This document shows, piece after piece, positions 1-64,000 of a stretch of DNA of 64,000 nt (positions are counted from its first letter, which is position 1; every line of letters starts with the position of its first letter). Origin of the DNA: an uncultured Pseudomonadales bacterium (lineage in GTDB: Bacteria > Patescibacteriota > Microgenomatia > UBA1400 > PJMF01); assembly GCA_964511345.1 (NCBI GenBank), contig CAZEEV010000002.1, forward strand, positions 66,770-130,769. Direction: 5' to 3'. The notes beneath the pieces are model-generated. The model was not told the DNA's origin, made no database searches, and saw only the letters and a list, made by a program, of their open reading frames with translations. The position numbers were made by a program, and so were the translations under genes.

Positions 1-1
1 C

Positions 2-229
2 ATCTGGGTACTCTTTAACTTCATTATGGCTGGATTTACTTATATTACAGCTAATGGTGACAGCGGTGCTTACGCCAAAATTGGAGAAAAATTAGCCCTT
101 AGCGCCACTGGTTTATTGCTCATTGTCGCTTCTTACACTATCGCCGGTATCCTCGGATTACTAATTTTTGGCGATGCGACTTACATTATTAATCCACAAA
201 TACCAACAGCAATACCAACAGGTACCTAA
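2..229 (+). CDS. T4SS pilin-like (TrbC/VirB2-like) small two-TM protein, 5'-truncated by window edge (paralog 0 of a tandem array)
   Basis: Reading frame is open from nt 2. Its C-terminal pattern (ITANGDSG...KIGEKL...TM helix) parallels the W-I-T-[AS]-G-[GS]-D-[KS]-x-K loop and second TM of the five downstream paralogs. Confidence 0.45.
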   Translation: MWVLFNFIMAGFTYITANGDSGAYAKIGEKLALSATGLLLIVASYTIAGILGLLIFGDATYIINPQIPTAIPTGT

Positions 230-231
230 TT

Positions 232-582
232 ATGGCAGACATCGGAACTATACAACCAATTACAGAAGCGAGAGCTCCAAAGACTTTGGACAATGCTGGC
301 TTTACCGATTCGCTAGAACTTTATATTAGCGACATCATTGGAGCAATTACTGTTTTAGCGGTATTATTCTTCCTTGTTTATTCCTTTTTAGCCGCTTATG
401 AATGGGTAACCGCTGGATCTGACAGTGGCAAAGTGGAAAAAGCTAAAAATAGATTTATTTGGGGAACTTTGGGACTAGTCTTAATTGTCGCTGCCTATGC
501 TATTGTTGGTTTAATTGGTAGCTTAATCGGTATTTCAGTCTTAAATCCAGGAGAATTATTTCAAAATATTATTCCTAAATAA
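232..582 (+). CDS. T4SS pilin-like (TrbC/VirB2-like) two-TM protein, paralog 1
   Basis: 116 aa. TM1 is followed by the loop 'YEWVTAGSDSGKVEKAKNR' and then TM2. This is the same architecture as its neighbours. Confidence 0.55.
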   Translation: MADIGTIQPITEARAPKTLDNAGFTDSLELYISDIIGAITVLAVLFFLVYSFLAAYEWVTAGSDSGKVEKAKNRFIWGTLGLVLIVAAYAIVGLIGSLIGISVLNPGELFQNIIPK

Positions 583-605
583 AAACAAGTGAGTCTGATC
601 AAAAT

Positions 606-1022
606 ATGAAATTAAATAAAAAAACTCTTTTAGCTAGCCTTTTATCTTTGAGTATTTTTTTCTTAATGGTATCTTCTGCTCGAGCAGCCATCTCTAATCC
701 AGTGATAGGCGATCTCGGAACTAATGAAGGCGCTGAAGATGGCAGTAAATTTATCAATTACGTTGTCTATTTATGGAAAGTAAGTATTAATCTCGGAGCT
801 TTAGCTGTAATTGCTTATTTTATTTGGGGAGCAATTGAATGGATCACTGCTGGCTCTGATAGCAAAAAAACCGAAGGCGCCAGACAAAGAATGACTAATG
901 CTATCATTGGCTTAGTAATTTTGGTTTCCTCTTTTACCCTTCTCAGTTTCATCAGTAAGATATTCTTTGGAAATAGTTTTGATTTATTAAAACTAACCTT
1001 ACCAAGTCGATTGGGTAATTAA
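606..1022 (+). CDS. T4SS pilin-like two-TM protein with cleavable signal peptide, paralog 2
   Basis: 138 aa. N-terminal signal peptide (…SSARA/AIS), then TM1, the loop 'IWGAIEWITAGSDSKKTEGARQR', and TM2. Confidence 0.6.
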   Translation: MKLNKKTLLASLLSLSIFFLMVSSARAAISNPVIGDLGTNEGAEDGSKFINYVVYLWKVSINLGALAVIAYFIWGAIEWITAGSDSKKTEGARQRMTNAIIGLVILVSSFTLLSFISKIFFGNSFDLLKLTLPSRLGN

Positions 1023-1024
1023 AT

Positions 1025-1363
1025 ATGACAAGACAACTTGCACTTACATTAGACATTGCTGGCGAAGCACAAAGCCAAGATTTGCAGGGAGCACAATTTC
1101 ACAATACCAGTGACGGCGGTTTTGGTAATTGGTTTGGCAACATTATGACCGTGGCAATGACCTTAGCTGCTATTTTAGTTTTTGGTTTTCTGATCTGGGG
1201 AGCAGTGGAGTGGATCACTTCTGGAGGAGATAAAAGTAAAGTAGAAAGTGCTAGAAATAAAATTAGCAATGCCGTTATGGGCTTGATTGTTTTGGCAGCG
1301 GTAACCGCTCTGTTTGTTGTGGTAGAAGAATTCTTAGGAATAGATGTTTTGACATTTAATTAA
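1025..1363 (+). CDS. T4SS pilin-like two-TM protein, paralog 3
   Basis: 112 aa with 'LIWGAVEWITSGGDKSKVESARNK' between two hydrophobic helices. It starts 3 nt after paralog 2. Confidence 0.6.
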   Translation: MTRQLALTLDIAGEAQSQDLQGAQFHNTSDGGFGNWFGNIMTVAMTLAAILVFGFLIWGAVEWITSGGDKSKVESARNKISNAVMGLIVLAAVTALFVVVEEFLGIDVLTFN

Positions 1364-1388
1364 AATTTAACTAAACTTGATATATAAT
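1359..1388 (+). promoter_or_regulatory. Candidate sigma70-like promoter internal to pilin array (TATAAT at 1383-1388; weak -35 TTAAAA), followed by AAGGAG RBS at 1410-1416
   Basis: TATAAT hexamer lies about 35 nt upstream of the paralog 4 ATG. A strong Shine-Dalgarno sequence sits 8 nt before the ATG. Confidence 0.3.
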
Positions 1389-1423
1389 AATTTAGAAATT
1401 TAATAAGTAAAAAGGAGCGATTT

Positions 1424-1828
1424 ATGAAATCAATTAAAAAACTTGCTTTGGCCACTGGAGCTGCCATGAGTAGCATGCTTGCTACTGCGTCAGTAGTAAT
1501 GGCAGATGTCAAAATTGATCCAATTGATACTGGCAAAGGTTATGCCACTAATTTTGGAACCATGTTTAGCTCTATTCTTAATGTAGTAATGCTTGTCGCT
1601 GCCATCTTGGTTTTTGCTTACATGATTTGGGGTGGCGTAGAGTGGATTACTTCTGGCGGAGATAAAAGTAAGGCTGAAAGTGCTAGAAACAAATTAACCG
1701 CTGCCATTATTGGTTTAGTGATTATTGCTGCTTCATATGCCGTAGTCACCTTAGTGGTTCAGTTCTTGGGCTTCAAAGATTTTAATGATGTCTTCAATAA
1801 TGTTGGAGATATTAACAACCCAAGGTAA
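1424..1828 (+). CDS. T4SS pilin-like two-TM protein with signal peptide, paralog 4
   Basis: 134 aa. Signal peptide (…VVMA/DV), then 'MIWGGVEWITSGGDKSKAESARNK', then TM2. It is followed by a strong terminator. Confidence 0.6.
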   Translation: MKSIKKLALATGAAMSSMLATASVVMADVKIDPIDTGKGYATNFGTMFSSILNVVMLVAAILVFAYMIWGGVEWITSGGDKSKAESARNKLTAAIIGLVIIAASYAVVTLVVQFLGFKDFNDVFNNVGDINNPR

Positions 1829-1845
1829 TCATCAAGAATTTAGAA

Positions 1846-1876
1846 AAACCCGCTTCTTAACCAAGCGGGTTTTTTA
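1846..1876 (+). terminator. Rho-independent terminator (aaacccgctt…aagcgggtttttt)
   Basis: GC-rich 9-10 bp stem with a 6-nt loop and a T6 run, immediately after the paralog 4 stop. Confidence 0.7.
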
Positions 1877-1925
1877 ATACTTAATTTTGCTTTAGGAAAA
1901 AATAAAGATATAATCTAAAAAAGAC

Positions 1926-2291
1926 ATGAAAATAATCCCACAAGCTTATGCTCAAACTAAAGAATGGTCAGAAATTGGCGCCGGTTGTGTCAGCGAAGAT
2001 GGCGTCGCCACGGTTCAAGGTTTTGGTTGCATGATGGCCAACGTGTTATCGGTCTTTTTAACCGTACTCGGCATTGTAGGATTTGTCATGATCATCTACG
2101 CAGCTTTCAACATGATGATTATGGGTGGTAATAGCCAAGCAACTGAGAAATCCAAAAATACCATTACCTATGCCATTATTGGGATTATTCTAGCCTTATC
2201 GTCTTTTATCATTATTAATCTAATTGCCAACTTCACTGGATTGGATGTGATTAAAAATTTCTCTATTCCTGGTTCTGGGAAGCAATGGTAA
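1926..2291 (+). CDS. Divergent T4SS pilin-like two-TM protein, paralog 5
   Basis: 121 aa with two hydrophobic helices separated by 'MGGNSQATEKSKNT'. It keeps the array architecture but its loop motif is degenerate. A TATAAT sits at 1909-1914 with TTGCTT 16 nt upstream. Confidence 0.45.
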   Translation: MKIIPQAYAQTKEWSEIGAGCVSEDGVATVQGFGCMMANVLSVFLTVLGIVGFVMIIYAAFNMMIMGGNSQATEKSKNTITYAIIGIILALSSFIIINLIANFTGLDVIKNFSIPGSGKQW

Positions 2292-2309
2292 AAACCAAGT
2301 CGGTTAAAC

Positions 2310-2987
2310 TTATTTTCCAAATCTTCTCTGTCTCTGCGCATAGTCTTCTAATGCTTTAGCAAATTCTTTTTCATTAAAATCAGGCATTAAAACATCGGTA
2401 AAATACAGCTCACTATAAACTGTTTGCCAAGTTAAAAAGCCAGATAATCGTTTTTCTCCACCGGGGCGAATTAATAAATCTGGATCAGGTAAAACAATCA
2501 TTTTTTGTGTATCCAAAAATTGCACAAAATTCTCTTTACCCGCTTGCACTGCTCTTTGGATTTCATCTCTGCCTCCATAATTAAGAGCAAAAGTCACAAT
2601 TAATTTTTGATTTTTTTTAGTTTCTTTCACCCAAAAATTAACTCCATCTTGAATATCTTTTGGAAAGCGACTCAAGTCACCGATAACAGCCACTCTCACT
2701 CCTTTTTTATGTAATTTTCCTGCACTTGTGGCAAAAGTTTCGCGAAAAAGATCCATTAATCCGCCCACTTCTTCTTGAGAACGCTGCCAATTTTCCGTAC
2801 TAAAAGCCCACAGAGTTAGATAACTAATTCCCTTAGCAATAGCAAAATCTGCTAAACGTTCAATAATTTCTTCGGCTACTTTACGATGACCCTTAATAAT
2901 CGATAGGCCATGTTGACGAGCCCAACGACGATTGCCATCCATAATAATTGCTACGTGTTGAGGAGTTAGTGATTTTATTTCTGCCAT
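2310..2987 (-). CDS. uppS: Undecaprenyl-diphosphate synthase (cis-isoprenyl transferase)
   Basis: Hallmark motif 'HVAIIMDGNRRWA' plus 'YLTLWAFSTENW…R' motifs. 225 aa. Confidence 0.85.
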   Translation of the reverse strand: MAEIKSLTPQHVAIIMDGNRRWARQHGLSIIKGHRKVAEEIIERLADFAIAKGISYLTLWAFSTENWQRSQEEVGGLMDLFRETFATSAGKLHKKGVRVAVIGDLSRFPKDIQDGVNFWVKETKKNQKLIVTFALNYGGRDEIQRAVQAGKENFVQFLDTQKMIVLPDPDLLIRPGGEKRLSGFLTWQTVYSELYFTDVLMPDFNEKEFAKALEDYAQRQRRFGK

Positions 2988-3562
2988 AAGATTAAAGATT
3001 GGTCAATTTTCTTAATAATTTCTGTGGTTCCCAAAAAAAGATTAAACCATGGAGCTAACTTCTTCTCCCCTATTTTTTTAAGTTTGAGATCATTCCAATT
3101 CTCCCAATCAATAGCACTTACTTCATCTAAATTGGGAGAGATTTCCAGATTAGCACTCGCCTTTTCATTTAAAATTGAAATAAAAAGATGATCAATTTCA
3201 TTTTCGCAGAAATCATCCTCACAAGAAACTTGATAATCAAAAACCATGAATTCTTTTACTGTTCCAATTTGGTTTAGGTCTATTCTTAATTCTTCAACTA
3301 ACCGCCGTCTGAGAGTTTGCGAATGATTCTCTCCAGGCACTACATTGGCACACAAAGTATTAGCCCACTGCATGGCTCCCACAATTTTTTGACCACTCCG
3401 TTGTTGTAATAAAAGTTCAAATTCTCCATTTTTATTTTTACGAAACAGAAATAAAGAAACAGCCTGATGTTTTTTACCATCACCTCGATGAGCATCTAGC
3501 AAATCAGTTTGACCAATTATTTTATCTTCAGAGTTAACTAAGTTCACTTGTCTCATAAACAA
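2975..3562 (-). CDS. idi: Isopentenyl-diphosphate delta-isomerase, type 1 (Nudix fold)
   Basis: Matches 'HRGDGKKHQAVSLFLF…LLQQRS…KIVGAMQW…' and Nudix-like 'RRRLVEELRIDL'. Overlaps uppS by 13 nt, giving an isoprenoid pair. Confidence 0.65.
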   Translation of the reverse strand: MFMRQVNLVNSEDKIIGQTDLLDAHRGDGKKHQAVSLFLFRKNKNGEFELLLQQRSGQKIVGAMQWANTLCANVVPGENHSQTLRRRLVEELRIDLNQIGTVKEFMVFDYQVSCEDDFCENEIDHLFISILNEKASANLEISPNLDEVSAIDWENWNDLKLKKIGEKKLAPWFNLFLGTTEIIKKIDQSLILWQK

Positions 3563-3613
3563 AAGCTATTCTACTATGAATTTCTGACGAATGTTATAAT
3601 TGCCAGACGAAAC

Positions 3614-5857
3614 ATGCTAGATAAACAATACCAATCCCAAGATCACGAAGACCAAATCTACCAATTATGGCTAGATCATGATTGCTTTAATCCAGATAGC
3701 GAAATTAATCAAAAATTAAAGGCAAAGTCGAAAAAATCTCAAGAAAGTTTTTCGATTATTATGCCACCACCTAATGCCAATGATCCTTTGCACGTTGGCC
3801 ACGCCATGTTCGTCACTCTTGAGGATATTTTAATTCGTTTTGCCCGCATGCAAGGTAAAGACACTGTTTGGGTTCCGGGCACAGATCACGCTGGCATTGA
3901 GACTCAATTTGTTTACGAAAAAAAATTAAAAAAAGAAGGCAAAAGCCGTTTTAATTTTGATCGAGAAACTCTTTTCCAAATGATTTGGGATTATGTAAGT
4001 GAAAACTCCGCGATTGCTGTTGATCAAATTAAAAAACTTGGCGCCAGCGCAGATTGGAGCCGTTATAAATTTACCCTAGATAAAGACATTGTTAAAACTG
4101 TCATCGAAACCTTCATTAAAATGAATGGGGACGGATTGGTTTATCGTACCAATCGCTTGGTAAATTTTTGTCCCAAGTGTGGCACTGCTTTTAGCAATTT
4201 GGAGGTTGACCATAAAGAACAAAATGCTTCTCTTTATTACATCCAATATGGCCCTTTTGTATTAGCGACTACCAGACCAGAAACTAAGTTTGGCGACACT
4301 GGACTAGCTGTTCATCCAACTGACAAACGCTATCAACAATACGTCGGTAAAGAAATTGAAGTTGAGGGTCTGAATGGTAAATTTAAACTCAAAGTAATTG
4401 CCGATGAATTTGTCGATAAAGACTTTGGTACTGGGGTGGTGAAAATCACTCCTTATCATGATTTTAATGATTTTGCTGCCTGGCAAAGACACAAGGATGA
4501 ATTGCCAGATCCAATTCAAATTGTCGATTTTGAAGGACGTTTAACTAAAGCAGCTGGCAAATATGCTGGCCTTAAAATAGTTGTTGCCAGAGAACAAGTA
4601 GTTAAAGATCTAGAAGAAAAAGGCTTGTTAGTAAAAGTTGACAAAAATTACCATAACAATTTGAGTGTTTGTTATCGTTGTGGCAATCCAATTGAGCCGC
4701 TTCCCCTTCCTCAGTTTTATATTAAAGTTAAAGAACTTACTCAAGCAGTTATTGAAAAAATCGACCAAGGAGAAGTTAAGGTTTATGGCGCAGGTCATGA
4801 CAAAATTTTACGTCATTGGCTAGAAACTTTGGAAGATTGGAATATTAGCCGCCAGATTGTTTGGGGTATTCGTTTGCCAATTTGGTACAAAATTGATGAA
4901 AACCTGGATGCACAGATTACTTTTATCGATCATGAGCAGCAACGCATTAGCGGAAAGCTTGGAGAACTTTTAAAAAAGTATCAAATCGAGGATATTAGAA
5001 CTGGCTTGCAAAGTATAAATACAAGTGTAAGCGCAAAATACCTAATCATCAAAGAAAATCCAGGAAGTGAATACCTTCAAGAAACTGACACTTTTGACAC
5101 TTGGTTTTCTTCCAGTCAGTGGCCTTTTGTCACATTGATGAATAATAAACCAGGTGATTTTGAAAGATTCTACCCCACCAACACCATGGAAACTGCTTAT
5201 GACATTTTAATGTTCTGGGTAATGAGAATGTTAATGATGGGTATTTATAAAACTGGAAAAACTCCCTTTAAAAACGTTTATCTGCATGGACTGATTAGAG
5301 ACACTAAAGGACAAAAAATGAGCAAGAGTAAGGGCAATGTAGTCAATCCTATGGAAATCAGTGAAAAATATGGCACTGACGCGCTCAGAATGGCTCTTTC
5401 TATTCGTTCTTCCGCCGGTTTAGACAAATCTGTTGGCGACGGCGATTTCAAAGCTGCTCGCAACTTTAGCAATAAACTCTGGAATGCCAGTCGTTTTATT
5501 TTGATTACTAGAGAAGAAAGTGAAAATCATCAAAATTCTCCTTGCGCCAATGATCAAATTTTCAAGGACAAATTAAAGCAAATCACCAAAGACATTAATA
5601 AAAATCTAAATTCTTTTCAAATTGGTGTAGCTGCTGACACACTTTATAACGAATTTTGGCATTGGTTTTGCGATCAATGCATTGAAGAATCTAAAAAGGG
5701 ATTGATAAATCAATCTTTAATGTTCGATGGTCTAGTAACATTTCTAAAATTACTCCACCCCTTTATTCCCTTTGTCACTGAAGCAATTTGGCAAGAATTG
5801 GTTAAACAAAAACTGGTAGAGGAAGCAGTTCTTGCTAGCAGTATTTGGCCAGAATAG
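3614..5857 (+). CDS. valS: Valyl-tRNA synthetase (compact form); ORF-track start at 3548 is probably too early, likely start is ATG at 3614
   Basis: Class I HIGH motif 'PPPNANDPLHVGHA', 'WVPGTDHAGIETQ', and KMSKS as 'KMSKSKGNVV'. The N-terminus 'LDKQYQSQDHEDQIYQLWLD' is typical of ValRS. Confidence 0.7.
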   Translation: MLDKQYQSQDHEDQIYQLWLDHDCFNPDSEINQKLKAKSKKSQESFSIIMPPPNANDPLHVGHAMFVTLEDILIRFARMQGKDTVWVPGTDHAGIETQFVYEKKLKKEGKSRFNFDRETLFQMIWDYVSENSAIAVDQIKKLGASADWSRYKFTLDKDIVKTVIETFIKMNGDGLVYRTNRLVNFCPKCGTAFSNLEVDHKEQNASLYYIQYGPFVLATTRPETKFGDTGLAVHPTDKRYQQYVGKEIEVEGLNGKFKLKVIADEFVDKDFGTGVVKITPYHDFNDFAAWQRHKDELPDPIQIVDFEGRLTKAAGKYAGLKIVVAREQVVKDLEEKGLLVKVDKNYHNNLSVCYRCGNPIEPLPLPQFYIKVKELTQAVIEKIDQGEVKVYGAGHDKILRHWLETLEDWNISRQIVWGIRLPIWYKIDENLDAQITFIDHEQQRISGKLGELLKKYQIEDIRTGLQSINTSVSAKYLIIKENPGSEYLQETDTFDTWFSSSQWPFVTLMNNKPGDFERFYPTNTMETAYDILMFWVMRMLMMGIYKTGKTPFKNVYLHGLIRDTKGQKMSKSKGNVVNPMEISEKYGTDALRMALSIRSSAGLDKSVGDGDFKAARNFSNKLWNASRFILITREESENHQNSPCANDQIFKDKLKQITKDINKNLNSFQIGVAADTLYNEFWHWFCDQCIEESKKGLINQSLMFDGLVTFLKLLHPFIPFVTEAIWQELVKQKLVEEAVLASSIWPE

Positions 5858-5870
5858 GTATGATTGAAAG

Positions 5871-6305
5871 GTGATAAATAAAATCACTTCAACCCTCCAA
5901 TTAGCATGTCTATGTTTTAGATTAACTTCTAATATTTTATTTTTTGGACTAAAACTTCTTTTAATTCGAGTTAAAGCACATAAAATCAACCCAGTTTTAT
6001 TTGTCATCTGCCTATTGTTGATTTGGCTTGGCAATTTATTGATTTATAACAAAAAAAGCACCCCCCAAACAGAAATCATTTTAGTTCCTGCTCTAAAACA
6101 GTCTCCAAATATTAGTTTGACAACAAAGCGTTTTTTATTAACAAAAAATAATGTGAAAAACTTATTAACAACCTACACTGAACTTGAGAAAAAAGATGTT
6201 AAAAATTTAGGTCTATATTTGAACTTAAGTCAACTTGAGAATGTGAACGGCAACGAACAGCTGGCACAAGAATATCTAGAACAAGCAAAAAACATTGCTC
6301 CATGA
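5871..6305 (+). CDS. Hypothetical small membrane-anchored protein
   Basis: ORF only, with a hydrophobic N-terminus and low-complexity Lys/Asn-rich sequence. No recognisable motif. Confidence 0.25.
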   Translation: MINKITSTLQLACLCFRLTSNILFFGLKLLLIRVKAHKINPVLFVICLLLIWLGNLLIYNKKSTPQTEIILVPALKQSPNISLTTKRFLLTKNNVKNLLTTYTELEKKDVKNLGLYLNLSQLENVNGNEQLAQEYLEQAKNIAP

Positions 6306-6332
6306 TTATCACATAATTAATTTAGTGAAATC

Positions 6333-7025
6333 TTAAGATTCTGCAACTGGTTCAGTTGATTTTTGTTCGGCTGATTTATCACCTTCACCACCCTCTTCAG
6401 CTTTCTCACCAACTAATTCTGGTTCAACTAATTCACCGCTGGTTTCTTCCTCAATTACTTCTTCAGCTTTTTCTTGAACTAAAACTAGAACAACATCTTC
6501 AGGTTTTTCTTCTTCACCCAAAACTAGAGTTATTTTGCTCTTATCAAAGACTAAAGAATCCAGAGTAATACGGTCACCAATCGCTTTTAATTGACTTTGA
6601 TCAATTTCAAAATTGGCCGGCACGTCGGTTGGCAAAGCTTCGACTTCTACACTATCTTTAGCCAAAACCAAAACTCCATTGTCAACATCAAATTCGCCCA
6701 CCAACTCGATAGAAACGTCAGCGTGAATTTTCTCAGAAAGATTAATTTTTCTAAAAACCACGTGTAAAATTTCTTTACCAAAAACGTCATATTGAACTTC
6801 GTCAATTAAAACTGGTAATTCCTTTTGTTCGCCTTCAATTTGCAAATAAAGAATAGCATTTTCATTTAAATTGCGAATTAATTTGGTAAAAATACCATTA
6901 TTCAATTCTAAAGCAATTGATTCTTTACCTGCCTGATACATATTGGCAGGAATTAAACCTTCACGGCGCAATTGATTGTTTTTTTTATTTTGTTTTTTTG
7001 CAACAAGCAACTTAGTTTTTTCCAT
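6333..7025 (-). CDS. rplY: Ribosomal protein L25 (Ctc/general-stress form) with acidic C-terminal tail
   Basis: N-terminus 'KLLVAKKQNKKNNQLRREGLIPANMY' and the L25 beta-barrel pattern, followed by a Glu-rich tail. Confidence 0.7.
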   Translation of the reverse strand: MEKTKLLVAKKQNKKNNQLRREGLIPANMYQAGKESIALELNNGIFTKLIRNLNENAILYLQIEGEQKELPVLIDEVQYDVFGKEILHVVFRKINLSEKIHADVSIELVGEFDVDNGVLVLAKDSVEVEALPTDVPANFEIDQSQLKAIGDRITLDSLVFDKSKITLVLGEEEKPEDVVLVLVQEKAEEVIEEETSGELVEPELVGEKAEEGGEGDKSAEQKSTEPVAES

Positions 7026-7250
7026 ACTTTTAGATTAAGACCTTTCCTAGTTAACAGGCAGTTATTCTATCACAGCTGAATCAGACTTAAAAGCCAAGGT
7101 AAAAATTGTCTAATTAAAATAATGATTTTGTTAACAAACTATATCAAACTAAAAAACAATTTTTTGTAAGAAAAAATATAAAAAAAGATTGATAGACAAG
7201 TTTGTTATTGCAATGAACACAAGAATCGCACGTGAAAATTTAACACAAAT

Positions 7251-10181
7251 TTATTGATCAAAAGAAATCGCAAATAAAAAGTGATCTAAGTTTTTATTCT
7301 CAAAACGGATGACTTTGTCTTGATACTTTGCCTGTGGAGCAATTAGTTGTGGCTTGAACTTTTCTTCAAAAACAATTTGATAATTGGTTATTTTGTTAAA
7401 GACACCGGCTTGTTTTTGATCAAGGAAAACATATGAAAACGGTGTATTCATTTGATTTGGAACTAAATAAGTAATCACCAACTCCACTTTGCTCTGCTTG
7501 GGAATTTCTATCAGCATTGACAGTTCCCTACTTTGTTCTGCATCAACAATCTTAACCCGACTTAAATCAACCACTCGTCCATTTAATTCTACTTTTTCTA
7601 AGTTGGCTGAAGCATGTAAATAAAATCTTAAATAATTTTTGTAAACGCCAAGTGGCCAAAAATCGCTTGTAGCATTATTCTCAAAAATTATTTTGCGCTT
7701 GTGGCGGATGAATTTTTCACTAATCCCCAAACTATGCTCAATTCTTTCTGAAATATAAGGATTAACCTTATTTATCCCAACATTTGACTCTACCTGGAAA
7801 AATGAATCAACTAGACAATTATCCTGTTTAAATTCGATTGGACAAACCAGATCAGCTTTTTCCCCACCCCAAGAATTACCCTCAATAGCCTGTTGGAGTA
7901 TCTGATGACCGCTGAATAATAGAATCTCTTTTTGATTTAATTGTTCAAGCAACAATTTATTAACCATAGATAGCTCATGACTAGATAATTTCATAAGCCT
8001 ATCAACCAAGGCATTCGCAAATTTCCAGGTAAAGCTGTCTTTATTAGAAGTACTTTTAGAATCAATAATTACAGTTTCTTCTTGTTTGGCTAAATAATTA
8101 GCGGCGTTAATTATTAAATCATCACTAGCTTTTAGCTCTCCTACGACAGTTAGTAGTTCTTTAACCACTTTAGTGTTTAAAACAATTACCAGGTCAATTT
8201 TTGAACCAGTTGCTTGCTCTACAAACCATTGTATTTCTTGGCCACTTTTGGCAAAATCAGCTTGCCAATTAGCATCGTGTAAAAGAGCGTTTTCTTCTTT
8301 TAATAAGTCTTTTACCTCTGGTAAAACCGCTTTCTGTCCATAAACCCTATTGTCTAAATCGTCGACGTGAAAAATTTGTTGATCAATTAAATTAGCATTA
8401 TTAAAACCAAATAGTACTGCTTCTGTTAGAAATCCCCCAGTGGCTCTTAACTCTCCGCTATCCTGCATTAAAACTAAAACATTTACTCTACCCGATTGTA
8501 AAATAAAATCCTTAAAAACGGGAAGAAATCTTTTAAGCTGTAGATTATTCTTTAAATCTGTTTTAGTTTTCTCTAAATTGTCTTGCCACATCTTTTTTTC
8601 TTGTTCTTGATAAAGATCTAAGTTTAAATTCATCAAATAAGCATTAAAATCTTTTTGATAGGCAATTTGCTGATCAAGTTCTAATAAAATTTGATCATAA
8701 AAATGATTTAATTCCACACCGCCTTCAATGGTTTTCTTATATAAATCAAAAACAGCTTGATCAAATTTTATTCCATCTTGATAGAGACTAGAGATAATCG
8801 TACTAAGTTTTTGCAAGTCAACAGCTTCGGTTAAACTTTCACTGGGAAGAAGTTTTGCGTACTGAGCTAGCTGAAAAGAAAAAATGCGATAATTAATTGA
8901 TTTATCAATGTTTTTTTCTATATCAAGCGGCTTACTGATTATTTCATCAAGTTGCTTTTTCAGAATTTTTTGATTTAAGTTGAAAAGAGAGAATAAGCTT
9001 AATGCCAAAAAGCTAATTCCGAAAATAATAGTTCCTAGCCAAAATAAAAGCTTCCTTTTTTTAGTTTTATGTAAAATTGTTGTTCCTTGAGTAATATTTT
9101 TTTCTTGTCTGGATTTTTTCTCCTGATGTCTTTGAGTAGAGAAGAGGTTTTCAATTTTACTCGCAAACTCAGAGCTAGAATCTTTACTTAGAAGCTCTTC
9201 AATAGGTTCTTTATGGGCTTGCCGATTCACTTTTACGCTAGCATAAGGGATAGTTTTATGAAGCTTGTTTTGAACCTTTTGTTTTTTAAGTTGTAAAGCC
9301 CTTTGTGTTCTACTTACTTGTAGAGCTTTTTCTAATTCCTCTTCTGATGGAAAGGGTAAGTCACTATCAAAATCAATTAGACCACGAATTTTTTGATCAA
9401 TTATTTTGTCTATTTGAGTTTTACTATTGTTAACTACACTAAATTCTCTAATGAAAGGATGTTTTTTCTCGTTAGTTAAAAGCTTAATCGTCTGAAGCTT
9501 CTTTTGAAAATACTGTTCATAAAGATAAATAATTTGCTGAGCTAATTTAGCAGAAGAAAGTTTAGCCCCCTTAATTAAAAATTTACCGGCCTGATGGGGC
9601 TTAATTAGATATTCTTTAATTAAATTAAAAAAACTTCTTTCATCCTGAAAATAAAAATTATTCTGCGCATCAAAAACATAATTTCTTTTCACTGCAGAGA
9701 AGAACAGGAGTAGAGGATAAGTGACTTTTTTATTAGCAACTAAAACATCTTGCGCTAAAAAAGCCGTACTATTGGGAAATTGACTGAAAAAAGATCTCAA
9801 AAAATTTTCTTGCTTAGTTAAAAAATCATTATAGCCGAAGTCGAAATCATCTAAAATTTCTAAAGAAGTGCTTAAGGCAGAAATTAAAATCAAAGGAATT
9901 TTCTGATTTTTAGCTTGATTGAGTAAAGTTAAAAAATTAAAAACTTCTTCCATCACTTTTTGCGCTATGCTTTGAAAGCCATAAATAAAAATTATTTTAT
10001 AAATGTCTTTTTTGCGTTCAGCTAGTTCACGGTAATTGAGAAAAAAATCTTGATCCAGATGGATTAATTCGACACTTAGCGCCTTATTTTGCAAAAATTC
10101 CACGACAAAATCGGCAAGTAGATGACCTTGTTCAGAAATAACTAAAAACACAGAATCCTGTGTGACTGGATTATCTTCCAT
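7251..10181 (-). CDS. Large hypothetical bitopic membrane protein (976 aa; cytoplasmic N-domain, single TM near residue 375, ~580-aa extracytoplasmic domain)
   Basis: Long intact ORF with one strong hydrophobic helix 'LLFWLGTIIFGISFLALSLFSLF'. No motif I can name confidently. Confidence 0.45.
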   Translation of the reverse strand: MEDNPVTQDSVFLVISEQGHLLADFVVEFLQNKALSVELIHLDQDFFLNYRELAERKKDIYKIIFIYGFQSIAQKVMEEVFNFLTLLNQAKNQKIPLILISALSTSLEILDDFDFGYNDFLTKQENFLRSFFSQFPNSTAFLAQDVLVANKKVTYPLLLFFSAVKRNYVFDAQNNFYFQDERSFFNLIKEYLIKPHQAGKFLIKGAKLSSAKLAQQIIYLYEQYFQKKLQTIKLLTNEKKHPFIREFSVVNNSKTQIDKIIDQKIRGLIDFDSDLPFPSEEELEKALQVSRTQRALQLKKQKVQNKLHKTIPYASVKVNRQAHKEPIEELLSKDSSSEFASKIENLFSTQRHQEKKSRQEKNITQGTTILHKTKKRKLLFWLGTIIFGISFLALSLFSLFNLNQKILKKQLDEIISKPLDIEKNIDKSINYRIFSFQLAQYAKLLPSESLTEAVDLQKLSTIISSLYQDGIKFDQAVFDLYKKTIEGGVELNHFYDQILLELDQQIAYQKDFNAYLMNLNLDLYQEQEKKMWQDNLEKTKTDLKNNLQLKRFLPVFKDFILQSGRVNVLVLMQDSGELRATGGFLTEAVLFGFNNANLIDQQIFHVDDLDNRVYGQKAVLPEVKDLLKEENALLHDANWQADFAKSGQEIQWFVEQATGSKIDLVIVLNTKVVKELLTVVGELKASDDLIINAANYLAKQEETVIIDSKSTSNKDSFTWKFANALVDRLMKLSSHELSMVNKLLLEQLNQKEILLFSGHQILQQAIEGNSWGGEKADLVCPIEFKQDNCLVDSFFQVESNVGINKVNPYISERIEHSLGISEKFIRHKRKIIFENNATSDFWPLGVYKNYLRFYLHASANLEKVELNGRVVDLSRVKIVDAEQSRELSMLIEIPKQSKVELVITYLVPNQMNTPFSYVFLDQKQAGVFNKITNYQIVFEEKFKPQLIAPQAKYQDKVIRFENKNLDHFLFAISFDQ

Positions 10182-10230
10182 TACTAAAACATTTTAGAAC
10201 AAAATAGGGAGCTAAACAAATCTGGTAAAA

Positions 10231-10653
10231 TTAAATCAGAGCAGTGTCCATGGCTTGATTGGCGAGCAGATCAGCCATTTTGTTTTCTTCACGTGAAATA
10301 TGTTTGATTTCACAGGTAGAGCAGGGTAGTATGCTTAAAATTTGCCAATTTTCTTGAGCTAAGGTTTGTAAGCGTGTTTCTTTGATTTTCCAATTTTTAT
10401 TCATTTGCTCAACGACTAATTTAGAATCTAATTTGAAAACTAAAGCGACTGAAGATTTCAAGTGTTTTTTTAAATACAAAAGAGCTAGGTTTAACGCCAG
10501 ATATTCAGCTTCATTGTTGGTTTTTAAACCTAAATATTGGTATTCCCGATGAATTTCTAATCCTTTTTCATCAATCATATAAACACCAGCGCCAGCAATT
10601 CCTGGATTACCCCTAGAACCTCCGTCAGTAAAAATAGTGATTTTTTCCTGCAT
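10231..10653 (-). CDS. rnhA: Ribonuclease HI
   Basis: Matches 'IFTDGGSRGNPGIAGAGVYM…TNNEAEYLAL' and a C-terminal DDE-type residue pattern. Confidence 0.75.
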   Translation of the reverse strand: MQEKITIFTDGGSRGNPGIAGAGVYMIDEKGLEIHREYQYLGLKTNNEAEYLALNLALLYLKKHLKSSVALVFKLDSKLVVEQMNKNWKIKETRLQTLAQENWQILSILPCSTCEIKHISREENKMADLLANQAMDTALI

Positions 10654-10685
10654 ATTTACCGCTTTATTAACGCAAAGCCTGGTGA

Positions 10686-11144
10686 TTATTCTTCTTTTAG
10701 TTTAATCAGTAAAACTCTTTCCTCATTTCTATCTTCTGAATAGCTCTCTAAATTACCAAGGGTTTTATCTTCAGTGAGCACGCTATGAACCAAAAAGCGC
10801 TCATAAGAGTTTAAGCCATGCATTTCTTCTGTTTCACCTGTCTCTAGAACTCTTCTTGCTAATTCCAGAGCCTTGTCTTTCAACCTGTTTTCCAAACCAC
10901 TGCGATATTCATTAATATCTAGCATAATTTTCTTGTCTGAAAAATCATCCTTGAAAGATAATTTCGTAAGCAATTCTAAAGCCTCAAGTGTTTCACCTCT
11001 ATTACCAATCAAAAGAGCGGCTTCAGTTTGTGAGACTGTGACAATAATTTTTAGTCGATCATCGCTTTCTTCTAAAACGATTTCAAAATCATCATCAACT
11101 CCCAGATGTTTAATTAATTTTTCGAGATATTCTTGAACTTTCAT
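10686..11144 (-). CDS. jag: Jag/KhpB RNA-binding protein (KH + R3H domains)
   Basis: KH-like 'LLIGNRGETLEALELL' and R3H-like 'MHGLNSYERFLVHSVL'. It sits immediately downstream of yidC. Confidence 0.7.
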   Translation of the reverse strand: MKVQEYLEKLIKHLGVDDDFEIVLEESDDRLKIIVTVSQTEAALLIGNRGETLEALELLTKLSFKDDFSDKKIMLDINEYRSGLENRLKDKALELARRVLETGETEEMHGLNSYERFLVHSVLTEDKTLGNLESYSEDRNEERVLLIKLKEE

Positions 11145-11148
11145 TTTT

Positions 11149-12126
11149 TTACTTTCTGTTTTTGTTTTTATGACGTTTTAGTCTACTTGCCTTTTTAGGT
11201 TTAGTAGCATTTGTGTTTCTTGGCTTAATAGCATTATTGCTGCCATCAATGTTTTTTAAAACATTGGCTAATTCTCCACCGGTGGAGTTTTTTATAAATA
11301 AAGGGCTTTTTTTAAGATGAATTTTCTTAGGAATTTTAGTTAACACCTTGGCTTCTGGAATTTTTATATACTTATTTTTAAACGGACCAAATTTAGTTAT
11401 ATATTTATTCCAATAAGTGGCTAAACCACCCCAACCAGAAACGAAATATTGAGTCACCATAGTGATAATAGTTCCAGCAATCCAATATAGAGCTAATCCC
11501 GATGGTAATTTAAGGGCGATGACTGTAGTCATAATTGGCATAAGAAAAATCATTTGTTGCTGCATAGTGGCGGCCATCTCAGCAACATCCTCTTCTTTCT
11601 TATTCGCCTCTTGAATAGGTTTTAAACTTGAGTTGTTTTTAACAACGTCTCTAGTTTGAGTAGCTGGAGAAACCATTAATGATAAAAGAAATTGAGTGAC
11701 TCCAGCAATAATTGGTAAGACATAGATAGAGTCTGGCTGACTCAAATTCACCCACAAAAAGCTTAGGTTAAAATTTAATTCTGGGCTGTTAAATAATTTA
11801 ATAATAGCCTGATATAAAACAATTAAAATAAAAAGTTGCAATAATTGAGGTAGGCAACCAGCAAGAGGATTAATGTTATAGCTTTTATAAAGCTGAGATT
11901 GGGCTAAAGCTAAACCTTGCTTATCTTTACCATACTTTTCTTTCAATTTTTTAATTTCTGGTTGCAACTCTTGCATCTTTTTACTCGACTTAACACTAGG
12001 TAAGGTCAAGGGTAATAAGGCTAAACGAATTAAAATAGTAAAAACAATAATTGTTAAGCCGAGATTGTTAAAAACAGAATATAAAAAAACTAAAATTGAG
12101 GTAAAAAAACTAATAAATAAATTCAT
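11149..12126 (-). CDS. yidC: Membrane protein insertase YidC/Oxa1 (short Gram-positive-type)
   Basis: Five-TM YidC core pattern with a Lys-rich C-tail, in the conserved rnpA-yidD-yidC-jag context. Confidence 0.8.
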   Translation of the reverse strand: MNLFISFFTSILVFLYSVFNNLGLTIIVFTILIRLALLPLTLPSVKSSKKMQELQPEIKKLKEKYGKDKQGLALAQSQLYKSYNINPLAGCLPQLLQLFILIVLYQAIIKLFNSPELNFNLSFLWVNLSQPDSIYVLPIIAGVTQFLLSLMVSPATQTRDVVKNNSSLKPIQEANKKEEDVAEMAATMQQQMIFLMPIMTTVIALKLPSGLALYWIAGTIITMVTQYFVSGWGGLATYWNKYITKFGPFKNKYIKIPEAKVLTKIPKKIHLKKSPLFIKNSTGGELANVLKNIDGSNNAIKPRNTNATKPKKASRLKRHKNKNRK

Positions 12127-12136
12127 TTAAAAAATC

Positions 12137-12337
12137 CTAGAAGTGGCGACAATTAATAACTCGCCACAAACCTTGTATTAACCCGACAATTGTACCATTT
12201 TTTTTAACTTGTGCAGCCGTGTAAGTACTGCAGCTTGGATTCTGCCTACAAGTAGAGGTGAAACCGAATAAAGAAATAAATAATTGATGCTTAAACAATC
12301 TAAATGAAGAATAGGTTTTTTTAAGAATCTTATACAT
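12137..12337 (-). CDS. yidD: Membrane protein insertion efficiency factor YidD
   Basis: 66 aa with 'CRQNPSCSTYTAAQVKKNG…GLWRVINCRHF', matching the YidD signature. Confidence 0.75.
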   Translation of the reverse strand: MYKILKKTYSSFRLFKHQLFISLFGFTSTCRQNPSCSTYTAAQVKKNGTIVGLIQGLWRVINCRHF

Positions 12338-12701
12338 GACTAGAATTTACATGAATTAAAATTTTTTTCATTAAATCAGTAAAGTCTTTTTTTAAAAGCT
12401 CTTTTTGTTCAATAAAATTTCTTTTTAAAACTATTACTAAATCAGCTTTAAAATCGGTTTTAAGAATTCCTTTTTGAAACTGCTCTTCAACTAATGAATA
12501 AATAAAACGTCGATAATAATTTCTTAAAGTAGCTTTAGTTAAAGCTGTTTTAGGAGTAAGACAAGTGATTTTCAAATCATCTTGATTTGATCTTATATAA
12601 ACTAGAAAAAACCTAGAATTAATTAAAAAAGAGTTTCCTTTTTCAAAAATAGAGGAATTTTGCTTAAGAGAAAGATTTAGACGATTTTTTTTAGCTAACA
12701 T
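12330..12701 (-). CDS. rnpA: RNase P protein component
   Basis: 123-aa basic protein. 'KKNRLNLSLKQ…' at the N-terminus, then 'TLRNYYRRFIYSLVEE'. Position between rpmH and yidD supports the call. Confidence 0.65.
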   Translation of the reverse strand: MLAKKNRLNLSLKQNSSIFEKGNSFLINSRFFLVYIRSNQDDLKITCLTPKTALTKATLRNYYRRFIYSLVEEQFQKGILKTDFKADLVIVLKRNFIEQKELLKKDFTDLMKKILIHVNSSHV

Positions 12702-12713
12702 TTATGATTAGGT

Positions 12714-12860
12714 TTACCAATGCTTGGCAACAGCTAATTTCCTTCTGCCTTTAGCGCGTCTGCGTTTAATGACAATTTGTCCAGTAAGAGTTTGCATTCT
12801 TTTTAAGAAACCATGCATTCTCATTCTTTTTTTCTTTTTAGGATTCCATGTTCTTTTCAT
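12714..12860 (-). CDS. rpmH: Ribosomal protein L34 (48 aa; below the 60-aa cutoff of the ORF track)
   Basis: Hand translation of the minus strand gives [48 protein letters not shown], matching the canonical L34 pattern (MKRT.QPS…R.HGF..RM.T..G..V...RRAKGR..L). Confidence 0.85.
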
Positions 12861-12899
12861 AAGTTAGAGATTATATCATAAAAAATGCTTAACTACAGG

Positions 12900-14009
12900 C
12901 TAATTATTTACTCTAAATGGCATAGCAATATAGAAATAATTATCAATTTTAGTGTCTTTAAAAATAGCCGGTTTTAAACTTTCATTCATACCAAAAACTA
13001 AAAAGTTGGGTTTGACAGCATTAATAAAATCAATCAAATAATTGACATTAAAAGCAATTTCTCCCGTCATTTCAGAAGAGTTTTTTATCATAATCTCGCC
13101 AGAATATTCGCCTGAAGAAGGAGATTGTGAAGAAATTAGCATTCTTTCTTTTTCTATTGTTAATCTCACAATATTAGAGGCATCTCTAGAGAAAATAGCT
13201 GCTCTTTTCAGTTGAGTTAAAAATTCTTCACCTTCAAATTCAACTGTTAAATTGAAATTTGGAGGAATTATTTTCTCATAAGGAGGATAATCACCCTCAA
13301 TTAGACGAACATACATTTCAACGCTATTTATTTTAAACAGTAATTGCTTTAATTCGTCTGAAACTAGTATTTGAACACTCTTAACTTCTGTTTGTTTAGC
13401 AATTCTATAAAGCTCATTTAAGGCTTTGGCGGGAATCAAAATTGCCTTCTCCTGTTTTGAGTTAATTGTTTTAAGGAATAAGCTGCTTAAACGAAAGCCA
13501 TCTGTAGCAATTACCTCCAAGCCTTTATCATTAAATTTTAATAGCAAAGCAGTTAAAACTGGTCTACTCTGATCGAGACTGGCGCAAAAAGAAACTAAAT
13601 TCTGAATTTTTTCCAAATCTTCAATATCTAAAGAAAAAAAATCCCCCTCCACAATTGGAAAACTCGGAAATTCCTCACTGTTTTGACAAGCTAGGCGACT
13701 AACTGTTTTTCCTTGAGAAATAATTAAAAAATTATCTTTTAATTTAAGAGAGATTTTACCGTTTTCCAAAGAATTAATAATGCTTTTAAACAATTCACCA
13801 TTAACTATTAATTCTCCTTCTTCTTCCACTTCAATTATTAATTCTGTTTTAATTCCTAAATAAAGATCGGTTGCAGAGAGCACGAGCTTGCTTCCTTTAA
13901 CACTTAAAAGGATTGAAGATAAAACAGTGATTTGTGGTTTGGTGGGAATTACTTTTTGAAGGTAATTAATAGAGTTTTTTAAATTTTCTTGTAGAACATT
14001 GAATTTCAT
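12900..14009 (-). CDS. dnaN: DNA polymerase III beta sliding clamp
   Basis: N-terminus 'MKFNVLQENLKNSINYLQKVIP…ILSSILL' and the three-domain clamp pattern. 369 aa. Confidence 0.85.
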   Translation of the reverse strand: MKFNVLQENLKNSINYLQKVIPTKPQITVLSSILLSVKGSKLVLSATDLYLGIKTELIIEVEEEGELIVNGELFKSIINSLENGKISLKLKDNFLIISQGKTVSRLACQNSEEFPSFPIVEGDFFSLDIEDLEKIQNLVSFCASLDQSRPVLTALLLKFNDKGLEVIATDGFRLSSLFLKTINSKQEKAILIPAKALNELYRIAKQTEVKSVQILVSDELKQLLFKINSVEMYVRLIEGDYPPYEKIIPPNFNLTVEFEGEEFLTQLKRAAIFSRDASNIVRLTIEKERMLISSQSPSSGEYSGEIMIKNSSEMTGEIAFNVNYLIDFINAVKPNFLVFGMNESLKPAIFKDTKIDNYFYIAMPFRVNN

Positions 14010-14318
14010 ATTTTCTTTTATTTAATTATATATTTTTAGTAGTTGTAGTAGTAGGGTATGTGCGTAAGTTAATATTCATTCCTTTTTTAGTCTAGTCCAT
14101 TTCTTCTAAATTTATGTTTAAAAACGGTCTTTTATTGTTGATTATTTTGTTAGAATGTGTGAATTATTGTTTATAAAAATGAAAGTTTATTCACAGTCCT
14201 ATAAGTTTTTAATGTTATTGTTAACAAGCTTTCAACTTCTTTTCCACTGATTTTTCCACAATTGTTGATAAACTGAACTTACTTTTATGTTTAACATAAC
14301 TTTTAATTGATAAATCTG
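14010..14318. promoter_or_regulatory. Candidate oriC: AT-rich dnaA-dnaN intergenic region with DnaA boxes
   Basis: One perfect box TTATTCACA (14187-14195). One-mismatch boxes at 14158-14166 (reverse) and 14252-14260 (TTTTCCACA). A two-mismatch box at 14241-14249. A very AT-rich segment next to dnaN could serve as the unwinding element. Confidence 0.45.
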
Positions 14319-15896
14319 TTAATTTGATATAGCAATTAACGACATTTTCATTGCAGAAACATCTTGTTGAATATTTTGATCAATAATTAAGTCCTGTTCT
14401 ATCTTTTTAATAGCATGAATTACACTACTATGATCCCTACCGGAAAACCATTGCCCGATTTCCTCCAGAGGAATCTGCAACTCATTTCTTAGTAGATACA
14501 TAGCAATATGTCTAGCTTTCACTAATTCTTTACTACGTCTTTTTCCTCTAACAGCGCTCTGTTTTATACGATAATGATTGGCAACGGTTTTAATAATGTC
14601 TTGAGGTTTCGCTCTAATAATTTTTTGTTGATTTTGTCTAACTTCAGTTTGTAGGATTTTGTCAATTAAAGCAGAGTCGATGTTTAGATTCTGTAGTTCT
14701 ACTGCTGAACGAATTTTTTTAATAATCCCTTCAATACGACGAGCGCTATCAACTTGAGAGGCGATTTTTTGAGCCAATTCAATAGGAATATCAAGCTTAT
14801 TAGCCTGAGCTTTTAATAATAAAATAGCAGTGCGCAATTCAAAGGTTGGTTGTTGAATGTCAATCATGAGTCCAGCCTCAAAACGAGACCTTAGCCGGTC
14901 TTCTAAGAGACTTATCTCTTGCGGTGGTCTATCCGAAGTCATAATAATCTGTGAGTTGATAGCAATCAGAGCATTAAAAGTGTGAAAAAATTCTTCTTGC
15001 ACAGAATTTTTACCAGCAATAAATTGAATGTCGTCTAAAAGTAGGAGATTGGTTTTGCGATATTTGTTTTTTAATTGTAGAGTGTTGTGGGTTTTAATTG
15101 CCTTAACGATTTCATTGGTGAACTGTTCTCCAGAGGCATAAATAATTTCCGCTTCCGGGTTATTTTGTAGCATGTGGTGAGCAACCGCATGAATTAAATG
15201 GGTTTTACCAACTCCCACTCCACCATAGAGAAAAAGCGGATTGTAGCTAGTCCCTGGATTGTTAGCGACGGCTGTGGCTGCGGCGTGAGCCATTTCATTA
15301 CTCGACGAGACTGCAAAGCTTTCAAAAGTATAATCTTGTCTCAAACCGATCTGCGAGGCCCTAACCTTCAAACGATCAAAAGTATTGTTATTAATATTTG
15401 CTTGAGAAAACAACTCTTCCACTGTCGGCGAGGGACTATTTTGATTATTTCCAGGAAAACTTTTACCAAAAGCAAGATTATTTCTAGACTCATTGAAATT
15501 GCGTCCATTAATTTCTTTGTAAATCGATTCTTCTTTTTCTGTTTTTTCTGAGAAATAATCTATTTGTACTGAAGGTGATTTTTTATTGGCTTGTCTTAAA
15601 TCAGTGACAATAAACTCTATTTCAAGTGGTTTATTAATGTATTTTTCCAAAGCAGTTTTAATTTGCGAGTAAAGATTGGATTTGAGATTGGTTACATGGA
15701 AGGCAGTCATACAACTAATAGTGGCGATGGCTTTTTGATCATCCTCAATTTTAATAGAAGTGAGTGGACTAGGCACAATCCAAGTATTAAAAAAAGCCGG
15801 GCTAAGACTGGCCTCCAAATCAACCTTGGCCATTTGCCAGACTTGTTTTACTGTTTCTAAATCATAGATTTGTTCAGACATATCGTCTTTCTTCAA
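14319..15896 (-). CDS. dnaA: Chromosomal replication initiator DnaA
   Basis: Walker A 'GGVGVGKTHL', Walker B 'LLLLDDIQFIAG', and the C-terminal DNA-binding helix 'ELVKARHIAMYLLRNELQIPLEEIGQWFSGRDHSSVIHA'. Confidence 0.9.
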   Translation of the reverse strand: MKKDDMSEQIYDLETVKQVWQMAKVDLEASLSPAFFNTWIVPSPLTSIKIEDDQKAIATISCMTAFHVTNLKSNLYSQIKTALEKYINKPLEIEFIVTDLRQANKKSPSVQIDYFSEKTEKEESIYKEINGRNFNESRNNLAFGKSFPGNNQNSPSPTVEELFSQANINNNTFDRLKVRASQIGLRQDYTFESFAVSSSNEMAHAAATAVANNPGTSYNPLFLYGGVGVGKTHLIHAVAHHMLQNNPEAEIIYASGEQFTNEIVKAIKTHNTLQLKNKYRKTNLLLLDDIQFIAGKNSVQEEFFHTFNALIAINSQIIMTSDRPPQEISLLEDRLRSRFEAGLMIDIQQPTFELRTAILLLKAQANKLDIPIELAQKIASQVDSARRIEGIIKKIRSAVELQNLNIDSALIDKILQTEVRQNQQKIIRAKPQDIIKTVANHYRIKQSAVRGKRRSKELVKARHIAMYLLRNELQIPLEEIGQWFSGRDHSSVIHAIKKIEQDLIIDQNIQQDVSAMKMSLIAISN

Positions 15897-15940
15897 GATA
15901 GGGAGGGCAGAATGGAGCAGCTAAAAATCTTCGTGCTTAC

Positions 15941-15961
15941 TTATACACAAAGTTTTCCACA
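15941..15961. promoter_or_regulatory. Two DnaA boxes (TTATACACA perfect; TTTTCCACA 1 mismatch) in the 93-bp gap between VirB4 stop and dnaA start
   Basis: Direct match to the TTATNCACA consensus, read from sequence. Likely dnaA autoregulatory/promoter boxes. Confidence 0.4.
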
Positions 15962-15989
15962 ATTAGCAAGGGGCAATTTTTTAATGAAA

Positions 15990-18140
15990 CTATTTTGGTG
16001 GCTGATAATCATCAATATTGTAAACACCGTGTTGATCTGGTTGAAGAGCTTTTTCTTCTGATTCTCCAAAGATAGTCTTGATTTTAAACTCATTTTTTTG
16101 ATCTGCTTTAAGTGCTTGATCTGCTTTTTTGGTAGAATTTTCCAAAAGATCTTCTTCAATTTTTACGTCAGTACCTTGCCAAGGCATTTTAGTTGTTATT
16201 TGATCATTCTGATTTTTCTTAAAATCAAGACTGTTTTCTAAACGACGTTTTTTCAACTCTCTTACTTTTTGGTAACTTTCATAGCTTTCAGTTCTGAGAC
16301 TAGCTTCAGCGCTAAGGGCTTTTTTAGTCTCAATTTCATCTTTTTTCTTCAAAATTTCTTCTGGATTAGTAGTGATAACCTCGTGTTCTTCTTGAGAGGC
16401 AATTACCCTAAGTGCGACGTGATTCTGACCAGCAAAAAATATTCCTTCGCCAACATCTGAGGAAACCAATAGCTGTCTCTCACCTTCAGAAAGATAGAAA
16501 ACCTGAGTGAGAATTGGAATAGAAGCTGTGGACTGCTTCATTAAAAATTGAATAGAAGCGTTGGAAACAATGGCTTTGCCATAATCATTGCGCAAGAAAT
16601 CTTCCACGTCTTGAGTAATAGTGGTAATACCTAAATAATATTTACGAGCTCTTTTAACCATCGAATACACAAAAGCGGCACTATCAGGGTGCATCATAAA
16701 GTACCAAGCTTCATCAATAACTAAAATGCGTCTCTTCAAGTTCTTTTTTATTCTTGTCCAGATGAAATCAAGAATGACGTACATGGCAATTGGTCGCAAC
16801 GATTCTTCCATTTCTTTAACCGAAAAAACCGTAAATTGAGAACTAATGTCAATGTTGGAAGCTTGATTAAAAATTCCTCTAAAAGAACCAGTAATAAACT
16901 TTTCTAAGCGAGCTGCTAAATCATCACTTTCTTCTCTTTCCATGCCAATTAAAGTTTTATACAAATCTTCCATAAGTGGAGGAGTGTTCTTTTGTGTAGC
17001 TGGATCCGGCGTAATACCCTTGGATTTATAAGCGGCAATAATAGCACGATCGAGTAAGGCTTCTTGCTGAGGAGTCATTTCTCCAAGCATAACTTTTAGA
17101 AGTCCGTGAATGGAGAGAATTTTTTGCCCCAATTCATTTTCACCTTCTTCATAAATGCTAGATAAATCAAAAGGATTGATTTTAGCCTCTGAGCCAAAAG
17201 TGAAGTTAATATATTCGCCACCAACCATTTTACAAAGTTCTTCATACTCATGTTCTGGATCAAGCACAATTACTTCAGCATCAAACATTAGTTGACGCAA
17301 AATTTCCAACTTAACAGTGTAGGATTTACCAGCGCCAGACTTGGCAAATATTACCATATTGGCATTTTCCATTTTGAAACGATCAAAAATGACTAAGGAA
17401 TCATTGTGTTCATTAATTCCATAGACGATGCCGGTTTCCATGGTTAATTCAGAAGAGGTAAAAGGAAAAGTGGTGGCTAGAGAAGTAGTGTCCATATTTC
17501 TTACCACTGATAGGCGATCGACGCCCATGGGCAAAGTGGTTTTGAAGCCTTCATCCATTTGTAGAGCGGATTTTTTAGAGACGATCATTAAAGCCCCTAA
17601 AGTTCCCTGAATACTTTTAGTAATCTTGTCCAGCATTTCTTTGCTATCTGCCCTAACCGTAACATACAGGCCAAATTGGAAAAATCTTTCCGAACCAGCA
17701 GCCAGTTGTTCTCTCATGGTTCTGGCGTCGTTTAATTTGATTTCAGTATTAATATTACTGATTTTCCCAGATCTAATATCTGAAGTAATTTCTGCCTCCA
17801 TTTCAGTAATTTTTCTTTTCAAATTGTCTAAGATGTCACCAGTGTCAGACGGGAAAATAAACATTGAAATGTTAGCTTGATACGGATAATTGATTAAAGG
17901 AGATAGCCAGTTGGCTGGCACAGCTCTTGGATAGCCAGCAATAAATAAAGTACGAGTGTAAGTGGAATTGATTTTTTGGTAAGTAAAGTCAACCTCAATA
18001 GCTTCTGGAGCAATAATGTCTTGGATGGTTACTAGGCCACGAGAAAATTCGCTCAATTTTTCTTGAGTGTATTCTTCGACATTGATTTTGTTCTGATCGG
18101 TCGAAACAGTTGGTTTTTTCTTTCCAAAAAAATTTAACAT
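15990..18140 (-). CDS. virB4: T4SS ATPase VirB4 (Gram-positive TcpF/PrgJ/Tn916-Orf16-like)
   Basis: 716 aa. N-domain 'TYTRTLFIAGYPRAVPANWL', Walker A 'MVIFAKSGAGKSYT', and Walker B 'RRILVIDEAWYFMMH'. Confidence 0.8.
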   Translation of the reverse strand: MLNFFGKKKPTVSTDQNKINVEEYTQEKLSEFSRGLVTIQDIIAPEAIEVDFTYQKINSTYTRTLFIAGYPRAVPANWLSPLINYPYQANISMFIFPSDTGDILDNLKRKITEMEAEITSDIRSGKISNINTEIKLNDARTMREQLAAGSERFFQFGLYVTVRADSKEMLDKITKSIQGTLGALMIVSKKSALQMDEGFKTTLPMGVDRLSVVRNMDTTSLATTFPFTSSELTMETGIVYGINEHNDSLVIFDRFKMENANMVIFAKSGAGKSYTVKLEILRQLMFDAEVIVLDPEHEYEELCKMVGGEYINFTFGSEAKINPFDLSSIYEEGENELGQKILSIHGLLKVMLGEMTPQQEALLDRAIIAAYKSKGITPDPATQKNTPPLMEDLYKTLIGMEREESDDLAARLEKFITGSFRGIFNQASNIDISSQFTVFSVKEMEESLRPIAMYVILDFIWTRIKKNLKRRILVIDEAWYFMMHPDSAAFVYSMVKRARKYYLGITTITQDVEDFLRNDYGKAIVSNASIQFLMKQSTASIPILTQVFYLSEGERQLLVSSDVGEGIFFAGQNHVALRVIASQEEHEVITTNPEEILKKKDEIETKKALSAEASLRTESYESYQKVRELKKRRLENSLDFKKNQNDQITTKMPWQGTDVKIEEDLLENSTKKADQALKADQKNEFKIKTIFGESEEKALQPDQHGVYNIDDYQPPK

Positions 18141-18146
18141 ATTACA

Positions 18147-19517
18147 TTATAATTTGTTTGAAGTGTCTTGACTTTCTTCCGTAGTTGCTTGCTCTGGAAC
18201 TTGTTCAAACTGACTCTGTAAAGGAGCAATTTCTTCTGTAAAATCATTCTGTTCTTGAATTGGAGCTAGTCCTGGATTAGGTTCTGAAGTTGGCACTGGC
18301 GCTGATTCCAACTCTCGTTTCGCCTCCGATGTCGCCTCCGACGTCGTCGGTTCTGGAACAAGATTTGAATTTAAAGTCAAATTTACATCAGGAGACTGAC
18401 TTGGTTCTAAAGTTGTATTTAGAATCGACTCAGTAGTTGGTTCAGCAATTGGTTTGATGGTTGGCGTTGGTTCTAAAACAAGCTCAGGAGCTGGAACTTG
18501 ATTTATTGTTGTGTCTGGCACAGCTTCTAATATTGTAGCCTGAGTAGAATCAGCGGTGAAGTTTGGTGTTAAAACTGGCGCAGATTCTGGCGCAACTGTT
18601 AATTCTGGAATGGAATTTTGTTCCGAGTTCATCTCTGGAGCGATGATTGGACTACTATTAATAGTTGGGTCAGCATCAATAATTTGGTTGGCGTCAGTAG
18701 TTCGGTTAATATCAATATTACTATTAGGAATAGTGGATTCAATGTGGGCAACAATGGGTTCGGTGCTAGTAACAGTGGAACTCGGAGCTTCGCCGGTGAG
18801 CATTTCTTGAGGTGTTGGGTTTTGCATAATTTTTTCTCCAAAACTCGCCCTAACTAGGGAAGTCGTGTAATTTTCATTATTGCTGATTTCTTGTCCCTCA
18901 GCAGCTTCGGGATTGTAATTGATATAAAAATTTTGAATGATTTCTTGAGTGTTTAATTGTCTAGTGTAAAGTCCAAGACGATTAAATTGAGAGATTAGAT
19001 GATCTCGGCGAGGTTCTAGCAAATTGGCGGCTTTTTCCAAAATAATACTTTTTTCAATAGTATTGATGTCAAAAGTAGTTTTTCCAGGCAAAACATTAGT
19101 AGGGGTAATTAAACCCATCTCGGCTGGACTGGCGGGAATTGTAACGTAAAAACGTTTTTCCAAAACATTTCTTTCTTTAATTAAAGTAGCAACAAAATCA
19201 CGATATTGTTTAATAAGATTGGCTTTTCTATCCGAGCTGGCTTTTTGTATTTGCTCATCAAGCAAGCGCAGGTATTTAGTAACGTCTTTGGTTTGTGATT
19301 GAATGCTAATTTGGATAGGGTAGTTAAGAGAATTAAGTAAAGACCCATAGGTAAACATAATGGCGTCTTGTTCTTGCTCAGCTAGAAGACTGAAATTCAT
19401 TGTGCCGACCTGGAGGATAATGGAGGCGGTACCATCTTTGAGAAGAATAGTATTATTAACAATGTCGTAAACATCAAGAAATTCTTGCGTAGTGGAACTA
19501 ATGACTTTTTCGCTCAT
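18147..19517 (-). CDS. T4SS-associated protein: N-terminal ~230-aa domain resembling the VirB4/TrbE N-terminal domain, followed by a ~225-aa disordered Pro/Thr/Ser/Glu-rich tail
   Basis: 'ILLKDGTASIILQVGTMNFSLLAEQEQDAIMF' parallels the CagE/TrbE/VirB4 N-domain pattern. The C-terminal half is low complexity (PEPTTSE…). It lies 6 nt upstream of virB4. Confidence 0.35.
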   Translation of the reverse strand: MSEKVISSTTQEFLDVYDIVNNTILLKDGTASIILQVGTMNFSLLAEQEQDAIMFTYGSLLNSLNYPIQISIQSQTKDVTKYLRLLDEQIQKASSDRKANLIKQYRDFVATLIKERNVLEKRFYVTIPASPAEMGLITPTNVLPGKTTFDINTIEKSIILEKAANLLEPRRDHLISQFNRLGLYTRQLNTQEIIQNFYINYNPEAAEGQEISNNENYTTSLVRASFGEKIMQNPTPQEMLTGEAPSSTVTSTEPIVAHIESTIPNSNIDINRTTDANQIIDADPTINSSPIIAPEMNSEQNSIPELTVAPESAPVLTPNFTADSTQATILEAVPDTTINQVPAPELVLEPTPTIKPIAEPTTESILNTTLEPSQSPDVNLTLNSNLVPEPTTSEATSEAKRELESAPVPTSEPNPGLAPIQEQNDFTEEIAPLQSQFEQVPEQATTEESQDTSNKL

Positions 19518-19542
19518 GAGCTGAGATATAGTGTACTAAATT

Positions 19543-20400
19543 TTAGGGCTTGATTACAAGGGGATTGATTTGCTGACCATTCAACTCGACTGTCATTTTT
19601 GGAAAAACGAGATCATCTTTTTCTACAGTGATTTGGTAACTGCCGTTTTCCAAGGGTCGATCGGTCAAGAATTTGCCATCCTGATCACTTTTCAAAACTC
19701 TTACTGTTTGCTGATTTTGATCCTTAATTTCTACGATGGCATGACCAATTTTGTGTTCACTTTTATCAATGATGGTGCCGGCAATTTGGTTTGGCAATAG
19801 CTTTTGTTCTTCACTAATTTCTTTAGGTAGTTTGAGCTTGCGCACTCTAGTTTGTAAATTGGGCTTTTCTTGTTCTGAGTTTTCTATGCTAATTTCACTT
19901 TGTTGCACTTCTACGTTATCAAACTCGTTTAGAACGGCATTGATTTTTTGATTTTCAGCTAAGTCAAATTGATCCTGACTTTTTTCACTGTCGGGAATAC
20001 TTTTGAGATATTCAAAAATACGCTGTTTGCGTGCAGGATTTAAATTAATATCTGGAGCGAAAAAATCTTCGCGAGTAGAGGTGATTTTATAATTAAAAAA
20101 ATCTGGAATTTTATTTGATTTTTTCCAGAAAAACTTAGTAGGTTTATAAATATTTTGGAAAAAAGTTTTGATCCAATGGTCAAGTGGTCTTTCTTCAACT
20201 GGCACAAAAGCAATTGCTGCTCCAAGTCCAACAATAGTAAAAACCAGTGGCCATTTTACGATGCCAATGAGATTTGTTTTATAAATAATGAAAGCCAAGA
20301 CAGCTGCTACGGCTAATTCGGCAAACTGCTTAAGAGTCATGCTTCCTACGAGATGAAACTTATAGTTGGTGATATCTTGCGGAATAGGGTGTTGTTTCAT
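19543..20400 (-). CDS. PrgI/VirB3-like T4SS membrane protein with C-terminal carboxypeptidase-regulatory-like beta domain
   Basis: N-terminus 'YKFHLVGSMTLKQFAELAVAAVLAFII…WPLVFTIVGLGAAIAFVPVEERPLDHWIKTFF' follows the PrgI-family two-TM pattern. The C-terminus 'GTIIDKSEHKIGHAIVEIKDQNQQTVRVLKSDQDGKFLTD…GSYQITV' resembles a CarboxypepD_reg fold. Confidence 0.5.
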   Translation of the reverse strand: MKQHPIPQDITNYKFHLVGSMTLKQFAELAVAAVLAFIIYKTNLIGIVKWPLVFTIVGLGAAIAFVPVEERPLDHWIKTFFQNIYKPTKFFWKKSNKIPDFFNYKITSTREDFFAPDINLNPARKQRIFEYLKSIPDSEKSQDQFDLAENQKINAVLNEFDNVEVQQSEISIENSEQEKPNLQTRVRKLKLPKEISEEQKLLPNQIAGTIIDKSEHKIGHAIVEIKDQNQQTVRVLKSDQDGKFLTDRPLENGSYQITVEKDDLVFPKMTVELNGQQINPLVIKP

Positions 20401-20448
20401 GACTTATTCCATTTTAGCAGAAAAAGCAAAGCCTTGTTTGTGCTAGAC

Positions 20449-21462
20449 TTATTTCTCTATAGCACTGGCTACGGCCGGAGTGATGATTTCTGCCTGAATA
20501 TTGATGCCGGCAGAATTAGTTAGCTTGCCGCGAAATTTGTAAAATGGATAAGCGATCTTTAGATTGCTGTCGTAGCGATATTCAATTTCTACTGAGTACA
20601 AATTAGCCTCATCAATCCAATTCAAATCAATGACCTCAACTATTTCACTGCTAGCATTGATAATAGAAGCATTGCCTTTCTTTATGTTGTTTATCGCTTG
20701 ATTAATAGATATAGCAGGCAATTGTTTGGAAATTTGAAATTCTTGGAAAAAATCACGGAAATTAACTCTTTTTAAATTGTAAAAATTATCAACTCGACAA
20801 AAAAATGGATAATCATTTTGGTTTTCATAAAAAACTTTATAACCATCAAGCTCATAAGTCAGAGGAATTTGTGCAAAAGTAGCTCTATTTTCATCAATTA
20901 TATTTTGCTCAAAGCCAGAATCTAAATAAATAATACTGTCTTTTTGTACCACTAAAGGCACTAATATATTGTATTTGCTATAAAAATTTTGGCAAACTTC
21001 GATAGCTGAGTCAGTGATAATTTTTAAATTGTTTTCACCTTCATTTTTTACTCCACTATTAAAAGTATAATAGTGTTCGTAATTATTTTTTGCTAAAGCA
21101 TGATTCTCACCAAGCCAATAATTTTCTATATTAGAATCTTTGTTTAGTTGATATTCAATAATTAATTTATTAGCCAACTCATCTGCCAAACCAGATGTAT
21201 TTTGAGCTTGGTAAATATTAAAAAATTCTGGAACAGCAATTTCCGTACCGCTAAAATCAATTTTTTTAAAAGTGCTTTGAGTGTTGTCATAATTATTAAC
21301 AACAAAGTCATTAGCAATGATTTTCTCTTCGACGGGTGTGATAATTTTGAAAATAACTGATAGAAGTAAAGCTCCTAGTATTAAAATCCCCAAAAATAAA
21401 AGAAAATTATTTTTTTTCTTTACGGGTTGATTTGTTTTAGGTGTGCTGTTGTTCATAATCAA
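20449..21462 (-). CDS. Bitopic membrane protein (N-terminal TM + ~290-aa external domain); VirB8/TcpC-like candidate
   Basis: Single N-terminal TM 'FLLFLGILILGALLLSVIF'. Size and position (between the hydrolase-like giant and the PrgI-like gene) match TcpC/Orf13-type VirB8 analogs. No sequence motif to confirm. Confidence 0.3.
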   Translation of the reverse strand: MIMNNSTPKTNQPVKKKNNFLLFLGILILGALLLSVIFKIITPVEEKIIANDFVVNNYDNTQSTFKKIDFSGTEIAVPEFFNIYQAQNTSGLADELANKLIIEYQLNKDSNIENYWLGENHALAKNNYEHYYTFNSGVKNEGENNLKIITDSAIEVCQNFYSKYNILVPLVVQKDSIIYLDSGFEQNIIDENRATFAQIPLTYELDGYKVFYENQNDYPFFCRVDNFYNLKRVNFRDFFQEFQISKQLPAISINQAINNIKKGNASIINASSEIVEVIDLNWIDEANLYSVEIEYRYDSNLKIAYPFYKFRGKLTNSAGINIQAEIITPAVASAIEK

Positions 21463-21468
21463 AAATAA

Positions 21469-24400
21469 TTAATAACAAGTCGTCACGCCCTGTCCATATT
21501 TTGGAGGATAGTTGCCGCCATCATCTTCTGGTACAAGGGTTTCAATAATAGAAAGTCCTGGATTATTAGCCATATAGAAAACTCCGTTATGAGCAGCTCC
21601 GTAATGCAGATGAACTCCATCTGAAAACCCCTTATTGCCCATTAAGCCAATCATAAACCCAGCCTCGACCTGCATACATTGATTCGGAGTGCTCAAACTA
21701 GGGTTCGGTTCTTCGAAGTGTAAAAACTGTATCTTTTGCGTTGTGCCGCCATTTTCGAAACTTAACACATAAAAACATCCCTCGCTTCCTCCACATCCCC
21801 CAAAACATAGATTTCCATCAAATGGAACATAAACTGGAGGACCGTAAAGTGCAGCCTCACCGCAACCGTTACAACCAATATCATAAGCATCCATAAAACT
21901 TAGGCCCGGTGGTTTGGAATGAGAATAATCACCATAAGGCATTTGAGATATGTGACCAGTAGCTGGCCAACACCCTGCGTCGCCTCCGCATTCACCCAAA
22001 CAAACCCTAGCGGCCGTAATGACGTTATCTGTGCCTGCCATGAAAGAATTTTGATAATAAAAATTTACCTCAATAGTGTTAAGAATAGCAGTGTTGTTGT
22101 AGTTACTACTCAGATCATCCAGGGTGTAAGTAAAAGTTAGGCTTTCTCCAGCTGGAATAATGATAAATTCGCCACCTCCAGTTTGAAAACTTGCTTCTGC
22201 AGCATCGGCATCAGTTTCTTCCTCATTTCCTGGCGCGTAACTGAGAAGGGGAGATATTTTTAGAGGCTCGCTGCTAAGCCCAACTTGTTCTTTGATGAGA
22301 TTTTGAAAATAATCGAAACCCAACTCTTTACTGCTGTCTATGCTGGGCATGGCTTGTCCGCTTTCTTCCCAACCTTTAGAACTTTGACCAAATTTAATTT
22401 GATCTTTAATATTGCTAATCTGTAAAGAAAAATCTTCTTTTGGTTTAATGGTGACGGTATATTCGATGGAAAGCGGAAATGAAGGTGAAGTACACTTAGC
22501 ACCTTCATTTTCTAAACCAATACAGCCTTTGGTGATTTTAGCTGTCTTTTCAATCGAAGCATACTTGGAGGTTTTTTCAATTGAATTGGTAATTTCTGAT
22601 TCACTAATTGGAAAATCCGTCAAAAAAGCTGAATTAAGACTGGCTTGTTGAAGAATAAAAAACAAAGCCGTGGTGCCAAAAGCAGCAGCTACTGCTTGGC
22701 TGGCAGTAACCATAGCTGAAGATGCAAATTGACTAAAAAAACCTCCGTTAGTTGGTGTTGTTTGAGAGATCACTTTGCTTTGGTTTTGTAAAGTTGCCTG
22801 ACCTCCAACGGGGGTCTGTGTGATTGTGGCTCCGCTGGCTCCACCAATAGTGTGAGTTGCCTTGCCAGCTCCCCAAATAGCATTTTTAGCACCACCACCC
22901 CCTCCGAAAATATTACGGAAAAACAAGACAGCTGGTAAAGCTAAAATTAGCCATGGTAGCATAGCTGCCAGCGCAGCAAAAATGGCACCTAGTACCAGGA
23001 TTGGCCAATTTTTTTTGACCCACTCTAGAACTTTTTCTAAACCCATTTCTATCAACTGTTCTTTGAGTTTTTTAATGATAGGCGCAGCAGCCTCTGCTGC
23101 TTTCAAAGCTTGACCCCAACCACCAGCTGCATCCAAAGCCATATAGAGGCCCTGGCTCAATGCTTTAGTGGCGAGTTTTTTACCTTGCTGACCAAGAGCA
23201 CTGTCCATCAAGCCAGTGCCTTGATAATTTCCTTGTGGATTGAAGGCTTGCTGCATGAAACCGCCACCATTAGCGTCAAAAGCACCCTCGCCAAAATTCT
23301 CTGCCATCTGCAGCATGTAGAGATCCATGGGATTGATCTGCGGGGCAATCTGATCTTGGAAAGTAACAATGTCGTATGTTTCATAGGTGACGCCAGGATT
23401 GTAGAACTCAAAGTAAATTTTGAGAGTGCTTTGTTGTTCGGCGCCAGATAATTTGCTTAATTCTTGGGTCAAAAATTTTTCTAATAGAGCCGCTTGCTGG
23501 CTTTGCCACTCTTGCATTTCTTGACTGCTTGCTCCGACTCTGCCATATAACTCATTGGTAATTTGTCCACCACCATAAGTCAAATTAAGAATGCCTAGGT
23601 TACGTAATTGAGCAAGTTTTTGTGGATCTTTTTGGATTTCTGCTAGTAATTTCTGAGCCTCTTCTGGAGTATATTTTTCAAGAGCGATTTCTTGACGAAC
23701 CTCTAGCGACCAAAGAGCTCGCTTACGTTTCCAATAGAAAATAATTAGATTGGCAAGTTCTTCTTTGTGAGCATCAAAAGCAGCTTTGTCTAGACTATTA
23801 CCAAAAATGTTAACAAATCTGTTGTAATCAAAATTTTTTGGATCGGAAATTAAAAATTCTGGCGGAAGGCCTTGCTGAATAAAAACTTCAATCAGCGGGC
23901 GCACATTGTCTATAACCAATTTTATTCTAGAATTGTCTTGATAACCAGTAATTTCTGCGATTTTTTTGGAAAAAACCTCATCTAGGTATTGTTCGTTGCC
24001 AACGACATTGAGTTCTGATTCAATCGCTTTGACAAAGTTTGGGTCAACTTTGCTTTCTTCGATCATTTGTTGAGCTGTTTCACTGTTTAAGTTTTCGTCT
24101 TTAGATTTTTCATTTTCTCGTAGCTTCTGCTCGCCATATTTAGCGATGTCGCGCACCGCGCTATTGAGCAAATTCAGGCCATAGACATCCATTAATAAGC
24201 CAAAAGCTGCCTGATTACTAAAATTAATTCTTTGTGATGGATCACTGATTAATTTATCCAGGGAAAATTGTCCTGTGAGGAGCAAATTTTCTACCTGTGA
24301 AAAAGCCCGATCCATTAATTTTTGTCTGATAGCTAATGGCAATTGGTCGAAGGTGACAACTGTACCAGGTGGCAAACCAATTTTTGCCAGCGAAGCCTCA

Positions 24401-25188
24401 TTAAAATATTTGCTTAAAGCTTGATTAATAGTGATAATCGAAAGCGATTGAAGATAAAGTCTGGATTGAGGATCGAGCTCAGCGATTTTGAGAGGGGCTT
24501 TGTCGTCTGGAGGCTTTTGATCTTTATTTCTTTGGGTTTCTTGTTTTTTATGGTCTTGATCTTGCTGTTTTTTATCTTTATCTGTTTGTGGTATAGGTAA
24601 ACCAAAACCTCCACCTCCATCACCGCTAGAACTAACTTCATCTTGTTTTTCTTCCTCAATTTTTAGTTCTTCAGAACCAATACTTGGTTTGAGAATTAGA
24701 TAAATTAACTTAATTCTATCAACGATTCTTCTTGAATAATCAAAGTATTCAATTTTTTGCAATTCTTCTACGGTAATTTTTTCACTGGCTGGATTGACAC
24801 CAATGAGTGTAAATGTACTACCTAATTTATCCAATTCTTGTCGCTGGACTGAATCCAAAGAAATGTTTTTACTACTCAGTGAAGTGCGGATTTGCTCGAT
24901 AAAATTAACTAGATCAGAAAGAAATAAGTATGGAACTTTACCTCTTGGCGGAGCAACGCCATCTAAAATGTCTTGAGCAGTGCTTAAATCAAACTCTCCT
25001 CCATAGCTAAAACCCTCAATGGCAAATTCACCCTTAACTTTTTTGTCACCAGCTGATTCGGCGTAAAAATTAGTAATCCAATTGGCACTTTTCTGCAAAA
25101 TTTCATTGATTTGTACAGCACTAAGACTATCGACGCCAGCTAATTTTTTTAGCTCAATTCGAGTATTTTGATTAATGTCTTCTGGCAT
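21469..25188 (-). CDS. 1239-aa membrane protein with Gly-rich TM region and C-terminal Cys-rich M23-peptidase-like domain (candidate T4SS cell-wall hydrolase, VirB1/TcpG/PrgK analog)
   Basis: C-terminus '…MDAYDIG…GPPVYVPFDGNL…GFMIGLMGNKGFSDGVHLHYGAAHNGVFYMANNPGLSI' parallels the M23 motifs (compare '[31 protein letters not shown]' in the LysM-M23 gene at 50527). Mid-protein TM helices are present. First gene of the minus-strand operon. Confidence 0.45.
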   Translation of the reverse strand: MPEDINQNTRIELKKLAGVDSLSAVQINEILQKSANWITNFYAESAGDKKVKGEFAIEGFSYGGEFDLSTAQDILDGVAPPRGKVPYLFLSDLVNFIEQIRTSLSSKNISLDSVQRQELDKLGSTFTLIGVNPASEKITVEELQKIEYFDYSRRIVDRIKLIYLILKPSIGSEELKIEEEKQDEVSSSGDGGGGFGLPIPQTDKDKKQQDQDHKKQETQRNKDQKPPDDKAPLKIAELDPQSRLYLQSLSIITINQALSKYFNEASLAKIGLPPGTVVTFDQLPLAIRQKLMDRAFSQVENLLLTGQFSLDKLISDPSQRINFSNQAAFGLLMDVYGLNLLNSAVRDIAKYGEQKLRENEKSKDENLNSETAQQMIEESKVDPNFVKAIESELNVVGNEQYLDEVFSKKIAEITGYQDNSRIKLVIDNVRPLIEVFIQQGLPPEFLISDPKNFDYNRFVNIFGNSLDKAAFDAHKEELANLIIFYWKRKRALWSLEVRQEIALEKYTPEEAQKLLAEIQKDPQKLAQLRNLGILNLTYGGGQITNELYGRVGASSQEMQEWQSQQAALLEKFLTQELSKLSGAEQQSTLKIYFEFYNPGVTYETYDIVTFQDQIAPQINPMDLYMLQMAENFGEGAFDANGGGFMQQAFNPQGNYQGTGLMDSALGQQGKKLATKALSQGLYMALDAAGGWGQALKAAEAAAPIIKKLKEQLIEMGLEKVLEWVKKNWPILVLGAIFAALAAMLPWLILALPAVLFFRNIFGGGGGAKNAIWGAGKATHTIGGASGATITQTPVGGQATLQNQSKVISQTTPTNGGFFSQFASSAMVTASQAVAAAFGTTALFFILQQASLNSAFLTDFPISESEITNSIEKTSKYASIEKTAKITKGCIGLENEGAKCTSPSFPLSIEYTVTIKPKEDFSLQISNIKDQIKFGQSSKGWEESGQAMPSIDSSKELGFDYFQNLIKEQVGLSSEPLKISPLLSYAPGNEEETDADAAEASFQTGGGEFIIIPAGESLTFTYTLDDLSSNYNNTAILNTIEVNFYYQNSFMAGTDNVITAARVCLGECGGDAGCWPATGHISQMPYGDYSHSKPPGLSFMDAYDIGCNGCGEAALYGPPVYVPFDGNLCFGGCGGSEGCFYVLSFENGGTTQKIQFLHFEEPNPSLSTPNQCMQVEAGFMIGLMGNKGFSDGVHLHYGAAHNGVFYMANNPGLSIIETLVPEDDGGNYPPKYGQGVTTCY

Positions 25189-25249
25189 TGATTGACTTTA
25201 TTATAACTTGGCAATTAATTAGTTAAAAGCTCAATAGGATTTTAATTTA

Positions 25250-28200
25250 TTGCTCTTGGCTTTTGCTAATATTTTGCATAAAATAGTAGCTATGGCAGGT
25301 GAATTTGTTAAAGATAGTCTTGAAAATTTGATTAATTCTATATCAGTAAAATCGTCTGGTTCTTTTGATGATATCAGATATGGAAATTTAGAACCAAGTA
25401 AAGATTCTTTGACAAAGTTAACTGATAAAGATAGAAATGTTGTAGATATTATAAAAAACACTGAGCTAATTGGAATATTCAAGAAAATAAATGCTCTGGA
25501 CAACGTAATTGACGCTTTTCAAAAACAAACTACGGCTGAAGGAATTGTCAATAATCTCTTTGACATAATAAGCGATCTAAACACAGACCTCTTAATGGCG
25601 GATGAAGCCTCTCCTGAGTACCAAAATATTTTGCAATCTTTGGCAGTGGCTTTTTACATGTACGAACAAGTTTTATACCCAGTAGTCAAAGAGGTTGTGG
25701 AGAATAATGTATCCACCAATGACGAAGAGCAATCCACTAGTGAGTGGATTGCTGACAAAACAAGTGAAATCGAAGATTTAAAAATTAGGATCGAAACACA
25801 ACTCTTTTTAGAAGGTATTTCTAAAACAGAAAGACATAGCAAAGATAAATTTATAGAATCTGAGTTTAATAATGGAATAAAAAATATATTAATAGATTTG
25901 GAAAAAAGAAAAAGAAGCTTGTCAGGTGACGCGCAAGAATTGGACAATTTTAAAATTTTTATTTCTGCCGAAAGAAAAAAATTTTTCACTGAATGGAATG
26001 TGTCACCTGACGAAAATGAAGAGACTTTAAATGTTTCAAAGATGACCCTCCGCGAAATTGCTGATTACGTATTGAGAAAAGAATTGCCTTTTTGGACTGG
26101 CGAACATGATAACTGGACAGATGAAAATGATAGAAAAGTTGTTGATGCTCTCATTCAAAGATTATGGAAGGATAATCATAAAATTGTTGGTTTAACCAAT
26201 GATTTTATTCCTGATCCATCAAATGAAAAAGTTCCAGATCCAAAAGAAAATGGACTTAGATTTAGTGATCTTGAATTTAGGGAAATAGTTAGCGACCTAC
26301 AAATTCTTGGGCTGTTTGGAATAATGAATGTTAAAGGTAAAGAGAGAAAAGATGATGGCGCTGCTGAGGGTTTGTTACCAGAATTAGAAGCTTGTCTTTC
26401 TAAATTACAAATGAATAATAAAGAATTATTGAATTTAACAACCTTTGCTCATCCAAGAACGGGTATGATTTTATATGAGTTTCTTAGGAGGATGAAAGAT
26501 CAGGGAGCTCTAAGAAAAGGAGAAATTCCAAAATTAAAACGAGGAGAAGTACCAACTGGTTTTGGTCGAGCTCCTATGAACGACAGGTTGGTTATGAGAA
26601 ATGGGCAAAAAGTTTTGCTTTTTGGAGACAGATTTATCAAAGAACTGAAAGAAAATGGTGAAGGTATGGATGATAAATTTTATGAGGGTACCCCTCTTGA
26701 GAGTGGAGATGTTTTAATTTTGGATTATTCTGGAACAGAAGTTGATCCTGAAACTAGAATGCCAGACGGCAAAATAAGAAAACCAGATGGTTCTGAGTGG
26801 AAGGAAATAAACGACAGAGTTGTAAAGAGAGATAACAAAGATACATTGCTAGTAGGAGATAGGCTGGTCAAAATAGTTAATGGTAAGGGTGTTGAGATTG
26901 GCAAAAAATGGTACGATTACGAACCTAAAGATACAACAGATATGCCTCTTTATGAATTTGACGAACGCTTCTGTTATGAAACTTTGGCTGCTGACTCTGG
27001 AAAAGCAAGGCTGAGGCTTTATGCCGCCGATCTAGCCTCAAAACTAGAGGATCAAAGATTGGAAATCAAAGCCGCTGAAATAGCAGGAGAAGAGCCTGAT
27101 CAGAGCAGAATTCATTTTAAAGAGTTAATTGGTTATCAGTTGCCCGATCCAAACGACAAACAATTTGGTGAAAGAGATGTTGAAAGACTAAAGATGTATT
27201 CTAGGTATCTGTTCTTTTCTTTTCCATTTTTAACAAATATCTTAGCTATGAGACAAGAGAGAACGTGCACGCCTGCTCATGGCTTTGCCAATAAAGACAT
27301 TCAATTCACCTGGATATTTGACATACTTGGTTTTATTGTTCATAAATCTCAAAGATATGGCAACTCTGACACTGCTTTTTACTACCTATTGAAGTTTTTT
27401 CCACCACTTCAAGAGGGGCACTATGGTGCTGGAGGTGATGTTAGAAGGTTGAACCAAATTAGAGATCTAATAATAAAGTATGATAAGATTTTCGACGATA
27501 GAGCTGGCGAAAGTTTGTTTCCAAAACTCCCTTACGGATCCTCATATTTTCATACAGCTTTGAGCATGTTGGCAATGGCTCCTGGAGAGCACACCAGATT
27601 AATGGGAAAAGCTAAATTAGCTGATGGTCGTATATTAGAAGGAACACAAGAAAAGCCAGTATTGCTGGCTCTAGGAGGTGAAGAGAAAAAAAATGAGAAA
27701 TTTAAAAGTCCTTATAACTTTTCAAATATTTATACCTCTATTAGAGCGTGGGATAAATTTATAACTGATATAGCTAAAGATCTTCCTCCCAAATTAAACA
27801 TACAAGACATTGCTGGGGGAGGTGGTAAAGAAAAATCTTTAATTAGTCAAAGATATGGCGATGATGTTGGTCAAGCAAAAATGAGCAGTACTAAGACTTT
27901 AGAAAAAGATAAAGATCCTAATTTAGCCGATTTTGATCATTTGACTATGTCAGCAGTATTCATGTGGGATACTGTAAAGAGATTGTTTCGTCAATTTCAA
28001 TCAAATAGTGTAGAAGTGAGAAAAAATCTTTATAAAGAAATGGAAAAAGGATTTATAGAAACAGCATCTAGAGGAGGGTTGTCGGAGGGATCGGCTGCAA
28101 CAGTTTTAAAATATGTTTTAGCACGGATGTCTAGCCCTGATAAAAATGGTAAATTTTATGCTAAAGATAGGTCATTCGCAGGAATGAATCCGTGTTTAGA

Positions 28201-28519
28201 TGCACTTGAACCGACTGTAAAAAGTATAAATGCTCAACGAGTCTTTGAATACGTAGAAGCTCTTTGGAACTATCAACACTCTGATGTCAATGGCAATGTA
28301 GTAAAACTTTTCCCTTTTAAATTGGCTAATGCTGGAAGTCTTGGGTCAGGCATATTAAATAGACCTCTTATTAATGTAAGACAGGCTCTAAATGCAGATC
28401 CAGATATTACAAAATATCAAGGCTATCTTCTTGGCTACGAAGAAATTAATGGTAAGAGAAGGCGTGTTGAACTGCCTGAGCCTATAAAAAGAATTAATCT
28501 AGAAAAACACGACGACTAG
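25250..28519 (+). CDS. Large hypothetical soluble protein (1089 aa), no recognisable motif, no P-loop, no TM; possibly starts at the internal ATG near 25292 ('MAGEF')
   Basis: Long intact ORF divergently transcribed from the T4SS operon. I could not recognise any catalytic motif. Confidence 0.5.
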   Translation: MLLAFANILHKIVAMAGEFVKDSLENLINSISVKSSGSFDDIRYGNLEPSKDSLTKLTDKDRNVVDIIKNTELIGIFKKINALDNVIDAFQKQTTAEGIVNNLFDIISDLNTDLLMADEASPEYQNILQSLAVAFYMYEQVLYPVVKEVVENNVSTNDEEQSTSEWIADKTSEIEDLKIRIETQLFLEGISKTERHSKDKFIESEFNNGIKNILIDLEKRKRSLSGDAQELDNFKIFISAERKKFFTEWNVSPDENEETLNVSKMTLREIADYVLRKELPFWTGEHDNWTDENDRKVVDALIQRLWKDNHKIVGLTNDFIPDPSNEKVPDPKENGLRFSDLEFREIVSDLQILGLFGIMNVKGKERKDDGAAEGLLPELEACLSKLQMNNKELLNLTTFAHPRTGMILYEFLRRMKDQGALRKGEIPKLKRGEVPTGFGRAPMNDRLVMRNGQKVLLFGDRFIKELKENGEGMDDKFYEGTPLESGDVLILDYSGTEVDPETRMPDGKIRKPDGSEWKEINDRVVKRDNKDTLLVGDRLVKIVNGKGVEIGKKWYDYEPKDTTDMPLYEFDERFCYETLAADSGKARLRLYAADLASKLEDQRLEIKAAEIAGEEPDQSRIHFKELIGYQLPDPNDKQFGERDVERLKMYSRYLFFSFPFLTNILAMRQERTCTPAHGFANKDIQFTWIFDILGFIVHKSQRYGNSDTAFYYLLKFFPPLQEGHYGAGGDVRRLNQIRDLIIKYDKIFDDRAGESLFPKLPYGSSYFHTALSMLAMAPGEHTRLMGKAKLADGRILEGTQEKPVLLALGGEEKKNEKFKSPYNFSNIYTSIRAWDKFITDIAKDLPPKLNIQDIAGGGGKEKSLISQRYGDDVGQAKMSSTKTLEKDKDPNLADFDHLTMSAVFMWDTVKRLFRQFQSNSVEVRKNLYKEMEKGFIETASRGGLSEGSAATVLKYVLARMSSPDKNGKFYAKDRSFAGMNPCLDALEPTVKSINAQRVFEYVEALWNYQHSDVNGNVVKLFPFKLANAGSLGSGILNRPLINVRQALNADPDITKYQGYLLGYEEINGKRRRVELPEPIKRINLEKHDD

Positions 28520-28520
28520 T

Positions 28521-30203
28521 TTATGATTTTTCTTTAGGTGGGCTAGTTCCTCCATTTTTATTGACATATTTTCCTATCATGGCTCCAAGATCTTCTGCTT
28601 CAAAACCTCTTCCTTCTAGCACTTTATTTACCTGCACCCTTATGTTCTTTCCTCTTTCAAATCCGCTAGAAAGTCCACCTTGAGTATCTTCAGTTGCTTT
28701 GCCAGTAACACCGCCATATGACTTAATTATTTTATTATTATCATCTCTTCGATCATATCCTCCAAAGAAGGCACCCACCCTCTCTCTTAAGGTAGCATTT
28801 TTAAAGTCTTTTCCATAGGCCGCTCCAGCTCTAATTCCTCCAACTAAACCCTCTACTCCAGACGTTATAGCTGGCGCAGCTATTGTGCTTTCTTTGATTC
28901 TACCTACTGCATCTTTAGCTAACTGTCCAAACACTCCATCTTCGACACCCATGGCTTTTTTGGCCTGTTGTAAAATTTCTGGAATCACTAACAATATGCC
29001 AATACCAAGAATGACAGGAATAATTTCTCCTTGTCCCTGACCAACTAAGAATGGAGGCATAAAACCTCCGCCAAAACTGCTGCTGATTTCTCCAGTGCCC
29101 ATCATGGCGCGCATGGGGGCAGTTAGCATTCTTTGTACCAAAATACACAGTAACACTATTGGCCAGAGGATCAGATTGCCGGCTAGATTTTTAATCCATT
29201 TAACAAAGGAGTTTTTACCAGGAAAAGCTCCAAGCATTAAAATAATAGGTGAGAAAATAATTTGAATTAAAACTGACACATAGCTTTTAACTAACTCAAA
29301 GAAAATCTTGAAGGTAGCAAAAAGAATTGCTAAGCCAACAATCATGGTAGCAACCAAGCTAGATAGCCAGGTAAGAGCCTGACCTACAAAACTAATATTC
29401 AGAGCATCATCCATAAAAGATTTAATAGCCATTTGCGTCCCGCTTGTGCCACTAAAAATCAAACCAATTAAGCCAAAGATGTTGCGGGTAATAATGTCCG
29501 AGCCTTCATTAAAATACCCAGCAACGACATACATAATTACATACATGAGATCGATCATGAAACCAGCAATGGCGTAAGAAAAAGTTACTGCTAACATGGC
29601 AACAATAACACTTGGAATAGCTTGCTGAGCGGTAATGGCTGCCTGGCCAACCTTGGTTCTAAACATAATCATAAAACCAATAATCAAGAAGATAACGACA
29701 AAAAATAAATAGGCTAAATTACGAAAGGCTTTCCAAGTTTCTAGAATTGGATCCAGAGCGGAAAAACCAAGACCCTGGGCTTGAGCTTCTGGAACAATTT
29801 TGGCAGATTCCATCAAATCGGCAACATAAGTACGGGCGCTGGCAGGTGGAGTGTAAAGTGCAACGATACCACTATTAATATCTCCTAAGACGCCATAACC
29901 AATTTCTTTTTCCAAAATCTTTCTGTCTGATTCAGAAAGATCAGCGCTTTGTGGGATGGATGACATGCCGATAGTGTGTAAATTAATATTAGTGATGATA
30001 TTAGAAAAGCCCTCAGCATCAAACTTTTCTTTATCAGCGCTACTGCTACCAAAAGATTGGACGCTTTTAGCCGTTGAATCGTTAGTGAAAATTCCTCTCA
30101 ACCAATCGCCAATAGATGCTTGAGCTGGCTTAGCTGACATCAAGAAACAGGAAAAGACAAAGAAAACAATTAACAATAGGCGAGAGGTTTTTATCTGCGT
30201 CAT
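28521..30203 (-). CDS. Polytopic membrane protein, VirB6/TrbL-like candidate (signal peptide + periplasmic segment + 6-8 TM + hydrophilic tail); track start 30317 probably too early, likely start ATG at 30203 (MTQIKTS…)
   Basis: Signal peptide '…SAKPAQA/SIG', then multiple long hydrophobic helices (for example 'ALTWLSSLVATMIVGLAILFATFKIFFELV'). This is the VirB6-like topology. Confidence 0.4.
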   Translation of the reverse strand: MTQIKTSRLLLIVFFVFSCFLMSAKPAQASIGDWLRGIFTNDSTAKSVQSFGSSSADKEKFDAEGFSNIITNINLHTIGMSSIPQSADLSESDRKILEKEIGYGVLGDINSGIVALYTPPASARTYVADLMESAKIVPEAQAQGLGFSALDPILETWKAFRNLAYLFFVVIFLIIGFMIMFRTKVGQAAITAQQAIPSVIVAMLAVTFSYAIAGFMIDLMYVIMYVVAGYFNEGSDIITRNIFGLIGLIFSGTSGTQMAIKSFMDDALNISFVGQALTWLSSLVATMIVGLAILFATFKIFFELVKSYVSVLIQIIFSPIILMLGAFPGKNSFVKWIKNLAGNLILWPIVLLCILVQRMLTAPMRAMMGTGEISSSFGGGFMPPFLVGQGQGEIIPVILGIGILLVIPEILQQAKKAMGVEDGVFGQLAKDAVGRIKESTIAAPAITSGVEGLVGGIRAGAAYGKDFKNATLRERVGAFFGGYDRRDDNNKIIKSYGGVTGKATEDTQGGLSSGFERGKNIRVQVNKVLEGRGFEAEDLGAMIGKYVNKNGGTSPPKEKS

Positions 30204-30301
30204 AAGACAAGTATATTTTAGATGAAGAGCGGAAAAACTGCAAAGGTAAACTTGATAATTTAACTTGACAACTGGCTTAAAAACATTTAAAACAATCATA
30301 A

Positions 30302-31105
30302 ATGATCGATCAAGCACAAACTGATAAATTCAAGAACATTTTAGAGCTTAGTCAAAATATTTTAGTCATTTTTCCAGAAAGCAAAGATCTTGATTTGTTT
30401 TTAGCCAGTTATTGTTTTTATGCTTTTTTGAACACTAAAAAAGGCGTGCGCTTGTTAACTCCAAAGTTAATTCAGCCGATTCCTCGTAATTTAACCAATC
30501 TCATCGCTATTAAACAAATCGAAACTGAACTTGGCAAAGAAAATTTAATTGTTAGTTTCCCTTATCAGGAAAATCAAGTTGATAAGGTTTCTTATTATAT
30601 TGGTGAAAATGATAAGCGTTTTTATTTAACCATCAAACCTAAAAAAGGATCCACACCGCTTACTAGTTCTCAGGTGGAATTTTCTTATGCCGGTACTCAG
30701 GCAGACTTATTGATTTTATGTGGAGTAGAAGAGTTAGAGAGTTTACAGCAATTATATTTTGCCTACGAAAACTTATATAAGGGAACTGATAATCATTTGG
30801 TCAGTATCAATGATTTTATTCCCGATTTTGGCAAGCTTAATTTGGATATTTCTCCCAGTAGTTCTTATTGTGAAGCTTTGTTTTATTTACTGCAGGATTT
30901 GGATTCGGAAAGCGAAGAAATATTGTCTCAGAATTATTTGTCCACCTTATTACTTTATGGGATAGAGTTCAAAACCAAAGGTTTGCAATCCCCTGAAACT
31001 AGTATTAGCACATTTTTAGCTGTAGCTTCTTTATTGAAATTGGGAGCGCAACGACTCTTCCAGAGAACCCCTAAAACTAAAGTCCGGCCTCGTTCAACAA
31101 AATAG
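30302..31105 (+). CDS. Degenerate DHH-family (NrnA-like) protein lacking the DHH catalytic residues
   Basis: 'ILELSQNILVIFPESKDLDLFLASYCFYAFL' aligns in register with the NrnA N-terminus (…IILHRHVRPDPDAYGS…), but its His and Asp residues are replaced. 'YAGTQADLLIL' is similar to 'YAGIVGDTGRF'. Confidence 0.3.
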   Translation: MIDQAQTDKFKNILELSQNILVIFPESKDLDLFLASYCFYAFLNTKKGVRLLTPKLIQPIPRNLTNLIAIKQIETELGKENLIVSFPYQENQVDKVSYYIGENDKRFYLTIKPKKGSTPLTSSQVEFSYAGTQADLLILCGVEELESLQQLYFAYENLYKGTDNHLVSINDFIPDFGKLNLDISPSSSYCEALFYLLQDLDSESEEILSQNYLSTLLLYGIEFKTKGLQSPETSISTFLAVASLLKLGAQRLFQRTPKTKVRPRSTK

Positions 31106-33938
31106 CAGTGGCAAGTGCGCCGGGTCTTTGCCATGCTGGGTACTTATTGCCATTGCTTAAACTCTGACAGTTGCTTGAGTTAGCAAAGCAATATTGTTTT
31201 GCTTGGTCAATTAGTTCTTCTTTGGTGGCATCATCGACTTGTTTTTCGTCAAGACTGCTGCGCAGTTCAGAAATTACAGCATCAGTTGGATTAACTTCAC
31301 AATTAAATTCTACGTAATCTACACAGAAAATTAAATCCATGTCAGTGTGGCGCTCATCAATCCAAGCCATAGGGTAAGGATGGTCTTCTGAACTAAACTT
31401 TGAAGGACATTTGCCATTATTGGCCCAGCGAGTGTCTTTATCACAATTTTGGTTACCAGTGCCATTGTAGGCACCAATAGCTGTGACTAATGCCTCATAC
31501 TCAATGTTATTACGATCAAAATTACCGCCAAATTTATCAATCAAATGTTGCATGGCGGCTTTGGCGTCTTCTTTTAAGGAGCCATTCCTAATTTCACCGC
31601 CATCAAAGACCGAACGGGTAGGACTTGATCCAGCTTCATTCCAATGAATGCCAGCTACGATTTCACAAGGAATGCCAGTTTCTTTTTCAGCGTATTCGTA
31701 AGCCTCCATCACTTCCGCAGTCATGCCTGGGGCGATGTCTGCCACAAAATAATCTTTGGCAAATTGTGGAATTTGTGTTGCACTTGGTATATTTTTAATA
31801 TTCTTAAAAGCTTCGCCTGTGCAGGCCGCTAGAGTAGAGCTACCTTGTGGGCGGCCGCTGCAGCGCCCTAAGAACATATCTTCCACCCTGGTACATGAAG
31901 CAATGTAGTTATAGGTTTGGTTGTAAGAGTTACGTAATTTTTGTTGGATTTTGCGTATTAAAAATCCCAGACCAAAGTCTGGAAGTAAGACGTTGTTTTC
32001 TGGTTCTTCTAGGTTAACACCAACAGTGTAATTTTTACAGACACGGACATTTTCTACATATGGCACGCCTTTGGAGTCATATTTGATCACTTCTTCATAG
32101 CGACACTCATCAAGTGGGCTAATAGAATCAGAACCATCAATACCTACTTCAGCATTTTTGATGGTGTAATACTTAGGAATAACTCCTGCCTTATTGTCCA
32201 TGTCCTCAATAACATTAGTGCGAACAGTATTAAAAAACTCTTCTTCATTCCAAAAAATACTCAGAGCTTTGTTAGCATCTTTAATGGCTTCACCTACTGG
32301 TAAAACAAGGTAGGCGTTAACAATGACTTGTTCATCTAATTTTGGTGGATTGCTATCGATTACTAATTGCCAGTTAAAGGCATTTACATCTTGAGAAAGT
32401 AATTGATCAGCGATTTTTTGATTATTTTGATTTTTATAATTGTAATCTTTGATATCTTTAGAAGCCGGAGTGAAAAGATCGCCAGCTTTTTCAAAATTAA
32501 CATCCTCTTGATTGAAAATGTCTTCAATATTGGCACTTGCAGTGGCGCTAACTGTTGAACCAGCATTTGAGTCACTCTCTTCTTCAACGATCCTCAAAGT
32601 AGTGTTTTGACAATTAGGAGCTGTGCCATTGATAACGTCGATTAGAACATTATTAAGAGCATTTTGGTCGCTTCTGCTACATTGCGGATAAGAAGCGGGA
32701 CATTTAATCAGTGAATCACTTGAATATGGAGCTTCTTTGGCTGATTCATAGACTGCAATTCTTTTCTTATCCTGATTTTCAATGTCTAATTGATTTTGCT
32801 CGCTAGATTGCAAAGCCATTTTAACTATTTCTAAGGTGTCTATATTGCCAGCGAGTTTAGATTTGTTAGTACCAAATTCTGGAATTTTAAAAGCAATAAT
32901 AATTGGGGCATGTACATCATCATTCACTTGGGGACTAGACTGCAAAAAATGAAAGTTGTCATTGCTTTCATTTTTGTTTTGCTTTGGAACTAAAACCAAA
33001 AAAGCTAGTCGATATAATGAGTCTAGATCAATACTAACAGCTCTAATAGCTTCTCGAGCTTTGGCAATTTCATCTATACTCGCTGACAAGGCCGGTTGAT
33101 TTTGATTTTCCTCATCGCCACCACTAAATAAATCAGAGCACACCTGAGGATATAATTCTTCCTCACTGGTTTGAGGACGAAGATTTTTGAGCCAATCTAA
33201 TAAAGTTTGACTGTTAAAAGCTACGTTCAATCGATGCTCTTCAGCTGATAAAGTTTCTGACTCACTAATTGCTCGACTATTTCCTGCTGCATCCACGGCA
33301 ATTGGGAAATCAAATTCTTTATCTAATATGCACTTATCATTTGCGACTTGCGCACAAATTTTTGTTATGGCTGCTAAGTTTTGAGTTTTAGCCAAACATT
33401 GCTGATAAGAAGAAAGCAATCTCTGGCTAATTCCTGAAGCATTAAGCATGTATTGATCTCCAACAGTTTGAAAATCAGCGCCAAACATACCTTCAAAAGA
33501 ACTATTTTTCAAAGTTTCAGTTTTTGGCTCTAAACCTCTAAAAAGAGGAATACGTGCCTTGGAAAAATCAACTACATAATCATTTGCGCCACCAAAAATA
33601 GTTGGATTGAGTCCTTGATAAAAACTTTCTTCAGGTGGGACGCTGCTGCTAAAAAATTTATCAATATCACCCCAGATTTTCTTATCAATGACCCATTGCG
33701 CGCCTCCACAGTGAGCCTCGTAACCCTGATCTTTGACCATAGTGGAGAGTAAATCTTCATAAGCTAAGCCCAAGCTTGATGAAGAAATAAACATCGGCAT
33801 AAGAGTGTAGTTGGTGCTCTCATCAGTAACTTGAGTTTCACTACTTTGGGCAAAAACTAAATTTGAAAAATTACAAAAAAACAGCAGATTAGCAAAGAGC
33901 ACGCCGGCAATTATTTTTTTACACAAACGACTTAGCAC
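31077..33938 (-). CDS. 953-aa secreted protein with C-terminal SLT/lysozyme-like domain candidate
   Basis: Signal peptide '…LVFA/QSS'. C-terminus '…IVAGIHWNEAGSSPTRS…AKAAMQHL…AIGAYNGTGNQ' echoes the SLT motifs (E-S…GLMQ…AYNAG). Confidence 0.35.
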   Translation of the reverse strand: MLSRLCKKIIAGVLFANLLFFCNFSNLVFAQSSETQVTDESTNYTLMPMFISSSSLGLAYEDLLSTMVKDQGYEAHCGGAQWVIDKKIWGDIDKFFSSSVPPEESFYQGLNPTIFGGANDYVVDFSKARIPLFRGLEPKTETLKNSSFEGMFGADFQTVGDQYMLNASGISQRLLSSYQQCLAKTQNLAAITKICAQVANDKCILDKEFDFPIAVDAAGNSRAISESETLSAEEHRLNVAFNSQTLLDWLKNLRPQTSEEELYPQVCSDLFSGGDEENQNQPALSASIDEIAKAREAIRAVSIDLDSLYRLAFLVLVPKQNKNESNDNFHFLQSSPQVNDDVHAPIIIAFKIPEFGTNKSKLAGNIDTLEIVKMALQSSEQNQLDIENQDKKRIAVYESAKEAPYSSDSLIKCPASYPQCSRSDQNALNNVLIDVINGTAPNCQNTTLRIVEEESDSNAGSTVSATASANIEDIFNQEDVNFEKAGDLFTPASKDIKDYNYKNQNNQKIADQLLSQDVNAFNWQLVIDSNPPKLDEQVIVNAYLVLPVGEAIKDANKALSIFWNEEEFFNTVRTNVIEDMDNKAGVIPKYYTIKNAEVGIDGSDSISPLDECRYEEVIKYDSKGVPYVENVRVCKNYTVGVNLEEPENNVLLPDFGLGFLIRKIQQKLRNSYNQTYNYIASCTRVEDMFLGRCSGRPQGSSTLAACTGEAFKNIKNIPSATQIPQFAKDYFVADIAPGMTAEVMEAYEYAEKETGIPCEIVAGIHWNEAGSSPTRSVFDGGEIRNGSLKEDAKAAMQHLIDKFGGNFDRNNIEYEALVTAIGAYNGTGNQNCDKDTRWANNGKCPSKFSSEDHPYPMAWIDERHTDMDLIFCVDYVEFNCEVNPTDAVISELRSSLDEKQVDDATKEELIDQAKQYCFANSSNCQSLSNGNKYPAWQRPGALATAILLNEAGL

Positions 33939-33965
33939 GCTTTGATTATACTAAGGATCATCATC

Positions 33966-34871
33966 CTAGGAAAGAATGCGAATCCCAAAGATGATTTCTA
34001 GCAATTGCGCAATCCAATAAGCGGCAAATAACAAAATAAAACCGATAATAGCTGAGGTAATTTTTTGCTTACCTTCTTCAAGAGACTTAGAATTATTAGC
34101 TCCAGCAAGCATTTGAAAACCACCCAGTAGCAGAACAACAAAGAGAATTATGCCAGCAATGGGGAAAACAAAACTTTTTAGTGCTTTGGAAATGATTCCT
34201 CCTGGAGTGGAGAGACTGGCGTCACCACTAGCGATTTTAAGAGGATTTAAACGGTCTAAAGTTCCTTGATCAACTTCGATATCATTAACAGCTGAATCAG
34301 TATTTCTACATTTGCCATCGCGTAACCAACCACAGCAGGTTTTACCCGCATTTTCTCCCTCAGTGATTGGGGTTCTGCCACTACCTCCTCCACAAATACA
34401 CTGTTGGTCAGAATTAGGATCGTAAACATCTCCACAATAAACATCATTGGCGCCTGGAGGAGCGGTTAAACATTGAGTGAAATCGTCATTGGTAAATCCG
34501 CAACAAAGTCCCCTTTTACTGGTCCATTGGTTAATCCAATATGACTCAAGTTGGCCTCCTTCGCAGTTACAAGTAAATCCTCTTGGATTAGATTTATCTG
34601 CCGATCCCAATGTTTGTCCACAACTCAGTTCTTTTTCTAAAACCAGGCATTGATCATTTTCAACAAATCCACAACAATAGGCATATGATAGTCCAACACT
34701 ACCTACTTTCTCAAGGTGATTGTTATTTCTATCACACTGACATAAGGTTTCTTCGTCTACGTCTTCAAATCCACCAGAGTACCATTCTCCACAGCCAATT
34801 GCTTTCACAGTATTTATCGACAAAACTATGAAAATTATTTGCAATAATAAAGTTTGAACAATTTTTTTCAT
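33966..34871 (-). CDS. Cys-rich secreted protein fused to a C-terminal T4SS-pilin-like two-TM hairpin (candidate minor pilin/tip adhesin)
   Basis: Signal peptide, about 28 Cys in the N-domain, and C-terminus 'GIILFVVLLLGGFQMLAGANNSKSLEEGKQKITSAIIGFILLFAAYWIAQLL'. That is the same TM-loop(…SKS.E..K.KI..AIIG)-TM layout as the array at 1..2291. Confidence 0.5.
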   Translation of the reverse strand: MKKIVQTLLLQIIFIVLSINTVKAIGCGEWYSGGFEDVDEETLCQCDRNNNHLEKVGSVGLSYAYCCGFVENDQCLVLEKELSCGQTLGSADKSNPRGFTCNCEGGQLESYWINQWTSKRGLCCGFTNDDFTQCLTAPPGANDVYCGDVYDPNSDQQCICGGGSGRTPITEGENAGKTCCGWLRDGKCRNTDSAVNDIEVDQGTLDRLNPLKIASGDASLSTPGGIISKALKSFVFPIAGIILFVVLLLGGFQMLAGANNSKSLEEGKQKITSAIIGFILLFAAYWIAQLLEIIFGIRILS

Positions 34872-35761
34872 TATGATTCTCCAAAGCCTGGTATATGTAA
34901 AATTTCTACTCCAATAAATTGCAAAATAGTTACGGAAAAAATCACAAACAACAAGCCAATAATAGCAGAAGTAATAATTTCTTTGGCTTCTTTGGTTTTA
35001 TTCGGATCACCTTGAGAAACAGAGAGCATAAACGAGCCGACTAGAATCATGATCAAAACAATACCGCCACCAGCTGCTAGACCAATGGTAATGATGGTTT
35101 TAATTACACTCTCTGGATTACTTGGAATACAACCAACTGCTGTCCAAATGCCACTGGTTCTGAAACATGCTTCACAGGCCTGATATTGATCGGTATTTTT
35201 ATCGATTTGAGAACACAATTCATAGCTGGCAAATGAATCTAAATTGGTCTTACATTGAGTATCGTCGCTACCGCATTGAGCCATAGCAGGTGAAGAAATA
35301 GGGTAGTTGATCACATTTTTCTTGGTGTCAGTGACACTACCAGCATTTTTAGGTAATTCAACCATGATTTGATAGGTACAATTTTGTTTGACAAATTCAT
35401 CTCCAACATAGACAAAAATACCGCCATTTTCTACTTCGATTGGAGCTGGATCATTTCCTCCTTGCCAAAGTACCTCACCTTGACACCCTGTTCCTTGTGG
35501 AAGAAAGGCTAAATTAATACTTTCTCCATCTGGGAACGGTGTGCCATTGTTATAAGCAATACCACTTAGTTTAATATAGACACCCGTACCAGCCTGAACG
35601 CAACTATTAAAAAAATTGCATTTTTTATCGCCTCTTTCTTGGTAAATGTTGACCGTTTCGATAATTGGTTCTGGAGTTGCAGCAAAAACATTTTTTGCAC
35701 TCAGCGAAAAAAAAGAACTAATCAGCAAAAACACTAGAGCTATTTTTTTCATTTTCGTCAC
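34871..35761 (-). CDS. Secreted protein (signal peptide, beta-rich N-domain with ~10 Cys) fused to C-terminal T4SS-pilin-like hairpin
   Basis: C-terminus 'GGGIVLIMILVGSFMLSVSQGDPNKTKEAKEIITSAIIGLLFVIFSVTILQFIG'. Its stop overlaps the next gene's start at 34871. Confidence 0.5.
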   Translation of the reverse strand: MTKMKKIALVFLLISSFFSLSAKNVFAATPEPIIETVNIYQERGDKKCNFFNSCVQAGTGVYIKLSGIAYNNGTPFPDGESINLAFLPQGTGCQGEVLWQGGNDPAPIEVENGGIFVYVGDEFVKQNCTYQIMVELPKNAGSVTDTKKNVINYPISSPAMAQCGSDDTQCKTNLDSFASYELCSQIDKNTDQYQACEACFRTSGIWTAVGCIPSNPESVIKTIITIGLAAGGGIVLIMILVGSFMLSVSQGDPNKTKEAKEIITSAIIGLLFVIFSVTILQFIGVEILHIPGFGES

Positions 35762-35821
35762 CTCTATATTAAATCATTAAACGCCATTAAAACCAAGCTT
35801 TTATTATAGTAGAATAAAAGC

Positions 35822-37546
35822 ATGTTTCGCATGCCCGTCTTTCGCAAGCTATTCTTTTTGTTATTTTCATTGACCCTGATTGTCGCTGTTCTATTTTCGA
35901 ATTTATTTATCGATAACCAGAGAGTGGAGGCATTGTCAGATGTAGAAAAGTTGCAGCAAGACATAGACGAATTAGAGAATCTTAAAAAACTTTCCGAAAA
36001 TGCTACCACTCCTCTCGAAAAAGAAGTAGCAAACCTTGAGGCACGAATTAACTCTGCCAGAGCAGGCATTGCCAAGGCTAAAACTCAAGCTCAGGAATTA
36101 GCCAGAAACATCGAAAAAAGAGAAGGGGATTTAACTTATCACTATCAACTATTCGCTAATCGCGTTTCTGAATCTTATAAGAGAGAACGTACTTTTAACC
36201 CTTTAGCTCTCTTTCTTTCCAGTCAAAACGCTAGCAAATTAACCAAAGATTTAGCTTACAAGGAATCAGCTCGTGCTCAGGATGATCGTTTAATTAGATC
36301 ACTCTCTGGAGAGATTGCTCAACTAAATACTGATAAAAAACAATTAGAATCCGATCAAATTCGTTTAGCGGCGCTCTCAGAACAATTAGACAAACAAGCA
36401 GACTTTTTTAAGGGTGAAATCGCCAAAGCAAAGGCATATCAGAGTGAATTGAGTGGACAGATTGCAGCTTTATCAGCTAAGCAGCAATCCATTTTATCAG
36501 AAAAATCTGGCACTTTTCAAACAACTGTTGGTGATGTGCCGTTGGCTGATGATGCAGCCAGTCGCCCAGATTACAAGCCAGGCTTTTCACCAGCTTTTGC
36601 GGTTTTCAGTTTTGGCGCTCCACATTTTAAAGGTATGAGTCAGTACGGTGCTTTGGGTAGAGCTAAAAGTGGGCAGAATTACGAAAAAATTCTCAAAGCA
36701 TATTATGGTAGTGGTATAGAAATTAAAACAGTTGATGCTAATCAAAAAATTAAAGTCGATGGTTATGGCTCTTATTCTTTAGAAGATTATGTTAAAAGAA
36801 TCTATGAAGTGCCTAATAGTTGGGGAGACGATGGTGGAATGGAAGCCCTCAAGGCTCAGGCAGTGGCGGCTCGCAGTTATGTTCTAGCTAGAGGAGGATC
36901 AATTTGTGCTACCGAAGCTTGTCAAGTTTTCAAACCAAATGCAAAAGGAGGAAATTGGGAAAAAGCTGTTAATGAAACTAAAGGAAAAGTGGTTTACGCT
37001 AACGGTAAACCATTTTCAACTTGGTATGCTTCCACATCTGGTGGATATCAAGAATCTTACTCTTCAAATGGTTATTCAACCCCAGGATTTTGGGATACTG
37101 CTGATGGACGTAATGGTTGGACCTCCAAAGCTTATGAAAAAATTGCTGGATCGCCATGGTTCTACAAAGCTTGGTATAAAACTAGATCTGGAGATGCTTG
37201 TGGTAGAAATCATCCTTGGTTAAATAGTGAGGAAATGGCAGATATTTTGAATGCTTGGGTAGTAATGTACAAAGGTGGTGGGGATAGTAGTAGAGTCACT
37301 CCAGAATCATCTTGTTGGGGTGGCAATCCTTATAGTAAGAGTGATCTTAAAAATATTGGTGGTTACAGTAGTGTCAGCGGAGTAAGTGTTAAATATTCTA
37401 ATGACGGTGTTACTGCAGAAGTTACTTTTCAAACAAATAAAGGTAGTTTAACCATCAAAGGTAATGAATTCTATAAAACCTTCAACCTAAGGGCTCCTGG
37501 CAGAATCTCTGTTAAATCTGGACTATTTAATATTGAGAAAAAATAA
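35822..37546 (+). CDS. SpoIID/LytB-domain protein with N-terminal membrane anchor and ~200-aa coiled coil
   Basis: SpoIID signatures 'APHFKGMSQYGALGRA' and 'AQAVAARSYVLAR'. The N-terminal heptad-rich segment is EKLQQDIDELENLKK…. Confidence 0.7.
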   Translation: MFRMPVFRKLFFLLFSLTLIVAVLFSNLFIDNQRVEALSDVEKLQQDIDELENLKKLSENATTPLEKEVANLEARINSARAGIAKAKTQAQELARNIEKREGDLTYHYQLFANRVSESYKRERTFNPLALFLSSQNASKLTKDLAYKESARAQDDRLIRSLSGEIAQLNTDKKQLESDQIRLAALSEQLDKQADFFKGEIAKAKAYQSELSGQIAALSAKQQSILSEKSGTFQTTVGDVPLADDAASRPDYKPGFSPAFAVFSFGAPHFKGMSQYGALGRAKSGQNYEKILKAYYGSGIEIKTVDANQKIKVDGYGSYSLEDYVKRIYEVPNSWGDDGGMEALKAQAVAARSYVLARGGSICATEACQVFKPNAKGGNWEKAVNETKGKVVYANGKPFSTWYASTSGGYQESYSSNGYSTPGFWDTADGRNGWTSKAYEKIAGSPWFYKAWYKTRSGDACGRNHPWLNSEEMADILNAWVVMYKGGGDSSRVTPESSCWGGNPYSKSDLKNIGGYSSVSGVSVKYSNDGVTAEVTFQTNKGSLTIKGNEFYKTFNLRAPGRISVKSGLFNIEKK

Positions 37547-37551
37547 AATCC

Positions 37552-37890
37552 CTAAAACTTAGTACTAATATATTGTACTTCTTTAGGTGCTCTAACTAGT
37601 CTGGACTTTTTAATAGGATCTCTGGTAATTTCTCTGTTAGACACAATCACTCTGGCGTCTTTTTCCCAAACACGACCATCTGCCAAGACTGTTCTTTTTT
37701 TCAAAACGACGGTAGCATGACCATAAGAATTATTAATGCTTTCCAAGATGACGGGAATGTTTTGACCATGATAATAAAGGTTAACTTCAGCGCCGATTAA
37801 ATACTCAGGAATTTCTCTGATGATTTCTGGTTCATTTTTGTATGAACTGATAAATGACTCTGGATTTTTAGGCATAATTTTCTTTATCAA
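37552..37890 (-). CDS. Hypothetical small protein (112 aa)
   Basis: ORF only. Confidence 0.35.
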   Translation of the reverse strand: MIKKIMPKNPESFISSYKNEPEIIREIPEYLIGAEVNLYYHGQNIPVILESINNSYGHATVVLKKRTVLADGRVWEKDARVIVSNREITRDPIKKSRLVRAPKEVQYISTKF

Positions 37891-37944
37891 GACTGTTGAG
37901 GGGCATTATATCAAAAGAGATCAATTAATGCATTAAGTGAGGAT

Positions 37945-39768
37945 TTAGACTCCTTGCAAAAACTTCGCTGCCCAAGGTCGGTAACTACTATAATAGTAGT
38001 CTTCGCGAATGGTTTGACCATCTTTATCACGAATGACATTGGTAAATTCAGCCTTAATACCACTTGCAGACCAATCAATTTGTTTGAGTTGACCTGGTTT
38101 TAAACTAGGATCAGGAATGTAGACGGTGGGGAGAGCAGGACTTTGTCCCCATTTTTTGTACTTAATAATTTCTGTGCTTCGACCATCACTGGTGCCATAG
38201 AGTTTGCAAAACATATAAAGATTCTCGCTGTCAGCTTGGCAACTAATTAAAATATGTCCGGGCGTGTCATTTATAAAACGCAAATCAACGTTCCCAGCAT
38301 AGACAGTGGCGTCGAATCCTGGTTCATTCCCGATTTCATAATAAGAAACGCGATAAGCGTGGGGGAGACGACGAGTAATTTTAACGCCAGCATTGAGCAA
38401 GGAGCGGAAAAGTGTGCTACTGACCTGACAAACTCCACCTCCTGGAGAAAGTTTGGTTTGTCCAGCTTCAATGACGTAGGCATTCTTATAGCCAGTTTTG
38501 TCAGAAACTTCACCTAAAACTTTATTAAAAGAAAATTCTTGTCCTGGTTTGACAATATGATTATTGATGCGGCTAGTGGTGAGAGCAACATTGTCAACGC
38601 GATTAGGAATCGAGTGAGCATACCAACTTTCGCCAAAACCAATCACTTCTTTGATACCTAAATCATTGGTTTTTCCCAAAGTGATATTTGCGGGAGCACT
38701 ACTCATGGGTAAATTAAAGGTATTTCCTGCGTCTAATTCTTGATTGTCTGAACTGAGAATATTGTTGAGAAAATCTTCAATGATTTTTTTACTTGCCTCG
38801 GTGTCAATTTCTAAACCATTTTGATCTGGAACAAATTCTATAACTTGCAGGGTTTCTGAATCATAACTAAAACGCGCATCGCTGCTAGGACGGTTGATTT
38901 TAGTTTTGAGATCGTCTAGATAGAGCTGAATTGCTTCCTGATTAATGCTTTCAGGCAAAGTCAGAAAATTGAGTAATTGTTTGTCATCAAGCCAATTTTT
39001 TTGATATTCATAAGTCAAAATCAGGCTTTGACCGATAAACTTTGCAGCTTGTTTTTGTGCCACTTCAATTTCTTCTTGAGTCAAAGCCAGAATGTGATGT
39101 GCCACAACTGCTTGTACTTGAAAATCTTTTTCTTCCAACTCACTGACTTTTTTAGTCAAAAGCTGTTCTTGCAAGACTTGCCAAGTTTCATCAATTAATA
39201 ATTCATTACTCTCCAATCCAGGATTGATGGTGACTGTTTTATTGATGAGAGTTGTGCTGGGTTTTTCTCCAGCAAAGTCAACTTGCGTCTTAAGTCCTTC
39301 AATTAAGCCTTGTATTTTTTCCTGATCATAGCTGAGTACTGAGTAATATTTATTGACGTGTAGGTGTCCTTTGATAATAAATTTAATTTTTTTCCAAAAT
39401 TTTTCTTGATGACCAGTAGCAAAAGCATTGACTAAATTATCATCAAGTTTGTTTTCAATTTCTAAGTCAGAGAGCTTTGCTTCCATCTTTTTTTCTTGAA
39501 AAGCAATTTGCAAAGTGCTTTGGGCGAAATCAATTTGTTTTTCTTGCAACTTTTCTTGAATTTTACTTTTTGCTTCATCTATGGTCATGCCAGAAATGTT
39601 GATGTCATCAAGGTAAGTTTTGGGATAAAAACGACTTTGGTAATAATTCAAGTAAATTGCGATTAGCCATATGCTGATCAAAATCAAAACCACTCCGACA
39701 CTTAATAAGGCAATATTTTGTTTTCTTTGTGCAAAGTTGAGCTTGATTGATGAATAAATTTTATCCAT
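37945..39768 (-). CDS. VanW-family protein (membrane-anchored)
   Basis: VanW signature 'GGGVCQVSSTLFRSLLNAGV…RRLPHAY'. N-terminal TM. Confidence 0.7.
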   Translation of the reverse strand: MDKIYSSIKLNFAQRKQNIALLSVGVVLILISIWLIAIYLNYYQSRFYPKTYLDDINISGMTIDEAKSKIQEKLQEKQIDFAQSTLQIAFQEKKMEAKLSDLEIENKLDDNLVNAFATGHQEKFWKKIKFIIKGHLHVNKYYSVLSYDQEKIQGLIEGLKTQVDFAGEKPSTTLINKTVTINPGLESNELLIDETWQVLQEQLLTKKVSELEEKDFQVQAVVAHHILALTQEEIEVAQKQAAKFIGQSLILTYEYQKNWLDDKQLLNFLTLPESINQEAIQLYLDDLKTKINRPSSDARFSYDSETLQVIEFVPDQNGLEIDTEASKKIIEDFLNNILSSDNQELDAGNTFNLPMSSAPANITLGKTNDLGIKEVIGFGESWYAHSIPNRVDNVALTTSRINNHIVKPGQEFSFNKVLGEVSDKTGYKNAYVIEAGQTKLSPGGGVCQVSSTLFRSLLNAGVKITRRLPHAYRVSYYEIGNEPGFDATVYAGNVDLRFINDTPGHILISCQADSENLYMFCKLYGTSDGRSTEIIKYKKWGQSPALPTVYIPDPSLKPGQLKQIDWSASGIKAEFTNVIRDKDGQTIREDYYYSSYRPWAAKFLQGV

Positions 39769-39807
39769 AATAACGGTAAACTACATTGTACTTTGTAGTT
39801 TGTTATT

Positions 39808-41802
39808 ATGCCAAGTCAGAACTTGCCAAAACCTAATTTACCAGGTCAAATAACTCCGTCGGGAGCTAATCCAGCTGATGCATCTGCTCAAACTAACCAA
39901 GCTCCAACAGCTCCACTAGCCTCACCGGCTCCATCAGACGCACAAACTATTTTCAGTCAAAAACCACCTCAGGCGCAGACTATCCCCGGTGGTTTATCTA
40001 GAGAAAATCCCGGTGGTACGCCACCGAACATGAAGGTGAGCGTCCCTGCTCCAACGGTGTCGCAAGATCAATTGTCAGTTTCTCCAGCATCAGCTCCGGT
40101 CGCTGAGGCTTCTAAAATTGCTAATCGTCCAGCTAGTCCGCTTGATCAAATATCTTTGAATCATCCAACCTTATCAACGCCAACCGCTGCTGAAAAACCA
40201 ATTTTAGCAACATCTTCAGCTCCTGAGCTTATTACTCCACAACTTACCATGTCGACACCTTCCGTTGCTTCTACACCTTCTCTTGCTCCAACACCTATTG
40301 CTACATCTATGCCAAGTAACCCAATTTCTGCAGAAGCAGCTAAAGAGGAGGTAATAGCTGAAAATCCAGTGAATGCAGATTCCTCAGTAAAAACACCAAC
40401 CGGTTTTTTATCTAAATTAAAAATAAAAAAAATTCCTTTGCCATTCTTAATTGGTGGAGGAGTATTGGTTTTGATTTTAATTGCTGTTTTGTTATTCAGC
40501 TTGTTTAAACCAAAAGCTAAACCAAGCACTAAAACTCCAAGCTCTTCGACTAATACCGGAAGTGGCAGTAACACTGGTAGTACGGCTACTAATAGTGCAA
40601 GCACAGGACAAATTTCTACGGTTACTTATTGGGGTCTATGGGAAGACAGTCAGGTTTTAAAAGAAGTAATTGCTGATTTTGAAAGTAAAAATCCGACTAT
40701 TAAAATTGATTATCGCAAACAATCTCATCGAGATTATCGAGAGAGACTGCAGCAAGCAATTCTTTCTGGCAATGGTCCAGATATTTTTCGTTATCACGTC
40801 GCTTGGGTACCAATGTTAAGTGCTGACTTATCGCCTATGCCGGCCAGCGTGATGAGCACTGCTCAGTATAAGGAAATTTTTTATCCTACTGCTTACAACA
40901 ATTTGCAAGTAGGTGGGCAAATTGTAGGTATTCCCTTGATGTATGATGGTTTAGCTTTGTTCTATAACAAAGAAATGCTTAAAACCGCTAATATCGATGT
41001 GCCTAAAACTTGGGCCGAGTTACGCGCCGCCGCCAATAAATTAACTGTGCCAGCCAATACGAGTGAAAGATCAAATATTACCAGAGCAGGATTGGCTATT
41101 GGTAATGCTGGTAACGTTGATCATTTTTCTGATATTTTAGCGTTATTGATTATTCAAAATGGTGGCAATCCTGCTGAAGCAAACAGTCAGTATGTCAAAG
41201 ATGCGATTACTTTTTATACTAACTTTATTAAGCAAGATAAGGTTTGGTCAGATCGCTTAGCTAATTCCACCACCGCTTTTGCTAGAGGAGACGTGGCGAT
41301 GATTTTTGCGCCATCTTGGCGAGTGCACGAGATTAAGACAATTAATCCAAATTTGGATTTTGCCATCACCGGTGTTCCGCAGTTAGACACTGAGAATCCT
41401 GTAACCTGGGCAAGCTTTTGGGCAGAGGGCGTGAGCGCTAAGAGTAAAAACAAAGAAGCGGCTTGGACTTTCTTAAAGTATTTATCTACTCCAGAAGTCT
41501 TGCGTAAATTTTACAATAATGCCAGTCAATATCGTGCTTTCGGTGAAATTTATCCTCGTGTGGATATGGCCAGTGAATTGCAAACTAGCGAATTAGCTGG
41601 AGCCTATGTTGCCGACGCACCTTTAGCTAAATCTTGGTATATGTCTAGCTTCACTCATGATAATGGCATCAATGATCAAATCATTAAATATTATGAAGAC
41701 GCGATCAACACTGTTTTGTCTGGGTCAGATATGGAAAAGGCTTTAGAAACTGCTAAAGCTGGGATCAATACAGTGCTAAGCAAATATTCTTCAGCTAAGT
41801 AA
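39808..41802 (+). CDS. ABC transporter solute-binding protein (sugar-type, family 1) with long disordered P/S/T/A-rich N-terminus and TM anchor
   Basis: The mature domain 'VTYWGLWEDSQVLKEVIADFESKNPTIKIDY…' is an SBP_bac_1-like pattern, preceded by 'IPLPFLIGGGVLVLILIAVLLF'. Confidence 0.6.
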   Translation: MPSQNLPKPNLPGQITPSGANPADASAQTNQAPTAPLASPAPSDAQTIFSQKPPQAQTIPGGLSRENPGGTPPNMKVSVPAPTVSQDQLSVSPASAPVAEASKIANRPASPLDQISLNHPTLSTPTAAEKPILATSSAPELITPQLTMSTPSVASTPSLAPTPIATSMPSNPISAEAAKEEVIAENPVNADSSVKTPTGFLSKLKIKKIPLPFLIGGGVLVLILIAVLLFSLFKPKAKPSTKTPSSSTNTGSGSNTGSTATNSASTGQISTVTYWGLWEDSQVLKEVIADFESKNPTIKIDYRKQSHRDYRERLQQAILSGNGPDIFRYHVAWVPMLSADLSPMPASVMSTAQYKEIFYPTAYNNLQVGGQIVGIPLMYDGLALFYNKEMLKTANIDVPKTWAELRAAANKLTVPANTSERSNITRAGLAIGNAGNVDHFSDILALLIIQNGGNPAEANSQYVKDAITFYTNFIKQDKVWSDRLANSTTAFARGDVAMIFAPSWRVHEIKTINPNLDFAITGVPQLDTENPVTWASFWAEGVSAKSKNKEAAWTFLKYLSTPEVLRKFYNNASQYRAFGEIYPRVDMASELQTSELAGAYVADAPLAKSWYMSSFTHDNGINDQIIKYYEDAINTVLSGSDMEKALETAKAGINTVLSKYSSAK

Positions 41803-42780
41803 TTTGAGCAAACTTGCTGCCAATTTTTGTTTGTGATGACGAATTAAACTTCTCTGTAGAGCATCATTCTTTTCTGTTTTGACAATGGTAGCAGAGATTA
41901 AATTTTCCCTCACAACGCTCATAATTGAGTCGTTTTCTAAATCATCAATGATAGGAAAGTCATTAGCTTTTCGATAAAGTGCTTCAATTTCTTCAGGAAT
42001 AGGACTGTTATTGATTAAAACAAAGTCTGGTTTTCTTTGACAATATTTTTGTACTTCCAATAAATGATCCTTAGCCGTCATTTGATAAGTTTGTGAAAAA
42101 TGAGTAACTAAATTGCTAACATAAACAAATTTACCACCATTTCTTTGGTTTTCTGCTAAAGCTTGCACAAAACCATTTACCAAGGCGTGAGGTAATAGGC
42201 TACCATATAAATCTCCTGGGCCAAAAACCACCAAATCAGCATCAGCAATGGCACGGTAAGCTTTATCGTAAATATGAGCTTCTTTATCGAGAGTAATTTG
42301 CTCGATTTTTTTGCCGCCAAACTGTGGATCATCGAGGTTTTTTTCACCAACAACAACTTGACCATCAGTATAGTGCACTACCAAATGTACGCTATCTTCA
42401 CTAATAGGTAAGACAGCGCCGTTAATACGAAAAATCTTAGAGGCTACTTCAACAGCTTTACTAGCAGAACCAGTCAAACTTTCGAGAGAAGTCAGAATTA
42501 AATTGCCTAAATTATGACCTTGTAAACTTGAGTTTTGGTCAAAACGATAAAGCAATAACTGACGAATTTCTTTTTCATTTTCTCCAGTGGCCAAAGCAGC
42601 GATGCACTGGCGCAAATCGCCAACTGGTAAAAAACCAAATTCATCTCGCAGTCTCCCCGTTGAGCCACCATTGTCTGAAACAACAATCACTGCACTTAAA
42701 TCAACATCTGGATAATCTTTAAGTCCGGCTAGTACGACTGCACTGCCTGTACCTCCACCAATAGCAACGATTTTTTTCAT
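41791..42780 (-). CDS. yvcK: YvcK/CofD-family (UPF0052, gluconeogenesis factor-like) protein
   Basis: 'IVAIGGGTGSAVVLAGLK…VIVVSDNGGSTGRLRDEFGFLPVGDLRQCIAALA'. Confidence 0.75.
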   Translation of the reverse strand: MKKIVAIGGGTGSAVVLAGLKDYPDVDLSAVIVVSDNGGSTGRLRDEFGFLPVGDLRQCIAALATGENEKEIRQLLLYRFDQNSSLQGHNLGNLILTSLESLTGSASKAVEVASKIFRINGAVLPISEDSVHLVVHYTDGQVVVGEKNLDDPQFGGKKIEQITLDKEAHIYDKAYRAIADADLVVFGPGDLYGSLLPHALVNGFVQALAENQRNGGKFVYVSNLVTHFSQTYQMTAKDHLLEVQKYCQRKPDFVLINNSPIPEEIEALYRKANDFPIIDDLENDSIMSVVRENLISATIVKTEKNDALQRSLIRHHKQKLAASLLKLLS

Positions 42781-42843
42781 AAGCCTGATTGTACTTCAAA
42801 GTAGCAACATGTTAAACTTGGACTTAATTTACACAAGATATTC

Positions 42844-43314
42844 ATGTCAAATTTAGATTATTTTTTAAGTGAAAGACGCAGATTAAATAAAACTTTAACT
42901 CTGGTGACAGGAGTTTTTGATTTACTCCATGAAGAACATTTACATTTTTTGCAAAAAGCCAAAAAAACTGCAGATTTATTTATAGTGGGCGTGGAATCTG
43001 ACCTGAGAGTTAAGCAGATGAAAGGGCAGAATCGACCATTTAATGATCAAATGAGTCGTTTGGCAAATTTGCAAAAATTGGGTTTAGCTGATTTTATCTT
43101 CATTTTGCCAGAGCAATTTTCTAAACCAGACGATCATCGCGCTTTAATTGCGCAAATCAGGCCAGACTTTATGGCTGTTTCTTCTAACACTCTTTTTCAG
43201 GCAGAAAAAGCAAAAATTTTAGCAGAATTTAATGCTAAACTAGTCATAGTCCATGATTACAATCCAGAATTTTCCTCAAGCAAAATTATTAATCAGGTAA
43301 TCAAGGAAGGTTAA
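42844..43314 (+). CDS. Cytidylyltransferase-like nucleotidyltransferase (HxGH family)
   Basis: 'LVTGVFDLLHEEHLHFLQKAKK…DLFIVGVESD' resembles glycerol-3-phosphate cytidylyltransferase/RfaE-II. Confidence 0.55.
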   Translation: MSNLDYFLSERRRLNKTLTLVTGVFDLLHEEHLHFLQKAKKTADLFIVGVESDLRVKQMKGQNRPFNDQMSRLANLQKLGLADFIFILPEQFSKPDDHRALIAQIRPDFMAVSSNTLFQAEKAKILAEFNAKLVIVHDYNPEFSSSKIINQVIKEG

Positions 43315-43316
43315 AA

Positions 43317-43619
43317 ATGAAAAAAATAATCATTGTTTTTTTAATGGCAGCAGCTTTAATTGGTGTAGGTGCACTTGCACTTTCTAGATTAAAAAATACA
43401 ACTCCTCCTCCAGCTACTAATCAAAAAGTAGGCACTACCACTAAAACTGGCGTGATTTCTACTTCCAATGGTGTTTTTTACTTGCAAGAAGCAGGTCAAA
43501 CTCCTAAAGAAATTGATAGTTACACAGTTGAACTTGGTGACTATGTTGGTCAAACTGTCACTGTTAGTGGTCAATATAGTGGCGACACGCTTTTTGTGGG
43601 GAGTGTGGAAACTAAATAA
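43317..43619 (+). CDS. Small secreted protein (signal peptide)
   Basis: ORF with an N-terminal signal-like helix. No motif. Confidence 0.35.
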   Translation: MKKIIIVFLMAAALIGVGALALSRLKNTTPPPATNQKVGTTTKTGVISTSNGVFYLQEAGQTPKEIDSYTVELGDYVGQTVTVSGQYSGDTLFVGSVETK

Positions 43620-43621
43620 TT

Positions 43622-45046
43622 ATGTCTAAAGCCAAATCTCATTTTCGCTGCCAAAATTGCGCAGCTAGCTTTCCAAAATGGATGGGGCAATGTGGGGAAT
43701 GTGGAAGTTGGAACACTTTGGTCGAAGAAGTTCTACCAATTGAAACTGTCGATCGTCGCTCGCAAACGAAAAATTCTTTGAATGAGGCTGAAATTGCGCA
43801 AAAAAGCATAGTCTTTTCTCGAGTGGAGCGCTCAGAAGCCACAAAACAGCGTTTTTCGACCAGCATTGGAGAATTAGATCGGGTTTTGGGCGGTGGTTTA
43901 GTCGCGGGAATGGTAGTTCTGTTGGGTGGCGAACCGGGAATCGGTAAATCGACCTTGTTGACCCAAATGATATTGCAAATTTTGCGTCTGCGAAAAGATG
44001 CGCCAAAAAAACTGAAGCCACTTAAAATTTTTTATGTAGCTGGTGAAGAAAGCCCATCACAAATTTCACTTAGAATCGATCGATTTTTGTATAATGAACA
44101 ACATGGCTACTCCAAAGATGACATTGGAGAGAGTTTAGTTTTTATTACCACTACAGATGTGGATGAACTTACTTTTTTAATCAAAAAAGAAAAACCCGAT
44201 CTTTTAATTGTCGATAGTATCCAGTCCTTGTCAACAAGTTTTCTTACGGGGGCGAGTGGCAGTGTGGGGCAAATCAGAGAAGTGGCTGATCGGATCATTA
44301 ATACCGTCAAAGCTTTCGGGATTCCGACTTTTTTAATTGGTCACATTACCAAAGACGGGGTAATTGCTGGACCTAAGATTTTTGAACACATGGTTGATAC
44401 AGTTTTGTTATTAGAGGGCGAAAGATCCGACCAATTACGAATGCTAAGATCACTCAAAAATCGTTTTGGAGCGACCGATGAGGTGGGTCTTTTTCAAAGT
44501 GAAGACTATGGCCTTCGAGAAATTAGTAATCCAAGTGAGTTGTTTCTAGAAAACACTAACCAGTTAGTAGTTGGAGCAGCCACGGTTTGTTTGATGGAAG
44601 GAACACGCCCCTTACTCGCTGAAGTCCAAGCACTGGTGGTGAAATCCCAATTAGCCATGCCACGTAGGGTGGGGCGAGGAGTAGACTTGGCGCGGATTCA
44701 GGTTTTATCGGCAGTCTTACAGAAGCATGCTAATTTGCCCTTGGCTTTTTATGACATTTTTTTAAGTGTTGCTGGTGGTTTCCGCATCAAAGAAGCCAGT
44801 GTCGATTTGGGTTTAGCAGTTTCCATCGCATCTTCGCTTTCGGGTAAAAAAATACCTCAAGATACTGTTTTTATCGGAGAGATAGGACTGCTTGGAGAGA
44901 TCAGAAAAACTCCATATTTCGAGCGTCGCGCAAAAGAAGCCCGAAGGTTAGGTTTTAAAAAAATCATTTCGCGAGAAACGCATGGGAATATTAGAGATTT
45001 GCTGAAGGATTTAGAACTTTTGCAAAAAGGAACTAAAAATGAATAA
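43622..45046 (+). CDS. radA: DNA repair protein RadA/Sms
   Basis: C4 zinc finger 'CQNCAASFPKWMGQCGECGSW', Walker A 'GGEPGIGKSTLL', 'KNRFG', and a Lon-like C-domain. Confidence 0.9.
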   Translation: MSKAKSHFRCQNCAASFPKWMGQCGECGSWNTLVEEVLPIETVDRRSQTKNSLNEAEIAQKSIVFSRVERSEATKQRFSTSIGELDRVLGGGLVAGMVVLLGGEPGIGKSTLLTQMILQILRLRKDAPKKLKPLKIFYVAGEESPSQISLRIDRFLYNEQHGYSKDDIGESLVFITTTDVDELTFLIKKEKPDLLIVDSIQSLSTSFLTGASGSVGQIREVADRIINTVKAFGIPTFLIGHITKDGVIAGPKIFEHMVDTVLLLEGERSDQLRMLRSLKNRFGATDEVGLFQSEDYGLREISNPSELFLENTNQLVVGAATVCLMEGTRPLLAEVQALVVKSQLAMPRRVGRGVDLARIQVLSAVLQKHANLPLAFYDIFLSVAGGFRIKEASVDLGLAVSIASSLSGKKIPQDTVFIGEIGLLGEIRKTPYFERRAKEARRLGFKKIISRETHGNIRDLLKDLELLQKGTKNE

Positions 45047-45509
45047 TCAAGTGCTCAGCCAATTTTTGTATGACTCTAACCAAGCCGGTTATGGTAGTGG
45101 AGAAGAAAAAAAATGGATTAAAGAGTCAGATGGTTCTACTTCCATTCCTTATCAAAAGGGAGATTGGCAATCTCATGACAATTTTTTTGGTGGTGAACCA
45201 TATGGAGGCAGAATTATCGTTTCGTATAAAAATAAACCGGTTTGGATGATGGTCTATTATGGTTTTGTTAAAAATGGTATTAAGCCAGATCTCGTTTATG
45301 GAATACTCAAGAAGGCTTTAATGAAAATGCCTAAAGAAGCACCTTTTCGAGGGCCAAAAAGATTTGAATATGGCGATTTATTGTATTTAAACAAATGGGT
45401 GGGTGATGTAGAAAAATACTCTGGTGAAGAAAAAATTTATCAAGGTAAAGAAATAGTTTATCAGTCAAATTATATGGGTGGTTTAGTTGATCAAAAGGTT
45501 GGCGTCTAG
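45039..45509 (+). CDS. Hypothetical protein (156 aa)
   Basis: ORF overlapping the radA stop by 8 nt. No motif. Confidence 0.35.
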   Translation: MNNQVLSQFLYDSNQAGYGSGEEKKWIKESDGSTSIPYQKGDWQSHDNFFGGEPYGGRIIVSYKNKPVWMMVYYGFVKNGIKPDLVYGILKKALMKMPKEAPFRGPKRFEYGDLLYLNKWVGDVEKYSGEEKIYQGKEIVYQSNYMGGLVDQKVGV

Positions 45510-45516
45510 TTTTTGA

Positions 45517-47661
45517 CTACAAATTCCTTTTTTTTGCGTATCTTTCGCGACTATTGCGAATCACTTTTTCACGATTTTGGTTACTGCTTTTGGCAAGATT
45601 CAGAGTGTAAGCGGGGAAAGGTCGACTCAAAACATTGTCAATGGAAATCTTATTAATGATTTGATATTTGTCCAAATTAACTAAGTCGTCTTGGGTATAT
45701 AAACCACCATACTCAGACTGGAAATAGGTAGCGTCGCCAGCGCCCATCACGAAACTCATAATATTGCCGCAGTTGCCGAAAATAGCATGACGAACTTCCT
45801 CTGGAATTTGGTCAATGTACTGGTTGGCTAAAATCAAATTAAGATGATATTTGCGGGCTTCAGAGAGAATTTTAATGAAAGCATCAGTAGCGAAGTTTTG
45901 AAATTCATCAACATAGAGATAAAAATCACGACGTTTTTCTTCTGGAATATTAACTCGAGCCATGGCAGCTAATTGAATCTTAGTAATCATCATTGCGCCA
46001 AGTAGAGTGGCATTATCTTCACCGAGACGACCTTGGGATAAATTGACCAGCAAGATTTTACCTTGGTTCATCAATTCCTCAATGCTGAAAGATGATTGAG
46101 TGGTATTCACTACATTGCGCACAATTGGCGAAGAAACAAATTGGCCAACTTTATTAAGAATTGAAGCGATTGATTCATTGCGTTGGCGCTCTTGCATTTT
46201 ATTGTATTCATTTAGCCAAAAGTTTTTCAAAATTGGATCATCTAGCTTTTCGACAATGGCGTCACGGAATTTTTTATTGGTTAATAAATCTAACACATCA
46301 GATAGTTTGGCCTCTGGACTTTTAAGTAAAGTTAATAAGCAATTGCGTAAAATATATTCAAGTCTTGGACCCCAAGAGTAACTGTAGAGTTTTTGAAAAA
46401 CCGAAATAATACCTGAAGCAATTAATTCGCGATGAACGACATTTTCACCTTCAAAAAGGTTAATTTGCACAGTGCGTTCTTGATCAGCTGGATCAAAGTA
46501 AATAACATCGTTAATGCGGTGTTTAGGAATGTAATTTAATAACGTTTCTACTAAATCACCATGAGGGTCGATGACACACATACCTTCGTTGTGTTTTAAA
46601 TCGTTAATAGCCATGTTAGCTAAGAGGGTAGATTTACCGGTGCCAGTTTTACCAATGACATAGAGGTGACGACGACGATCATGGCGTAATAAGCCATATT
46701 TAATGTTGCGATTTTTGTAAACTGTTTCGGCTACGACATTAATATTCTGTTTGATTTCATCAGGAGTATCTTGATTAACGATGGGTAAATTTTCCGGAGC
46801 TTCACCGAGTAGTTTCTTACCCCAGGAAATGTTGGGAATATTGGCAAGTTTTTTACTGGGCAAATGAAAGAGAGTAGCAATTTCTTCTAAACTGAGATTC
46901 AGATTGGGTGAAGCGACGAAATTGCGCTGCCTCATTCTTTTTAAGAAAGTATTTTTAAACAAATATCTGTTTTGTAATTGCAAAGCATTGCCCTCACTTT
47001 GAGAAATAGCCTGGTAGGCAGCAGCTACATTTTCCAAAATAAGCTTGCTTTTTTTACGATCATTAGTGGCGACGGCAATTTTGAAAGCAGTGCGCAGTGA
47101 TCTCTTGTCTAATTTTTGAGCAATGAGGCTTTTTTGGGGATGAGCCTCAAGTTTTTCACTAGAAATTTGTGTTCCTTTAGCCCAGAAAGAATCTTCATTG
47201 TCCAAAATCATTTGAATTAAGATTGTGTCATCGCCTTCGTTTTTGGATAAAGTTGACATTAGGGTTGAGAGAGGATCAATTTCTTTAAAATCGCCATAAG
47301 TTTTAAGAGGTAAATAGCTATGATTTTTAAGTTTCAGGCTGGCCACACGTTTTTGACTTGCTTGATCCATGAAAAAATCTACTGGATCAAAGGATAATTC
47401 CGTCATAACCGCTTGTGGATAGCTAGCGTGCAGAGCACCTTTGAAATACTCTAGTAAACGCAAGGGCACATGAGCTAAAAAATGAATGCTTTGTTGATGA
47501 ACTAAAATTTCAAAGCTCAAACTTTCTGTTTTGTTCAGTAAACGATGAAAGAAATTGTTTTTCAGATTAGGTAAAGTAGAGAAAAGCTGCACTGCTGTTT
47601 CTGGCGTTTCTTCACTATCTTTGCTGGTTCTAATCTCAAGTAAAAGATGGTTTTTTAGCAC
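45517..47661 (-). CDS. VirD4/TraG/TrwB-family (or HerA/FtsK-type) P-loop ATPase without N-terminal TM; T4SS coupling-protein candidate
   Basis: 'RRHLYVIGKTGTGKSTLL…MCVIDPHGD' gives Walker A plus a DPKGE-like motif. 'FYLYVDEFQNFA' is Walker B and 'ILANQY' follows. The ~330-aa N-domain is unique. Confidence 0.5.
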   Translation of the reverse strand: MLKNHLLLEIRTSKDSEETPETAVQLFSTLPNLKNNFFHRLLNKTESLSFEILVHQQSIHFLAHVPLRLLEYFKGALHASYPQAVMTELSFDPVDFFMDQASQKRVASLKLKNHSYLPLKTYGDFKEIDPLSTLMSTLSKNEGDDTILIQMILDNEDSFWAKGTQISSEKLEAHPQKSLIAQKLDKRSLRTAFKIAVATNDRKKSKLILENVAAAYQAISQSEGNALQLQNRYLFKNTFLKRMRQRNFVASPNLNLSLEEIATLFHLPSKKLANIPNISWGKKLLGEAPENLPIVNQDTPDEIKQNINVVAETVYKNRNIKYGLLRHDRRRHLYVIGKTGTGKSTLLANMAINDLKHNEGMCVIDPHGDLVETLLNYIPKHRINDVIYFDPADQERTVQINLFEGENVVHRELIASGIISVFQKLYSYSWGPRLEYILRNCLLTLLKSPEAKLSDVLDLLTNKKFRDAIVEKLDDPILKNFWLNEYNKMQERQRNESIASILNKVGQFVSSPIVRNVVNTTQSSFSIEELMNQGKILLVNLSQGRLGEDNATLLGAMMITKIQLAAMARVNIPEEKRRDFYLYVDEFQNFATDAFIKILSEARKYHLNLILANQYIDQIPEEVRHAIFGNCGNIMSFVMGAGDATYFQSEYGGLYTQDDLVNLDKYQIINKISIDNVLSRPFPAYTLNLAKSSNQNREKVIRNSRERYAKKRNL

Positions 47662-48089
47662 TGCTTTAGTATAGCAAATTAGTAGAGCAGGCGCGAGCGA
47701 GGGCTTTTTAGTTTTCCAGAGTTTTGCACTTTTTAAGCAGTTTGGTTTTTTTTGTGAAAAAAGAGCTTTCTTTACTCAATAAATTGTCGTTATATAAAAA
47801 TATAGGATATCTGGCAAAAGCAATAAAAAAAACTATAGGACATAATTGAGCATTGAAAAAATTATAGAACTAGCTATAATATTTTTTAGTTCTTTAAAGC
47901 AGTCACTTTTTTGAAGGGAAGTTGGTTTTTCAGCTATTTCTTAGGAAAGAGTGTGATAATTGTTGGACAAATAAAAAAATCCATCCCGTTTAGGACTTGT
48001 TCTTAAGGCAGTCAAGAACCTAAACAAGATGGATTATAGCGAACATTATTACCGCTGATGAATCACGAATAACAATGTAGCTTGTTGTA

Positions 48090-48107
48090 GTTATCTCAAG
48101 AGATAAC
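48090..48107. promoter_or_regulatory. 18-bp perfect palindrome GTTATCTC-AA-GAGATAAC (operator-like)
   Basis: Read directly from sequence, inside a 620-bp non-coding region. Confidence 0.3.
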
Positions 48108-48194
48108 TGAGTGCTTATAGGTTATCATTTTCCTTTTGAATAGTAAATTATACTTAAGTGATATTAAAGATATCAAAATAGTTAAGAATTTTAT

Positions 48195-48233
48195 GCGAAA
48201 GTTCGGTAGTTGGGCAGGCAACCGAACTTTCGC
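48195..48233. promoter_or_regulatory. Perfect 12-bp-stem hairpin (gcgaaagttcgg…ccgaactttcgc) followed 6 nt later by T-rich run; terminator/attenuator-like
   Basis: Read directly from sequence. A TATAAT at 48269-48274 sits only 8 nt before the ATG at 48283. Confidence 0.3.
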
Positions 48234-48282
48234 AGAGAATTTTTCTTTTATTTCCGCGTTTTTTGCTTTATAATTTCTGTAT

Positions 48283-48993
48283 ATGAATAGTATGGAATAT
48301 TACAATAAGAATAATAGACCTGAAGGTAGAAGATCTCCAGAGAATAAAACCAACCAAACTCCGTTAACATCCAAAATTAGAAATGGTTTATTAGTTGCTT
48401 TTTTAGGTATTGGTTTGACTATTGGTGCGACTAAAGTTGCCGAAAATAGAGCAGAGGCAGCCATTATTGGAGCCGGCATCCCACCAGAAGTAGCACATGA
48501 TCCAGACTTGATTTGGGCTGCCATGAATGGAGCTAGCGCGAGCGAGCTTAATACTTTGGCTGGCAATATCATGAGAAATAATTCTCTCATGTTAAATAAC
48601 ACCATGGAAGAGATGAGTGAGTTTAGTCCTGATGATACACTAGAGAATTCTGCGGAGATCGCTCCAGAATTTGAAACTTTTGCTCTAGAAAAACTTACGG
48701 AGGGCGTATACGGTTTTACCGCTGATAAAAATATAGAGGTGACAAGCCAAAATTTTATTAAACAATTAAGGGAATCTTTGGGTCAGGCTGGGCAGGTTTT
48801 CTTTGCAGTGCCAGACGATAATTATGGCACTACTAGAGTTTTTACTGACTCGACCATTAATGGTTATAGAGATAATTATGGCAATTTTTATGCTTATATA
48901 GGTGACTATGTTTATGTTGCAACTGATGCTCAGGCGTTGAATAACTTGTTAAGCGCTAAGGGAATTAATCACGAAACTTTTGGCTTGCCATAG
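48283..48993 (+). CDS. Hypothetical membrane-anchored protein (236 aa)
   Basis: ORF with a TM 'LLVAFLGIGLTIGA'. No motif. Confidence 0.4.
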   Translation: MNSMEYYNKNNRPEGRRSPENKTNQTPLTSKIRNGLLVAFLGIGLTIGATKVAENRAEAAIIGAGIPPEVAHDPDLIWAAMNGASASELNTLAGNIMRNNSLMLNNTMEEMSEFSPDDTLENSAEIAPEFETFALEKLTEGVYGFTADKNIEVTSQNFIKQLRESLGQAGQVFFAVPDDNYGTTRVFTDSTINGYRDNYGNFYAYIGDYVYVATDAQALNNLLSAKGINHETFGLP

Positions 48994-49138
48994 CTTTTGA
49001 AAATAAGCTTGCTTTTTGAGGCTTTTTTGACATAATAATGGAGTATTCTGATTTCCCGAAATGTCTTTTTTAAACTAATTTCATATGAGTCACGACAATC
49101 AAGTAAATTTTTTAGCATTAAGAAAGGTTTAATTTTTT

Positions 49139-50503
49139 ATGCCAGTTAACAAAACTAGCAAGATAGCTGATGAATCAGCTAATAAAACAGTTCAATTAGA
49201 ACAAGAAACAACCTCGGTGGCTGAACAAGAAACTCCTCAAGAAAACCATGTGGAAGTTGCTGCTCAAGAAACTTCCAAAGAAGAACCAAGAGATTTTAGG
49301 GATAACCAACAAAATGGTTACAATCCAAGAATTACTCGTCACAAGGTGAGTAGAAGTAATTATGTAGAATCCAATGATCCTTCTGAAACAATTGAAGGTA
49401 TTTTGGACATGTCCAGAGATGGGCATGGTATTTTGCGAGTTGGTTTTTCTGAATCAGAGCGCGATGCCTATATTTCTACTTCTCAAATTCGTCGCTTGCA
49501 ACTTCGCCCTGGAGATGTGGTCACTGGTCCAGCCCGTAGACCGAAGGATAACGAGCGTTTTTGGGGTTTATTGAAGATTGATAAAGTCAATGGTATGCCT
49601 ATAGAGGATTTTTTACAAAAAGATCGTGTTAAATTCCAGGCTTTAACTCCTGTTTACCCAGATAGTCAAATCAAATTAGAAACTGGTAAAGAACCTTTGT
49701 CTTTGCGCATCATTGACATGATTGCCCCTATTGGTAAAGGTCAGAGAAGTTTAATTGTGTCTCCGCCAAAAGCTGGTAAAACTACTTTACTCAAAGATAT
49801 TGCTACCGGTGTGGCTGCTAATAACCCAGATATTCATTTGATGGCAGTGCTAGTTGGTGAAAGACCAGAGGAAGTAACTGACATTCGCCGTCACATTGAA
49901 GGTTTAACTAAGGGCAAAGGCGAAGTTGCAGCTAGCAACTTTGACGAAGCAGCGACTGATCAGTGTCGAGTGGCTGAACTAGCCTTAGAAAGAGCCAAAA
50001 GATTAGTGGAAACTGGTAAAGATGTGGTGATTTTACTTGACTCGATTACTCGTTTGGCTAGAGCATACAACTTAGCCATGCCAACTTCCGGACGTACCTT
50101 GTCTGGAGGTTTCGATCCTGCAGCTCTTTTTCCACCTAAGAAATTCTTTGGCGCAGCTAGAAACTTTGAAGTGCAGGGATCTTTGACCATTGTTGGAACT
50201 GCTTTAGTAGATACTGGTTCCAGAATGGATGATTTGGTTTATGAAGAATTTAAGGGTACTGGTAATCAAGAGATTCATTTAGATCGCGGTTTAGCTGAGC
50301 GACGTATTCATCCTGCTATCGATGTTCAAAAATCTGGAACTCGTCGTGATGATTTATTAATCGATCCAGTCACTTATCAGTCCATTATTACTTTGCATCG
50401 CATGTTAGATATGTTGGGTAAAGACGAGCGAACTGTTACAATTATTGAGAAACTAAAGCGTAGCGATAGCAATAAAGACTTTTTGGCTTCGCTTAAGGGT
50501 TAA
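49139..50503 (+). CDS. rho: Transcription termination factor Rho with acidic/Gln-rich N-terminal extension
   Basis: Walker A 'PPKAGKTTLL', 'LDSITRLARAYN', and the RNA-binding OB region. The first ~90 aa are low complexity. Confidence 0.9.
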   Translation: MPVNKTSKIADESANKTVQLEQETTSVAEQETPQENHVEVAAQETSKEEPRDFRDNQQNGYNPRITRHKVSRSNYVESNDPSETIEGILDMSRDGHGILRVGFSESERDAYISTSQIRRLQLRPGDVVTGPARRPKDNERFWGLLKIDKVNGMPIEDFLQKDRVKFQALTPVYPDSQIKLETGKEPLSLRIIDMIAPIGKGQRSLIVSPPKAGKTTLLKDIATGVAANNPDIHLMAVLVGERPEEVTDIRRHIEGLTKGKGEVAASNFDEAATDQCRVAELALERAKRLVETGKDVVILLDSITRLARAYNLAMPTSGRTLSGGFDPAALFPPKKFFGAARNFEVQGSLTIVGTALVDTGSRMDDLVYEEFKGTGNQEIHLDRGLAERRIHPAIDVQKSGTRRDDLLIDPVTYQSIITLHRMLDMLGKDERTVTIIEKLKRSDSNKDFLASLKG

Positions 50504-50526
50504 GTTAAGAGAGTGAAGGAGCGATT

Positions 50527-51690
50527 TTGCTAACAAGAAATTTCGATTATGGCAAAAAGAACAATAAGTTTTTTGGAAACTTATTCTTATGGTTTGCTGA
50601 ATTGAGAGCTTTTGGTGTTTTTGTGAGAACTTACCTCAAGTATCGGGTTTACAAAATTTTTGCTTGGTTTGAAAATTTTAAAGATAAGCTAGTTGACGTG
50701 CTTTATATGCAAAGGGGGAAATATACTAAACCTTTTTTGCATTTTGGTACGATTGGCTTGAGTTTTTTAATGGTGACGCTGGGTCCAAGTTTTTTAAACA
50801 AATCTGATCAAAACGATCAACAAAGAGTATTGGCAAGTCCAGTGCTTTCCACTGCCACCGCAGCCGCTCCGGACTTTTATACTTCTCAGGCAGAGGAGGT
50901 TCGTCAGTATCGAGGTGGAGAAATTATTAGCCATGTAGTGGCAGAAGGCGAAACTGTTTCTAGTATTGCAGATCGTTATGGTCTCAAAGCGAGTACTATT
51001 TTTTGGGAGAACAATTTGACCGACAAGTCCAAAATTAAGCCTGGTCAAGAATTGAGTATCTTGCCAGTTGATGGTGTTCGTCACAAGGTGACACGTGGTG
51101 AGACCATTTATTCAATTGGTAAAAAATATGGCTTAGATGGTTCTCAAGTCCAGATGATCGTTGATTATCCATTTAACGAGTTTTTAAATGATGAAACTTT
51201 TGAGTTGGTAGTTGGGCAATACTTAATGGTCCCAGAAGGTGTGAAAGCAGAAGTGAAATTGCCAAGTGGTTCCACTGGTGTGACCAGATTTGGCTCAATT
51301 ACTCCAGATGCCGGCACGGTTTCTGCTCTAGGTTCTTTTATTTGGCCAGCTTCTGGTGGAATTACTCAGGGTTATAGCTTTTTTCACAAAGCTATTGATA
51401 TCGCTAATCGTGGTGCAGGACCAATTTTAGCTGCTGATGCCGGAGTAGTGACTACCGCAGGTTGGATCGATGGTTCTGGTTATGGTAATCGTGTGGTTGT
51501 TGACCATGGTAATGGCTATGTGACTTTATATGCTCATTTATCTGTGGTGCAAGTAGTCACTGGTCAAAGAGTCAAGCGTGGTGATGTTTTGGGTCAAATG
51601 GGTAGCACTGGTCGTAGTACTGGTACTCACTTGCACTTTGAAATTCGTCAGGGTGGAGCATTACTCAACCCATTAAGCTTTTTGAAATAA
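50527..51690 (+). CDS. LysM(×2)-M23 family peptidoglycan endopeptidase, membrane-anchored (TTG start with AAGGAG RBS)
   Basis: LysM 'GETVSSIADRYGL' and 'GETIYSIGKKYGL'. M23 motifs 'HKAIDI' and 'GSTGRSTGTHLHFEIR'. Confidence 0.8.
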   Translation: MLTRNFDYGKKNNKFFGNLFLWFAELRAFGVFVRTYLKYRVYKIFAWFENFKDKLVDVLYMQRGKYTKPFLHFGTIGLSFLMVTLGPSFLNKSDQNDQQRVLASPVLSTATAAAPDFYTSQAEEVRQYRGGEIISHVVAEGETVSSIADRYGLKASTIFWENNLTDKSKIKPGQELSILPVDGVRHKVTRGETIYSIGKKYGLDGSQVQMIVDYPFNEFLNDETFELVVGQYLMVPEGVKAEVKLPSGSTGVTRFGSITPDAGTVSALGSFIWPASGGITQGYSFFHKAIDIANRGAGPILAADAGVVTTAGWIDGSGYGNRVVVDHGNGYVTLYAHLSVVQVVTGQRVKRGDVLGQMGSTGRSTGTHLHFEIRQGGALLNPLSFLK

Positions 51691-51707
51691 AAATATAAAG
51701 GAAAACA

Positions 51708-52871
51708 GTGATCGATCTAATCAAATTAATTTTAGCAGCAGGTAATGGAGGCGAAGGCAAAGTTTCTTTTCGCCGAGAAAAATTTGTCACCAAAGGTGGT
51801 CCTGATGGTGGTGATGGTGGTGATGGTGGATCAGTTCTTATCAGAAGTGTGGCAGGGATGACCACGCTTAGAGATTATGCGGGGGTGAAGCTATTTAAAG
51901 CCCAGGGTGGAGAAAATGGTGGGCGTCGTAAAAAATTTGGTGAAAAAGGTGCGGACAAAATTCTCGAGGTGCCGGTCGGCACAGTGATTTATTTATTAGC
52001 AGAAAATCAAGTTGCTCAAAAACGTCGTCATAATTCTTTGATTGGTAATGATTTAATTGGTGGAGGTAAATATTATTTGGAATCAGAAAATCAAGGTATT
52101 CCGCCGCGCGATCCAGATGATCAACTTACATCACTTGACGAAAAATTAGAATTATTTGTCTTCGATAGTCCTGACCAGGAATTCTTGGTTTGCCATGGTG
52201 GCAAAGGTGGACGAGGCAGCGTGCATTTCAAATCTTCGACTAAAACCACTCCGTTGGAAGCGGAGTACGGTGGGTTTGGAGAACAAAAACTGGTTCAGCT
52301 GGAGCTTAAATTATTAGCAGACTTAGGATTAGTGGGTTTTCCTAATGCTGGTAAAAGTACTTTTTTATCCAAAGTGACCAAAGCCAATCCTAAAATTGCC
52401 AATTATCCTTTTACCACGATTGAACCTAATTTGGGAATTATGTATCTCGGTTCAGGGCAGGGTAAAGAAGAGTTGGTGATCGCCGATATTCCTGGTTTAA
52501 TCGAAGGGGCTAGTGCGGGGAAGGGTTTAGGTCTGGACTTTTTGCGCCACATTGAAAACTGCCAAATTTTGATGTTTATTCTGTATTTAGATGAAAGTGT
52601 TATTTTTGATGAAAGTATTAGCGATCAGCAAAGAGCTGAGATGCTGTGGCAACAATATGAACAACTGAAAAAAGAATTGGGCGACTACAGCTCTAAACTA
52701 CTAGAAAAACCCAGTCTTTTGACAGTTAATAAGATAGATTTATACACTGCTAAACAGATAGATGTCTTTAGATCATATTTTATGGACAAAGATATGAATG
52801 TGATGTTTTTCAGTACGGTTACCAATGAGGGCTTAGCAGAAATTAAACAAGCAATTGGCAAATTACTTTAA
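51708..52871 (+). CDS. obg: GTPase Obg/CgtA (GTG start)
   Basis: Obg Gly-rich N-domain 'GGPDGGDGGDGGSV' and G1 'GFPNAGKSTFLS'. Confidence 0.9.
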   Translation: MIDLIKLILAAGNGGEGKVSFRREKFVTKGGPDGGDGGDGGSVLIRSVAGMTTLRDYAGVKLFKAQGGENGGRRKKFGEKGADKILEVPVGTVIYLLAENQVAQKRRHNSLIGNDLIGGGKYYLESENQGIPPRDPDDQLTSLDEKLELFVFDSPDQEFLVCHGGKGGRGSVHFKSSTKTTPLEAEYGGFGEQKLVQLELKLLADLGLVGFPNAGKSTFLSKVTKANPKIANYPFTTIEPNLGIMYLGSGQGKEELVIADIPGLIEGASAGKGLGLDFLRHIENCQILMFILYLDESVIFDESISDQQRAEMLWQQYEQLKKELGDYSSKLLEKPSLLTVNKIDLYTAKQIDVFRSYFMDKDMNVMFFSTVTNEGLAEIKQAIGKLL

Positions 52872-52879
52872 CAGAATCT

Positions 52880-52899
52880 TCTCAATATATTTTTTGAGA
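52880..52899. terminator. Weak AT-rich hairpin (tctcaa-tatatttt-ttgaga) between convergent obg and ligase-like gene
   Basis: 6-bp stem and 8-nt loop with flanking T/A runs. Could act as a bidirectional terminator. Confidence 0.25.
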
Positions 52900-52900
52900 T

Positions 52901-54976
52901 TTAATTTCCTATCAAATTTTGATCTGAAGTGAGAGCGCCATCTTGGATGACGGCTTCGGTTTCTTGTTGATCTAAGAGAGTAGACAAGTTGGAATCATCT
53001 ACTGGAGGCACTAAACTAGCTGGAGCAGAAGATGACTGATCGTTATTAGGAATGGAATCAGTAGGAGCTAATTCTTGTTTATTCTGTTCAGTAGCTGAAG
53101 GAACGCCTTCTAGTTGAGTGATTATAGTATTTAGTTCTTTTTCGACAACTTTATATTCTTCGCTATCTTTAACTAGTAAGTTAAGGGCACTAATTAAGGC
53201 GCTTTTGGCTTCTTGTAGTTTGTTATCCGCTTTGAATGATTGAGCTAGGTAATAATGAGCGGCAAATAAATCTGGCTTTCTTTCTATTGCTTGATCAAAG
53301 AAATTAACCGCTTCTGCGGGTCGATTAACACTGAGAAATAATTGGCCCAAAGCTAGTCTAACTTCTGGATTACTCGGGCTGTAAGTTGCTGCTTTCGCCA
53401 ATGCATTAAAAGCTTCTTGCATAGCTTGGTCAGTAGTATTAAGCAACTGCATATAAATTTGTGCCAAAATTAACCAGTTTTGATAATTACTTGGGTCTAA
53501 CACAGTGGCTGCTTTAGCTTCTCTAATAGCCTGATTAACCAATTGTAAAACTTGCTCTTGTTCTGCAGGAGTAATGTCAGCCTTGTTAGATAAAGCGATG
53601 GCAATTTGTAAATTAATGAGTGAATAACTTCTTCTAATTACATCGATCTCTGGAGCCAACATCTTGGCTTTTTTATGATAATCATAAGCCTTGGCTACTT
53701 CATTTTTAGTGATGCTGACATTACTTTGATAAAGTAAATGGTAAGCGACAAATGTTTTGACGGCGAAATACAAACCTAAAGATATGGCGATTAGTGCAAG
53801 CACGTTACTAGATATAAAAACATAATTACGAATCTTGAGTAATTTGCCACGGTTCAAAAAATCAGTTAGTCGTTGTGCATGAAAGTTTACTTTTTTATAC
53901 TGGTCTTGATTAGAAGCAATGAGAAAAGCTAGCGCAATCGCAAATAAGGCTAACATGAGCAAATTGACTGGTGCGAAAAATTGCCAAAGTAATATTGTAA
54001 AAACAAAAGCTTTCAAGAATGGTTCTTGATCGCTATCTTTCTTCAAAACAACGAGGGCTTTCCAGATAAAAAGCAAATAAACTAAGAAAGCAAGTAAGCC
54101 AACACTGACGATAATAGTTAAAGGTAGATTGAAAGCTGAGTCAAAAGTAAATTTCCAGTAACTTAAACCATTGATCCAGATAGGTTTGAGAACATTGTAG
54201 GCATTGCCATAAGAGTCTGGTCCGTAACCAAAAAGAGCATTTTTAGTGAAAGTTAAACTATCTTTAGCAATGTTAGCGCTAGCGAGCAATGATAGGCTTT
54301 GGAATTTAGCTTCTCCCCCTGGAGAAATAGCCCAAATATTAATTCCTAAAGCAATAGCAATAATGACCGTGCTAATCTTGCTAAACAATGAACTTCTCCA
54401 AGTTTTTTGATCGAAAACATTACTGAGCAAAACGACTGATAAAAATTGCACTGTAATAAAAGTTGCACCACTAAGTGAAAAAGCCAGACTATTGGGTAAT
54501 TCTAAAGCACTCAGGCGATTGATTAGGGGGGCAATACCCAGTCCAAACAATTGAAAAATAGACAGAATACTCAAAATTAAGGCTGCTAAATTGTTAGCTA
54601 AGACGAAATAATGTTTAAATTTATTTTTCAGTAAACCAGGGGCGAGCAAAACAATACTCACAAAACTCAAATATGCTCCTCCTAAATTTAACAATTGTTT
54701 GCTGGGGTATTGGTGACTCACTAAGCTAGAAACCAGGACCAGAAGAGCAAAACCAAGTAAAGGTAAAGTAATGGGAGTTTTAATGATCTCCCAACTTTTT
54801 TTCTGTAAACTATAAATTACATATACCAAAGCATTAATGAAACCAAGCAAGAGCAATAGAAGTAACTTGCTATTAATCAGAGGATTGAAAATAAAGGGTA
54901 GGAAGAAAATAGGCAACAAAACTACCACAACGATATTTAACCAATTGAAAAAAGTGTTCAATCTATTTTCTTTCAT
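52901..54976 (-). CDS. O-antigen-ligase-like (Wzy_C) polytopic membrane protein with C-terminal TPR repeats; candidate pilin O-oligosaccharyltransferase (PilO/TfpO/PglL-like)
   Basis: About 12 TM helices. The TPR-like C-terminus is 'AEAVNFFDQAIERKPDLFAAHYYLAQSFKADNKLQEAKSAL'. Transcribed divergently from the pilin genes. Confidence 0.5.
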   Translation of the reverse strand: MKENRLNTFFNWLNIVVVVLLPIFFLPFIFNPLINSKLLLLLLLGFINALVYVIYSLQKKSWEIIKTPITLPLLGFALLVLVSSLVSHQYPSKQLLNLGGAYLSFVSIVLLAPGLLKNKFKHYFVLANNLAALILSILSIFQLFGLGIAPLINRLSALELPNSLAFSLSGATFITVQFLSVVLLSNVFDQKTWRSSLFSKISTVIIAIALGINIWAISPGGEAKFQSLSLLASANIAKDSLTFTKNALFGYGPDSYGNAYNVLKPIWINGLSYWKFTFDSAFNLPLTIIVSVGLLAFLVYLLFIWKALVVLKKDSDQEPFLKAFVFTILLWQFFAPVNLLMLALFAIALAFLIASNQDQYKKVNFHAQRLTDFLNRGKLLKIRNYVFISSNVLALIAISLGLYFAVKTFVAYHLLYQSNVSITKNEVAKAYDYHKKAKMLAPEIDVIRRSYSLINLQIAIALSNKADITPAEQEQVLQLVNQAIREAKAATVLDPSNYQNWLILAQIYMQLLNTTDQAMQEAFNALAKAATYSPSNPEVRLALGQLFLSVNRPAEAVNFFDQAIERKPDLFAAHYYLAQSFKADNKLQEAKSALISALNLLVKDSEEYKVVEKELNTIITQLEGVPSATEQNKQELAPTDSIPNNDQSSSAPASLVPPVDDSNLSTLLDQQETEAVIQDGALTSDQNLIGN

Positions 54977-55000
54977 TCTATGTTAAGATTAAATGATAAC

Positions 55001-55714
55001 AAGATGAAAGTGAAGAAGCAAAACGGCTTAACGTTGATTGAAATTCTAGTTGTTGTTGCGCTTTTAATATTGATTTTGCTGGCTTTATTTAGAGTTTTTA
55101 GAGTTGACATTAATCGTACCAAAGACGCCCAGCGAAAAAGTGATCTGCGCGACATTAAATTGGCTTTTGAAGATTACTACAATGACCATCAAGAATATCC
55201 TCCAGAAGAATTTTTGCTAGATTGTGGAGGTGATTCTCTCAAACCATATTTGAAAGCAGTGCCTTGCGATCCAGATACAGGGGAACCATATTTATACTTT
55301 CCTTATCCAGGGAATGGAGACAACAGTCAAGGATATCGAGTTTTGAGTATTTTGACCGATTTAGCTGATCCTACCGTTGCGCAACTGGGTTGTCAGCGTG
55401 GCTGTGGCATTCCAGAGGATCACCCGAGCTTTAGCAATAGTTTCAATTATGTCTATGGTATTTCTGAGGGAGTCCCATTGGTTTTAGAAAATGTGACTTT
55501 TCCAACCAATACTCCCACTCCAAGTGTTACTGTTACACCAATTCCAACTGCTTATCCGGAGTATTGCGATACGCATTTGTGTTATTGTTGTGCTAACTCA
55601 GCTTATTCTTCGAGCCAAGACTGTAATGTTTGGGTGCAAGGCAACAACTGTGACATGGGTCCATTTACCACTGTTTCTCAGTGTTATAACGAGACACCTT
55701 GTGTGAGACAATAA
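55001..55714 (+). CDS. Type IV pilin-like protein (prepilin motif KKQNG/LTLIEIL), Cys-rich C-domain
   Basis: Class III signal with E at +5. Shares the 'YYNDxQxYP' motif with the two downstream pilins. Track start 54980 is likely too early. Confidence 0.65.
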   Translation, partial: KMKVKKQNGLTLIEILVVVALLILILLALFRVFRVDINRTKDAQRKSDLRDIKLAFEDYYNDHQEYPPEEFLLDCGGDSLKPYLKAVPCDPDTGEPYLYFPYPGNGDNSQGYRVLSILTDLADPTVAQLGCQRGCGIPEDHPSFSNSFNYVYGISEGVPLVLENVTFPTNTPTPSVTVTPIPTAYPEYCDTHLCYCCANSAYSSSQDCNVWVQGNNCDMGPFTTVSQCYNETPCVRQ

Positions 55715-55722
55715 ATAAAATT

Positions 55723-56271
55723 ATGCAAAAGCAAAAAGGTTTTACCTTACTCGAACTTCTAGTGGTGATGGCGATTATGGCCCTTTTAGCCGGTTTGGGA
55801 CTTCGTACTTTTGGTAGCGTGCAACAAAAATCCAGGGATGGACGTCGCAAACAAGACTTGCAAAGCATTAGTAAAGCTTTAGAAATTTATTACAATGATT
55901 TTAAGCATTATCCTTATGCTTCCAGCGGGAAAATTATGGGTTGTGGAGAAAATGCTACTGAAGAGTGTGTGTGGGGAGATGTTTGGCAAAATAGCAGTGA
56001 CTTGACTTTATACATGAGTAAGTTGCCGCAAGATCCTGGGGGTAGTCAGTATTTTTATTTAGCAGACGCTCAAGGACAGACTTATCGTTTATTCGCTTAT
56101 TTAGAAAATACGGAAGATGAAGCAGTGGCTAAAAATTCAGATAACGAAGCTGCTTATTATAGCGGTACTTATTGTCGTATTATTGATACTGTATTGTTAG
56201 TTAATACTTGTAATTACACAGTGATGAGTACCAATTTAACCACGACACCAGATATAGTAGATAGTTATTGA
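55723..56271 (+). CDS. Type IV pilin (MQKQKG/FTLLELLVVMAI)
   Basis: Canonical G/FTLLE prepilin cleavage and methylation motif. 'YYNDFKHYP' is present. Confidence 0.8.
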   Translation: MQKQKGFTLLELLVVMAIMALLAGLGLRTFGSVQQKSRDGRRKQDLQSISKALEIYYNDFKHYPYASSGKIMGCGENATEECVWGDVWQNSSDLTLYMSKLPQDPGGSQYFYLADAQGQTYRLFAYLENTEDEAVAKNSDNEAAYYSGTYCRIIDTVLLVNTCNYTVMSTNLTTTPDIVDSY

Positions 56272-56284
56272 TGCGCAATTTATT

Positions 56285-56749
56285 ATGCAAAAACAAAAAG
56301 CTTTTACTTTAATTGAACTTTTGGTGGTGATTTCAGTATTGGGAATTTTGGTGGCAGTAATTCTGCCTAACTTAATAGGTGTGCGTGCTCGTGCCAGAGA
56401 TAGTGCTCGTAAAAATGATCTCCGCCAACTCAAAGTGGCAATTCGCATGTACTACAATGATTATCAAACTTATCCTCCAGATGATGATAATGGTAATATT
56501 GTTGCTTGTGGATCAGATGGTACTTTGTTATGCCCAAATGGTGATGGAAGTTATGCGATTGGCGACATGATTTATATGAAAGAAATGATTCCAGTAGCGC
56601 AATTTGACTATGTGCAGATGAGTGCTGGGGAAGATTTTTTGCTATCCACAGTTTTAGAGAATGCTTCTGACACTGATATTGCAGAGAATGTTAGGCGCTG
56701 TAATGTGGCAGCTCCAGTGGCTTCTACTTATTATATTTGTGCTGACTAA
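56285..56749 (+). CDS. Type IV pilin (MQKQKA/FTLIELLVVISV), Ala at −1
   Basis: Near-identical N-terminus to the previous pilin, but with A instead of G before FTLIE. 'YYNDYQTYP' is present. Confidence 0.7.
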   Translation: MQKQKAFTLIELLVVISVLGILVAVILPNLIGVRARARDSARKNDLRQLKVAIRMYYNDYQTYPPDDDNGNIVACGSDGTLLCPNGDGSYAIGDMIYMKEMIPVAQFDYVQMSAGEDFLLSTVLENASDTDIAENVRRCNVAAPVASTYYICAD

Positions 56750-56800
56750 TTATTCTTGCGCCGATTAATCTTTTTTAGTTTTTTATTTTTTTACGTATTT

Positions 56801-59800
56801 CTAGTTGAAATGCAAACCGCTTGCGTTAACTCCTTCTAGATTAAATAAACCAACCCCAATGTTCAAAGGACTGGCAACACACCAAGAGGCGTAATATGGA
56901 CCAATAAAATACGGGGCAACTCGATATTGATAGGTATGGCCGCTACTAATACTAGTATCCAATAAATTAACGGTATTGGCAGCAAGGCTGGTTTGTAGGG
57001 TGGTCCAAACACCACCATCAACGCTGCGTTGCACTTCATAAAAATCTTCGTTACTCGCATTGTCCGTCCAGACTAATAAAAATTGAGTGCGGTCAATGTT
57101 TTCTTGAATGTAGCAATTACTGGCTGGAAGAGGAGTAGCTAGCGTGGCGAAACTATACGGTGTGTTTTGAGTTTCACTCCAAGTGTTAGTTCCAGCCGGG
57201 TCAATCGCATAACTACGCCAATAATAAGTGGTATTGGGTTCTAAATCTGTTTGAATGGTATAAGTGGCTTGAGTAGTGCTGGTATAAGCAGTGTCAGTTT
57301 GGCTATTTTGTCCACTCCAACCAACTTGAGAAGAGGTTTGATCAAAGGTTTGGCAGTTGGCTGTCATACCCACATTGGTACAAAGCTGAATCTTATAACG
57401 TAAATAATCTGAATCTGAGTCAGTAGTAGTGGTTTTAAAAGCAATAATAAAATTTTGATCAATAGCACTATCTGCTGGTGAATCTAAAGTTGGAATGTTG
57501 GGCTTTTGATTGGTGGTGAAATACTGCGTATCTGACCATGGACTTACCAGACCGAAAGTATCCCAGAAACGAATACGCCAATAATATGTATTGTTACCGT
57601 AATTAAGACCTGTGCCAGCATAGGAAATTTGAGGAGAGCGAGCGCCATTGGCAGTGGTAGTCATGCTTTGTTGGCCAGAATCCCAAATTACTGTTCCCGT
57701 AAAATCTGCAGCAGTGTTTACCTCAATCTCGTAATAATTAGCGCTATCACCATCATTGTCATTGTGAATAGCGGAGAATTCAGGAGTGGTGTCGACAACG
57801 CTAGTAGGATTAGCTGTATTTTCGGTGTACGGATTAGTAGGAGCTTCAGGATTATCAGTAGTAGTGAAACTGTATGGTGTGCTTTGAGTTTCGCTCCAAG
57901 TATTGCTGCCAGCTGGATCGATAGCGTAACTACGCCAGTAGTAAGTGGTATTAGTCGCTAAAATATCAGTTAACTGAATTGTATAAGTAGCTTGTGCTCC
58001 AGATGAATATGAGGCTGCTGACCAGCCAGTCTGAGAGGAAGTCTGATCAAAGGTTTTACAATTAGTAGTCATGGCTAAATCAGTACATAATTCAATCTTA
58101 TAGCGCAAATCGTCTGAATCTGGGTCAGTGGCAGTGGTTTTAAGAGCAGGAAGAAGACTTTGATTAACAGCTCCATCGAGGGGAGCATCTAAGGATGGAG
58201 TGAGAGGGATGTAATTAGAAGAATAATCAAGTGATACTGATGTTAAAGTTGCAGAGGGAGCTGGAGCATTATTTTGCGAAAGAATGGCTCGGTATTGAAA
58301 ATACTGATTGCCAGCAGAAGATGAGATAAGTGAGCTAAGTGGATTGGTGAGGTAACCAACAGAATAGCGGATATCATCTAACCAGATATTTGCTCCCTGT
58401 GAACCATCAGTGATGCGATATGTGAGGCGAGAAATGGCATCTCGGTGTTCTGCCATTGAGCCAGTAATGTCAAAGTATTCACGTTGCCACTTAAAAACAG
58501 TAGCGTTGGCAGTAAAACCACCAGTTGGAAAGGTGCTATCTGCATCCCAAGCAGCCACCGTGACTGCGCCAGTAGAGAAGTTAACAGCATTGACTGTGCC
58601 TTGAGCTAGATATTCAGTACCATCATAGTTTTCTTTGACAATGATTTTGTCATCTAGGAATAAGTGATTTGCCATAGCAGAACTACCATAAGCAGTTTCA
58701 TCAACAATGAAACTTAAATCCCCAGAGTTTGCAATCAGATTGCCGGCTCCAAGTTTGGCCTTAAAATCAATGGTAATGTCATGAGTGCGAGCACCGACTT
58801 CATAAGCTTGACGGATTTGATCTGCACTACGAATAACATTGTCTACGCGTACCTCATCAACAATAGTATTTGAGTATCTATCAGAAACATTTCTTCTAAG
58901 AGCTCCTACGGCGTAGCCTAAGTCATAGCTAGCATGATAGGCTACATCACTAGTAGACAACGTGCCTGAAGCAACTAGTTGACCGTTAAGATAGAGTAAT
59001 GTTTCTCCAGTAGTTTTATTATATGTTGCTGAGGCAAAATACCAGTTTCCTGCAACCGGAGTAAAACTGTAAGTGACAGCGGTTGCTGTCGAAGTACCTA
59101 TATATCTATTAAACACAAGTCCGCCACTATTAAAATATAACCCCATGCCATAATACAGTCCTCCTGTAGATACAATGCCTCTGTTTAGAATAACTACTTC
59201 ATTAGTAAAGTTGGTAGCCTTAATCCAACCGCTAACACTAAAAGAATTATTTTTAATAGGAGTATCAATAGTATTGGGCAATGTTAAATAATCACTGCTT
59301 GTGCCATTAAAATATCGAGCCCTCCCAATTTTCCCCAGAGTAAAAGTAGTGCCTGTTGGAGTGCCATGATTGCTATTGCCAGAGAAATCTTTTAAGTAAG
59401 CACCTGCGCCAGATTGTTCATCGAGGTGCCATAGTCCAACAGTGCTAGTATCAGGCTCATAGTTGGCTAAGGCTGATTCTCCAATAGTAAGTTGGGAAAA
59501 GGTTCCAAGTCTGTCTGAAGCAATCCAGAAAGGTAACTTAGTGGTAGAAGAAAGATTTGTAGAAGAAATGATTTTGCTTACTCGATTGTCTCGACCCATG
59601 CGGTAGTTTTCAGCAATTTCTTCGAAAGAACGAGCGACGCTGGAGATGCGAATTTCGTCGATTGTTCCAGCGAAATAGCTTCCCGCACCTAACCTTCCTA
59701 TGTTGTTGCGTGGAGCAGGAGAGTAATCTATGGCTGTTGAATAAGTGCCAACACCTTGTTGAACTCCATCAACATAAATCTTAATTTGGCTGCTTCCAGC

Positions 59801-62800
59801 ATCTTTATTATATGTTCCAACCAGATAATGCCATGCGTTATTATCAATGTCGATTGCTGATGTAGCAACTGCACTTCCGCCATTAATGCTGAAAACTGGC
59901 TTACCTGTATTATCTAAGTATAATCCAAAGCCATCTACAGTCTCCAAACGATCGTAAATGGATTGCAATGAGGAAACTGTGGAAGAAGTTTTAACCCAGG
60001 CTTCAACTGTTACTTGACTAGTTGGACTCAAATTAGCGGTTGAACCAATACTGATATAATCACTACTTCCATTAAAACTTCTCGCTTTGCCAGAAGTGCC
60101 TTCAGTGACGGCGGTTCCCGTGGGTGTACCATGATTATTATTTCCAGATGAGTCTTTGATATATGCACCGGCCCCACCTGTTTCATCAAGGTGCCAAATA
60201 GCAATGGTATTGAGGTCCGAGCCAGGCTTTCCAGTTGTTAATTGCATACTACTACCGAGACCACTTGATTTTGCCTGTGGTGAAATTTTTTGTGTGTAAA
60301 AAGAAGATGGACTAGTAGAGCCAGAAAGAGTATTAGAGTAGTACATGGCAATTGAGCCATAGTAACCAATAATTCCGGGATAGCCACTTCCGCCGTCTCC
60401 AGCTCCCTGAGTGCCTCCAATCCCTCCAGTTCCACCCGTTCCATAGTTAGTAGCTGTAGTACCAGTTAAGGAGATGCTATTGGCGTTAATGACAATGCTA
60501 CCTCCACTTCCTCCTTGGCCACCTCCACCTCCACCTCCAGCTCCGGCACTAGATCCAGAACCGGCCCCACCATTTCCACCATTTCCACCATTTCCAGCAT
60601 TCGAAATAATATACCCAGAAGAACTGATTGAGTTGGAGTTTATGATGATAATTCCACCTCCACCTCCACCGGCCCCACCATTTCCACCAGCAGAGGAATT
60701 ATTGGATCCGGTATCTGTGCCACGGGCGCCGCCGATACCATTACGTGAGCCACCTCCACCTCCATTAGCACAGGCATAGTCTCCAGCACCACCTCCACCT
60801 CCACCTCCAGCTCCTTGGCTAGCTCCACTCCCAAAAAAGACTAGTGAACCATCATTTTTATACAAATTTCTAATACTAGAATAAGCACCACCTCCACCTC
60901 CACCACCAGCAGAATCACGGTTGCCGGCTCCTCCACCTCCACCACCACGATATCCACTAGAACTACTTCCAGCATATCCGGTATTTGAAACCTTACTCCC
61001 CCCATTTCCTCCAGGGCTGCTACCACTTCCACCCGTTCCATTATCATAGCCATAACCAGAACCTCCACCTCCACCTCCAGTGGCGCTTCCATTGCCTCCA
61101 ATGCCGGTTGTACCACTGACATAGCCATTGCCAGCCCCATCAGCGCCTATTCCACCAGAATTTACTGCGCCTGCAGTACCACCGCATCCATGTCCCATAG
61201 TACCTCCACCACCTCCACCTCCACCTTCATTGGCAAAACCGATGTAACTTTCTGGACCATTCCCACCGACGACTCCACCCCGGAATCCTTTTTGGCTTAC
61301 GTCAATATAGCCACTATTTGTAATTGCTCCGGTAGCTCTAAAAAATAACACACCATTTTTTGTTCCATTCCAGGCGTCAATTGTCAAAGTTGCTCCACCA
61401 CTAATTGCTACGTCCGTATAATTTGGCACTCTTTGAACCATAATTTTGTGAGTGGTGCCGTCATAAATATTTTGTATATGGTAATCTGTGAAATTAAGCG
61501 TGTTTGTAGAAATAGAGGATATGGTGTGAGTTTCATATTGTCCAACGCGGTTATAGCTAGAACTAGTGCCCTGAAGATTGATGATCAGAACTTCATCTCC
61601 TACATCAAGTCCAGTTGGCGAGGATGAGATAGTTATCGAAGTGCTTCCAGCATCAGTGAAAGTATTTGATGAAAAGTTAATAGCGTCTGCATCAGCACGG
61701 CCTGAGCAACTTGCTGAATTTAAATTTATTGTTCCAGAATCAATAGTACAATTGCCGTCATCACCAGTTCCCGTATTAATGGCACCAACTTTATTGATAT
61801 TAGAAGAAATATTCTGGTAATTTTCTGTTGACCATTGATCAGCAGAATTATCTAAACTATCTATTTGTGACTCGTTTATTGTTGGTTGCCATTCCTCCCA
61901 CGTACCATCATTAGTATTGGCAGAGGATCCAACTCTAGTCTGTAGCTCGATACGAGAAGAATTGTAGTTAGAGAGGATTTCAGAAGCAGTCAGTGCACGA
62001 GAATAGATACGAGTGGAGTCGATAATGCCTGAGAAGAAATTACTGCCTCCATATGAACCAATATCAAAATCATTATTTGTTGTGAGCAGATTTCCAGATG
62101 TCGCTGTTGAGCCGGTTAATTGTCCATTAACATAGATCTTTACGCTTGATCCGTCGTAAGTACCAACAAGGTGATACCAACTCCCAGGATTCAAGGCAAT
62201 GGAGGAGTCAGCGTTATAATCAGTCCCTCCGGGCCCAACTCTAAATCTAGGCTTTGAAGAGGTGTAGCTGGAGAATAAGACGAAGCTATTAGATGAAGGA
62301 TTAGTCCAATTTGAAACAACGGCACTAATGTTGCTAGTTGCGGCTGGTTTTACCCATGACTCGACCGTTAATTGATCGGTAATGGTATTTATTGCCGATG
62401 AGGTGATTGTATCGTTTGTTCCATCAAACATTAAGGCCCCAGAACCCCAACGTTTATTATTTGTGGTCCAACCAGAGCCTACTGATGATGAAATTGGATA
62501 TCTGATAATCACAACACCATTGCCACCAGCTCCAAGACTTGCGCCAGTTGAGCCACCACCACCACCTCCACCAACCAAACTTGTTGTGTTACCGCCACCA
62601 TTTTGGCCAAATCCTAATCCACCACTTCCGCCGGTAGCATAATATCCATTACCACCACCACCTCCACCATAATAAACAGATGTACCGCTAATTGAATACG
62701 CAGCTCCATTACCTCCGTTTCCACCACTACTAGAGTTGCCATTGGTTCCACTTCCTCCAGCACCTCCACCACCACCACCAGTATATGGACTGCTACAACC

Positions 62801-64000
62801 TATTCCTGATCCTCCAGAGTTTCCTTGTCCAGCGGTTCCGCTTGCTCCACTGCCACTGTATCCACCACCACCACCAGATCCTCCTGAAGTAGCATTTACG
62901 ATTACAACACAGCTATTACTACTACCACCATGCCCACCACCATAAGCAGTAATAGTACCGAATACTGAATTCTCTCCATTTGTTTCAATTGCTCCACCTG
63001 AGCCAACGGTAACAGTAACGGGGGAAGTATTTAGAGAGTAGGAAGAGTTATACGCAATACCTCCACCTCCACCACCTCCGCCATATGTAGCTCCACCGCC
63101 GCCTCCACCACCAACAACCAGAACTTCTGCATTTAATGTTTGAGATGGAGTAAAAGTACCACTGGATGTAAAAGTATGAACAGCGTAGCCATCAATATAA
63201 GTAATAGTTCCACCGGTTGCTAAAGCAGTTGGTTCAGGACTACTAGAAAAATTATTTAGCGTTCCATCACAGCTGTCGCCACAACTGCCTCCAGAGTTAG
63301 CAGTGGTGCCATTGGTTTCGTTAAAGTTCCATTGTGCTACCAAACCATCTGTAGAATAAGGAGTTTCGCCATCGCCAGTTGCAATGCCATTTGCCAACCA
63401 GCTTAAATCATTCCAAGCATTAACATTGGTTAGATCAATAACATCAGAAGTATAAACAGAATAGGGGCGACGAGAGGCGGTGAGCTTGATTTCTTCTGGA
63501 GTGCGGGCGACATTACTAATGCGGACTTCATCCATTGTGCCGTTGAAGGTATTACTTGTTCCGTTATAACGCTTTCCAAGAACCAAGGCATTGGCACTTG
63601 CTCCAATTGCTCCGGTGTTAATTACAGATCCAATGTTATTTCCATCTGCATAAAAAGTGTATTGGCTACCAGCTTTTGTCATTGCCACATGGACCCAACG
63701 ATTTGTTGGCCAAGTGTAGTTATTTGAATTAGCAATAACAGTGTTTGAACTTCCTGAAGTGCCAACAAATTCTAAACCCGCTGTGGCTGATTTAGTATAA
63801 AAAGTCCAGCCACTGGCAGAAGTCCATTTTTCTGCAAGAATTTGTGTCCCTGGGGCTGTTGTCCAATAATACCAACCTTCAATAGTGAAGTTTGAAGTTG
63901 CCGATAAATCGAATGCTGTGCTAGTACTTGATGTAATAATATCGCTCGTGGTACTAAATTGACGACTATTTCCCAATAATCCACTAACTATAGTTGTATT
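56801..64000 (-). CDS. Giant surface protein (>2399 aa, 5' end beyond window): 4 LamG/ConA-like domains, long poly-Gly tracts, C-terminal tandem FN3-like repeats
   Basis: The ORF stays open to nt 64000; the track 'start' at 63976 is a TTG. The LamG_3 signature recurs four times ('MDEVRISNVARTPEEI', 'IIDSTRIYSRALTASEI', 'TIDEIRISSVARSFEEI', 'IVDEVRVDNVIRSADQI'). Runs of GGGGGG are present. Confidence 0.6.
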   Translation of the reverse strand, partial: NTTIVSGLLGNSRQFSTTSDIITSSTSTAFDLSATSNFTIEGWYYWTTAPGTQILAEKWTSASGWTFYTKSATAGLEFVGTSGSSNTVIANSNNYTWPTNRWVHVAMTKAGSQYTFYADGNNIGSVINTGAIGASANALVLGKRYNGTSNTFNGTMDEVRISNVARTPEEIKLTASRRPYSVYTSDVIDLTNVNAWNDLSWLANGIATGDGETPYSTDGLVAQWNFNETNGTTANSGGSCGDSCDGTLNNFSSSPEPTALATGGTITYIDGYAVHTFTSSGTFTPSQTLNAEVLVVGGGGGGGATYGGGGGGGGIAYNSSYSLNTSPVTVTVGSGGAIETNGENSVFGTITAYGGGHGGSSNSCVVIVNATSGGSGGGGGYSGSGASGTAGQGNSGGSGIGCSSPYTGGGGGGAGGSGTNGNSSSGGNGGNGAAYSISGTSVYYGGGGGGNGYYATGGSGGLGFGQNGGGNTTSLVGGGGGGGSTGASLGAGGNGVVIIRYPISSSVGSGWTTNNKRWGSGALMFDGTNDTITSSAINTITDQLTVESWVKPAATSNISAVVSNWTNPSSNSFVLFSSYTSSKPRFRVGPGGTDYNADSSIALNPGSWYHLVGTYDGSSVKIYVNGQLTGSTATSGNLLTTNNDFDIGSYGGSNFFSGIIDSTRIYSRALTASEILSNYNSSRIELQTRVGSSANTNDGTWEEWQPTINESQIDSLDNSADQWSTENYQNISSNINKVGAINTGTGDDGNCTIDSGTINLNSASCSGRADADAINFSSNTFTDAGSTSITISSSPTGLDVGDEVLIINLQGTSSSYNRVGQYETHTISSISTNTLNFTDYHIQNIYDGTTHKIMVQRVPNYTDVAISGGATLTIDAWNGTKNGVLFFRATGAITNSGYIDVSQKGFRGGVVGGNGPESYIGFANEGGGGGGGGTMGHGCGGTAGAVNSGGIGADGAGNGYVSGTTGIGGNGSATGGGGGGSGYGYDNGTGGSGSSPGGNGGSKVSNTGYAGSSSSGYRGGGGGGAGNRDSAGGGGGGGAYSSIRNLYKNDGSLVFFGSGASQGAGGGGGGGAGDYACANGGGGGSRNGIGGARGTDTGSNNSSAGGNGGAGGGGGGIIIINSNSISSSGYIISNAGNGGNGGNGGAGSGSSAGAGGGGGGGQGGSGGSIVINANSISLTGTTATNYGTGGTGGIGGTQGAGDGGSGYPGIIGYYGSIAMYYSNTLSGSTSPSSFYTQKISPQAKSSGLGSSMQLTTGKPGSDLNTIAIWHLDETGGAGAYIKDSSGNNNHGTPTGTAVTEGTSGKARSFNGSSDYISIGSTANLSPTSQVTVEAWVKTSSTVSSLQSIYDRLETVDGFGLYLDNTGKPVFSINGGSAVATSAIDIDNNAWHYLVGTYNKDAGSSQIKIYVDGVQQGVGTYSTAIDYSPAPRNNIGRLGAGSYFAGTIDEIRISSVARSFEEIAENYRMGRDNRVSKIISSTNLSSTTKLPFWIASDRLGTFSQLTIGESALANYEPDTSTVGLWHLDEQSGAGAYLKDFSGNSNHGTPTGTTFTLGKIGRARYFNGTSSDYLTLPNTIDTPIKNNSFSVSGWIKATNFTNEVVILNRGIVSTGGLYYGMGLYFNSGGLVFNRYIGTSTATAVTYSFTPVAGNWYFASATYNKTTGETLLYLNGQLVASGTLSTSDVAYHASYDLGYAVGALRRNVSDRYSNTIVDEVRVDNVIRSADQIRQAYEVGARTHDITIDFKAKLGAGNLIANSGDLSFIVDETAYGSSAMANHLFLDDKIIVKENYDGTEYLAQGTVNAVNFSTGAVTVAAWDADSTFPTGGFTANATVFKWQREYFDITGSMAEHRDAISRLTYRITDGSQGANIWLDDIRYSVGYLTNPLSSLISSSAGNQYFQYRAILSQNNAPAPSATLTSVSLDYSSNYIPLTPSLDAPLDGAVNQSLLPALKTTATDPDSDDLRYKIELCTDLAMTTNCKTFDQTSSQTGWSAASYSSGAQATYTIQLTDILATNTTYYWRSYAIDPAGSNTWSETQSTPYSFTTTDNPEAPTNPYTENTANPTSVVDTTPEFSAIHNDNDGDSANYYEIEVNTAADFTGTVIWDSGQQSMTTTANGARSPQISYAGTGLNYGNNTYYWRIRFWDTFGLVSPWSDTQYFTTNQKPNIPTLDSPADSAIDQNFIIAFKTTTTDSDSDYLRYKIQLCTNVGMTANCQTFDQTSSQVGWSGQNSQTDTAYTSTTQATYTIQTDLEPNTTYYWRSYAIDPAGTNTWSETQNTPYSFATLATPLPASNCYIQENIDRTQFLLVWTDNASNEDFYEVQRSVDGGVWTTLQTSLAANTVNLLDTSISSGHTYQYRVAPYFIGPYYASWCVASPLNIGVGLFNLEGVNASGLHFN
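57150..58230 (-). repeat. Tandem duplicated ~120-aa FN3-like modules (two near-identical copies separated by a third related module) inside the giant gene
   Basis: Protein repeats '…LDAPLDGAVNQSLLPALKTTATDPDSDDLRYKIELCTDLAMTTNCKTFDQTSSQTGWS…TTYYWRSYAIDPAGSNTWSETQSTPYSF' and '…LDSPADSAIDQNFIIAFKTTTTDSDSDYLRYKIQLCTNVGMTANCQTFDQTSSQVGWS…TTYYWRSYAIDPAGTNTWSETQNTPYSF'. The matching nucleotide similarity is visible near 57150 and 57870. Confidence 0.5.

Follow-up and report, generated by a model that had tools for sequence, protein, structure and literature searches.

A conserved, ordered array of seven paralogous T4SS-pilin genes in a Microgenomatia genome

Array layout and hairpin architecture

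The window analysed here, a 64,000-nt stretch of a Patescibacterial genome, opens with six small ORFs on the same strand (up to 229, 232–582, 606–1022, 1025–1363, 1424–1828 and 1926–2291, all within positions 1–2291), the first of which is truncated at the window edge. An earlier note on this DNA had described six consecutive small genes; the six ORFs are indeed there, but the array itself comprises seven genes (g0 to g6) and begins upstream of the window, as seen on a second contig (L001; 100% identical over 11,828 nt) that carries g0 and the missing 5′ part of g1. Specifically, the 3′ part of g1, the second array gene and the first ORF of that note, occupies positions 1–229 of the plus strand; the full gene (L001 8333–8806) starts 245 nt upstream of the window and encodes a 157-aa protein with a signal peptide and a two-TM hairpin, as judged by hydropathy. 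The genes that follow on the plus strand encode four further pilin paralogs, namely g2 (232–582; 116 aa; a two-TM hairpin with the loop TAGSDSGKVEKAK), g3 (606–1022; 138 aa), g4 (1025–1363; 112 aa) and the divergent g6 (1926–2291; 121 aa), as well as g5 (1424–1828; 134 aa), the proposed major subunit, whose closest paralog is g4 (44% identical; 71% DNA identity over 180 nt). The expectation that the signal peptide is optional was borne out: signal-peptide-like N termini, recognized by hydropathy, occur in three of the six window ORFs (the first, third and fifth) and not in the second and fourth, and the N-terminal pre-sequence of the sixth, g6, is just 10 residues long. The N-terminal segment of g6 contains two conserved cysteines, a pair kept in five genomes, and one ortholog (L003) has a 134-aa Cys-rich C-terminal extension after the hairpin.

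Hydropathy indicates two hydrophobic segments with a polar loop between them in all seven proteins (8–13 loop residues in the six window ORFs), and the AlphaFold2 model of g5 is a helical hairpin (helices 44–76 and 81–114; pLDDT 89–94), both in agreement with the two-TM topology proposed earlier. The loop motif proposed alongside it matches exactly in four ORFs (those starting at 232, 606, 1025 and 1424), but in neither the first nor the last. Conservation in these proteins is highest in the hairpin and loop and lowest in the tails; the loops carry a net basic charge, the N-terminal tails are acidic, and proteins with 2–8 tandem hairpins occur naturally. The loop had also been portrayed as exposed. 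Our analysis argues against this: the conserved loop probably faces the cytoplasm or a filament lumen, not the outside, because its net basic charge fits the positive-inside rule and the equivalent loop lines the lumen in solved conjugative pili (in the F pilus structure, with the termini outside; PMC5018250). In the mechanism that we propose, each protein enters the membrane as a hairpin of two helices, a fold that hydropathy and the AlphaFold2 model show. Both ends would point outward and the conserved basic loop would lie in the cytoplasm, an orientation suggested by the charge distribution, by secreted-type Cys-rich domains joined to either end of the hairpin in relatives and by head-to-tail hairpin fusions.

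Family membership

All five complete window ORFs score above the gathering threshold (26.6 bits) of the Pfam family PF18895 (T4SS_pilin; g2, 43.5 bits; g3, 33.8 bits; g4, 34.3 bits; g5, 33.4 bits; g6, 30.8 bits), in line with the earlier assignment to a T4SS pilin family; g0 has a precomputed match, and g1 scores 20.7 bits, under the threshold. A leave-one-position-out profile, trained on six array positions from five genomes and applied to the seventh, recognized the left-out position every time (29–113 bits; 48.7 bits for g1 and 68.6 bits for g6). Since a profile from six positions always finds the seventh, the resemblance of the copies reflects homology and not chance. The PF18895-type family spans 66,876 representative clusters at E ≤ 0.001, and g5 has more than 200 homologs at the same cut-off, mostly 130–137 aa long among the 120 matches listed.

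Membership in TrbC/VirB2 (PF04956; gathering threshold, 27.9 bits), also suggested at first, did not hold for the proteins of the window, the best of which, the pilin-anchored LA described below, reaches 16.8 bits (E = 0.0078), followed by g2 (15.1 bits) and g4 (11.2 bits). Two relatives pass both PF18895 and PF04956: P0109, which is 54% identical to g5 and has a precomputed PF04956 match, and P0366 (51.2 bits for PF04956). An hhalign comparison of the g5 family with 25 real VirB2 proteins (database entries carrying PF04956) was not significant (2% probability, E = 0.023), with topologically congruent aligned regions. A direct relationship to VirB2/TrbC thus has little support, the connection being transitive only and running through relatives that pass both models. 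Like the VirB2/TrbC/TraA conjugative pilins of diderms, the window proteins are small and form helical hairpins with a short basic inter-helix loop, variable termini and, in some copies, an N-terminal leader, in a genome with a VirB4 ATPase. By contrast, they fall below the PF04956 threshold, have longer mature proteins (about 100 aa), come as seven paralogs where the diderm systems have a single pilin and a VirB5 tip protein, and belong to a monoderm host.

The best named match outside Pfam is the Mbov_0395/MMCAP2_0565 pilin-like protein of Mycoplasma ICEs (NF045849; g2, 34.6 bits; g6, 32.9 bits; g5, 28.9 bits; g3, 25.3 bits; g4, 23.5 bits). These scores are all under the family cutoff of 40, with significant E-values (1e-8 to 3e-5) and the full 80-residue model covered. 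The Mycoplasma protein, named as a single family, resides in a mobile element, whereas the array lies in a chromosomal housekeeping neighbourhood. The VirB4 of the window in turn scores 276 bits against the VirB4 of Mycoplasma ICEs (Mbov_0397), so that the monoderm ICE class is indicated by the pilin as well as by the ATPase.

The helical hairpin is a non-discriminating fold. A Foldseek search of the g5 model against the PDB returned nothing significant, helical hairpins matching many unrelated helical proteins, and a g5-family profile run against all PDB sequences gave chance matches to CD20 only. Such a generic small-protein architecture, which fold searches cannot discriminate, would also suit membrane proteins with no part in secretion, for instance holin-like proteins, bacteriocin-immunity proteins or subunits of type IV pili, and the JGI pipeline annotates some of the orthologs as "cytochrome bd-type quinol oxidase subunit 2". 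We regard this reading as very improbable. PF18895 is the only family above threshold, and the Cyt_bd_oxida_II matches, for which hydrophobic repeats are responsible, are faint or fall short of the threshold. Holin or bacteriocin families, which the earlier note had named as the hits that would speak against pilins, are absent from the Pfam and PHROGs results: no holin family is among the Pfam matches of the array proteins, and PHROGs yielded one weak match for the seven proteins (E = 0.0028, g0 only), to a family of unknown function. A type IV pilin identity was rejected for lack of a class III leader, the N-methylation motif (G/F-T-L-I-E) being absent from all seven proteins in a pattern search; true N-methyl pilins (PF07963) are encoded by separate genes at 54980–56749.

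Expression signals, Cys-rich companions and T4SS machinery

An internal promoter and an internal terminator had been recognized in the array at the outset. As sequence signals, both are real and conserved across species, but they flank the fifth ORF of the window (g5) and not the fourth, the original gene numbering being off by one. Within the first 2400 nt, TATAAT occurs only twice, at 1383 shortly before the gene starting at 1424 and at 1909 shortly before the one starting at 1926, and AAGGAG once (at 1412). Ahead of g5, a promoter-like element (TTGATATATAAT) with its −10 box at 1383–1388 and a Shine–Dalgarno AAGGAG at 1412–1417 together form a module (plus strand, 1377–1417) that recurs in four related genomes. 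A strong Shine–Dalgarno sequence stands ahead of the first g5 copy in 65% of species, versus 0–7% of genes at other array positions; such sites are uncommon in this genome, just 1 of the 39 other genes of the window having one. Downstream of g5 lies an intrinsic terminator (plus strand, 1843–1877), a stem-loop (1843–1875; −17.1 kcal/mol, z = −4.9) with a T-run; in 82% of species a hairpin and T-run come after the first copy of g5, versus 0–4% of genes at other positions, and the stem sequences vary between genomes with the structure kept. The intergenic medians flanking g5 are 90 and 133 nt, compared with 8–22 nt elsewhere in the array. The TATAAT box at 1909–1914 (plus strand) lies 11 nt before the start codon of the last gene, g6, and would leave a short or absent leader; g6 has no Shine–Dalgarno sequence, and similar boxes stand ahead of g6 in four of five related genomes. 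A generic promoter scan showed no enrichment over shuffled sequences (7 found, 8.4 expected), and the generic scan missed the real terminator because part of its T-run pairs within the stem; support for these signals comes from cross-species conservation, not from generic scanning.

Position g5 is also the most conserved of the array (90, 73, 64 and 55% identity in four genomes), its loop being 82% conserved over 79 species, and it is one of two slots that undergo duplication. Taking together the unique ribosome-binding site, the dedicated promoter and terminator, the highest conservation and the duplicated slot, we read g5 as the major subunit, which would be abundant.

Two further genes on the minus strand encode proteins that carry the pilin hairpin at their C terminus. 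LA (33966–34871; 301 aa; PF18895, 36.1 bits at residues 229–291) combines a signal peptide and three Cys-rich repeats (18 Cys) with the hairpin. Among 39 homologs, the hairpin hardly varies and identity in the outer domain is about 50%; AlphaFold2 models this ectodomain with a pLDDT of 80–93, and a Foldseek search of the model against the PDB found no match for it. LB (34871–35761; 296 aa; PF18895, 28.7 bits) has a signal peptide and an outer domain with 10 Cys ahead of its hairpin. LA orthologs occur directly upstream of g0 in other genomes, with LB orthologs upstream of them, beside the arrays. In our model, g0 to g4 and g6 would be low-abundance, specialized subunits, with LA and LB as candidate contact or tip factors.

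The window further contains the T4SS-like machine that had been placed about 14 kb from the array, a placement that stands: 13.7 kb and 13 housekeeping genes separate g6 from virB4. The cluster (15990–25188, minus strand) adjoins dnaA and dnaN and encodes a VirB4-like T4SS ATPase (15990–18140; NF045971, the CD1110 family, 393.8 bits against a cutoff of 325; Pfam P-loop_TraG), a TrsD-like protein resembling the VirB4 N-terminal domain (18147–19517; weak NCBIfam matches, TrsD at E = 1e-4 and Mbov_0397 at E = 1.6e-6), a PrgI (VirB3-like) membrane protein with a CarboxypepD_reg domain (19543–20400; PF12666, 29.8 bits, cutoff 27) and a 1239-aa protein with an M23 peptidase domain (21469–25188; PF01551, E = 1.8e-4, below threshold). 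The last is a candidate cell-wall hydrolase of the T4SS, a role suggested by PMC12102498. A coupling-protein-like ATPase of the VirD4/TrwB type is encoded at 45517–47661 (minus strand; PF10412, 47.9 bits, cutoff 20.5). Synteny extends over the entire neighbourhood throughout the clade, so that adjacency of the array to virB4 alone proves little.

Cross-species conservation and possible roles of the array

The comparison covers about 80 species, with 63 complete arrays from species-level genomes; named relatives include Woesebacteria and Pacebacteria (class Microgenomatia). The gene order g0 to g6 is kept in all 63 complete arrays, 30 of which have exactly seven genes. Each position forms a separate ortholog group, with best matches at the same position in 137 of 140 cases and same-position identities across genomes of 48–64% versus 21–42% between positions; paralogs within the array are 19–44% identical. 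Positional orthology and conserved order imply that the duplications are ancient and that every copy has been retained. A comparison of copy number across relatives, as the earlier note had suggested, does reveal variation (5–11 genes across species), but only g1 or g5 is duplicated and only g3 is lost (pattern 012456 in some related arrays).

These trends bear on the idea, raised in the earlier note and also in PMC12102498, that the array is a variable repertoire of interchangeable subunits for antigenic or host-range variation of the filament. The low identity among paralogs, the exposed tails that evolve fastest, the range in copy number, several separate promoters that would permit differential expression and an ECF-type sigma factor gene adjoining the array in 49 of 61 species all lend themselves to such an interpretation. 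We nevertheless find it unlikely, and a rapidly varying repertoire is not supported: positions remain their own ortholog groups, in the same order, down to about 45% identity, and copy-number change is limited to three positions. The DNA repeat search for gene conversion or switching recovered the g4–g5 similarity and short chance repeats only, with no long near-identical tracts, switching-type inverted repeats or silent cassettes. Natural fusions of neighbours (g2+g3, g3+g4 and g2+g4), which are rare and could be artefacts, point to co-assembly and not alternation. A diversity-generating retroelement was considered and rejected, the RVT_3 match at 10231–10653 being an ordinary RNase H and the pilin variable regions not being repeat-templated; Rfam detected no RNA family in positions 1–16000.

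The explanation that we favour, and hold to be moderately probable together with its mechanism, is that the genes encode seven paralogous T4SS pilins of the PF18895 family, an ancient and fixed set that belongs with the monoderm-type T4SS beside dnaA. Under this model, the VirB4-driven machine would extract the hairpins from the membrane and assemble them into a surface filament or an envelope-spanning tube, in which, by analogy with F and T pili, the loop would line the lumen and the variable ends would point outward. No Patescibacterial T4SS has been observed to form a filament, and Gram-positive-type T4SSs generally lack pili. One can thus envision that there is no extracellular filament and that the seven hairpins form a hetero-oligomeric membrane- or wall-spanning channel, or a short stalk, of the T4SS; distinct subunits kept as a fixed, ordered set are reminiscent of a stoichiometric complex, and polyproteins with 2–8 fused hairpins would suit a ring or polytopic channel. 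By contrast, the signals for much higher expression of g5 and its duplicated slot fit a polymer better than a 1:1 complex, and Cys-rich outer domains on hairpins suggest display away from the cell, which leaves the channel an improbable, albeit not negligible, alternative. Returning to the filament, we tentatively put forward a bolder version of it, a heteropolymeric VirB2-type filament in which g5 would be the major subunit, accompanied by six position-conserved minor subunits, and LA and LB would present fast-evolving outer domains to a host cell. Such a division of labour has not been described for any T4SS; in some lineages the subunits would be concatenated into polyproteins of 2–8 hairpins, and the neighbouring ECF sigma and anti-sigma pair may act as controller.

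Pilin arrays in Patescibacteria are already published, and the locus belongs to that known kind. A survey reported 441 arrays, defined as 2–11 pilin genes in tandem or one non-pilin gene apart and of low identity (PMC12102498); a pilin array is essential in Ca. Southlakia epibionticum ML1 (PMC10633639), another was described in the Saccharibacteria TM7x (McLean et al., preprint 10.1101/258137), and a pilin array with T4SS genes beside dnaA is documented in Patescibacteria (PMC12102498, PMC10633639, PMC12857230). The locus consists of seven adjacent small PF18895 genes, within the size range of arrays that are abundant in Microgenomatia, and its paralog identities compare with a survey mean of 25% and maximum of 54%. 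It likewise falls under the VirB4-linkage definition of the survey, with a Patescibacteria-type VirB4, TrsD and PrgI beside dnaA and a pilin gene within 20 genes of virB4, and no relaxase nearby. Unlike in Saccharibacteria, where the array lies inside the T4SS cluster, here it stands apart. Positional orthology, strict colinearity, a monocistronic g5 with the only Shine–Dalgarno sequence, an ECF sigma gene linked to the array and Cys-rich proteins anchored by a pilin hairpin were not found in those array papers.

The diverged tandem virB2 copies beside the T4SS of Bartonella and Anaplasma offer a parallel, at least as cited in PMC12102498, where they are thought to serve antigenic variation and to vary between strains; the present array differs in being colinear and orthologous by position across many species. 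Type IV pilus and T2SS pseudopilus operons resemble it by analogy and not homology, in that one highly expressed major subunit is accompanied by ordered minor and adhesin-bearing subunits, with a different fold, leader peptide, assembly ATPase and machinery.

A T4SS and its pilin array are essential for host-dependent growth in the one genetically tested Patescibacterium, and recent reviews have called the notion of a pilus on a Gram-positive-type T4SS remarkable. The locus leaves the existing picture unchanged, and the comparison yields testable statements. We expect g5 to dominate any filament and the conserved loop to line its lumen or face the cytoplasm; the six other subunits, being individually conserved, are probably individually needed; and for host contact the strongest candidates are LA and LB. 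The published proposal that arrays are there mainly for antigenic or host-range variation is weakened, at least in this clade. If the heteropolymeric filament exists, it would resemble type IV pili in dividing tasks among a major pilin, minor pilins and adhesins, a solution reached independently with a different fold.

Seven pilin genes of one family

The window opens with six plus-strand open reading frames (ORFs; ..229, truncated where the window starts, 232-582, 606-1022, 1025-1363, 1424-1828 and 1926-2291), which align with the first at 17-36% identity. The public contig L001, identical to the window across the full 11,828-nt overlap, reaches further upstream and supplies an additional pilin gene, g0 (142 aa), together with the complete g1 (157 aa); the array therefore comprises seven genes, g0-g6. 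The array of small pilin-like ORFs recognised at 1-2291 by an earlier note is confirmed, with its gene count corrected from six to seven and its numbering amended. Hydropathy shows two long hydrophobic segments and a polar loop of 8-13 residues between them in every array ORF, upholding the two-transmembrane hairpin; the loop motif proposed in the same note is exact in four of the six ORFs and fails in the first and last. ORFs 1, 3 and 5 of the window start with signal-peptide-like N termini that end in AxA-type sites, which ORFs 2 and 4 lack. In g6 (1926-2291) the conserved AxAQ↓T is kept, the pre-sequence before the Q↓T site being only MKIIPQAYAQ, ten residues without a hydrophobic core, unlike the normal 32-residue signal peptide of the g6 ortholog in the related locus L006.

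Against Pfam PF18895 (T4SS_pilin; threshold 26.6 bits), the five complete ORFs score 30.8-43.5 bits, and two proteins encoded elsewhere in the window, LA and LB, score 36.1 and 28.7 bits. The g1 protein falls below this threshold (20.7 bits); a profile built without any g1 sequence recovers it at 48.7 bits, and every array position was recognised in a leave-one-out profile test. The PF18895 scores and the leave-one-out test make membership of this family firm. The TrbC/VirB2-like assignment first given to these genes holds only as far as the PF18895 pilin family: the best window protein reaches 16.8 bits against PF04956 (TrbC/VirB2; threshold 27.9). The Mycoplasma ICE pilin-like family NF045849 (threshold 40) gives at best 34.6 bits (E = 1e-8 to 3e-5). 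When the profile of the g5 family was compared with that of 25 genuine VirB2 proteins, the probability came to only 2%, and solved structures searched by fold and by sequence gave no significant match. Two relatives bridge PF18895 and PF04956, namely P0109, a g5 ortholog (54% identity) with precomputed matches to both, and P0366 (PF18895, 223 bits; TrbC, 51 bits). Kinship with proven VirB2/TrbC pilins would be remote, by transitivity only. Holin, bacteriocin and phage-family identities were rejected, the array proteins matching no such family in Pfam or PHROGs, as was a type IV pilin identity, the characteristic leader being absent.

Pilin arrays of this kind have already been published, and the present find is a correct rediscovery. 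In Saccharibacteria, 4-6 small VirB2-related signal-peptide proteins are arrayed beside VirB4 and VirB6 (2018 preprint, 10.1101/258137), and Tn-seq showed a pilin series within the Southlakia epibionticum T4SS cluster to be essential (Wang et al. 2023, PMC10633639). Quinonero-Coronel et al. 2025 (PMC12102498) surveyed 3,035 genomes with PF18895 and PF04956 and found 441 arrays, each with 2-11 pilin genes, especially in Microgenomatia and Saccharimonadia, with a mean pilin identity of 25% and a maximum of 54%; they described T4SS genes adjoining dnaA and proposed a role for the arrays in adapting to different hosts. A 2025 review described as remarkable the possibility that a Gram-positive-type T4SS carries a pilus.

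Gene order and the features of g5

Four related genomes, with g5 identities of 90, 73, 64 and 55%, each carry the seven genes with order and flanks unchanged. Across genomes, identity is 48-64% at the same position and 21-42% between different positions, and 137 of 140 best matches in another genome are to the equivalent position. For a wider sample, one genome per species was scanned, yielding 80 loci in which each ORF was classified by position-specific profiles. All complete arrays are colinear (63/63), 30 of them following the pattern 0123456 exactly; the variants have g1 duplicated, g5 duplicated or triplicated, or g3 lost, and sizes range from 5 to 11. DNA-level likeness is confined to g4-g5 (71% across 180 nt), and a DNA repeat comparison of the array genes gave no signs of cassette exchange. 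The colinearity, the same-position best matches and this absence of exchange speak against the variable repertoire of alternative subunits suggested earlier. Judged from the sequence comparisons, the seven-gene set is ancient, with each member retained.

Across species, the first g5 copy differs from all other positions in its strong Shine-Dalgarno (SD) site (65% versus 0-7%), in a hairpin plus T-run 3' of the gene (82% versus 0-4%) and in its median flanking intergenic lengths (90 and 133 nt versus 8-22 nt elsewhere). In the window, g5 is preceded by the promoter-like TTGATATATAAT (1377-1388) and an AAGGAG SD (1412-1417) and followed by a hairpin at 1843-1875 (-17.1 kcal/mol, z = -4.9); terminator stem sequences vary among genomes with the structure preserved. 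The proposed promoter and terminator sub-structure of the array is thereby borne out, these elements flanking g5 and its SD and terminator recurring across species. Most window genes lack any SD, and a strong one occurs in 1 of the 39 others, which encodes a LysM-M23 peptidase (a peptidoglycan hydrolase; 50527-51690, or 50510-51690 with the SD region) whose SD sequence AAGGAGCGATT is identical to the g5 site. Conservation is also highest at g5, its loop being 82% conserved (79 species). These features point to g5 as the probable abundant major subunit. A TATAAT-like box lies 4-16 nt before the start codon, without an SD, at g0 (70%), g1 (32%) and g6 (28%), which suggests very short leaders for these genes.

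The secretion cluster and its neighbourhood

The predicted link to a nearby T4SS proved right: the window encodes a monoderm-type cluster adjoining dnaA and dnaN, with VirB4 (15990-18140; NF045971, 393.8 bits against a cutoff of 325), PrgI/VirB3, a protein resembling TrsD and an M23 protein of 1239 aa. Thirteen housekeeping genes lie between g6 and virB4. A coupling-protein-like ATPase gene (45517-47661, minus strand; TrwB_AAD_bind, 47.9 bits) is located about 27 kb from virB4, in agreement with the published remark that in Patescibacteria this gene is usually distant from virB4. A protein of 598 aa encoded near the cluster (28521-30317, minus strand) has five or more hydrophobic segments and matched no family; it is possibly a highly diverged VirB6-like channel component, VirB6 being reported as scarce in Microgenomatia.

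Divergent from and upstream of g0 lie three genes (L001 6718-7816, minus strand; 760-1860 nt before the window begins), one for an ECF-type sigma factor (TIGR02937, 60.7 bits; cutoff 42.9) and two for small membrane proteins. Of 61 species, 49-53 have this trio, its start codon and that of g0 are only about 50 nt apart, and one small protein occupies the slot typical of an anti-sigma factor. The visible array promoters resemble housekeeping-type -10 boxes, which leaves control of the array by the trio in doubt. The word 'sigma' is absent from the text of PMC12102498.

Gene content of the window is typical of Patescibacteria, and the named g5 relatives are Candidatus Woesebacteria and Pacebacteria. 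Many related genome records (L007-L086) bear the title 'uncultured Pseudomonadales bacterium', and a complete genome of 853 kb (CP011212.1) is entered as 'candidate division TM6'; these titles look like mislabels, because the content and the closest named relatives are Patescibacterial. The window G+C content is 29-46%, the array region having about 37%. True type IV pilin-like proteins with an N_methyl motif are encoded by three genes at 54980-56749 (plus strand), one of which also has a T2SSG domain; the adjoining gene, in a higher-G+C stretch (44-46%), encodes a 2391-aa protein with four Laminin_G_3 (ConA-like lectin) domains (56801-63976, minus strand), probably a surface adhesin.

Hairpin topology and the outer-domain proteins LA and LB

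The loops carry a net basic charge, five of the seven having 3-4 Lys or Arg, and the N-terminal tails are acidic; the N-terminal segment of g6 has a Cys pair kept in five genomes. In a close relative (GCA_964637295.1), the g6 ortholog (L003 10520-11287; 255 aa) continues after the hairpin into a 134-aa C-terminal extension with two Cys-rich repeats and a CC-NGYH motif. A library search gave 66,876 family representatives; 98 of the best 150 matches (proteins P0364-P0513) are head-to-tail fusions of 2-8 hairpins, and a six-unit polyprotein occupies the penultimate slot of one array (locus L087 1777-3435). Rare two-unit proteins fuse neighbouring positions (g2+g3, g3+g4, g2+g4); some may be frameshift or assembly artefacts, because they were found on 1-5 contigs each.

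The profile built from the array also detected LA (33966-34871, minus strand; 301 aa) and LB (34871-35761, minus strand; 296 aa). Both start with a signal peptide, followed by a Cys-rich domain and a C-terminal PF18895 hairpin, the outer domain consisting of three six-Cys repeats (18 cysteines) in LA and containing 10 Cys in LB. The loop and tail charges, the Cys domains of LA, LB and one g6 ortholog, the g6 Cys pair and the fused hairpins fit a hairpin whose two ends are outside the cell and whose loop is cytoplasmic; the exposed loop of the earlier note is wrong or unsupported. The F pilus has its inter-helix loop along the lumen and its two termini on the outside (PMC5018250). If the array proteins worked likewise, the conserved loop would be least exposed and the variable tails would form the surface, and the conservation profile agrees with such an arrangement, loop inside and variable tails outside.

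Among 39 LA homologs the hairpin is nearly invariant and the outer domain about 50% identical with all Cys kept, in two-repeat and three-repeat versions; g5 of the window genome is 90% identical to its counterpart in GCA_964637295.1, but LA only 51%. By these sequence comparisons, the LA outer domain is fast-evolving. Its AF2 model is confident (pLDDT 80-93) and beta-strand-rich, with no PDB match. At least five more distant genomes have their LB and LA orthologs immediately upstream of g0 and in the same orientation; LA and LB belong to the same system as the array. The VirB4 machine would assemble a major subunit, conserved minor ones and anchored proteins with outer domains into a filament as yet unseen, in which a contact function would best suit LA and LB.

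Follow-up and report, generated by a model that had tools for sequence, protein, structure and literature searches.

A chromosomal type IV secretion core operon directly upstream of dnaA in Patescibacteria, with a probable role in host-epibiont transfer

Introduction

Why do genes resembling a type IV secretion system (T4SS) lie directly against dnaA in a Patescibacteria chromosome, and do they serve conjugation or another process? We considered this question for positions 15990-25188 of the window (the whole 64-kb stretch of DNA that was analysed). We think it highly probable that this interval is the core operon of a chromosomal, vertically inherited Patescibacteria T4SS that acts in host-epibiont transfer and lies beside an autoregulated dnaA promoter. 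The system is typical of the Patescibacteria (CPR, Minisyncoccota). It is real and strongly conserved, yet it was described in 2023 and 2025, and the locus is a typical example rather than a discovery. The idea proposed in a sequence-only reading of this DNA is not new, as the system, the absence of a relaxase, the proximity to dnaA and repurposing were all reported before (PMC10633639, PMC12102498). Repurposing for host interaction was hypothesised by Wang et al. 2023 and Quinonero-Coronel et al. 2025 (PMC10633639, PMC12102498). What the locus adds for this lineage is the adjacency of PrgI, TrsD and VirB4, a YycH/YycI-like partner, a 1239-aa LytM hydrolase, and a gap before dnaA that holds a conserved, probable promoter with DnaA boxes.

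The core operon

Five tightly packed minus-strand genes had been proposed, and the open reading frames lie at exactly the coordinates claimed, with intergenic gaps of 6, 48, 25 and 6 nt:

21469..25188, minus strand: cell-wall hydrolase candidate, 1239 aa, with a C-terminal LytM/M23 domain
20449..21462, minus strand: bitopic membrane protein, 337 aa, with a single N-terminal transmembrane (TM) segment (TM scan)
19543..20400, minus strand: PrgI/VirB3-like protein, 285 aa
18147..19517, minus strand: TrsD-like protein, 456 aa, a VirB4 N-domain homologue with a variable Pro/Ser/Thr-rich tail
15990..18140, minus strand: VirB4 ATPase, 716 aa

The VirB4 and PrgI assignments both survived profile searches. 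The 716-aa protein matches NCBIfam NF045971 (CD1110 family) at 393.8 bits (cutoff 325) over profile positions 170-734, as well as Pfam P-loop_TraG (E 1.7e-26) and the VirB4 C-terminal domain in PDB 4ag5 (E 3e-51), and its translation contains Walker A (GAGKS) and Walker B (VIDEAW) motifs. It lacks the usual N-terminal domain. Residues 9-217 of the neighbouring 456-aa protein match NF045975, NF041427 (TrsD, E 1e-4) and NF045971, in each case through the N-terminal parts of VirB4 models; its orthologue in the related locus L081 carries PF26593 (TraC-like), and in relatives conservation covers roughly the first half of the protein only. The VirB4 N-terminal domain is encoded here as this separate TrsD-like protein.

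The 285-aa protein matches PF12666 at 29.8 bits (gathering score 27) and has a TM hairpin within residues 21-68 (TM scan). Its C-terminus is a CarboxypepD_reg-like beta-sandwich (PF13620, 29.9 bits, E 7e-7, under the gathering score of 32.3), and the L081 orthologue carries both families. In the 1239-aa protein, about 720 N-terminal residues without a TM segment are followed by a TM segment near residues 730-748, and the C-terminus combines a Cys-rich beta-sandwich with a LytM/M23 domain resembling that of the pCF10 hydrolase PrgK. The 337-aa protein had been taken as VirB8-like. Its extracytoplasmic part is instead a YycH/YycI-like stack of alpha+beta modules, so VirB8/TcpC likeness was rejected; no VirB8-like fold was found.

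The operon is supported as the core of a monoderm-type T4SS (MPF_FATA-like). Published work places the VirB4 clade of Patescibacteria within MPF_FATA (PMC12102498), and best hits suggest that the VirB4 found here belongs to it. Among more than 8000 VirB4 homologues, the best 120 are 70-89% identical, and the organism names given for these 120 are all Patescibacteria lineages. Plasmid-borne VirB4 proteins reach 35% identity at most.

Conservation next to dnaA and absence of mobility genes

Whether the cluster always adjoins dnaA in relatives had been posed as a check, and synteny was strongly positive. In 76 of the 76 Patescibacteria loci with enough flank, virB4 is directly followed on the same strand by dnaA-dnaN, and yidC, jag and rnhA lie further downstream. 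The prgI and TrsD-like genes precede virB4 in every locus whose upstream flank reaches that far; the 1239-aa and 337-aa genes are more divergent and were detected in about half of the loci. VirB4 identity is 69-89% across 80 Patescibacteria loci, with a median of 79%; the medians for DnaA and DnaN in these loci are 54% and 46%. In every relative tested, the block is fixed immediately upstream of dnaA, and the cluster is apparently vertically inherited and core in character.

Could the cluster nevertheless be a conjugative element, or a decayed integrative conjugative element, that adjoins dnaA by chance? All of the closest described homologues of its recognisable parts belong to monoderm conjugation systems, and a VirD4-like protein is present in the window. 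However, the same position and order recur in 76 loci, although DnaA identity among them has fallen to about 50%, and constraint on VirB4 is stronger than on DnaA. As the sequence-only reading had claimed, Pfam and NCBIfam scans of the window's open reading frames of at least 100 aa judged to be genes revealed no relaxase or integrase. The 64-kb window also has no tRNA that could be a target, no Rfam matches, and no att or other flanking repeats around the cluster, and the GC content of the cluster is like that of its flanks. Across the phylum, only 103 of 3035 Patescibacteria genomes carry a relaxase. We therefore regard a chance conjugative element as extremely improbable. The view of a chromosomally fixed T4SS among core genes at the origin, with no DNA-processing module nearby, is upheld. 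Given the missing module, a non-conjugative role, in host interaction, is the best reading.

The virB4-dnaA gap and the replication origin

The region that the operon is transcribed towards contains the following features:

15940..15969, minus strand: promoter-like block of dnaA that contains two DnaA-box-like 9-mers in tandem; consensus conserved in ~75 loci
15969..15964, minus strand: putative -35 element, TTGCTA
15961..15953, minus strand: box 1, TGTGGAAAA
15949..15941, minus strand: box 2, TGTGTATAA
15945..15940, minus strand: putative -10 element, TATAAG
14319..15896, minus strand: dnaA (TIGR00362 445.6 bits; Bac_DnaA E 6e-66)
14010..14318, minus (gene) strand: probable oriC in the dnaA-dnaN gap, with boxes, a DnaA-trio-like run and an AT-rich tract
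14187-14195, 14252-14260 and 14263-14271: DnaA-box-like sites in the oriC gap
14054..14037, minus strand: DnaA-trio-like run, CTACTACTACAACTACTA
12900..14009, minus strand: dnaN (TIGR00663 258.7 bits)

The gap between virB4 and dnaA measures 93 nt if dnaA starts at TTG 15896 and 108 nt if it starts at ATG 15881. The latter is the likely start, because the alignment with many of the related loci starts only at residue 6. The two DnaA boxes noticed earlier in this gap are real, at one mismatch each from TTATCCACA (15941-15949 and 15953-15961), and are conserved among relatives. Within the 64-kb window there is no perfect box, and the 23 one-mismatch 9-mers are not above the chance expectation of 17.8. 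In relatives, however, boxes reach 9.7 per kb in the gap versus 0.49 per kb locus-wide (20-fold); at least one box is present in 76/76 loci, and the pair has the exact 12-bp spacing in 49 of them. Across the 64 kb, TGTGGAAAA is found at just two places, one on either side of dnaA.

The tandem boxes lie in the spacer and over the -10 element of a block with the layout TTGCTA-18-TATAAG, and the consensus over ~75 loci is CTTGc..a.TGTGGAAAACt.TGTGTATAA.T. Judging by this consensus, the gap probably holds dnaA's own promoter. Given the position of the boxes inside the block, the most likely role of DnaA at this site is to repress its own gene, although box 2, which overlaps the putative -10, may owe its conservation to the promoter rather than to DnaA binding. 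DnaA-dependent control of the T4SS operon had been suggested as well; the boxes lie past the operon's last stop codon, inside the dnaA promoter-like block, which speaks against it.

A different arrangement would be a single transcription unit of operon and dnaA, in which transcripts start at a promoter upstream of 25188 and read-through across the 93-108 nt gap is gated by the DnaA boxes. This would tie expression of the T4SS to the initiation of replication. The shared strand and invariant adjacency (76/76 loci) are compatible with this, the boxes stand in the path of any read-through, and the gap has no conserved hairpin or terminator (median fold z -0.35 over 69 loci). Yet the full promoter-like block (-35, 18-nt spacer, -10) is kept in lineages with only ~50% DnaA identity, which favours independent transcription of dnaA, and in the window and its closest relatives a weak hairpin precedes a T-run (15952..15929). 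We consider such a single, DnaA-gated unit unlikely and favour the autoregulated dnaA promoter; read-through as such is conceivable, given the lack of a conserved terminator.

In Bacillus subtilis, boxes are found upstream of dnaA, and the dnaA-dnaN interval holds boxes together with DnaA-trios and an AT-rich tract. Here, the dnaA-dnaN gap has a GC content of ~25%, 59 of 70 loci have a trio run of at least four units (median shuffle p = 0.0), and copies of the box-pair module lie at 14239-14263 and 15940-15964. The cumulative GC skew has its minimum at ~12-18 kb of the window. The unwinding site of oriC is probably located between dnaA and dnaN, and the T4SS operon is an origin-proximal neighbour transcribed towards oriC.

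Origin proximity could serve gene dosage, with more operon copies and higher expression during replication, a hypothesis put forward in PMC12102498. At 2-11 kb from the inferred oriC the operon would be well placed for this, and proximity is reported across several classes, but dosage accounts for proximity and not for direct, invariant adjacency. In addition, the operon would be head-on to the fork leaving oriC rightwards, which is unusual for highly expressed genes. Patescibacteria are also not known to be fast growers, and a dosage effect seems doubtful to us.

Other T4SS parts in the window

The sequence-only reading described the five-gene operon. That core stands, but the reading missed pilins, a VirD4-like protein and an upstream block:

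232..2291, plus strand: array of five small VirB2-like pilin genes (PF18895, 30.8-43.5 bits in 5/5)
25250..28519, plus strand: conserved 1089-aa protein, transcribed divergently from the operon
28521..30317, minus strand: polytopic membrane protein, 598 aa, with a signal peptide and ~6-8 TM segments; likely start 30203
31077..33938, minus strand: 953-aa protein whose N-terminus has a hydrophobic segment; its gene is downstream of the pilin-domain pair
33966..35761, minus strand: two ~300-aa proteins with a C-terminal VirB2-like T4SS_pilin domain (PF18895, 36.1 and 28.7 bits)
45517..47661, minus strand: VirD4-like coupling protein, divergent (TrwB_AAD_bind 47.9 bits, gathering score 20.5)

In all, seven VirB2-like pilin genes (PF18895) are present. 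Both ~300-aa proteins exceed the PF18895 gathering score of 26.6, and the TM scan predicts a signal peptide and two C-terminal TM segments in each; their NF045849 matches, like those of the array, are weak. This pair is also found in L081, and L081 and L082 have a similar-sized counterpart of the 953-aa gene at the same position. The 1089-aa protein has no match in Pfam, NCBIfam, PHROG or PDB, and counterparts in the same place and orientation occur in L004-L006 and L009 (tblastn identity 23-57%) and in L081/L082. The block upstream of the operon is conserved in relatives.

The 598-aa protein, delineated by TM scan and alignment with its L081 and L082 orthologues, has no profile or PDB match. 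It weakly resembles (27% over 156 aa, 35 bits) a 779-aa Pontibacillus protein that sits upstream of VirB3-, TrsD- and VirB4-like genes. By topology, position and this 35-bit match it is a candidate VirB6/PrgH analogue. The VirD4-like protein, 27 kb away from the operon, also matches TraG-D_C (23.8 bits, gathering score 22) and NF045973 (CD1115 family; 51 bits, far under the cutoff of 250), and the TM scan predicts no TM segment in it. T4SS parts beyond the operon are scattered among housekeeping genes. Type IV pilus genes are also present in the window (54980-56749).

Predicted function

Southlakia epibionticum cannot grow as an epibiont without its T4SS genes SEML1_0006-0019; essential pilins belong to this cluster, and neither a relaxase nor a coupling protein is recognisable in it (PMC10633639). 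Based on homology and this one genetic study in another class (Saccharimonadia), we suggest that the LytM protein would open the symbiont's own wall, and that the membrane subunits and the VirB4/TrsD motor would build a channel and a VirB2-like pilus touching the host cell. The system would move macromolecules between host and epibiont in support of host-dependent growth, not conjugation. Uptake of host-derived material is the direction we prefer; effector export is almost equally likely.

Alternatively, the machine may be mainly a device for attachment or pilus assembly, with VirB2-like pili as adhesins and no substrate translocation. Seven pilin genes, including the divergent five-gene array, would suit such a device, as would the tubular structures, maybe T4SS pili, seen at a parasite-host interface (bioRxiv 10.64898/2026.06.21.733656) and a coupling protein that is far from virB4 here and non-essential in Southlakia. 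On the other hand, the adhesion organelle implicated experimentally is the type IV pilus (PMC12857230), whose genes the window also encodes. We find a mainly adhesive machine quite improbable, and transfer remains our preferred reading. The extreme conservation of the VirB4 motor fits pilus biogenesis too and does not separate the two readings.

Comparison with known systems

The origin region shares with the Firmicutes-type oriC of B. subtilis the DnaA-box clusters on both sides of dnaA, a trio run and then an AT-rich tract just before dnaN, and a dnaA transcribed towards the unwinding site. It differs in its upstream region, which is only ~100 nt long and borders on the T4SS operon instead of rpmH-rnpA; those two genes have moved downstream of dnaN.

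The operon order had been likened to that of Tn916 and pCF10. In those elements (orf13-orf17 and prgH-prgL), the hydrolase and VirB8-like gene presumably come after virB4, whereas here the hydrolase and bitopic protein come before it, the bitopic protein is not VirB8/TcpC-like, and there is no relaxase or integrase. Only the PrgI-TrsD-VirB4 part matches, and it equals TrsC-TrsD-TrsE of pGO1 (PMC12102498). In the pGO1/pSK41 (trs) subclass, to which TrsD is confined among MPF_FATA, TrsC (VirB3-like), TrsD and TrsE (VirB4) correspond to the 285-aa, 456-aa and 716-aa genes; these plasmid systems, however, lack VirB2-like pilins and carry a relaxase and an oriT together with an adjacent coupling protein, and no plasmid copy exceeds 35% identity to our VirB4.

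A cluster on an 898-kb replicon of Pontibacillus sp. ALD_SL1 (L083) is similar in having a pilin-like protein of the Mbov_0395 family, a polytopic protein and a small protein; it also encodes a CD1110-family VirB4, a TrsD-like protein and an M23 metalloendopeptidase of 1050 aa. Our TrsD-like protein is 28% identical (E 4e-21) to the 274-aa Pontibacillus protein that precedes VirB4, and our VirB4 matches the Mycoplasma ICE Mbov_0397 family at 276 bits. The Pontibacillus cluster differs in having the M23 gene after virB4, in identities of only 27-35%, and in its location away from the origin, adjoining flagellar genes.

The closest likeness is to the Patescibacteria-clade T4SS (PMC12102498; PMC10633639), from which we find no essential difference. 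In that clade, TrsD, PrgI and VirB2 arrays go with VirB4, the coupling protein lies far from virB4, most genomes lack a relaxase, and virB4 has dnaA, dnaN and rnpA in its vicinity (PMC12102498). The window has the same adjacent TrsD and PrgI/VirB3, PF18895 pilin arrays, distant coupling protein, lack of a relaxase, peptidase genes beside the core genes, and chromosomal site beside dnaA, dnaN, rpmH and rnpA. PrgI adjoins TrsD-VirB4 in all loci considered here, compared with 22.6% of Microgenomatia VirB3 hits (PMC12102498).

Composition of the T4SS operon

Five tightly packed genes on the minus strand, separated by 6, 48, 25 and 6 nt, make up a type IV secretion system (T4SS) operon that runs up against dnaA. 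A search for ORFs returned all five at exactly the positions that had been proposed from the sequence alone:

21469-25188, minus strand: ORF for a 1239-aa protein
20449-21462, minus strand: ORF for a 337-aa bitopic protein
19543-20400, minus strand: ORF for a 285-aa PrgI-like protein
18147-19517, minus strand: ORF for a 456-aa TrsD-like protein
15990-18140, minus strand: ORF for a 716-aa VirB4
14319-15896, minus strand: dnaA, the next gene after virB4
12900-14009, minus strand: dnaN, after dnaA

The 716-aa protein is a VirB4 ATPase, and this assignment, already made in the sequence-only reading, held under profile search, where the protein scored 393.8 bits against NCBIfam NF045971 (CD1110 family; cutoff 325). 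It also matches Pfam P-loop_TraG (E 1.7e-26) and the VirB4 C-terminal domain of PDB 4ag5 (E 3e-51). Given that it aligns to profile positions 170-734 only, it lacks the usual N-terminal domain. This absent domain is the product of the preceding 456-aa gene, which matches TrsD and the N-terminal portions of VirB4 profiles, and an orthologue of which has PF26593 (TraC-like). Conservation of the 456-aa protein is confined to its N-terminal half, and the Pro/Ser/Thr-rich tail is variable.

The PrgI assignment of the 285-aa protein was likewise upheld, with a score above the Pfam threshold, and the added CarboxypepD_reg beta-sandwich has a sub-threshold match (E 7e-7). The C-terminus of the 1239-aa protein, described earlier as M23-like, has the LytM fold, the zinc-binding and catalytic His/Asp residues and the HxH motif of M23/LytM peptidases. 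The bitopic 337-aa protein had been given a VirB8-like role that did not survive: when its model was compared with PDB libraries, no VirB8/TcpC/PrgL NTF2-like fold was found in the extracytoplasmic domain, and the slot where VirB8 is expected holds a YycH/YycI-like protein. The best structural match of the model is 5COZ/EUBREC_2869, on which a literature search found nothing relevant. Upstream of the operon (25189-25249), a TATAAT hexamer lies only ~11 nt ahead of the ATG of the first gene, and thus the transcript may be almost leaderless.

Further T4SS components in the window

The list of T4SS parts drawn up from the sequence alone was incomplete, as it did not include seven pilin genes, a VirD4-like protein and genes upstream of the operon:

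232-2291, plus strand: five tandem small VirB2-like pilin genes (PF18895)
33966-35761, minus strand: two VirB2-like pilin-domain genes (PF18895)
45517-47661, minus strand: divergent VirD4-like coupling protein (TrwB_AAD_bind and TraG-D_C above gathering scores)
28521-30317, minus strand: 598-aa polytopic membrane protein (TM topology, conserved synteny)
25250-28519, plus strand: 1089-aa soluble protein, divergent from the T4SS operon

All seven pilin genes have the VirB2-like T4SS_pilin domain PF18895 above the Pfam gathering score. The members of the five-gene array are mutually divergent and have housekeeping genes (uppS, leuS) as neighbours; the T4SS core is ~14 kb away. At 27 kb from the operon, the VirD4-like gene is likewise surrounded by housekeeping genes; its product matches the CD1115 family far under the cutoff and has no predicted TM segment. 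The gene is flanked by radA/DUF5680 and rho, and the 620 nt upstream of it (47662-48282) contain neither a convincing ORF nor a match to Rfam.

The stretch that separates the operon from the two pilin-domain genes encodes the 1089-aa protein, the 598-aa membrane protein, a 953-aa protein and a DHH-like protein. A block matching in gene order, sizes and strands was found in two contigs from relatives, each longer than 800 kb. The 598-aa protein has the topology expected for VirB6 and weakly resembles (35 bits) its positional counterpart in a Firmicutes (Pontibacillus) cluster, with no match to Pfam, NCBIfam or PDB profiles. We regard it only as a lead to a putative VirB6, a component reported to be scarce in Microgenomatia. 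The ORF as listed begins too early, since orthologues start at Met 30203; from that residue the protein has a signal peptide, a ~130-aa domain and 6-8 highly conserved TM segments. The gene for the 1089-aa protein occupies the same position and orientation in relatives, and its product has no detectable family or solved relative. PDB sequence and profile searches with the 598-aa, 1089-aa and 953-aa proteins gave no match. A search against PHROGs gave marginal matches only, uninformative on function.

Elsewhere in the window, three type IV (N-methyl) pilin genes (54980-56749, plus strand) adjoin a gene for a 2391-aa protein (56801-63976, minus strand) in which GC reaches 0.44-0.46. The protein has glycine-rich, laminin-G/concanavalin-like and Ig-like domains, and is likely a giant adhesin.

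Conservation and vertical inheritance

Homologues of VirB4 number more than 8000; the top 120 share 70-89% identity with it, and the organism names given for these 120 are all Patescibacteria lineages; the nearest plasmid-borne VirB4 proteins are at most 35% identical and come from monoderm bacteria. On these best matches, VirB4 would fall in a Patescibacteria-specific clade nested in MPF_FATA. When one genome per species was scanned, 80 loci were obtained, all from Patescibacteria MAGs. Whether the cluster always lies beside dnaA in relatives had been raised as a question, and the answer was consistent: in 76/76 loci with enough flank, dnaA is the gene immediately after virB4, in the same orientation. 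Upstream of virB4, the TrsD-like gene was found in 73/80 loci and prgI in 69/80, both being present wherever the flank reaches, and the more divergent 1239-aa and 337-aa genes were detected in 40 and 43 of the 80 loci, respectively. Downstream of dnaA, most loci have dnaN, yidC, jag, rnhA and a DUF4012 gene, and rnpA was detected in the closer relatives only.

Across the 80 loci, VirB4 has a median identity of 79% to its counterpart in the window, against 54% for DnaA and 46% for DnaN, which indicates that the ATPase is under stronger constraint than the replication initiator. Other T4SS subunits diverge fast, with the 337-aa and 1239-aa proteins at 27-31%. Records of the related MAGs are often titled 'uncultured Pseudomonadales', 'Limisphaerales' or 'candidate division TM6' (e.g., L007, CP011212.1); gene content and protein identities place these mislabelled MAGs with Pacebacteria and Woesebacteria, and the public labels are unreliable.

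Relaxase and integrase had been reported as absent from the window, and we found neither family among the ORFs scanned. The window also has no tRNA and no Rfam match, and a search for flanking att-type repeats returned only short AT-rich chance repeats. A conjugative MPF_FATA system, in which relaxase, oriT and coupling protein accompany the mating-pore genes, was rejected given the lack of a relaxase among the ORFs scanned in the window and the distance of the VirD4-like gene. An integrative conjugative element was rejected because integrase, tRNA and att repeats are missing from the window and the context is invariant. The T4SS is a vertically inherited core system, not a mobile element.

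The virB4-dnaA junction

The gap between virB4 and dnaA measures 93 nt if dnaA starts at the earliest possible codon (TTG 15896) and 108 nt if it starts at ATG 15881, where conservation among relatives sets in. The two DnaA boxes seen there earlier were confirmed as one-mismatch 9-mers, box 1 at 15953-15961 and box 2 at 15941-15949. Such 9-mers are not enriched over the window as a whole (23 vs 17.8 expected); their density is 9.7 per kb in the orthologous virB4-dnaA gaps vs 0.49 per kb locus-wide. Every locus has at least one box, and the pair TGTGGAAAA-n3-TGTGTATAA stands in exact 12-bp register in 49/76. When the gaps were aligned on box 2, a conserved block emerged (CTTGc..a.TGTGGAAAACt.TGTGTATAA.T), which we read as a putative sigma-70-type dnaA promoter:

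TTGCTA 15969-15964, 18-nt spacer, TATAAG 15945-15940, minus strand: dnaA promoter-like block (cross-locus conservation)

This promoter was found through conservation and went unlisted by a simple sigma-70 scan because the scan accepts only -10 elements that end in T. Within the block, box 1 falls in the spacer and box 2 extends over the -10 element. Autoregulated dnaA promoters such as those of E. coli and B. subtilis classically have this layout. The conservation of box 2 may reflect the promoter element rather than a DnaA site. This explanation does not apply to box 1, the sequence of which occurs twice in 64 kb, once on either side of dnaA. Both the sequence features and their conservation are consistent with a DnaA-box-regulated dnaA promoter and oriC. 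Downstream of the promoter block, the dnaA 5' leader has a C-rich motif, CTGCC[CT], in 44/68 loci (15904-15910, minus strand, in the window), at 5.3 per kb in dnaA leaders vs 0.41 per kb in background; the entire 64-kb window has five CTGCCCY sites.

DnaA-dependent control of the T4SS operon, suggested in the sequence-only reading, is rejected, as both boxes come after the end of the operon and fall within the promoter block of dnaA. A second possibility is that the junction is a coupling device, in which transcription of the T4SS operon reads into dnaA through the DnaA-occupied promoter. If so, an obligate epibiont would start chromosome replication only while its host-reaching machinery is expressed. 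The invariable adjacency of virB4 and dnaA favors coupling, as does the lack of a conserved terminator: the gap in the window can form a weak hairpin (-9.4 kcal/mol, z -1.4), but across relatives neither this nor any other hairpin or terminator is conserved (median z -0.35), and an intrinsic terminator was therefore rejected as a general feature. However, the conserved independent dnaA promoter makes coupling the less likely reading, and we consider it quite improbable. The dnaA gene would be transcribed from its own DnaA-repressed promoter.

The probable origin of replication

The dnaA-dnaN gap (14010-14318; 309 nt, ~25% GC) has three box-like sites and, once more, the tandem box module. Close to dnaN is a further element:

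14054..14037, minus strand: DnaA-trio-like run CTACTACTACAACTACTA of CTA/TTA repeats, ~45 nt before dnaN, then an AT-rich tract

Runs of at least four units occur at the same place in 59/70 loci and essentially never in shuffled sequence. DnaA-trios with an unwinding element are the arrangement described for Bacillus-type origins. The box sites, the trio run with its AT-rich tract, and a cumulative GC skew minimum at ~12-18 kb suggest that the oriC unwinding site in this lineage is best placed between dnaA and dnaN. A literature search found no paper pairing DnaA boxes with Patescibacteria, and our findings on the promoter, the boxes and the trios appear to add a little to what is published.

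The T4SS operon is 2-11 kb from the inferred oriC and is transcribed towards it. Patescibacteria T4SS genes are often near dnaA, dnaN, rnpA and rpmH, a position that has been explained by gene dosage (PMC12102498). We find this explanation weak: the bacteria in which dosage effects have been documented are fast-growing ones, and the operon is oriented head-on to the replication fork.

Proposed function

A sizeable part of bacterial diversity lies in the Patescibacteria, whose ways of exploiting their hosts are poorly understood. Genetic work has shown few of their machines to be essential for epibiotic growth, and the T4SS is one of these (PMC10633639). The parts list, vertical inheritance, lack of mobile-element features in the window and conserved cis-elements around dnaA are established. 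For the mechanism, we suggest that the 1239-aa LytM protein would open the wall of the cell. A channel and a host-reaching VirB2-like pilus could be built by the TrsD/VirB4 motor together with PrgI, the polytopic candidate and the YycH/YycI-like protein, and macromolecules would be moved in support of host-dependent growth. As for the direction of transport, we favor uptake of host material, with export of effectors nearly as likely; a purely adhesive role is possible.

The locus is a clean, complete example of this T4SS from the Pacebacteria/Woesebacteria side of the phylum. To it we add small, testable points, namely the stronger conservation of VirB4 than of DnaA, the joining of the operon to a putative DnaA-box dnaA promoter, the probable placement of oriC and the YycH/YycI-like protein. 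These leave current understanding unchanged and may serve as starting points for work on regulation and channel architecture.

Comparison with known systems

The T4SS itself is already known. Southlakia epibionticum depends on an unusual T4SS of monoderm type for its epibiotic growth, as transposon sequencing showed; the cluster (SEML1_0006-0019) includes essential pilins, and neither a relaxase nor a coupling protein could be recognised in it (Wang et al. 2023, PMC10633639). A survey of 3035 genomes found a Patescibacteria VirB4 clade nested in MPF_FATA, with TrsD as the most frequent partner of VirB4, PrgI/VirB3 present too, PF18895 pilin arrays (most of all in Microgenomatia), T4CP genes mostly distant from virB4, and a relaxase in no more than 103 of the genomes (Quinonero-Coronel et al. 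2025, PMC12102498). A 2025 review restates these points (PMC12857230). The window resembles this clade in its TrsD and PrgI/VirB3 homologues beside virB4, in its PF18895 pilin genes, including an array, in the lack of a relaxase among the ORFs scanned, and in its chromosomal position by dnaA. Thus, the central idea of the sequence-only reading, a chromosomally fixed T4SS with a function other than conjugation, was correct but already published. Overall, its observation is confirmed and its interpretation is partly supported.

The match to the gene order of Tn916/pCF10 that had been proposed is wrong; only PrgI-TrsD-VirB4 fits a known order, that of TrsC-TrsD-TrsE in pGO1. The nearest non-Patescibacteria VirB4 lies in a similar module of Pontibacillus sp. 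ALD_SL1 (NZ_CP062975.1, 347247-367067), which has pilin-like, polytopic, small and TrsD-like proteins, VirB4 and a 1050-aa M23 peptidase. This module adjoins flagellar genes on an 898-kb replicon typed as non-mobilizable, and may represent another non-conjugative use of the same T4SS type in Firmicutes.

Follow-up and report, generated by a model that had tools for sequence, protein, structure and literature searches.

Gene content and organization of the locus

Within the 64,000-nucleotide stretch of DNA analyzed here (hereafter the window), an ORF is present at 25250-28519 on the forward strand, as an earlier note on this DNA had claimed. The same note described the gene as divergent from a type IV secretion system (T4SS) operon and convergent with a VirB6-like gene, and this orientation is correct. 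We refer to the position between the two as the slot, and to the gene and its product as the slot gene and slot protein. The first gene of the T4SS operon (21469-25188, reverse strand) encodes a protein of 1239 aa that carries an M23 peptidase domain at its C-terminus and has a VirB1-like role; a 730-aa cytoplasmic N-terminal region followed by one transmembrane (TM) segment is predicted in it. Based on Pfam and NCBIfam profiles and TM topology, the rest of the operon (15990-21462, reverse strand) comprises genes for a 337-aa bitopic protein (20449-21462), a PrgI/VirB3-like protein (19543-20400), a TrsD-like protein (18147-19517) and a VirB4 ATPase (15990-18140). The gene dnaA (14319-15896) adjoins the operon.

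On the other side of the slot is a gene for a polytopic membrane protein (28521-30203, reverse strand) of 560 aa, or 598 aa if translated from the GTG at 30317. It has a signal-like N-terminus and about 7 TM segments (7-8), and matched no Pfam or NCBIfam profile, so that we call it VirB6-like from its topology and position. Its stop codon and that of the slot gene are 1 nt apart. The last 128 aa or so of the VirB6-like protein (28521-28907, reverse strand) form a Gly/Lys-rich tail that is predicted to be cytoplasmic. The system has a coupling protein as well: a VirD4-like protein of 714 aa (TrwB_AAD_bind, E=1.2e-12; TraG-D_C above the cut-off) is encoded at 45517-47661 on the reverse strand, 17 kb from the slot gene.

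Judged from sequence, the start of the slot gene is ambiguous, and two codons are both possible. The ATG at 25292 defines a coding sequence at 25292-28519 (forward strand) for a soluble, acidic protein of 1075 aa whose family has no annotation. This is the choice of the public gene calls (P0001, 1075 aa, 100% identical), and the homologue N-termini MAGEF and MSGEF agree with it. The TTG at 25250 would give a 1089-aa product and is preceded by AGGA 7 nt on its 5′ side; the 14 codons between the two candidates are kept in the related locus L004 too. The divergent intergenic region between the M23 and slot genes (25189-25291) is therefore 61 bp long up to the TTG, in line with the earlier figure of about 60 bp, and 103 bp if the ATG is used. 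It is about 93% identical to that of L004. A TATAAT box lies within ~25 nt beside the M23 start. All four loci in which this start could be placed share it, among them one with a different slot type (L013). Scans for sigma-70 promoters and terminators did not rise above shuffled sequences. No direct or inverted repeats beyond chance flank the slot, and no tRNA or Rfam RNA was found in the window. An island of foreign composition was rejected on the basis of the GC content, which is 0.34-0.39 across the region.

Features and relatives of the slot protein

The slot protein lacks a TM segment, because its highest 19-residue hydropathy is only 1.09, and it has a pI of 5.4. Analysis of sequence features found no signal peptide or signal-like N-terminus and no lipobox, and the motif scan found no HExxH, CxxC or LPXTG. 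Walker A was not found in the protein. HUH/relaxase motifs and Pfam relaxase domains were absent from the slot protein (Pfam and NCBIfam) and from 42 family members. The earlier description of a soluble, TM-free protein with neither P-loop nor relaxase signature thus stands.

The description of the gene as an ORFan does not stand in the strict sense. A word-indexed search retrieved six homologues, and a profile search of 1.84 billion representatives retrieved very divergent relatives in 46 clusters at 50% identity, mostly of about 840-1390 aa and none of them annotated. Repeating the word-indexed search with a 42-sequence alignment returned the same six proteins and nothing further. Column identity in the family alignment is 13%. 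Scans of the slot protein with Pfam, NCBIfam, PHROGs and PADLOC gave no match, and no T4SS component profile matched it (Pfam, NCBIfam) or the 42 family members (Pfam). When Pfam was run on these 42 proteins and on 25 other slot proteins, only isolated chance-level matches were obtained, and known toxin, enzyme, eukaryote-like or host-like domains were absent from the 67 slot proteins scanned. Sequence searches of the PDB (single protein, full profile and core-only profile; E <= 10) yielded either nothing or coiled-coil matches (dynactin, apolipoprotein), which fall on the N-terminal half and were taken as noise.

Alignment with relatives reveals a modular protein. Residues 1 to about 135 (25292-25696, forward strand) form an N-terminal module that is ~80% identical to the relatives P0005 and P0006, compared with ~27% for the rest of the protein. 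This module is missing from P0002 and P0004, is replaced in P0003, and is also found in P0034 and P0008. A beta-rich insertion (26552-26956, forward strand) consists of a duplicated segment, with copies at residues about 421-479 and about 497-555 and the motif NDRxVxR...LLxGDR, and is restricted to the subclade of the window protein. The most conserved family core spans residues about 627-1075 (27170-28516, forward strand), in which T660, H663, R688, Y689, G712, E766, G860, K863, R897, G929 and P1008 are near-invariant. At its end is a C-terminal motif, (L/I/V)P.P..R.G (28472-28516, forward strand), which reads LPEPIKRIN in the window, with P1064 and R1067 near-invariant. Despite the 13% identity of the family, this motif sits within a few residues of the C-terminus; a hydrophilic tail of about 5-14 residues comes after it in those sequences that were inspected by eye.

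AlphaFold gave a confident model from a 50-sequence alignment (pLDDT 83, pTM 0.77), with low confidence for residues 1-80; a model from only six sequences was unusable (pLDDT 47). Foldseek searches with the slot protein model found nothing significant in the PDB or BFVD (best E 0.2 and 0.6). The top matches, to large and mainly helical proteins (cullin/CAND1 complexes, mTOR), were mostly long alignments of low TM score and were rejected as noise. Together with the profile search, the remote-homology analysis that the earlier note had proposed thus yields a confidently predicted fold with no known relative. Neither a housekeeping-enzyme fold nor a corresponding domain was found with Pfam, NCBIfam, the PDB, Foldseek, PHROGs or PADLOC.

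That note had also suggested looking for a C-terminal secretion signal. The conserved motif and hydrophilic tail lie at the C-terminus; by eye the motif matched none of the known classes compared (the Arg-rich VirB/D4 tail, the Dot/Icm E-block, BID and XVIPCD). In the AlphaFold model it is partly packed on the body of the protein (pLDDT about 89) and does not form a free tail.

Conservation of the slot and its discrete types

A scan seeded with the VirB6-like gene yielded 57 loci, 36 of them with enough flank to be informative. All 36 have a large ORF (at least 230 aa) in the slot, convergent with the VirB6-like gene and, wherever the flank extends that far, divergent from the M23/VirB1-like gene. 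These ORFs reach 1176 aa, and 31 of the 36 exceed 600 aa, although some are cut by contig ends. The other slot proteins are also hydrophilic, mostly acidic and of cytoplasmic type, lacking Sec signals and TM segments. Members of the window family with readable context share the slot position, down to a member at E = 9e-6; the contig of P0023 (5.2 kb) was left out as too short to carry the diagnostic flanks. The slot is directly flanked by the VirB6-like and M23 genes, with no adjacent immunity gene. The linkage to the T4SS locus is strict in related loci, so that the synteny is not of the kind unrelated to T4SS genes that the earlier note had named as a refutation.

The slot is a variable position in a chromosomal, oriC-proximal T4SS locus of Patescibacteria type, and the window holds one allele. 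Going by sequence comparison, the slot protein comes in discrete, mutually unrecognizable types. By every neighboring gene, the closest relatives of the window are L012 and L014 (66-85% amino acid identity, with 65-67% for a 953-aa protein): the VirB6-like protein is 78-79% identical, PrgI 79-80%, a DHH-like protein 71-73%, M23 66%, and SpoIID 85% in L014. The 920-aa slot protein of these two loci has no similarity to that of the window detectable by BLAST, HMM or hhalign (probability 0.2%). L002, on the other hand, is more distant by its neighbors (71/65/69/59/55%) yet has the same slot type as the window, at 57% identity, and L023, L029/L030 and L033 still carry members of the window family although their VirB6-like proteins are only 36-39% identical. 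Other components of the locus can be aligned at 50-94% between the same genomes. The slot gene alone is undetectable in the closest relatives, where its neighbors are 55-85% identical, and in this respect it does not behave as an orthologously conserved component. A manual iterative HMM search from the window family did not recruit the other slot types; hhalign tied one further cluster (L035/L038/L055) to it with 99% probability, two of whose three members fall below the HMM threshold.

Within a single type, the slot gene is under ordinary purifying selection, with a dN/dS of 0.09. For L012 versus L014 the value is 0.088 at 84% amino acid identity, and neighboring genes of the same two loci give 0.054-0.145 at 76-91% identity; runaway drift was rejected on this basis. 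The slot gene is a real gene and more than a chance ORF, because its position is conserved in the loci examined, the family alignment gives a confident AlphaFold model, and the sister cassette type shows the low dN/dS just cited.

Exchange of slot types and co-variation with the VirB6-like tail

DNA identity profiles against related loci delimit a hypervariable island at 25650-28900, where identity drops from 65-88% to 25-55%, with sharp edges inside conserved flanks. The left edge is at about 25200 relative to L012/L014 and at about 25650 relative to L004. On the right, the island runs into the VirB6-like gene at its 3′ end and stops at about 28.9 kb. These patterns indicate that slot types are exchanged between lineages by recombination, together with the adjoining tail of the VirB6-like protein.

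The C-terminal tail of the VirB6-like protein co-varies with slot type (partial rank correlation 0.34, permutation p = 5e-4). With the similarity of the VirB6-like body constant (0.79-0.82), the similarities of tail and slot were 0.44/0.55, 0.33/0.41, 0.18/0.21, 0.07/0.07 and 0.06/0.01. Because the two variable segments abut, this co-variation could be mere linkage.

Possible functions of the slot protein

Cargo, a structural component and a regulator had all been suggested for this gene, with a leaning toward cargo. That leaning is upheld in part, by the replaceable cassette and by the tail co-variation, both of which would be less expected of a regulator or an invariant part of the machine than of a cargo or specificity factor; the regulator found no support. 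With a probability that we put a little short of even, the slot protein is cargo of the T4SS or sets its specificity, varies by type, and docks on the VirB6 tail that matches it. Docking there would be type-specific, and the conserved C-terminal (L/I/V)P.P..R.G motif may in addition serve for docking on the VirD4-like coupling protein. Once docked, the protein might be moved by the machine, with VirB4 as the power source, into the host cell or onto it; alternatively, it may stay at the channel and decide what the system acts on, or whom. The discrete types might mirror adaptation to hosts of different kinds, or an arms race against hosts.

A more specific proposal, possible but on balance doubtful, is that slot proteins are translocated substrates delivered into host bacteria or archaea and selected by a coupling protein and also via the allele-specific cytoplasmic VirB6 tail, with tail and substrate swapped as a cassette; lineages would thereby switch a host-directed function by recombination. 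The slot protein has neither a Sec/Tat signal nor a TM segment, and its gene is linked to a T4SS with a coupling protein, as would be expected of a T4SS substrate. Several observations nevertheless count against cargo. Effectors are as a rule dispensable and their number varies, whereas here there is one large gene per locus, as for a subunit. The 67 proteins scanned have no recognizable toxin, enzyme or host-like domain, the C-terminal motif by eye matches none of the known T4SS signals compared and in the model is partly packed against the body, and other slot types might share the fold of the window protein. Furthermore, the sole genetically studied system, that of S. epibionticum, has a differently arranged locus with no obvious equivalent.

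Some of the same evidence suits a cytoplasmic structural or accessory T4SS subunit that sits on the VirB6 tail as a platform, gate, assembly factor or substrate receptor and is not exported, the types being ancient co-adapted variants of one fold. The slot gene is present in single copy at a fixed position (36/36 informative loci), divergently paired with the promoter region of the T4SS operon and under purifying selection at the level of machine genes, and tail co-variation would imply a stable contact. A family that retains a confident fold at 13% column identity could have more divergent members that escape detection, and the hhalign tie to the L035/L038/L055 cluster counts in the same direction. 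We still consider this reading rather unlikely: the slot gene alone is undetectable where the other components align, its phylogenetically incongruent replacement needs diversifying or balancing selection, for which a purely internal part would offer little reason, and neither the characterized monoderm T4SSs nor the S. epibionticum locus has a counterpart. A self/non-self determinant (exclusion, kin discrimination or immunity) paired with the variable tail of VirB6 fits with types that are discrete and swapped by recombination, and a VirB6-family segment co-varying with an adjacent gene, as observed here, is by analogy the signature of known exclusion pairs. Exclusion proteins, however, are small and located in the envelope, whereas the slot protein is ~1000 aa, cytoplasmic and free of TM segments or a lipobox; the co-varying tail is itself predicted to be cytoplasmic, and the system is probably not conjugative because it has no relaxase. 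These differences make such a determinant very improbable. Least probable is a novel protein that processes or pilots DNA, as an analogue of relaxases, or one that regulates the locus. The locus has VirB4, with a VirD4-like protein nearby, and no recognizable relaxase, and Y562, Y689, H663, R688 and K863 are near-invariant, but the 67 slot proteins carry no HUH, Rep_trans, tyrosine-recombinase, HTH or other nucleic-acid-binding signature and no signalling domain, the slot protein is acidic, and a swap for unrelated types would be unexpected if it were tied to a fixed oriT or operator.

If the slot protein is a cargo or specificity protein as we favor, substrates would be recognized through VirB6, which has not been described before for T4SSs. 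If it is structural instead, it would represent a new fold-orphan component of monoderm T4SS architecture.

Comparison with known systems

Chromosomal T4SSs related to MPF_FATA have been described in Patescibacteria (CPR) (Quinonero-Coronel et al., 2025, PMC12102498; Wang et al., 2023, PMC10633639). They have no relaxases and no known substrate and are essential for epibiotic growth in S. epibionticum (PMC12102498, PMC10633639, PMC11665869); their role has been described as completely unknown (PMC11665869). They share with the window VirB4, a TrsD-like protein, PrgI/VirB3, an M23 peptidase as VirB1 counterpart, a polytopic VirB6-like protein and VirB2-like pilins in tandem (PF18895), as well as a position adjacent to dnaA/dnaN, a locus with no relaxase, and a coupling protein encoded at a distance. 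The sections consulted in PMC12102498 and PMC10633639 do not mention a protein of the slot kind, large, soluble and variable, encoded between the genes for the VirB6-like and VirB1-like proteins. Nor do the supplement entries for the S. epibionticum ML1 locus (SEML1_0006-0019), in which the arrangement differs and no slot equivalent is obvious. Patescibacterial T4SSs are widespread, and essential for growth on the host in the one species tested. The slot offers a concrete candidate for their cargo or specificity factor, and would help to make the host range of uncultivated ultrasmall bacteria accessible to study.

CagA, encoded in the Helicobacter pylori cag T4SS island, is a lineage-restricted protein of about 1100-1200 aa with an unusual fold and no Sec signal. 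Like the slot protein, it is large, lies inside a T4SS locus, lacks a Sec signal, is polymorphic and has a fold unlike known proteins. The two have no match in sequence or fold (CagA is in the PDB, where Foldseek found nothing significant), the polymorphism of CagA is mainly repeat variation in one family whereas the slot protein is replaced by unrelated types, and no cagF-like chaperone gene was recognized at the slot locus. Polymorphic toxins and the Xanthomonas X-Tfe, which have XVIPCD-type signals, resemble the slot family in modular build (part of the family shares the ~135-aa N-terminal module on divergent bodies), in a conserved C-terminal motif and in discrete, recombining types. The slot protein differs from polymorphic toxins in that neither a known toxin domain nor a neighboring immunity gene is present, and in varying over a whole 900-aa body where the toxins vary in a short C-terminal toxin; no XVIPCD-type signal was recognized in the slot proteins scanned with Pfam.

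The putative pairing of slot and tail has parallels elsewhere. In type VI secretion systems (T6SSs), the C-terminal extension of VgrG and the adjacent cargo effector co-vary as a pair and are exchanged as one cassette. TraG-TraS, TraG-Eex and ConG-YddJ are specificity pairs of conjugative elements (F, SXT/R391 and ICEBs1); the exclusion partners known so far are small, either membrane proteins or lipoproteins, and face the incoming machine. Slot and tail resemble these exclusion pairs in their co-variation but not in having a small envelope partner, and VgrG belongs to another secretion system. In all of these pairs, as in the slot and VirB6 tail, a segment of a machine subunit co-varies with its neighbor and the two are swapped together.

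Genomic Setting of the Slot Gene

The gene content of the window is that described for oriC-proximal regions of Patescibacteria (CPR) chromosomes (PMC12102498). On the minus strand, dnaN (12900-14009) and dnaA (14319-15896) are accompanied by genes for VirB4 (15990-18140), a TrsD-like protein (18147-19517), a PrgI/VirB3-like protein (19543-20400), a 337-aa bitopic protein (20449-21462) and a 1239-aa protein with one TM segment and a C-terminal M23 peptidase (21469-25188). The target gene (25292-28519, +) lies between the last of these and a 7-8 TM protein gene (28521-30203, -), VirB6-like by topology and position only; we refer to this position as the slot. Beyond are a weak DHH-like gene (30302-31105, +) and genes for a 953-aa secreted protein (31077-33938, -), two VirB2-like pilins (33966-35761, -), SpoIID (35822-37546, +) and VanW (37945-39768, -). 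A VirD4-like coupling protein with TrwB_AAD_bind and TraG-D_C domains (45517-47661, -) is encoded ~6 kb past the cluster's end, after solute-binding, CofD and RadA-like genes and a 156-aa ORF (42844-43314), and may be a third part needed by the two T4SS loci that the earlier note distinguished.

The M23/VirB1-like protein has no signal peptide and ~730 residues ahead of its only TM segment, and therefore a large cytoplasmic domain, which is unusual for a T4SS peptidoglycan hydrolase. The four loci with a locatable M23 start (the window and related metagenome loci L002, L004 and L013, the last with a different slot type) share a conserved TATAAT box 12-17 nt ahead of the ATG (25189-25215 in the window), which suggests that the operon transcript is leaderless or has a very short leader. 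C-terminal residues 205-262 of the PrgI/VirB3-like protein make up a beta-sandwich domain of CarboxypepD_reg-like type, a weak match that recurs in orthologues. The 267-aa DHH-like protein (DHH phosphoesterase N-domain match below threshold) is 45-73% conserved among related loci examined; its gene lies on the opposite strand between the VirB6-like and 953-aa protein genes, overlapping the 3′ end of the latter by 29 nt. The 2391-aa ORF at 56801-63976 (-), with four Laminin_G_3 (concanavalin-like) domains, Gly_rich_2 and an Ig-like domain, probably encodes a giant surface adhesin. GC is 0.44-0.46 over 60-64 kb vs ~0.37 elsewhere in the window.

An Orphan Protein Family With a Predicted Fold

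The ORF at 25250-28519 (+) is present as the earlier note described, and that description was essentially right apart from the term ORFan and an uncertain start codon. TTG 25250 has AGGA 7 nt upstream. ATG 25292 gives 1075 aa, identical (100%) to the product in public gene calls, agrees with the N-termini of homologues and is used here for residue numbering. The 14 intervening codons are conserved in one related contig, so either start may be used. The gene is real and under selection. Its product is acidic (pI 5.4) and hydrophilic and is predicted to be cytoplasmic; as the note had stated, there is no P-loop (Walker A) and no TM segment (maximum 19-residue hydropathy 1.09), nor did we find HExxH, CxxC or LPXTG motifs. 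Only 1 nt separates the stop codon of this gene from that of the convergent VirB6-like gene (28517-28523), with no terminator-like structure between them.

The protein is not a strict ORFan and belongs to an unannotated orphan family. A word-indexed search returned five relatives (31-57% identity), and a profile search of 1.84 billion representatives returned 46 clusters, mostly of ~840-1390 aa with some shorter fragments, best conserved at window residues ~627-940. Mean column identity is 13% across 50 family sequences. Family members had no Pfam matches above chance; against PDB sequences, profile searches gave only coiled-coil noise, which fell in the N-terminal half, and no match to the core even at E ≤ 10. 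With the 50 sequences, AlphaFold confidently predicted a fold (pLDDT 83.4, pTM 0.77, high confidence from residue ~150 onward) in which the N-terminal half is helical, residues 421-555 form a duplicated beta module (duplication score 87 vs 27 ± 5 in shuffles) and the C-terminal core is mixed. Near-invariant polar residues (T660, H663, R688, Y689, E766, K863, R897, and R1067) suggest a putative binding or catalytic site. A conserved (L/I/V)P.P..R.G motif closes the proteins of this family; in the sequences inspected it is found ~5-14 residues ahead of a hydrophilic C-terminus. The gene is mosaic: its first ~135 residues are ~80% identical to homologues P0005/P0006 and the body ~27%, and this N-terminal module is missing in P0002 and P0004. 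A word-indexed search with the first 139 residues found no match, not even the full-length target known to be in the collection, so negatives from short queries in that search are unreliable.

The Slot Is Conserved and Its Occupant Is Replaced

In all readable, long-enough family contigs, including that of a member at E = 9e-6, the gene diverges from the M23 gene on one side and converges with the polytopic gene on the other; the 5.2-kb contig of P0023 is too short to reach these flanks. The gene is strictly T4SS-linked; synteny unrelated to T4SS genes, which the earlier note named as a refutation, occurs in none of the readable, sufficiently long family contigs. A metagenome scan seeded with the conserved VirB6-like neighbour gave 57 loci, and all 36 with enough downstream sequence have an ORF of at least 230 aa convergent with the VirB6-like gene. 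These reach 1176 aa and 31 exceed 600 aa, several ending at contig edges; the full-length proteins are hydrophilic. L005 (7890-8867 (+) and 14027-15220 (-)) and L020 (14289-15362 (-)) have additional genes within or next to the slot, for two unknown proteins (325 and 358 aa) and an AAA_14/DUF4143 ATPase, which indicates that the region tolerates insertions. CAZIBP010000001.1 (L006/L002) has a Patescibacteria-type T4SS locus adjoining dnaA, and its label, "uncultured Pseudomonadales bacterium," is probably wrong.

The target family fills a minority of slots. The family HMM hits six scanned loci, and hhalign joins the L035/L038/L055 cluster to the family at 99% probability, with the remaining clusters below 25%. 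BLAST resolved 17 slot-protein clusters, and 25 non-family slot proteins had no Pfam domains. By every neighbour gene, the closest relatives of the window are L012 and L014 (VirB6-like 78-79%, PrgI 79-80%, DHH-like 71-73%, M23 66%, 953-aa protein 65-67%; SpoIID 85% in L014, the L012 contig ending before it), and their slot protein (929/921 aa) is unrelated to the target by BLAST, HMM, and hhalign (probability 0.2%). The more distant L002 (71, 65, 69, 59 and 55% for the same first five genes) has the window's type at 57% identity, and family members also occur in lineages with only 36-39% VirB6-like identity. Slot-type distribution is thus incongruent with the flanking genes, and the slot acts as a cassette that can be replaced.

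In DNA identity profiles the flanks stay at 65-88%, and between ~25.2/25.65 kb and ~28.9 kb identity falls to 25-55%, forming a sharp island. Between L012 and L014, which share one type, the slot gene has dN/dS of 0.088 and 84% aa identity (neighbours 0.054-0.145 and 76-91%). It is not fast-evolving within a type, and drift is rejected as the source of slot divergence. Given the incongruent distribution, the sharp island and the low within-type dN/dS, the slot proteins form discrete types that purifying selection maintains and recombination exchanges. At the island we found neither flanking repeats nor an anomalous composition; the likely route of exchange is homologous recombination in the conserved flanks.

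Co-variation With the VirB6-like Tail and Possible Function

The right edge of the island falls within the VirB6-like gene, whose last ~128 residues, a predicted cytoplasmic tail with a Lys-rich start after the last TM segment, vary among loci in step with slot type. At equal body similarity (0.79-0.82), similarity to the window in tail and slot, respectively, is 0.44 and 0.55 in L002, 0.33 and 0.41 in L007, 0.18 and 0.21 in L004, 0.07 and 0.07 in L008, and 0.06-0.07 and 0.01 in L012-L014. With the body controlled, the tail-slot partial rank correlation is 0.34 (29 loci; permutation p = 5e-4). The slot holds discrete types exchanged together with a matching VirB6 tail. The co-variation could be explained by linkage alone because the two segments abut; it is also what a physical interaction between slot protein and tail might produce.

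We tentatively favor a type-variable cargo or specificity protein, which would dock on its cognate tail, possibly also on the VirD4-like protein via the C-terminal motif, and then be exported or set what the system acts on. The earlier note leaned toward cargo, a reading strengthened here, short of proof. The main rival, a non-exported cytoplasmic subunit in ancient variants sharing one fold, would suit the presence of strictly one gene at a fixed position and the absence of known effector domains from slot proteins; we consider it rather unlikely, as the occupant is replaced in the closest relatives, with every other component remaining alignable. Tail-slot co-variation would also fit an exclusion or kin-discrimination pair, which is improbable for a protein that is not of the envelope, and a novel DNA-processing protein or regulator, for which there is no supporting domain, seems the least probable.

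This locus corresponds to the MPF_FATA-like T4SS of Patescibacteria (PMC12102498), and its arrangement differs from that of the S. epibionticum T4SS locus. PMC11665869 and PMC10633639 give the role of the Patescibacterial T4SS as unknown and only speculate on effectors, and the sections covered of PMC12102498 and PMC10633639 describe no variable large soluble protein in the slot position. In function, the nearest analogies are CagA in the cag island, VgrG-tail/effector pairs and TraG/ConG-exclusion pairs, with membership in any of these unsupported. On the favored reading, the slot would be a variable cassette for cargo or specificity, linked to the T4SS and based on an orphan family of proteins.
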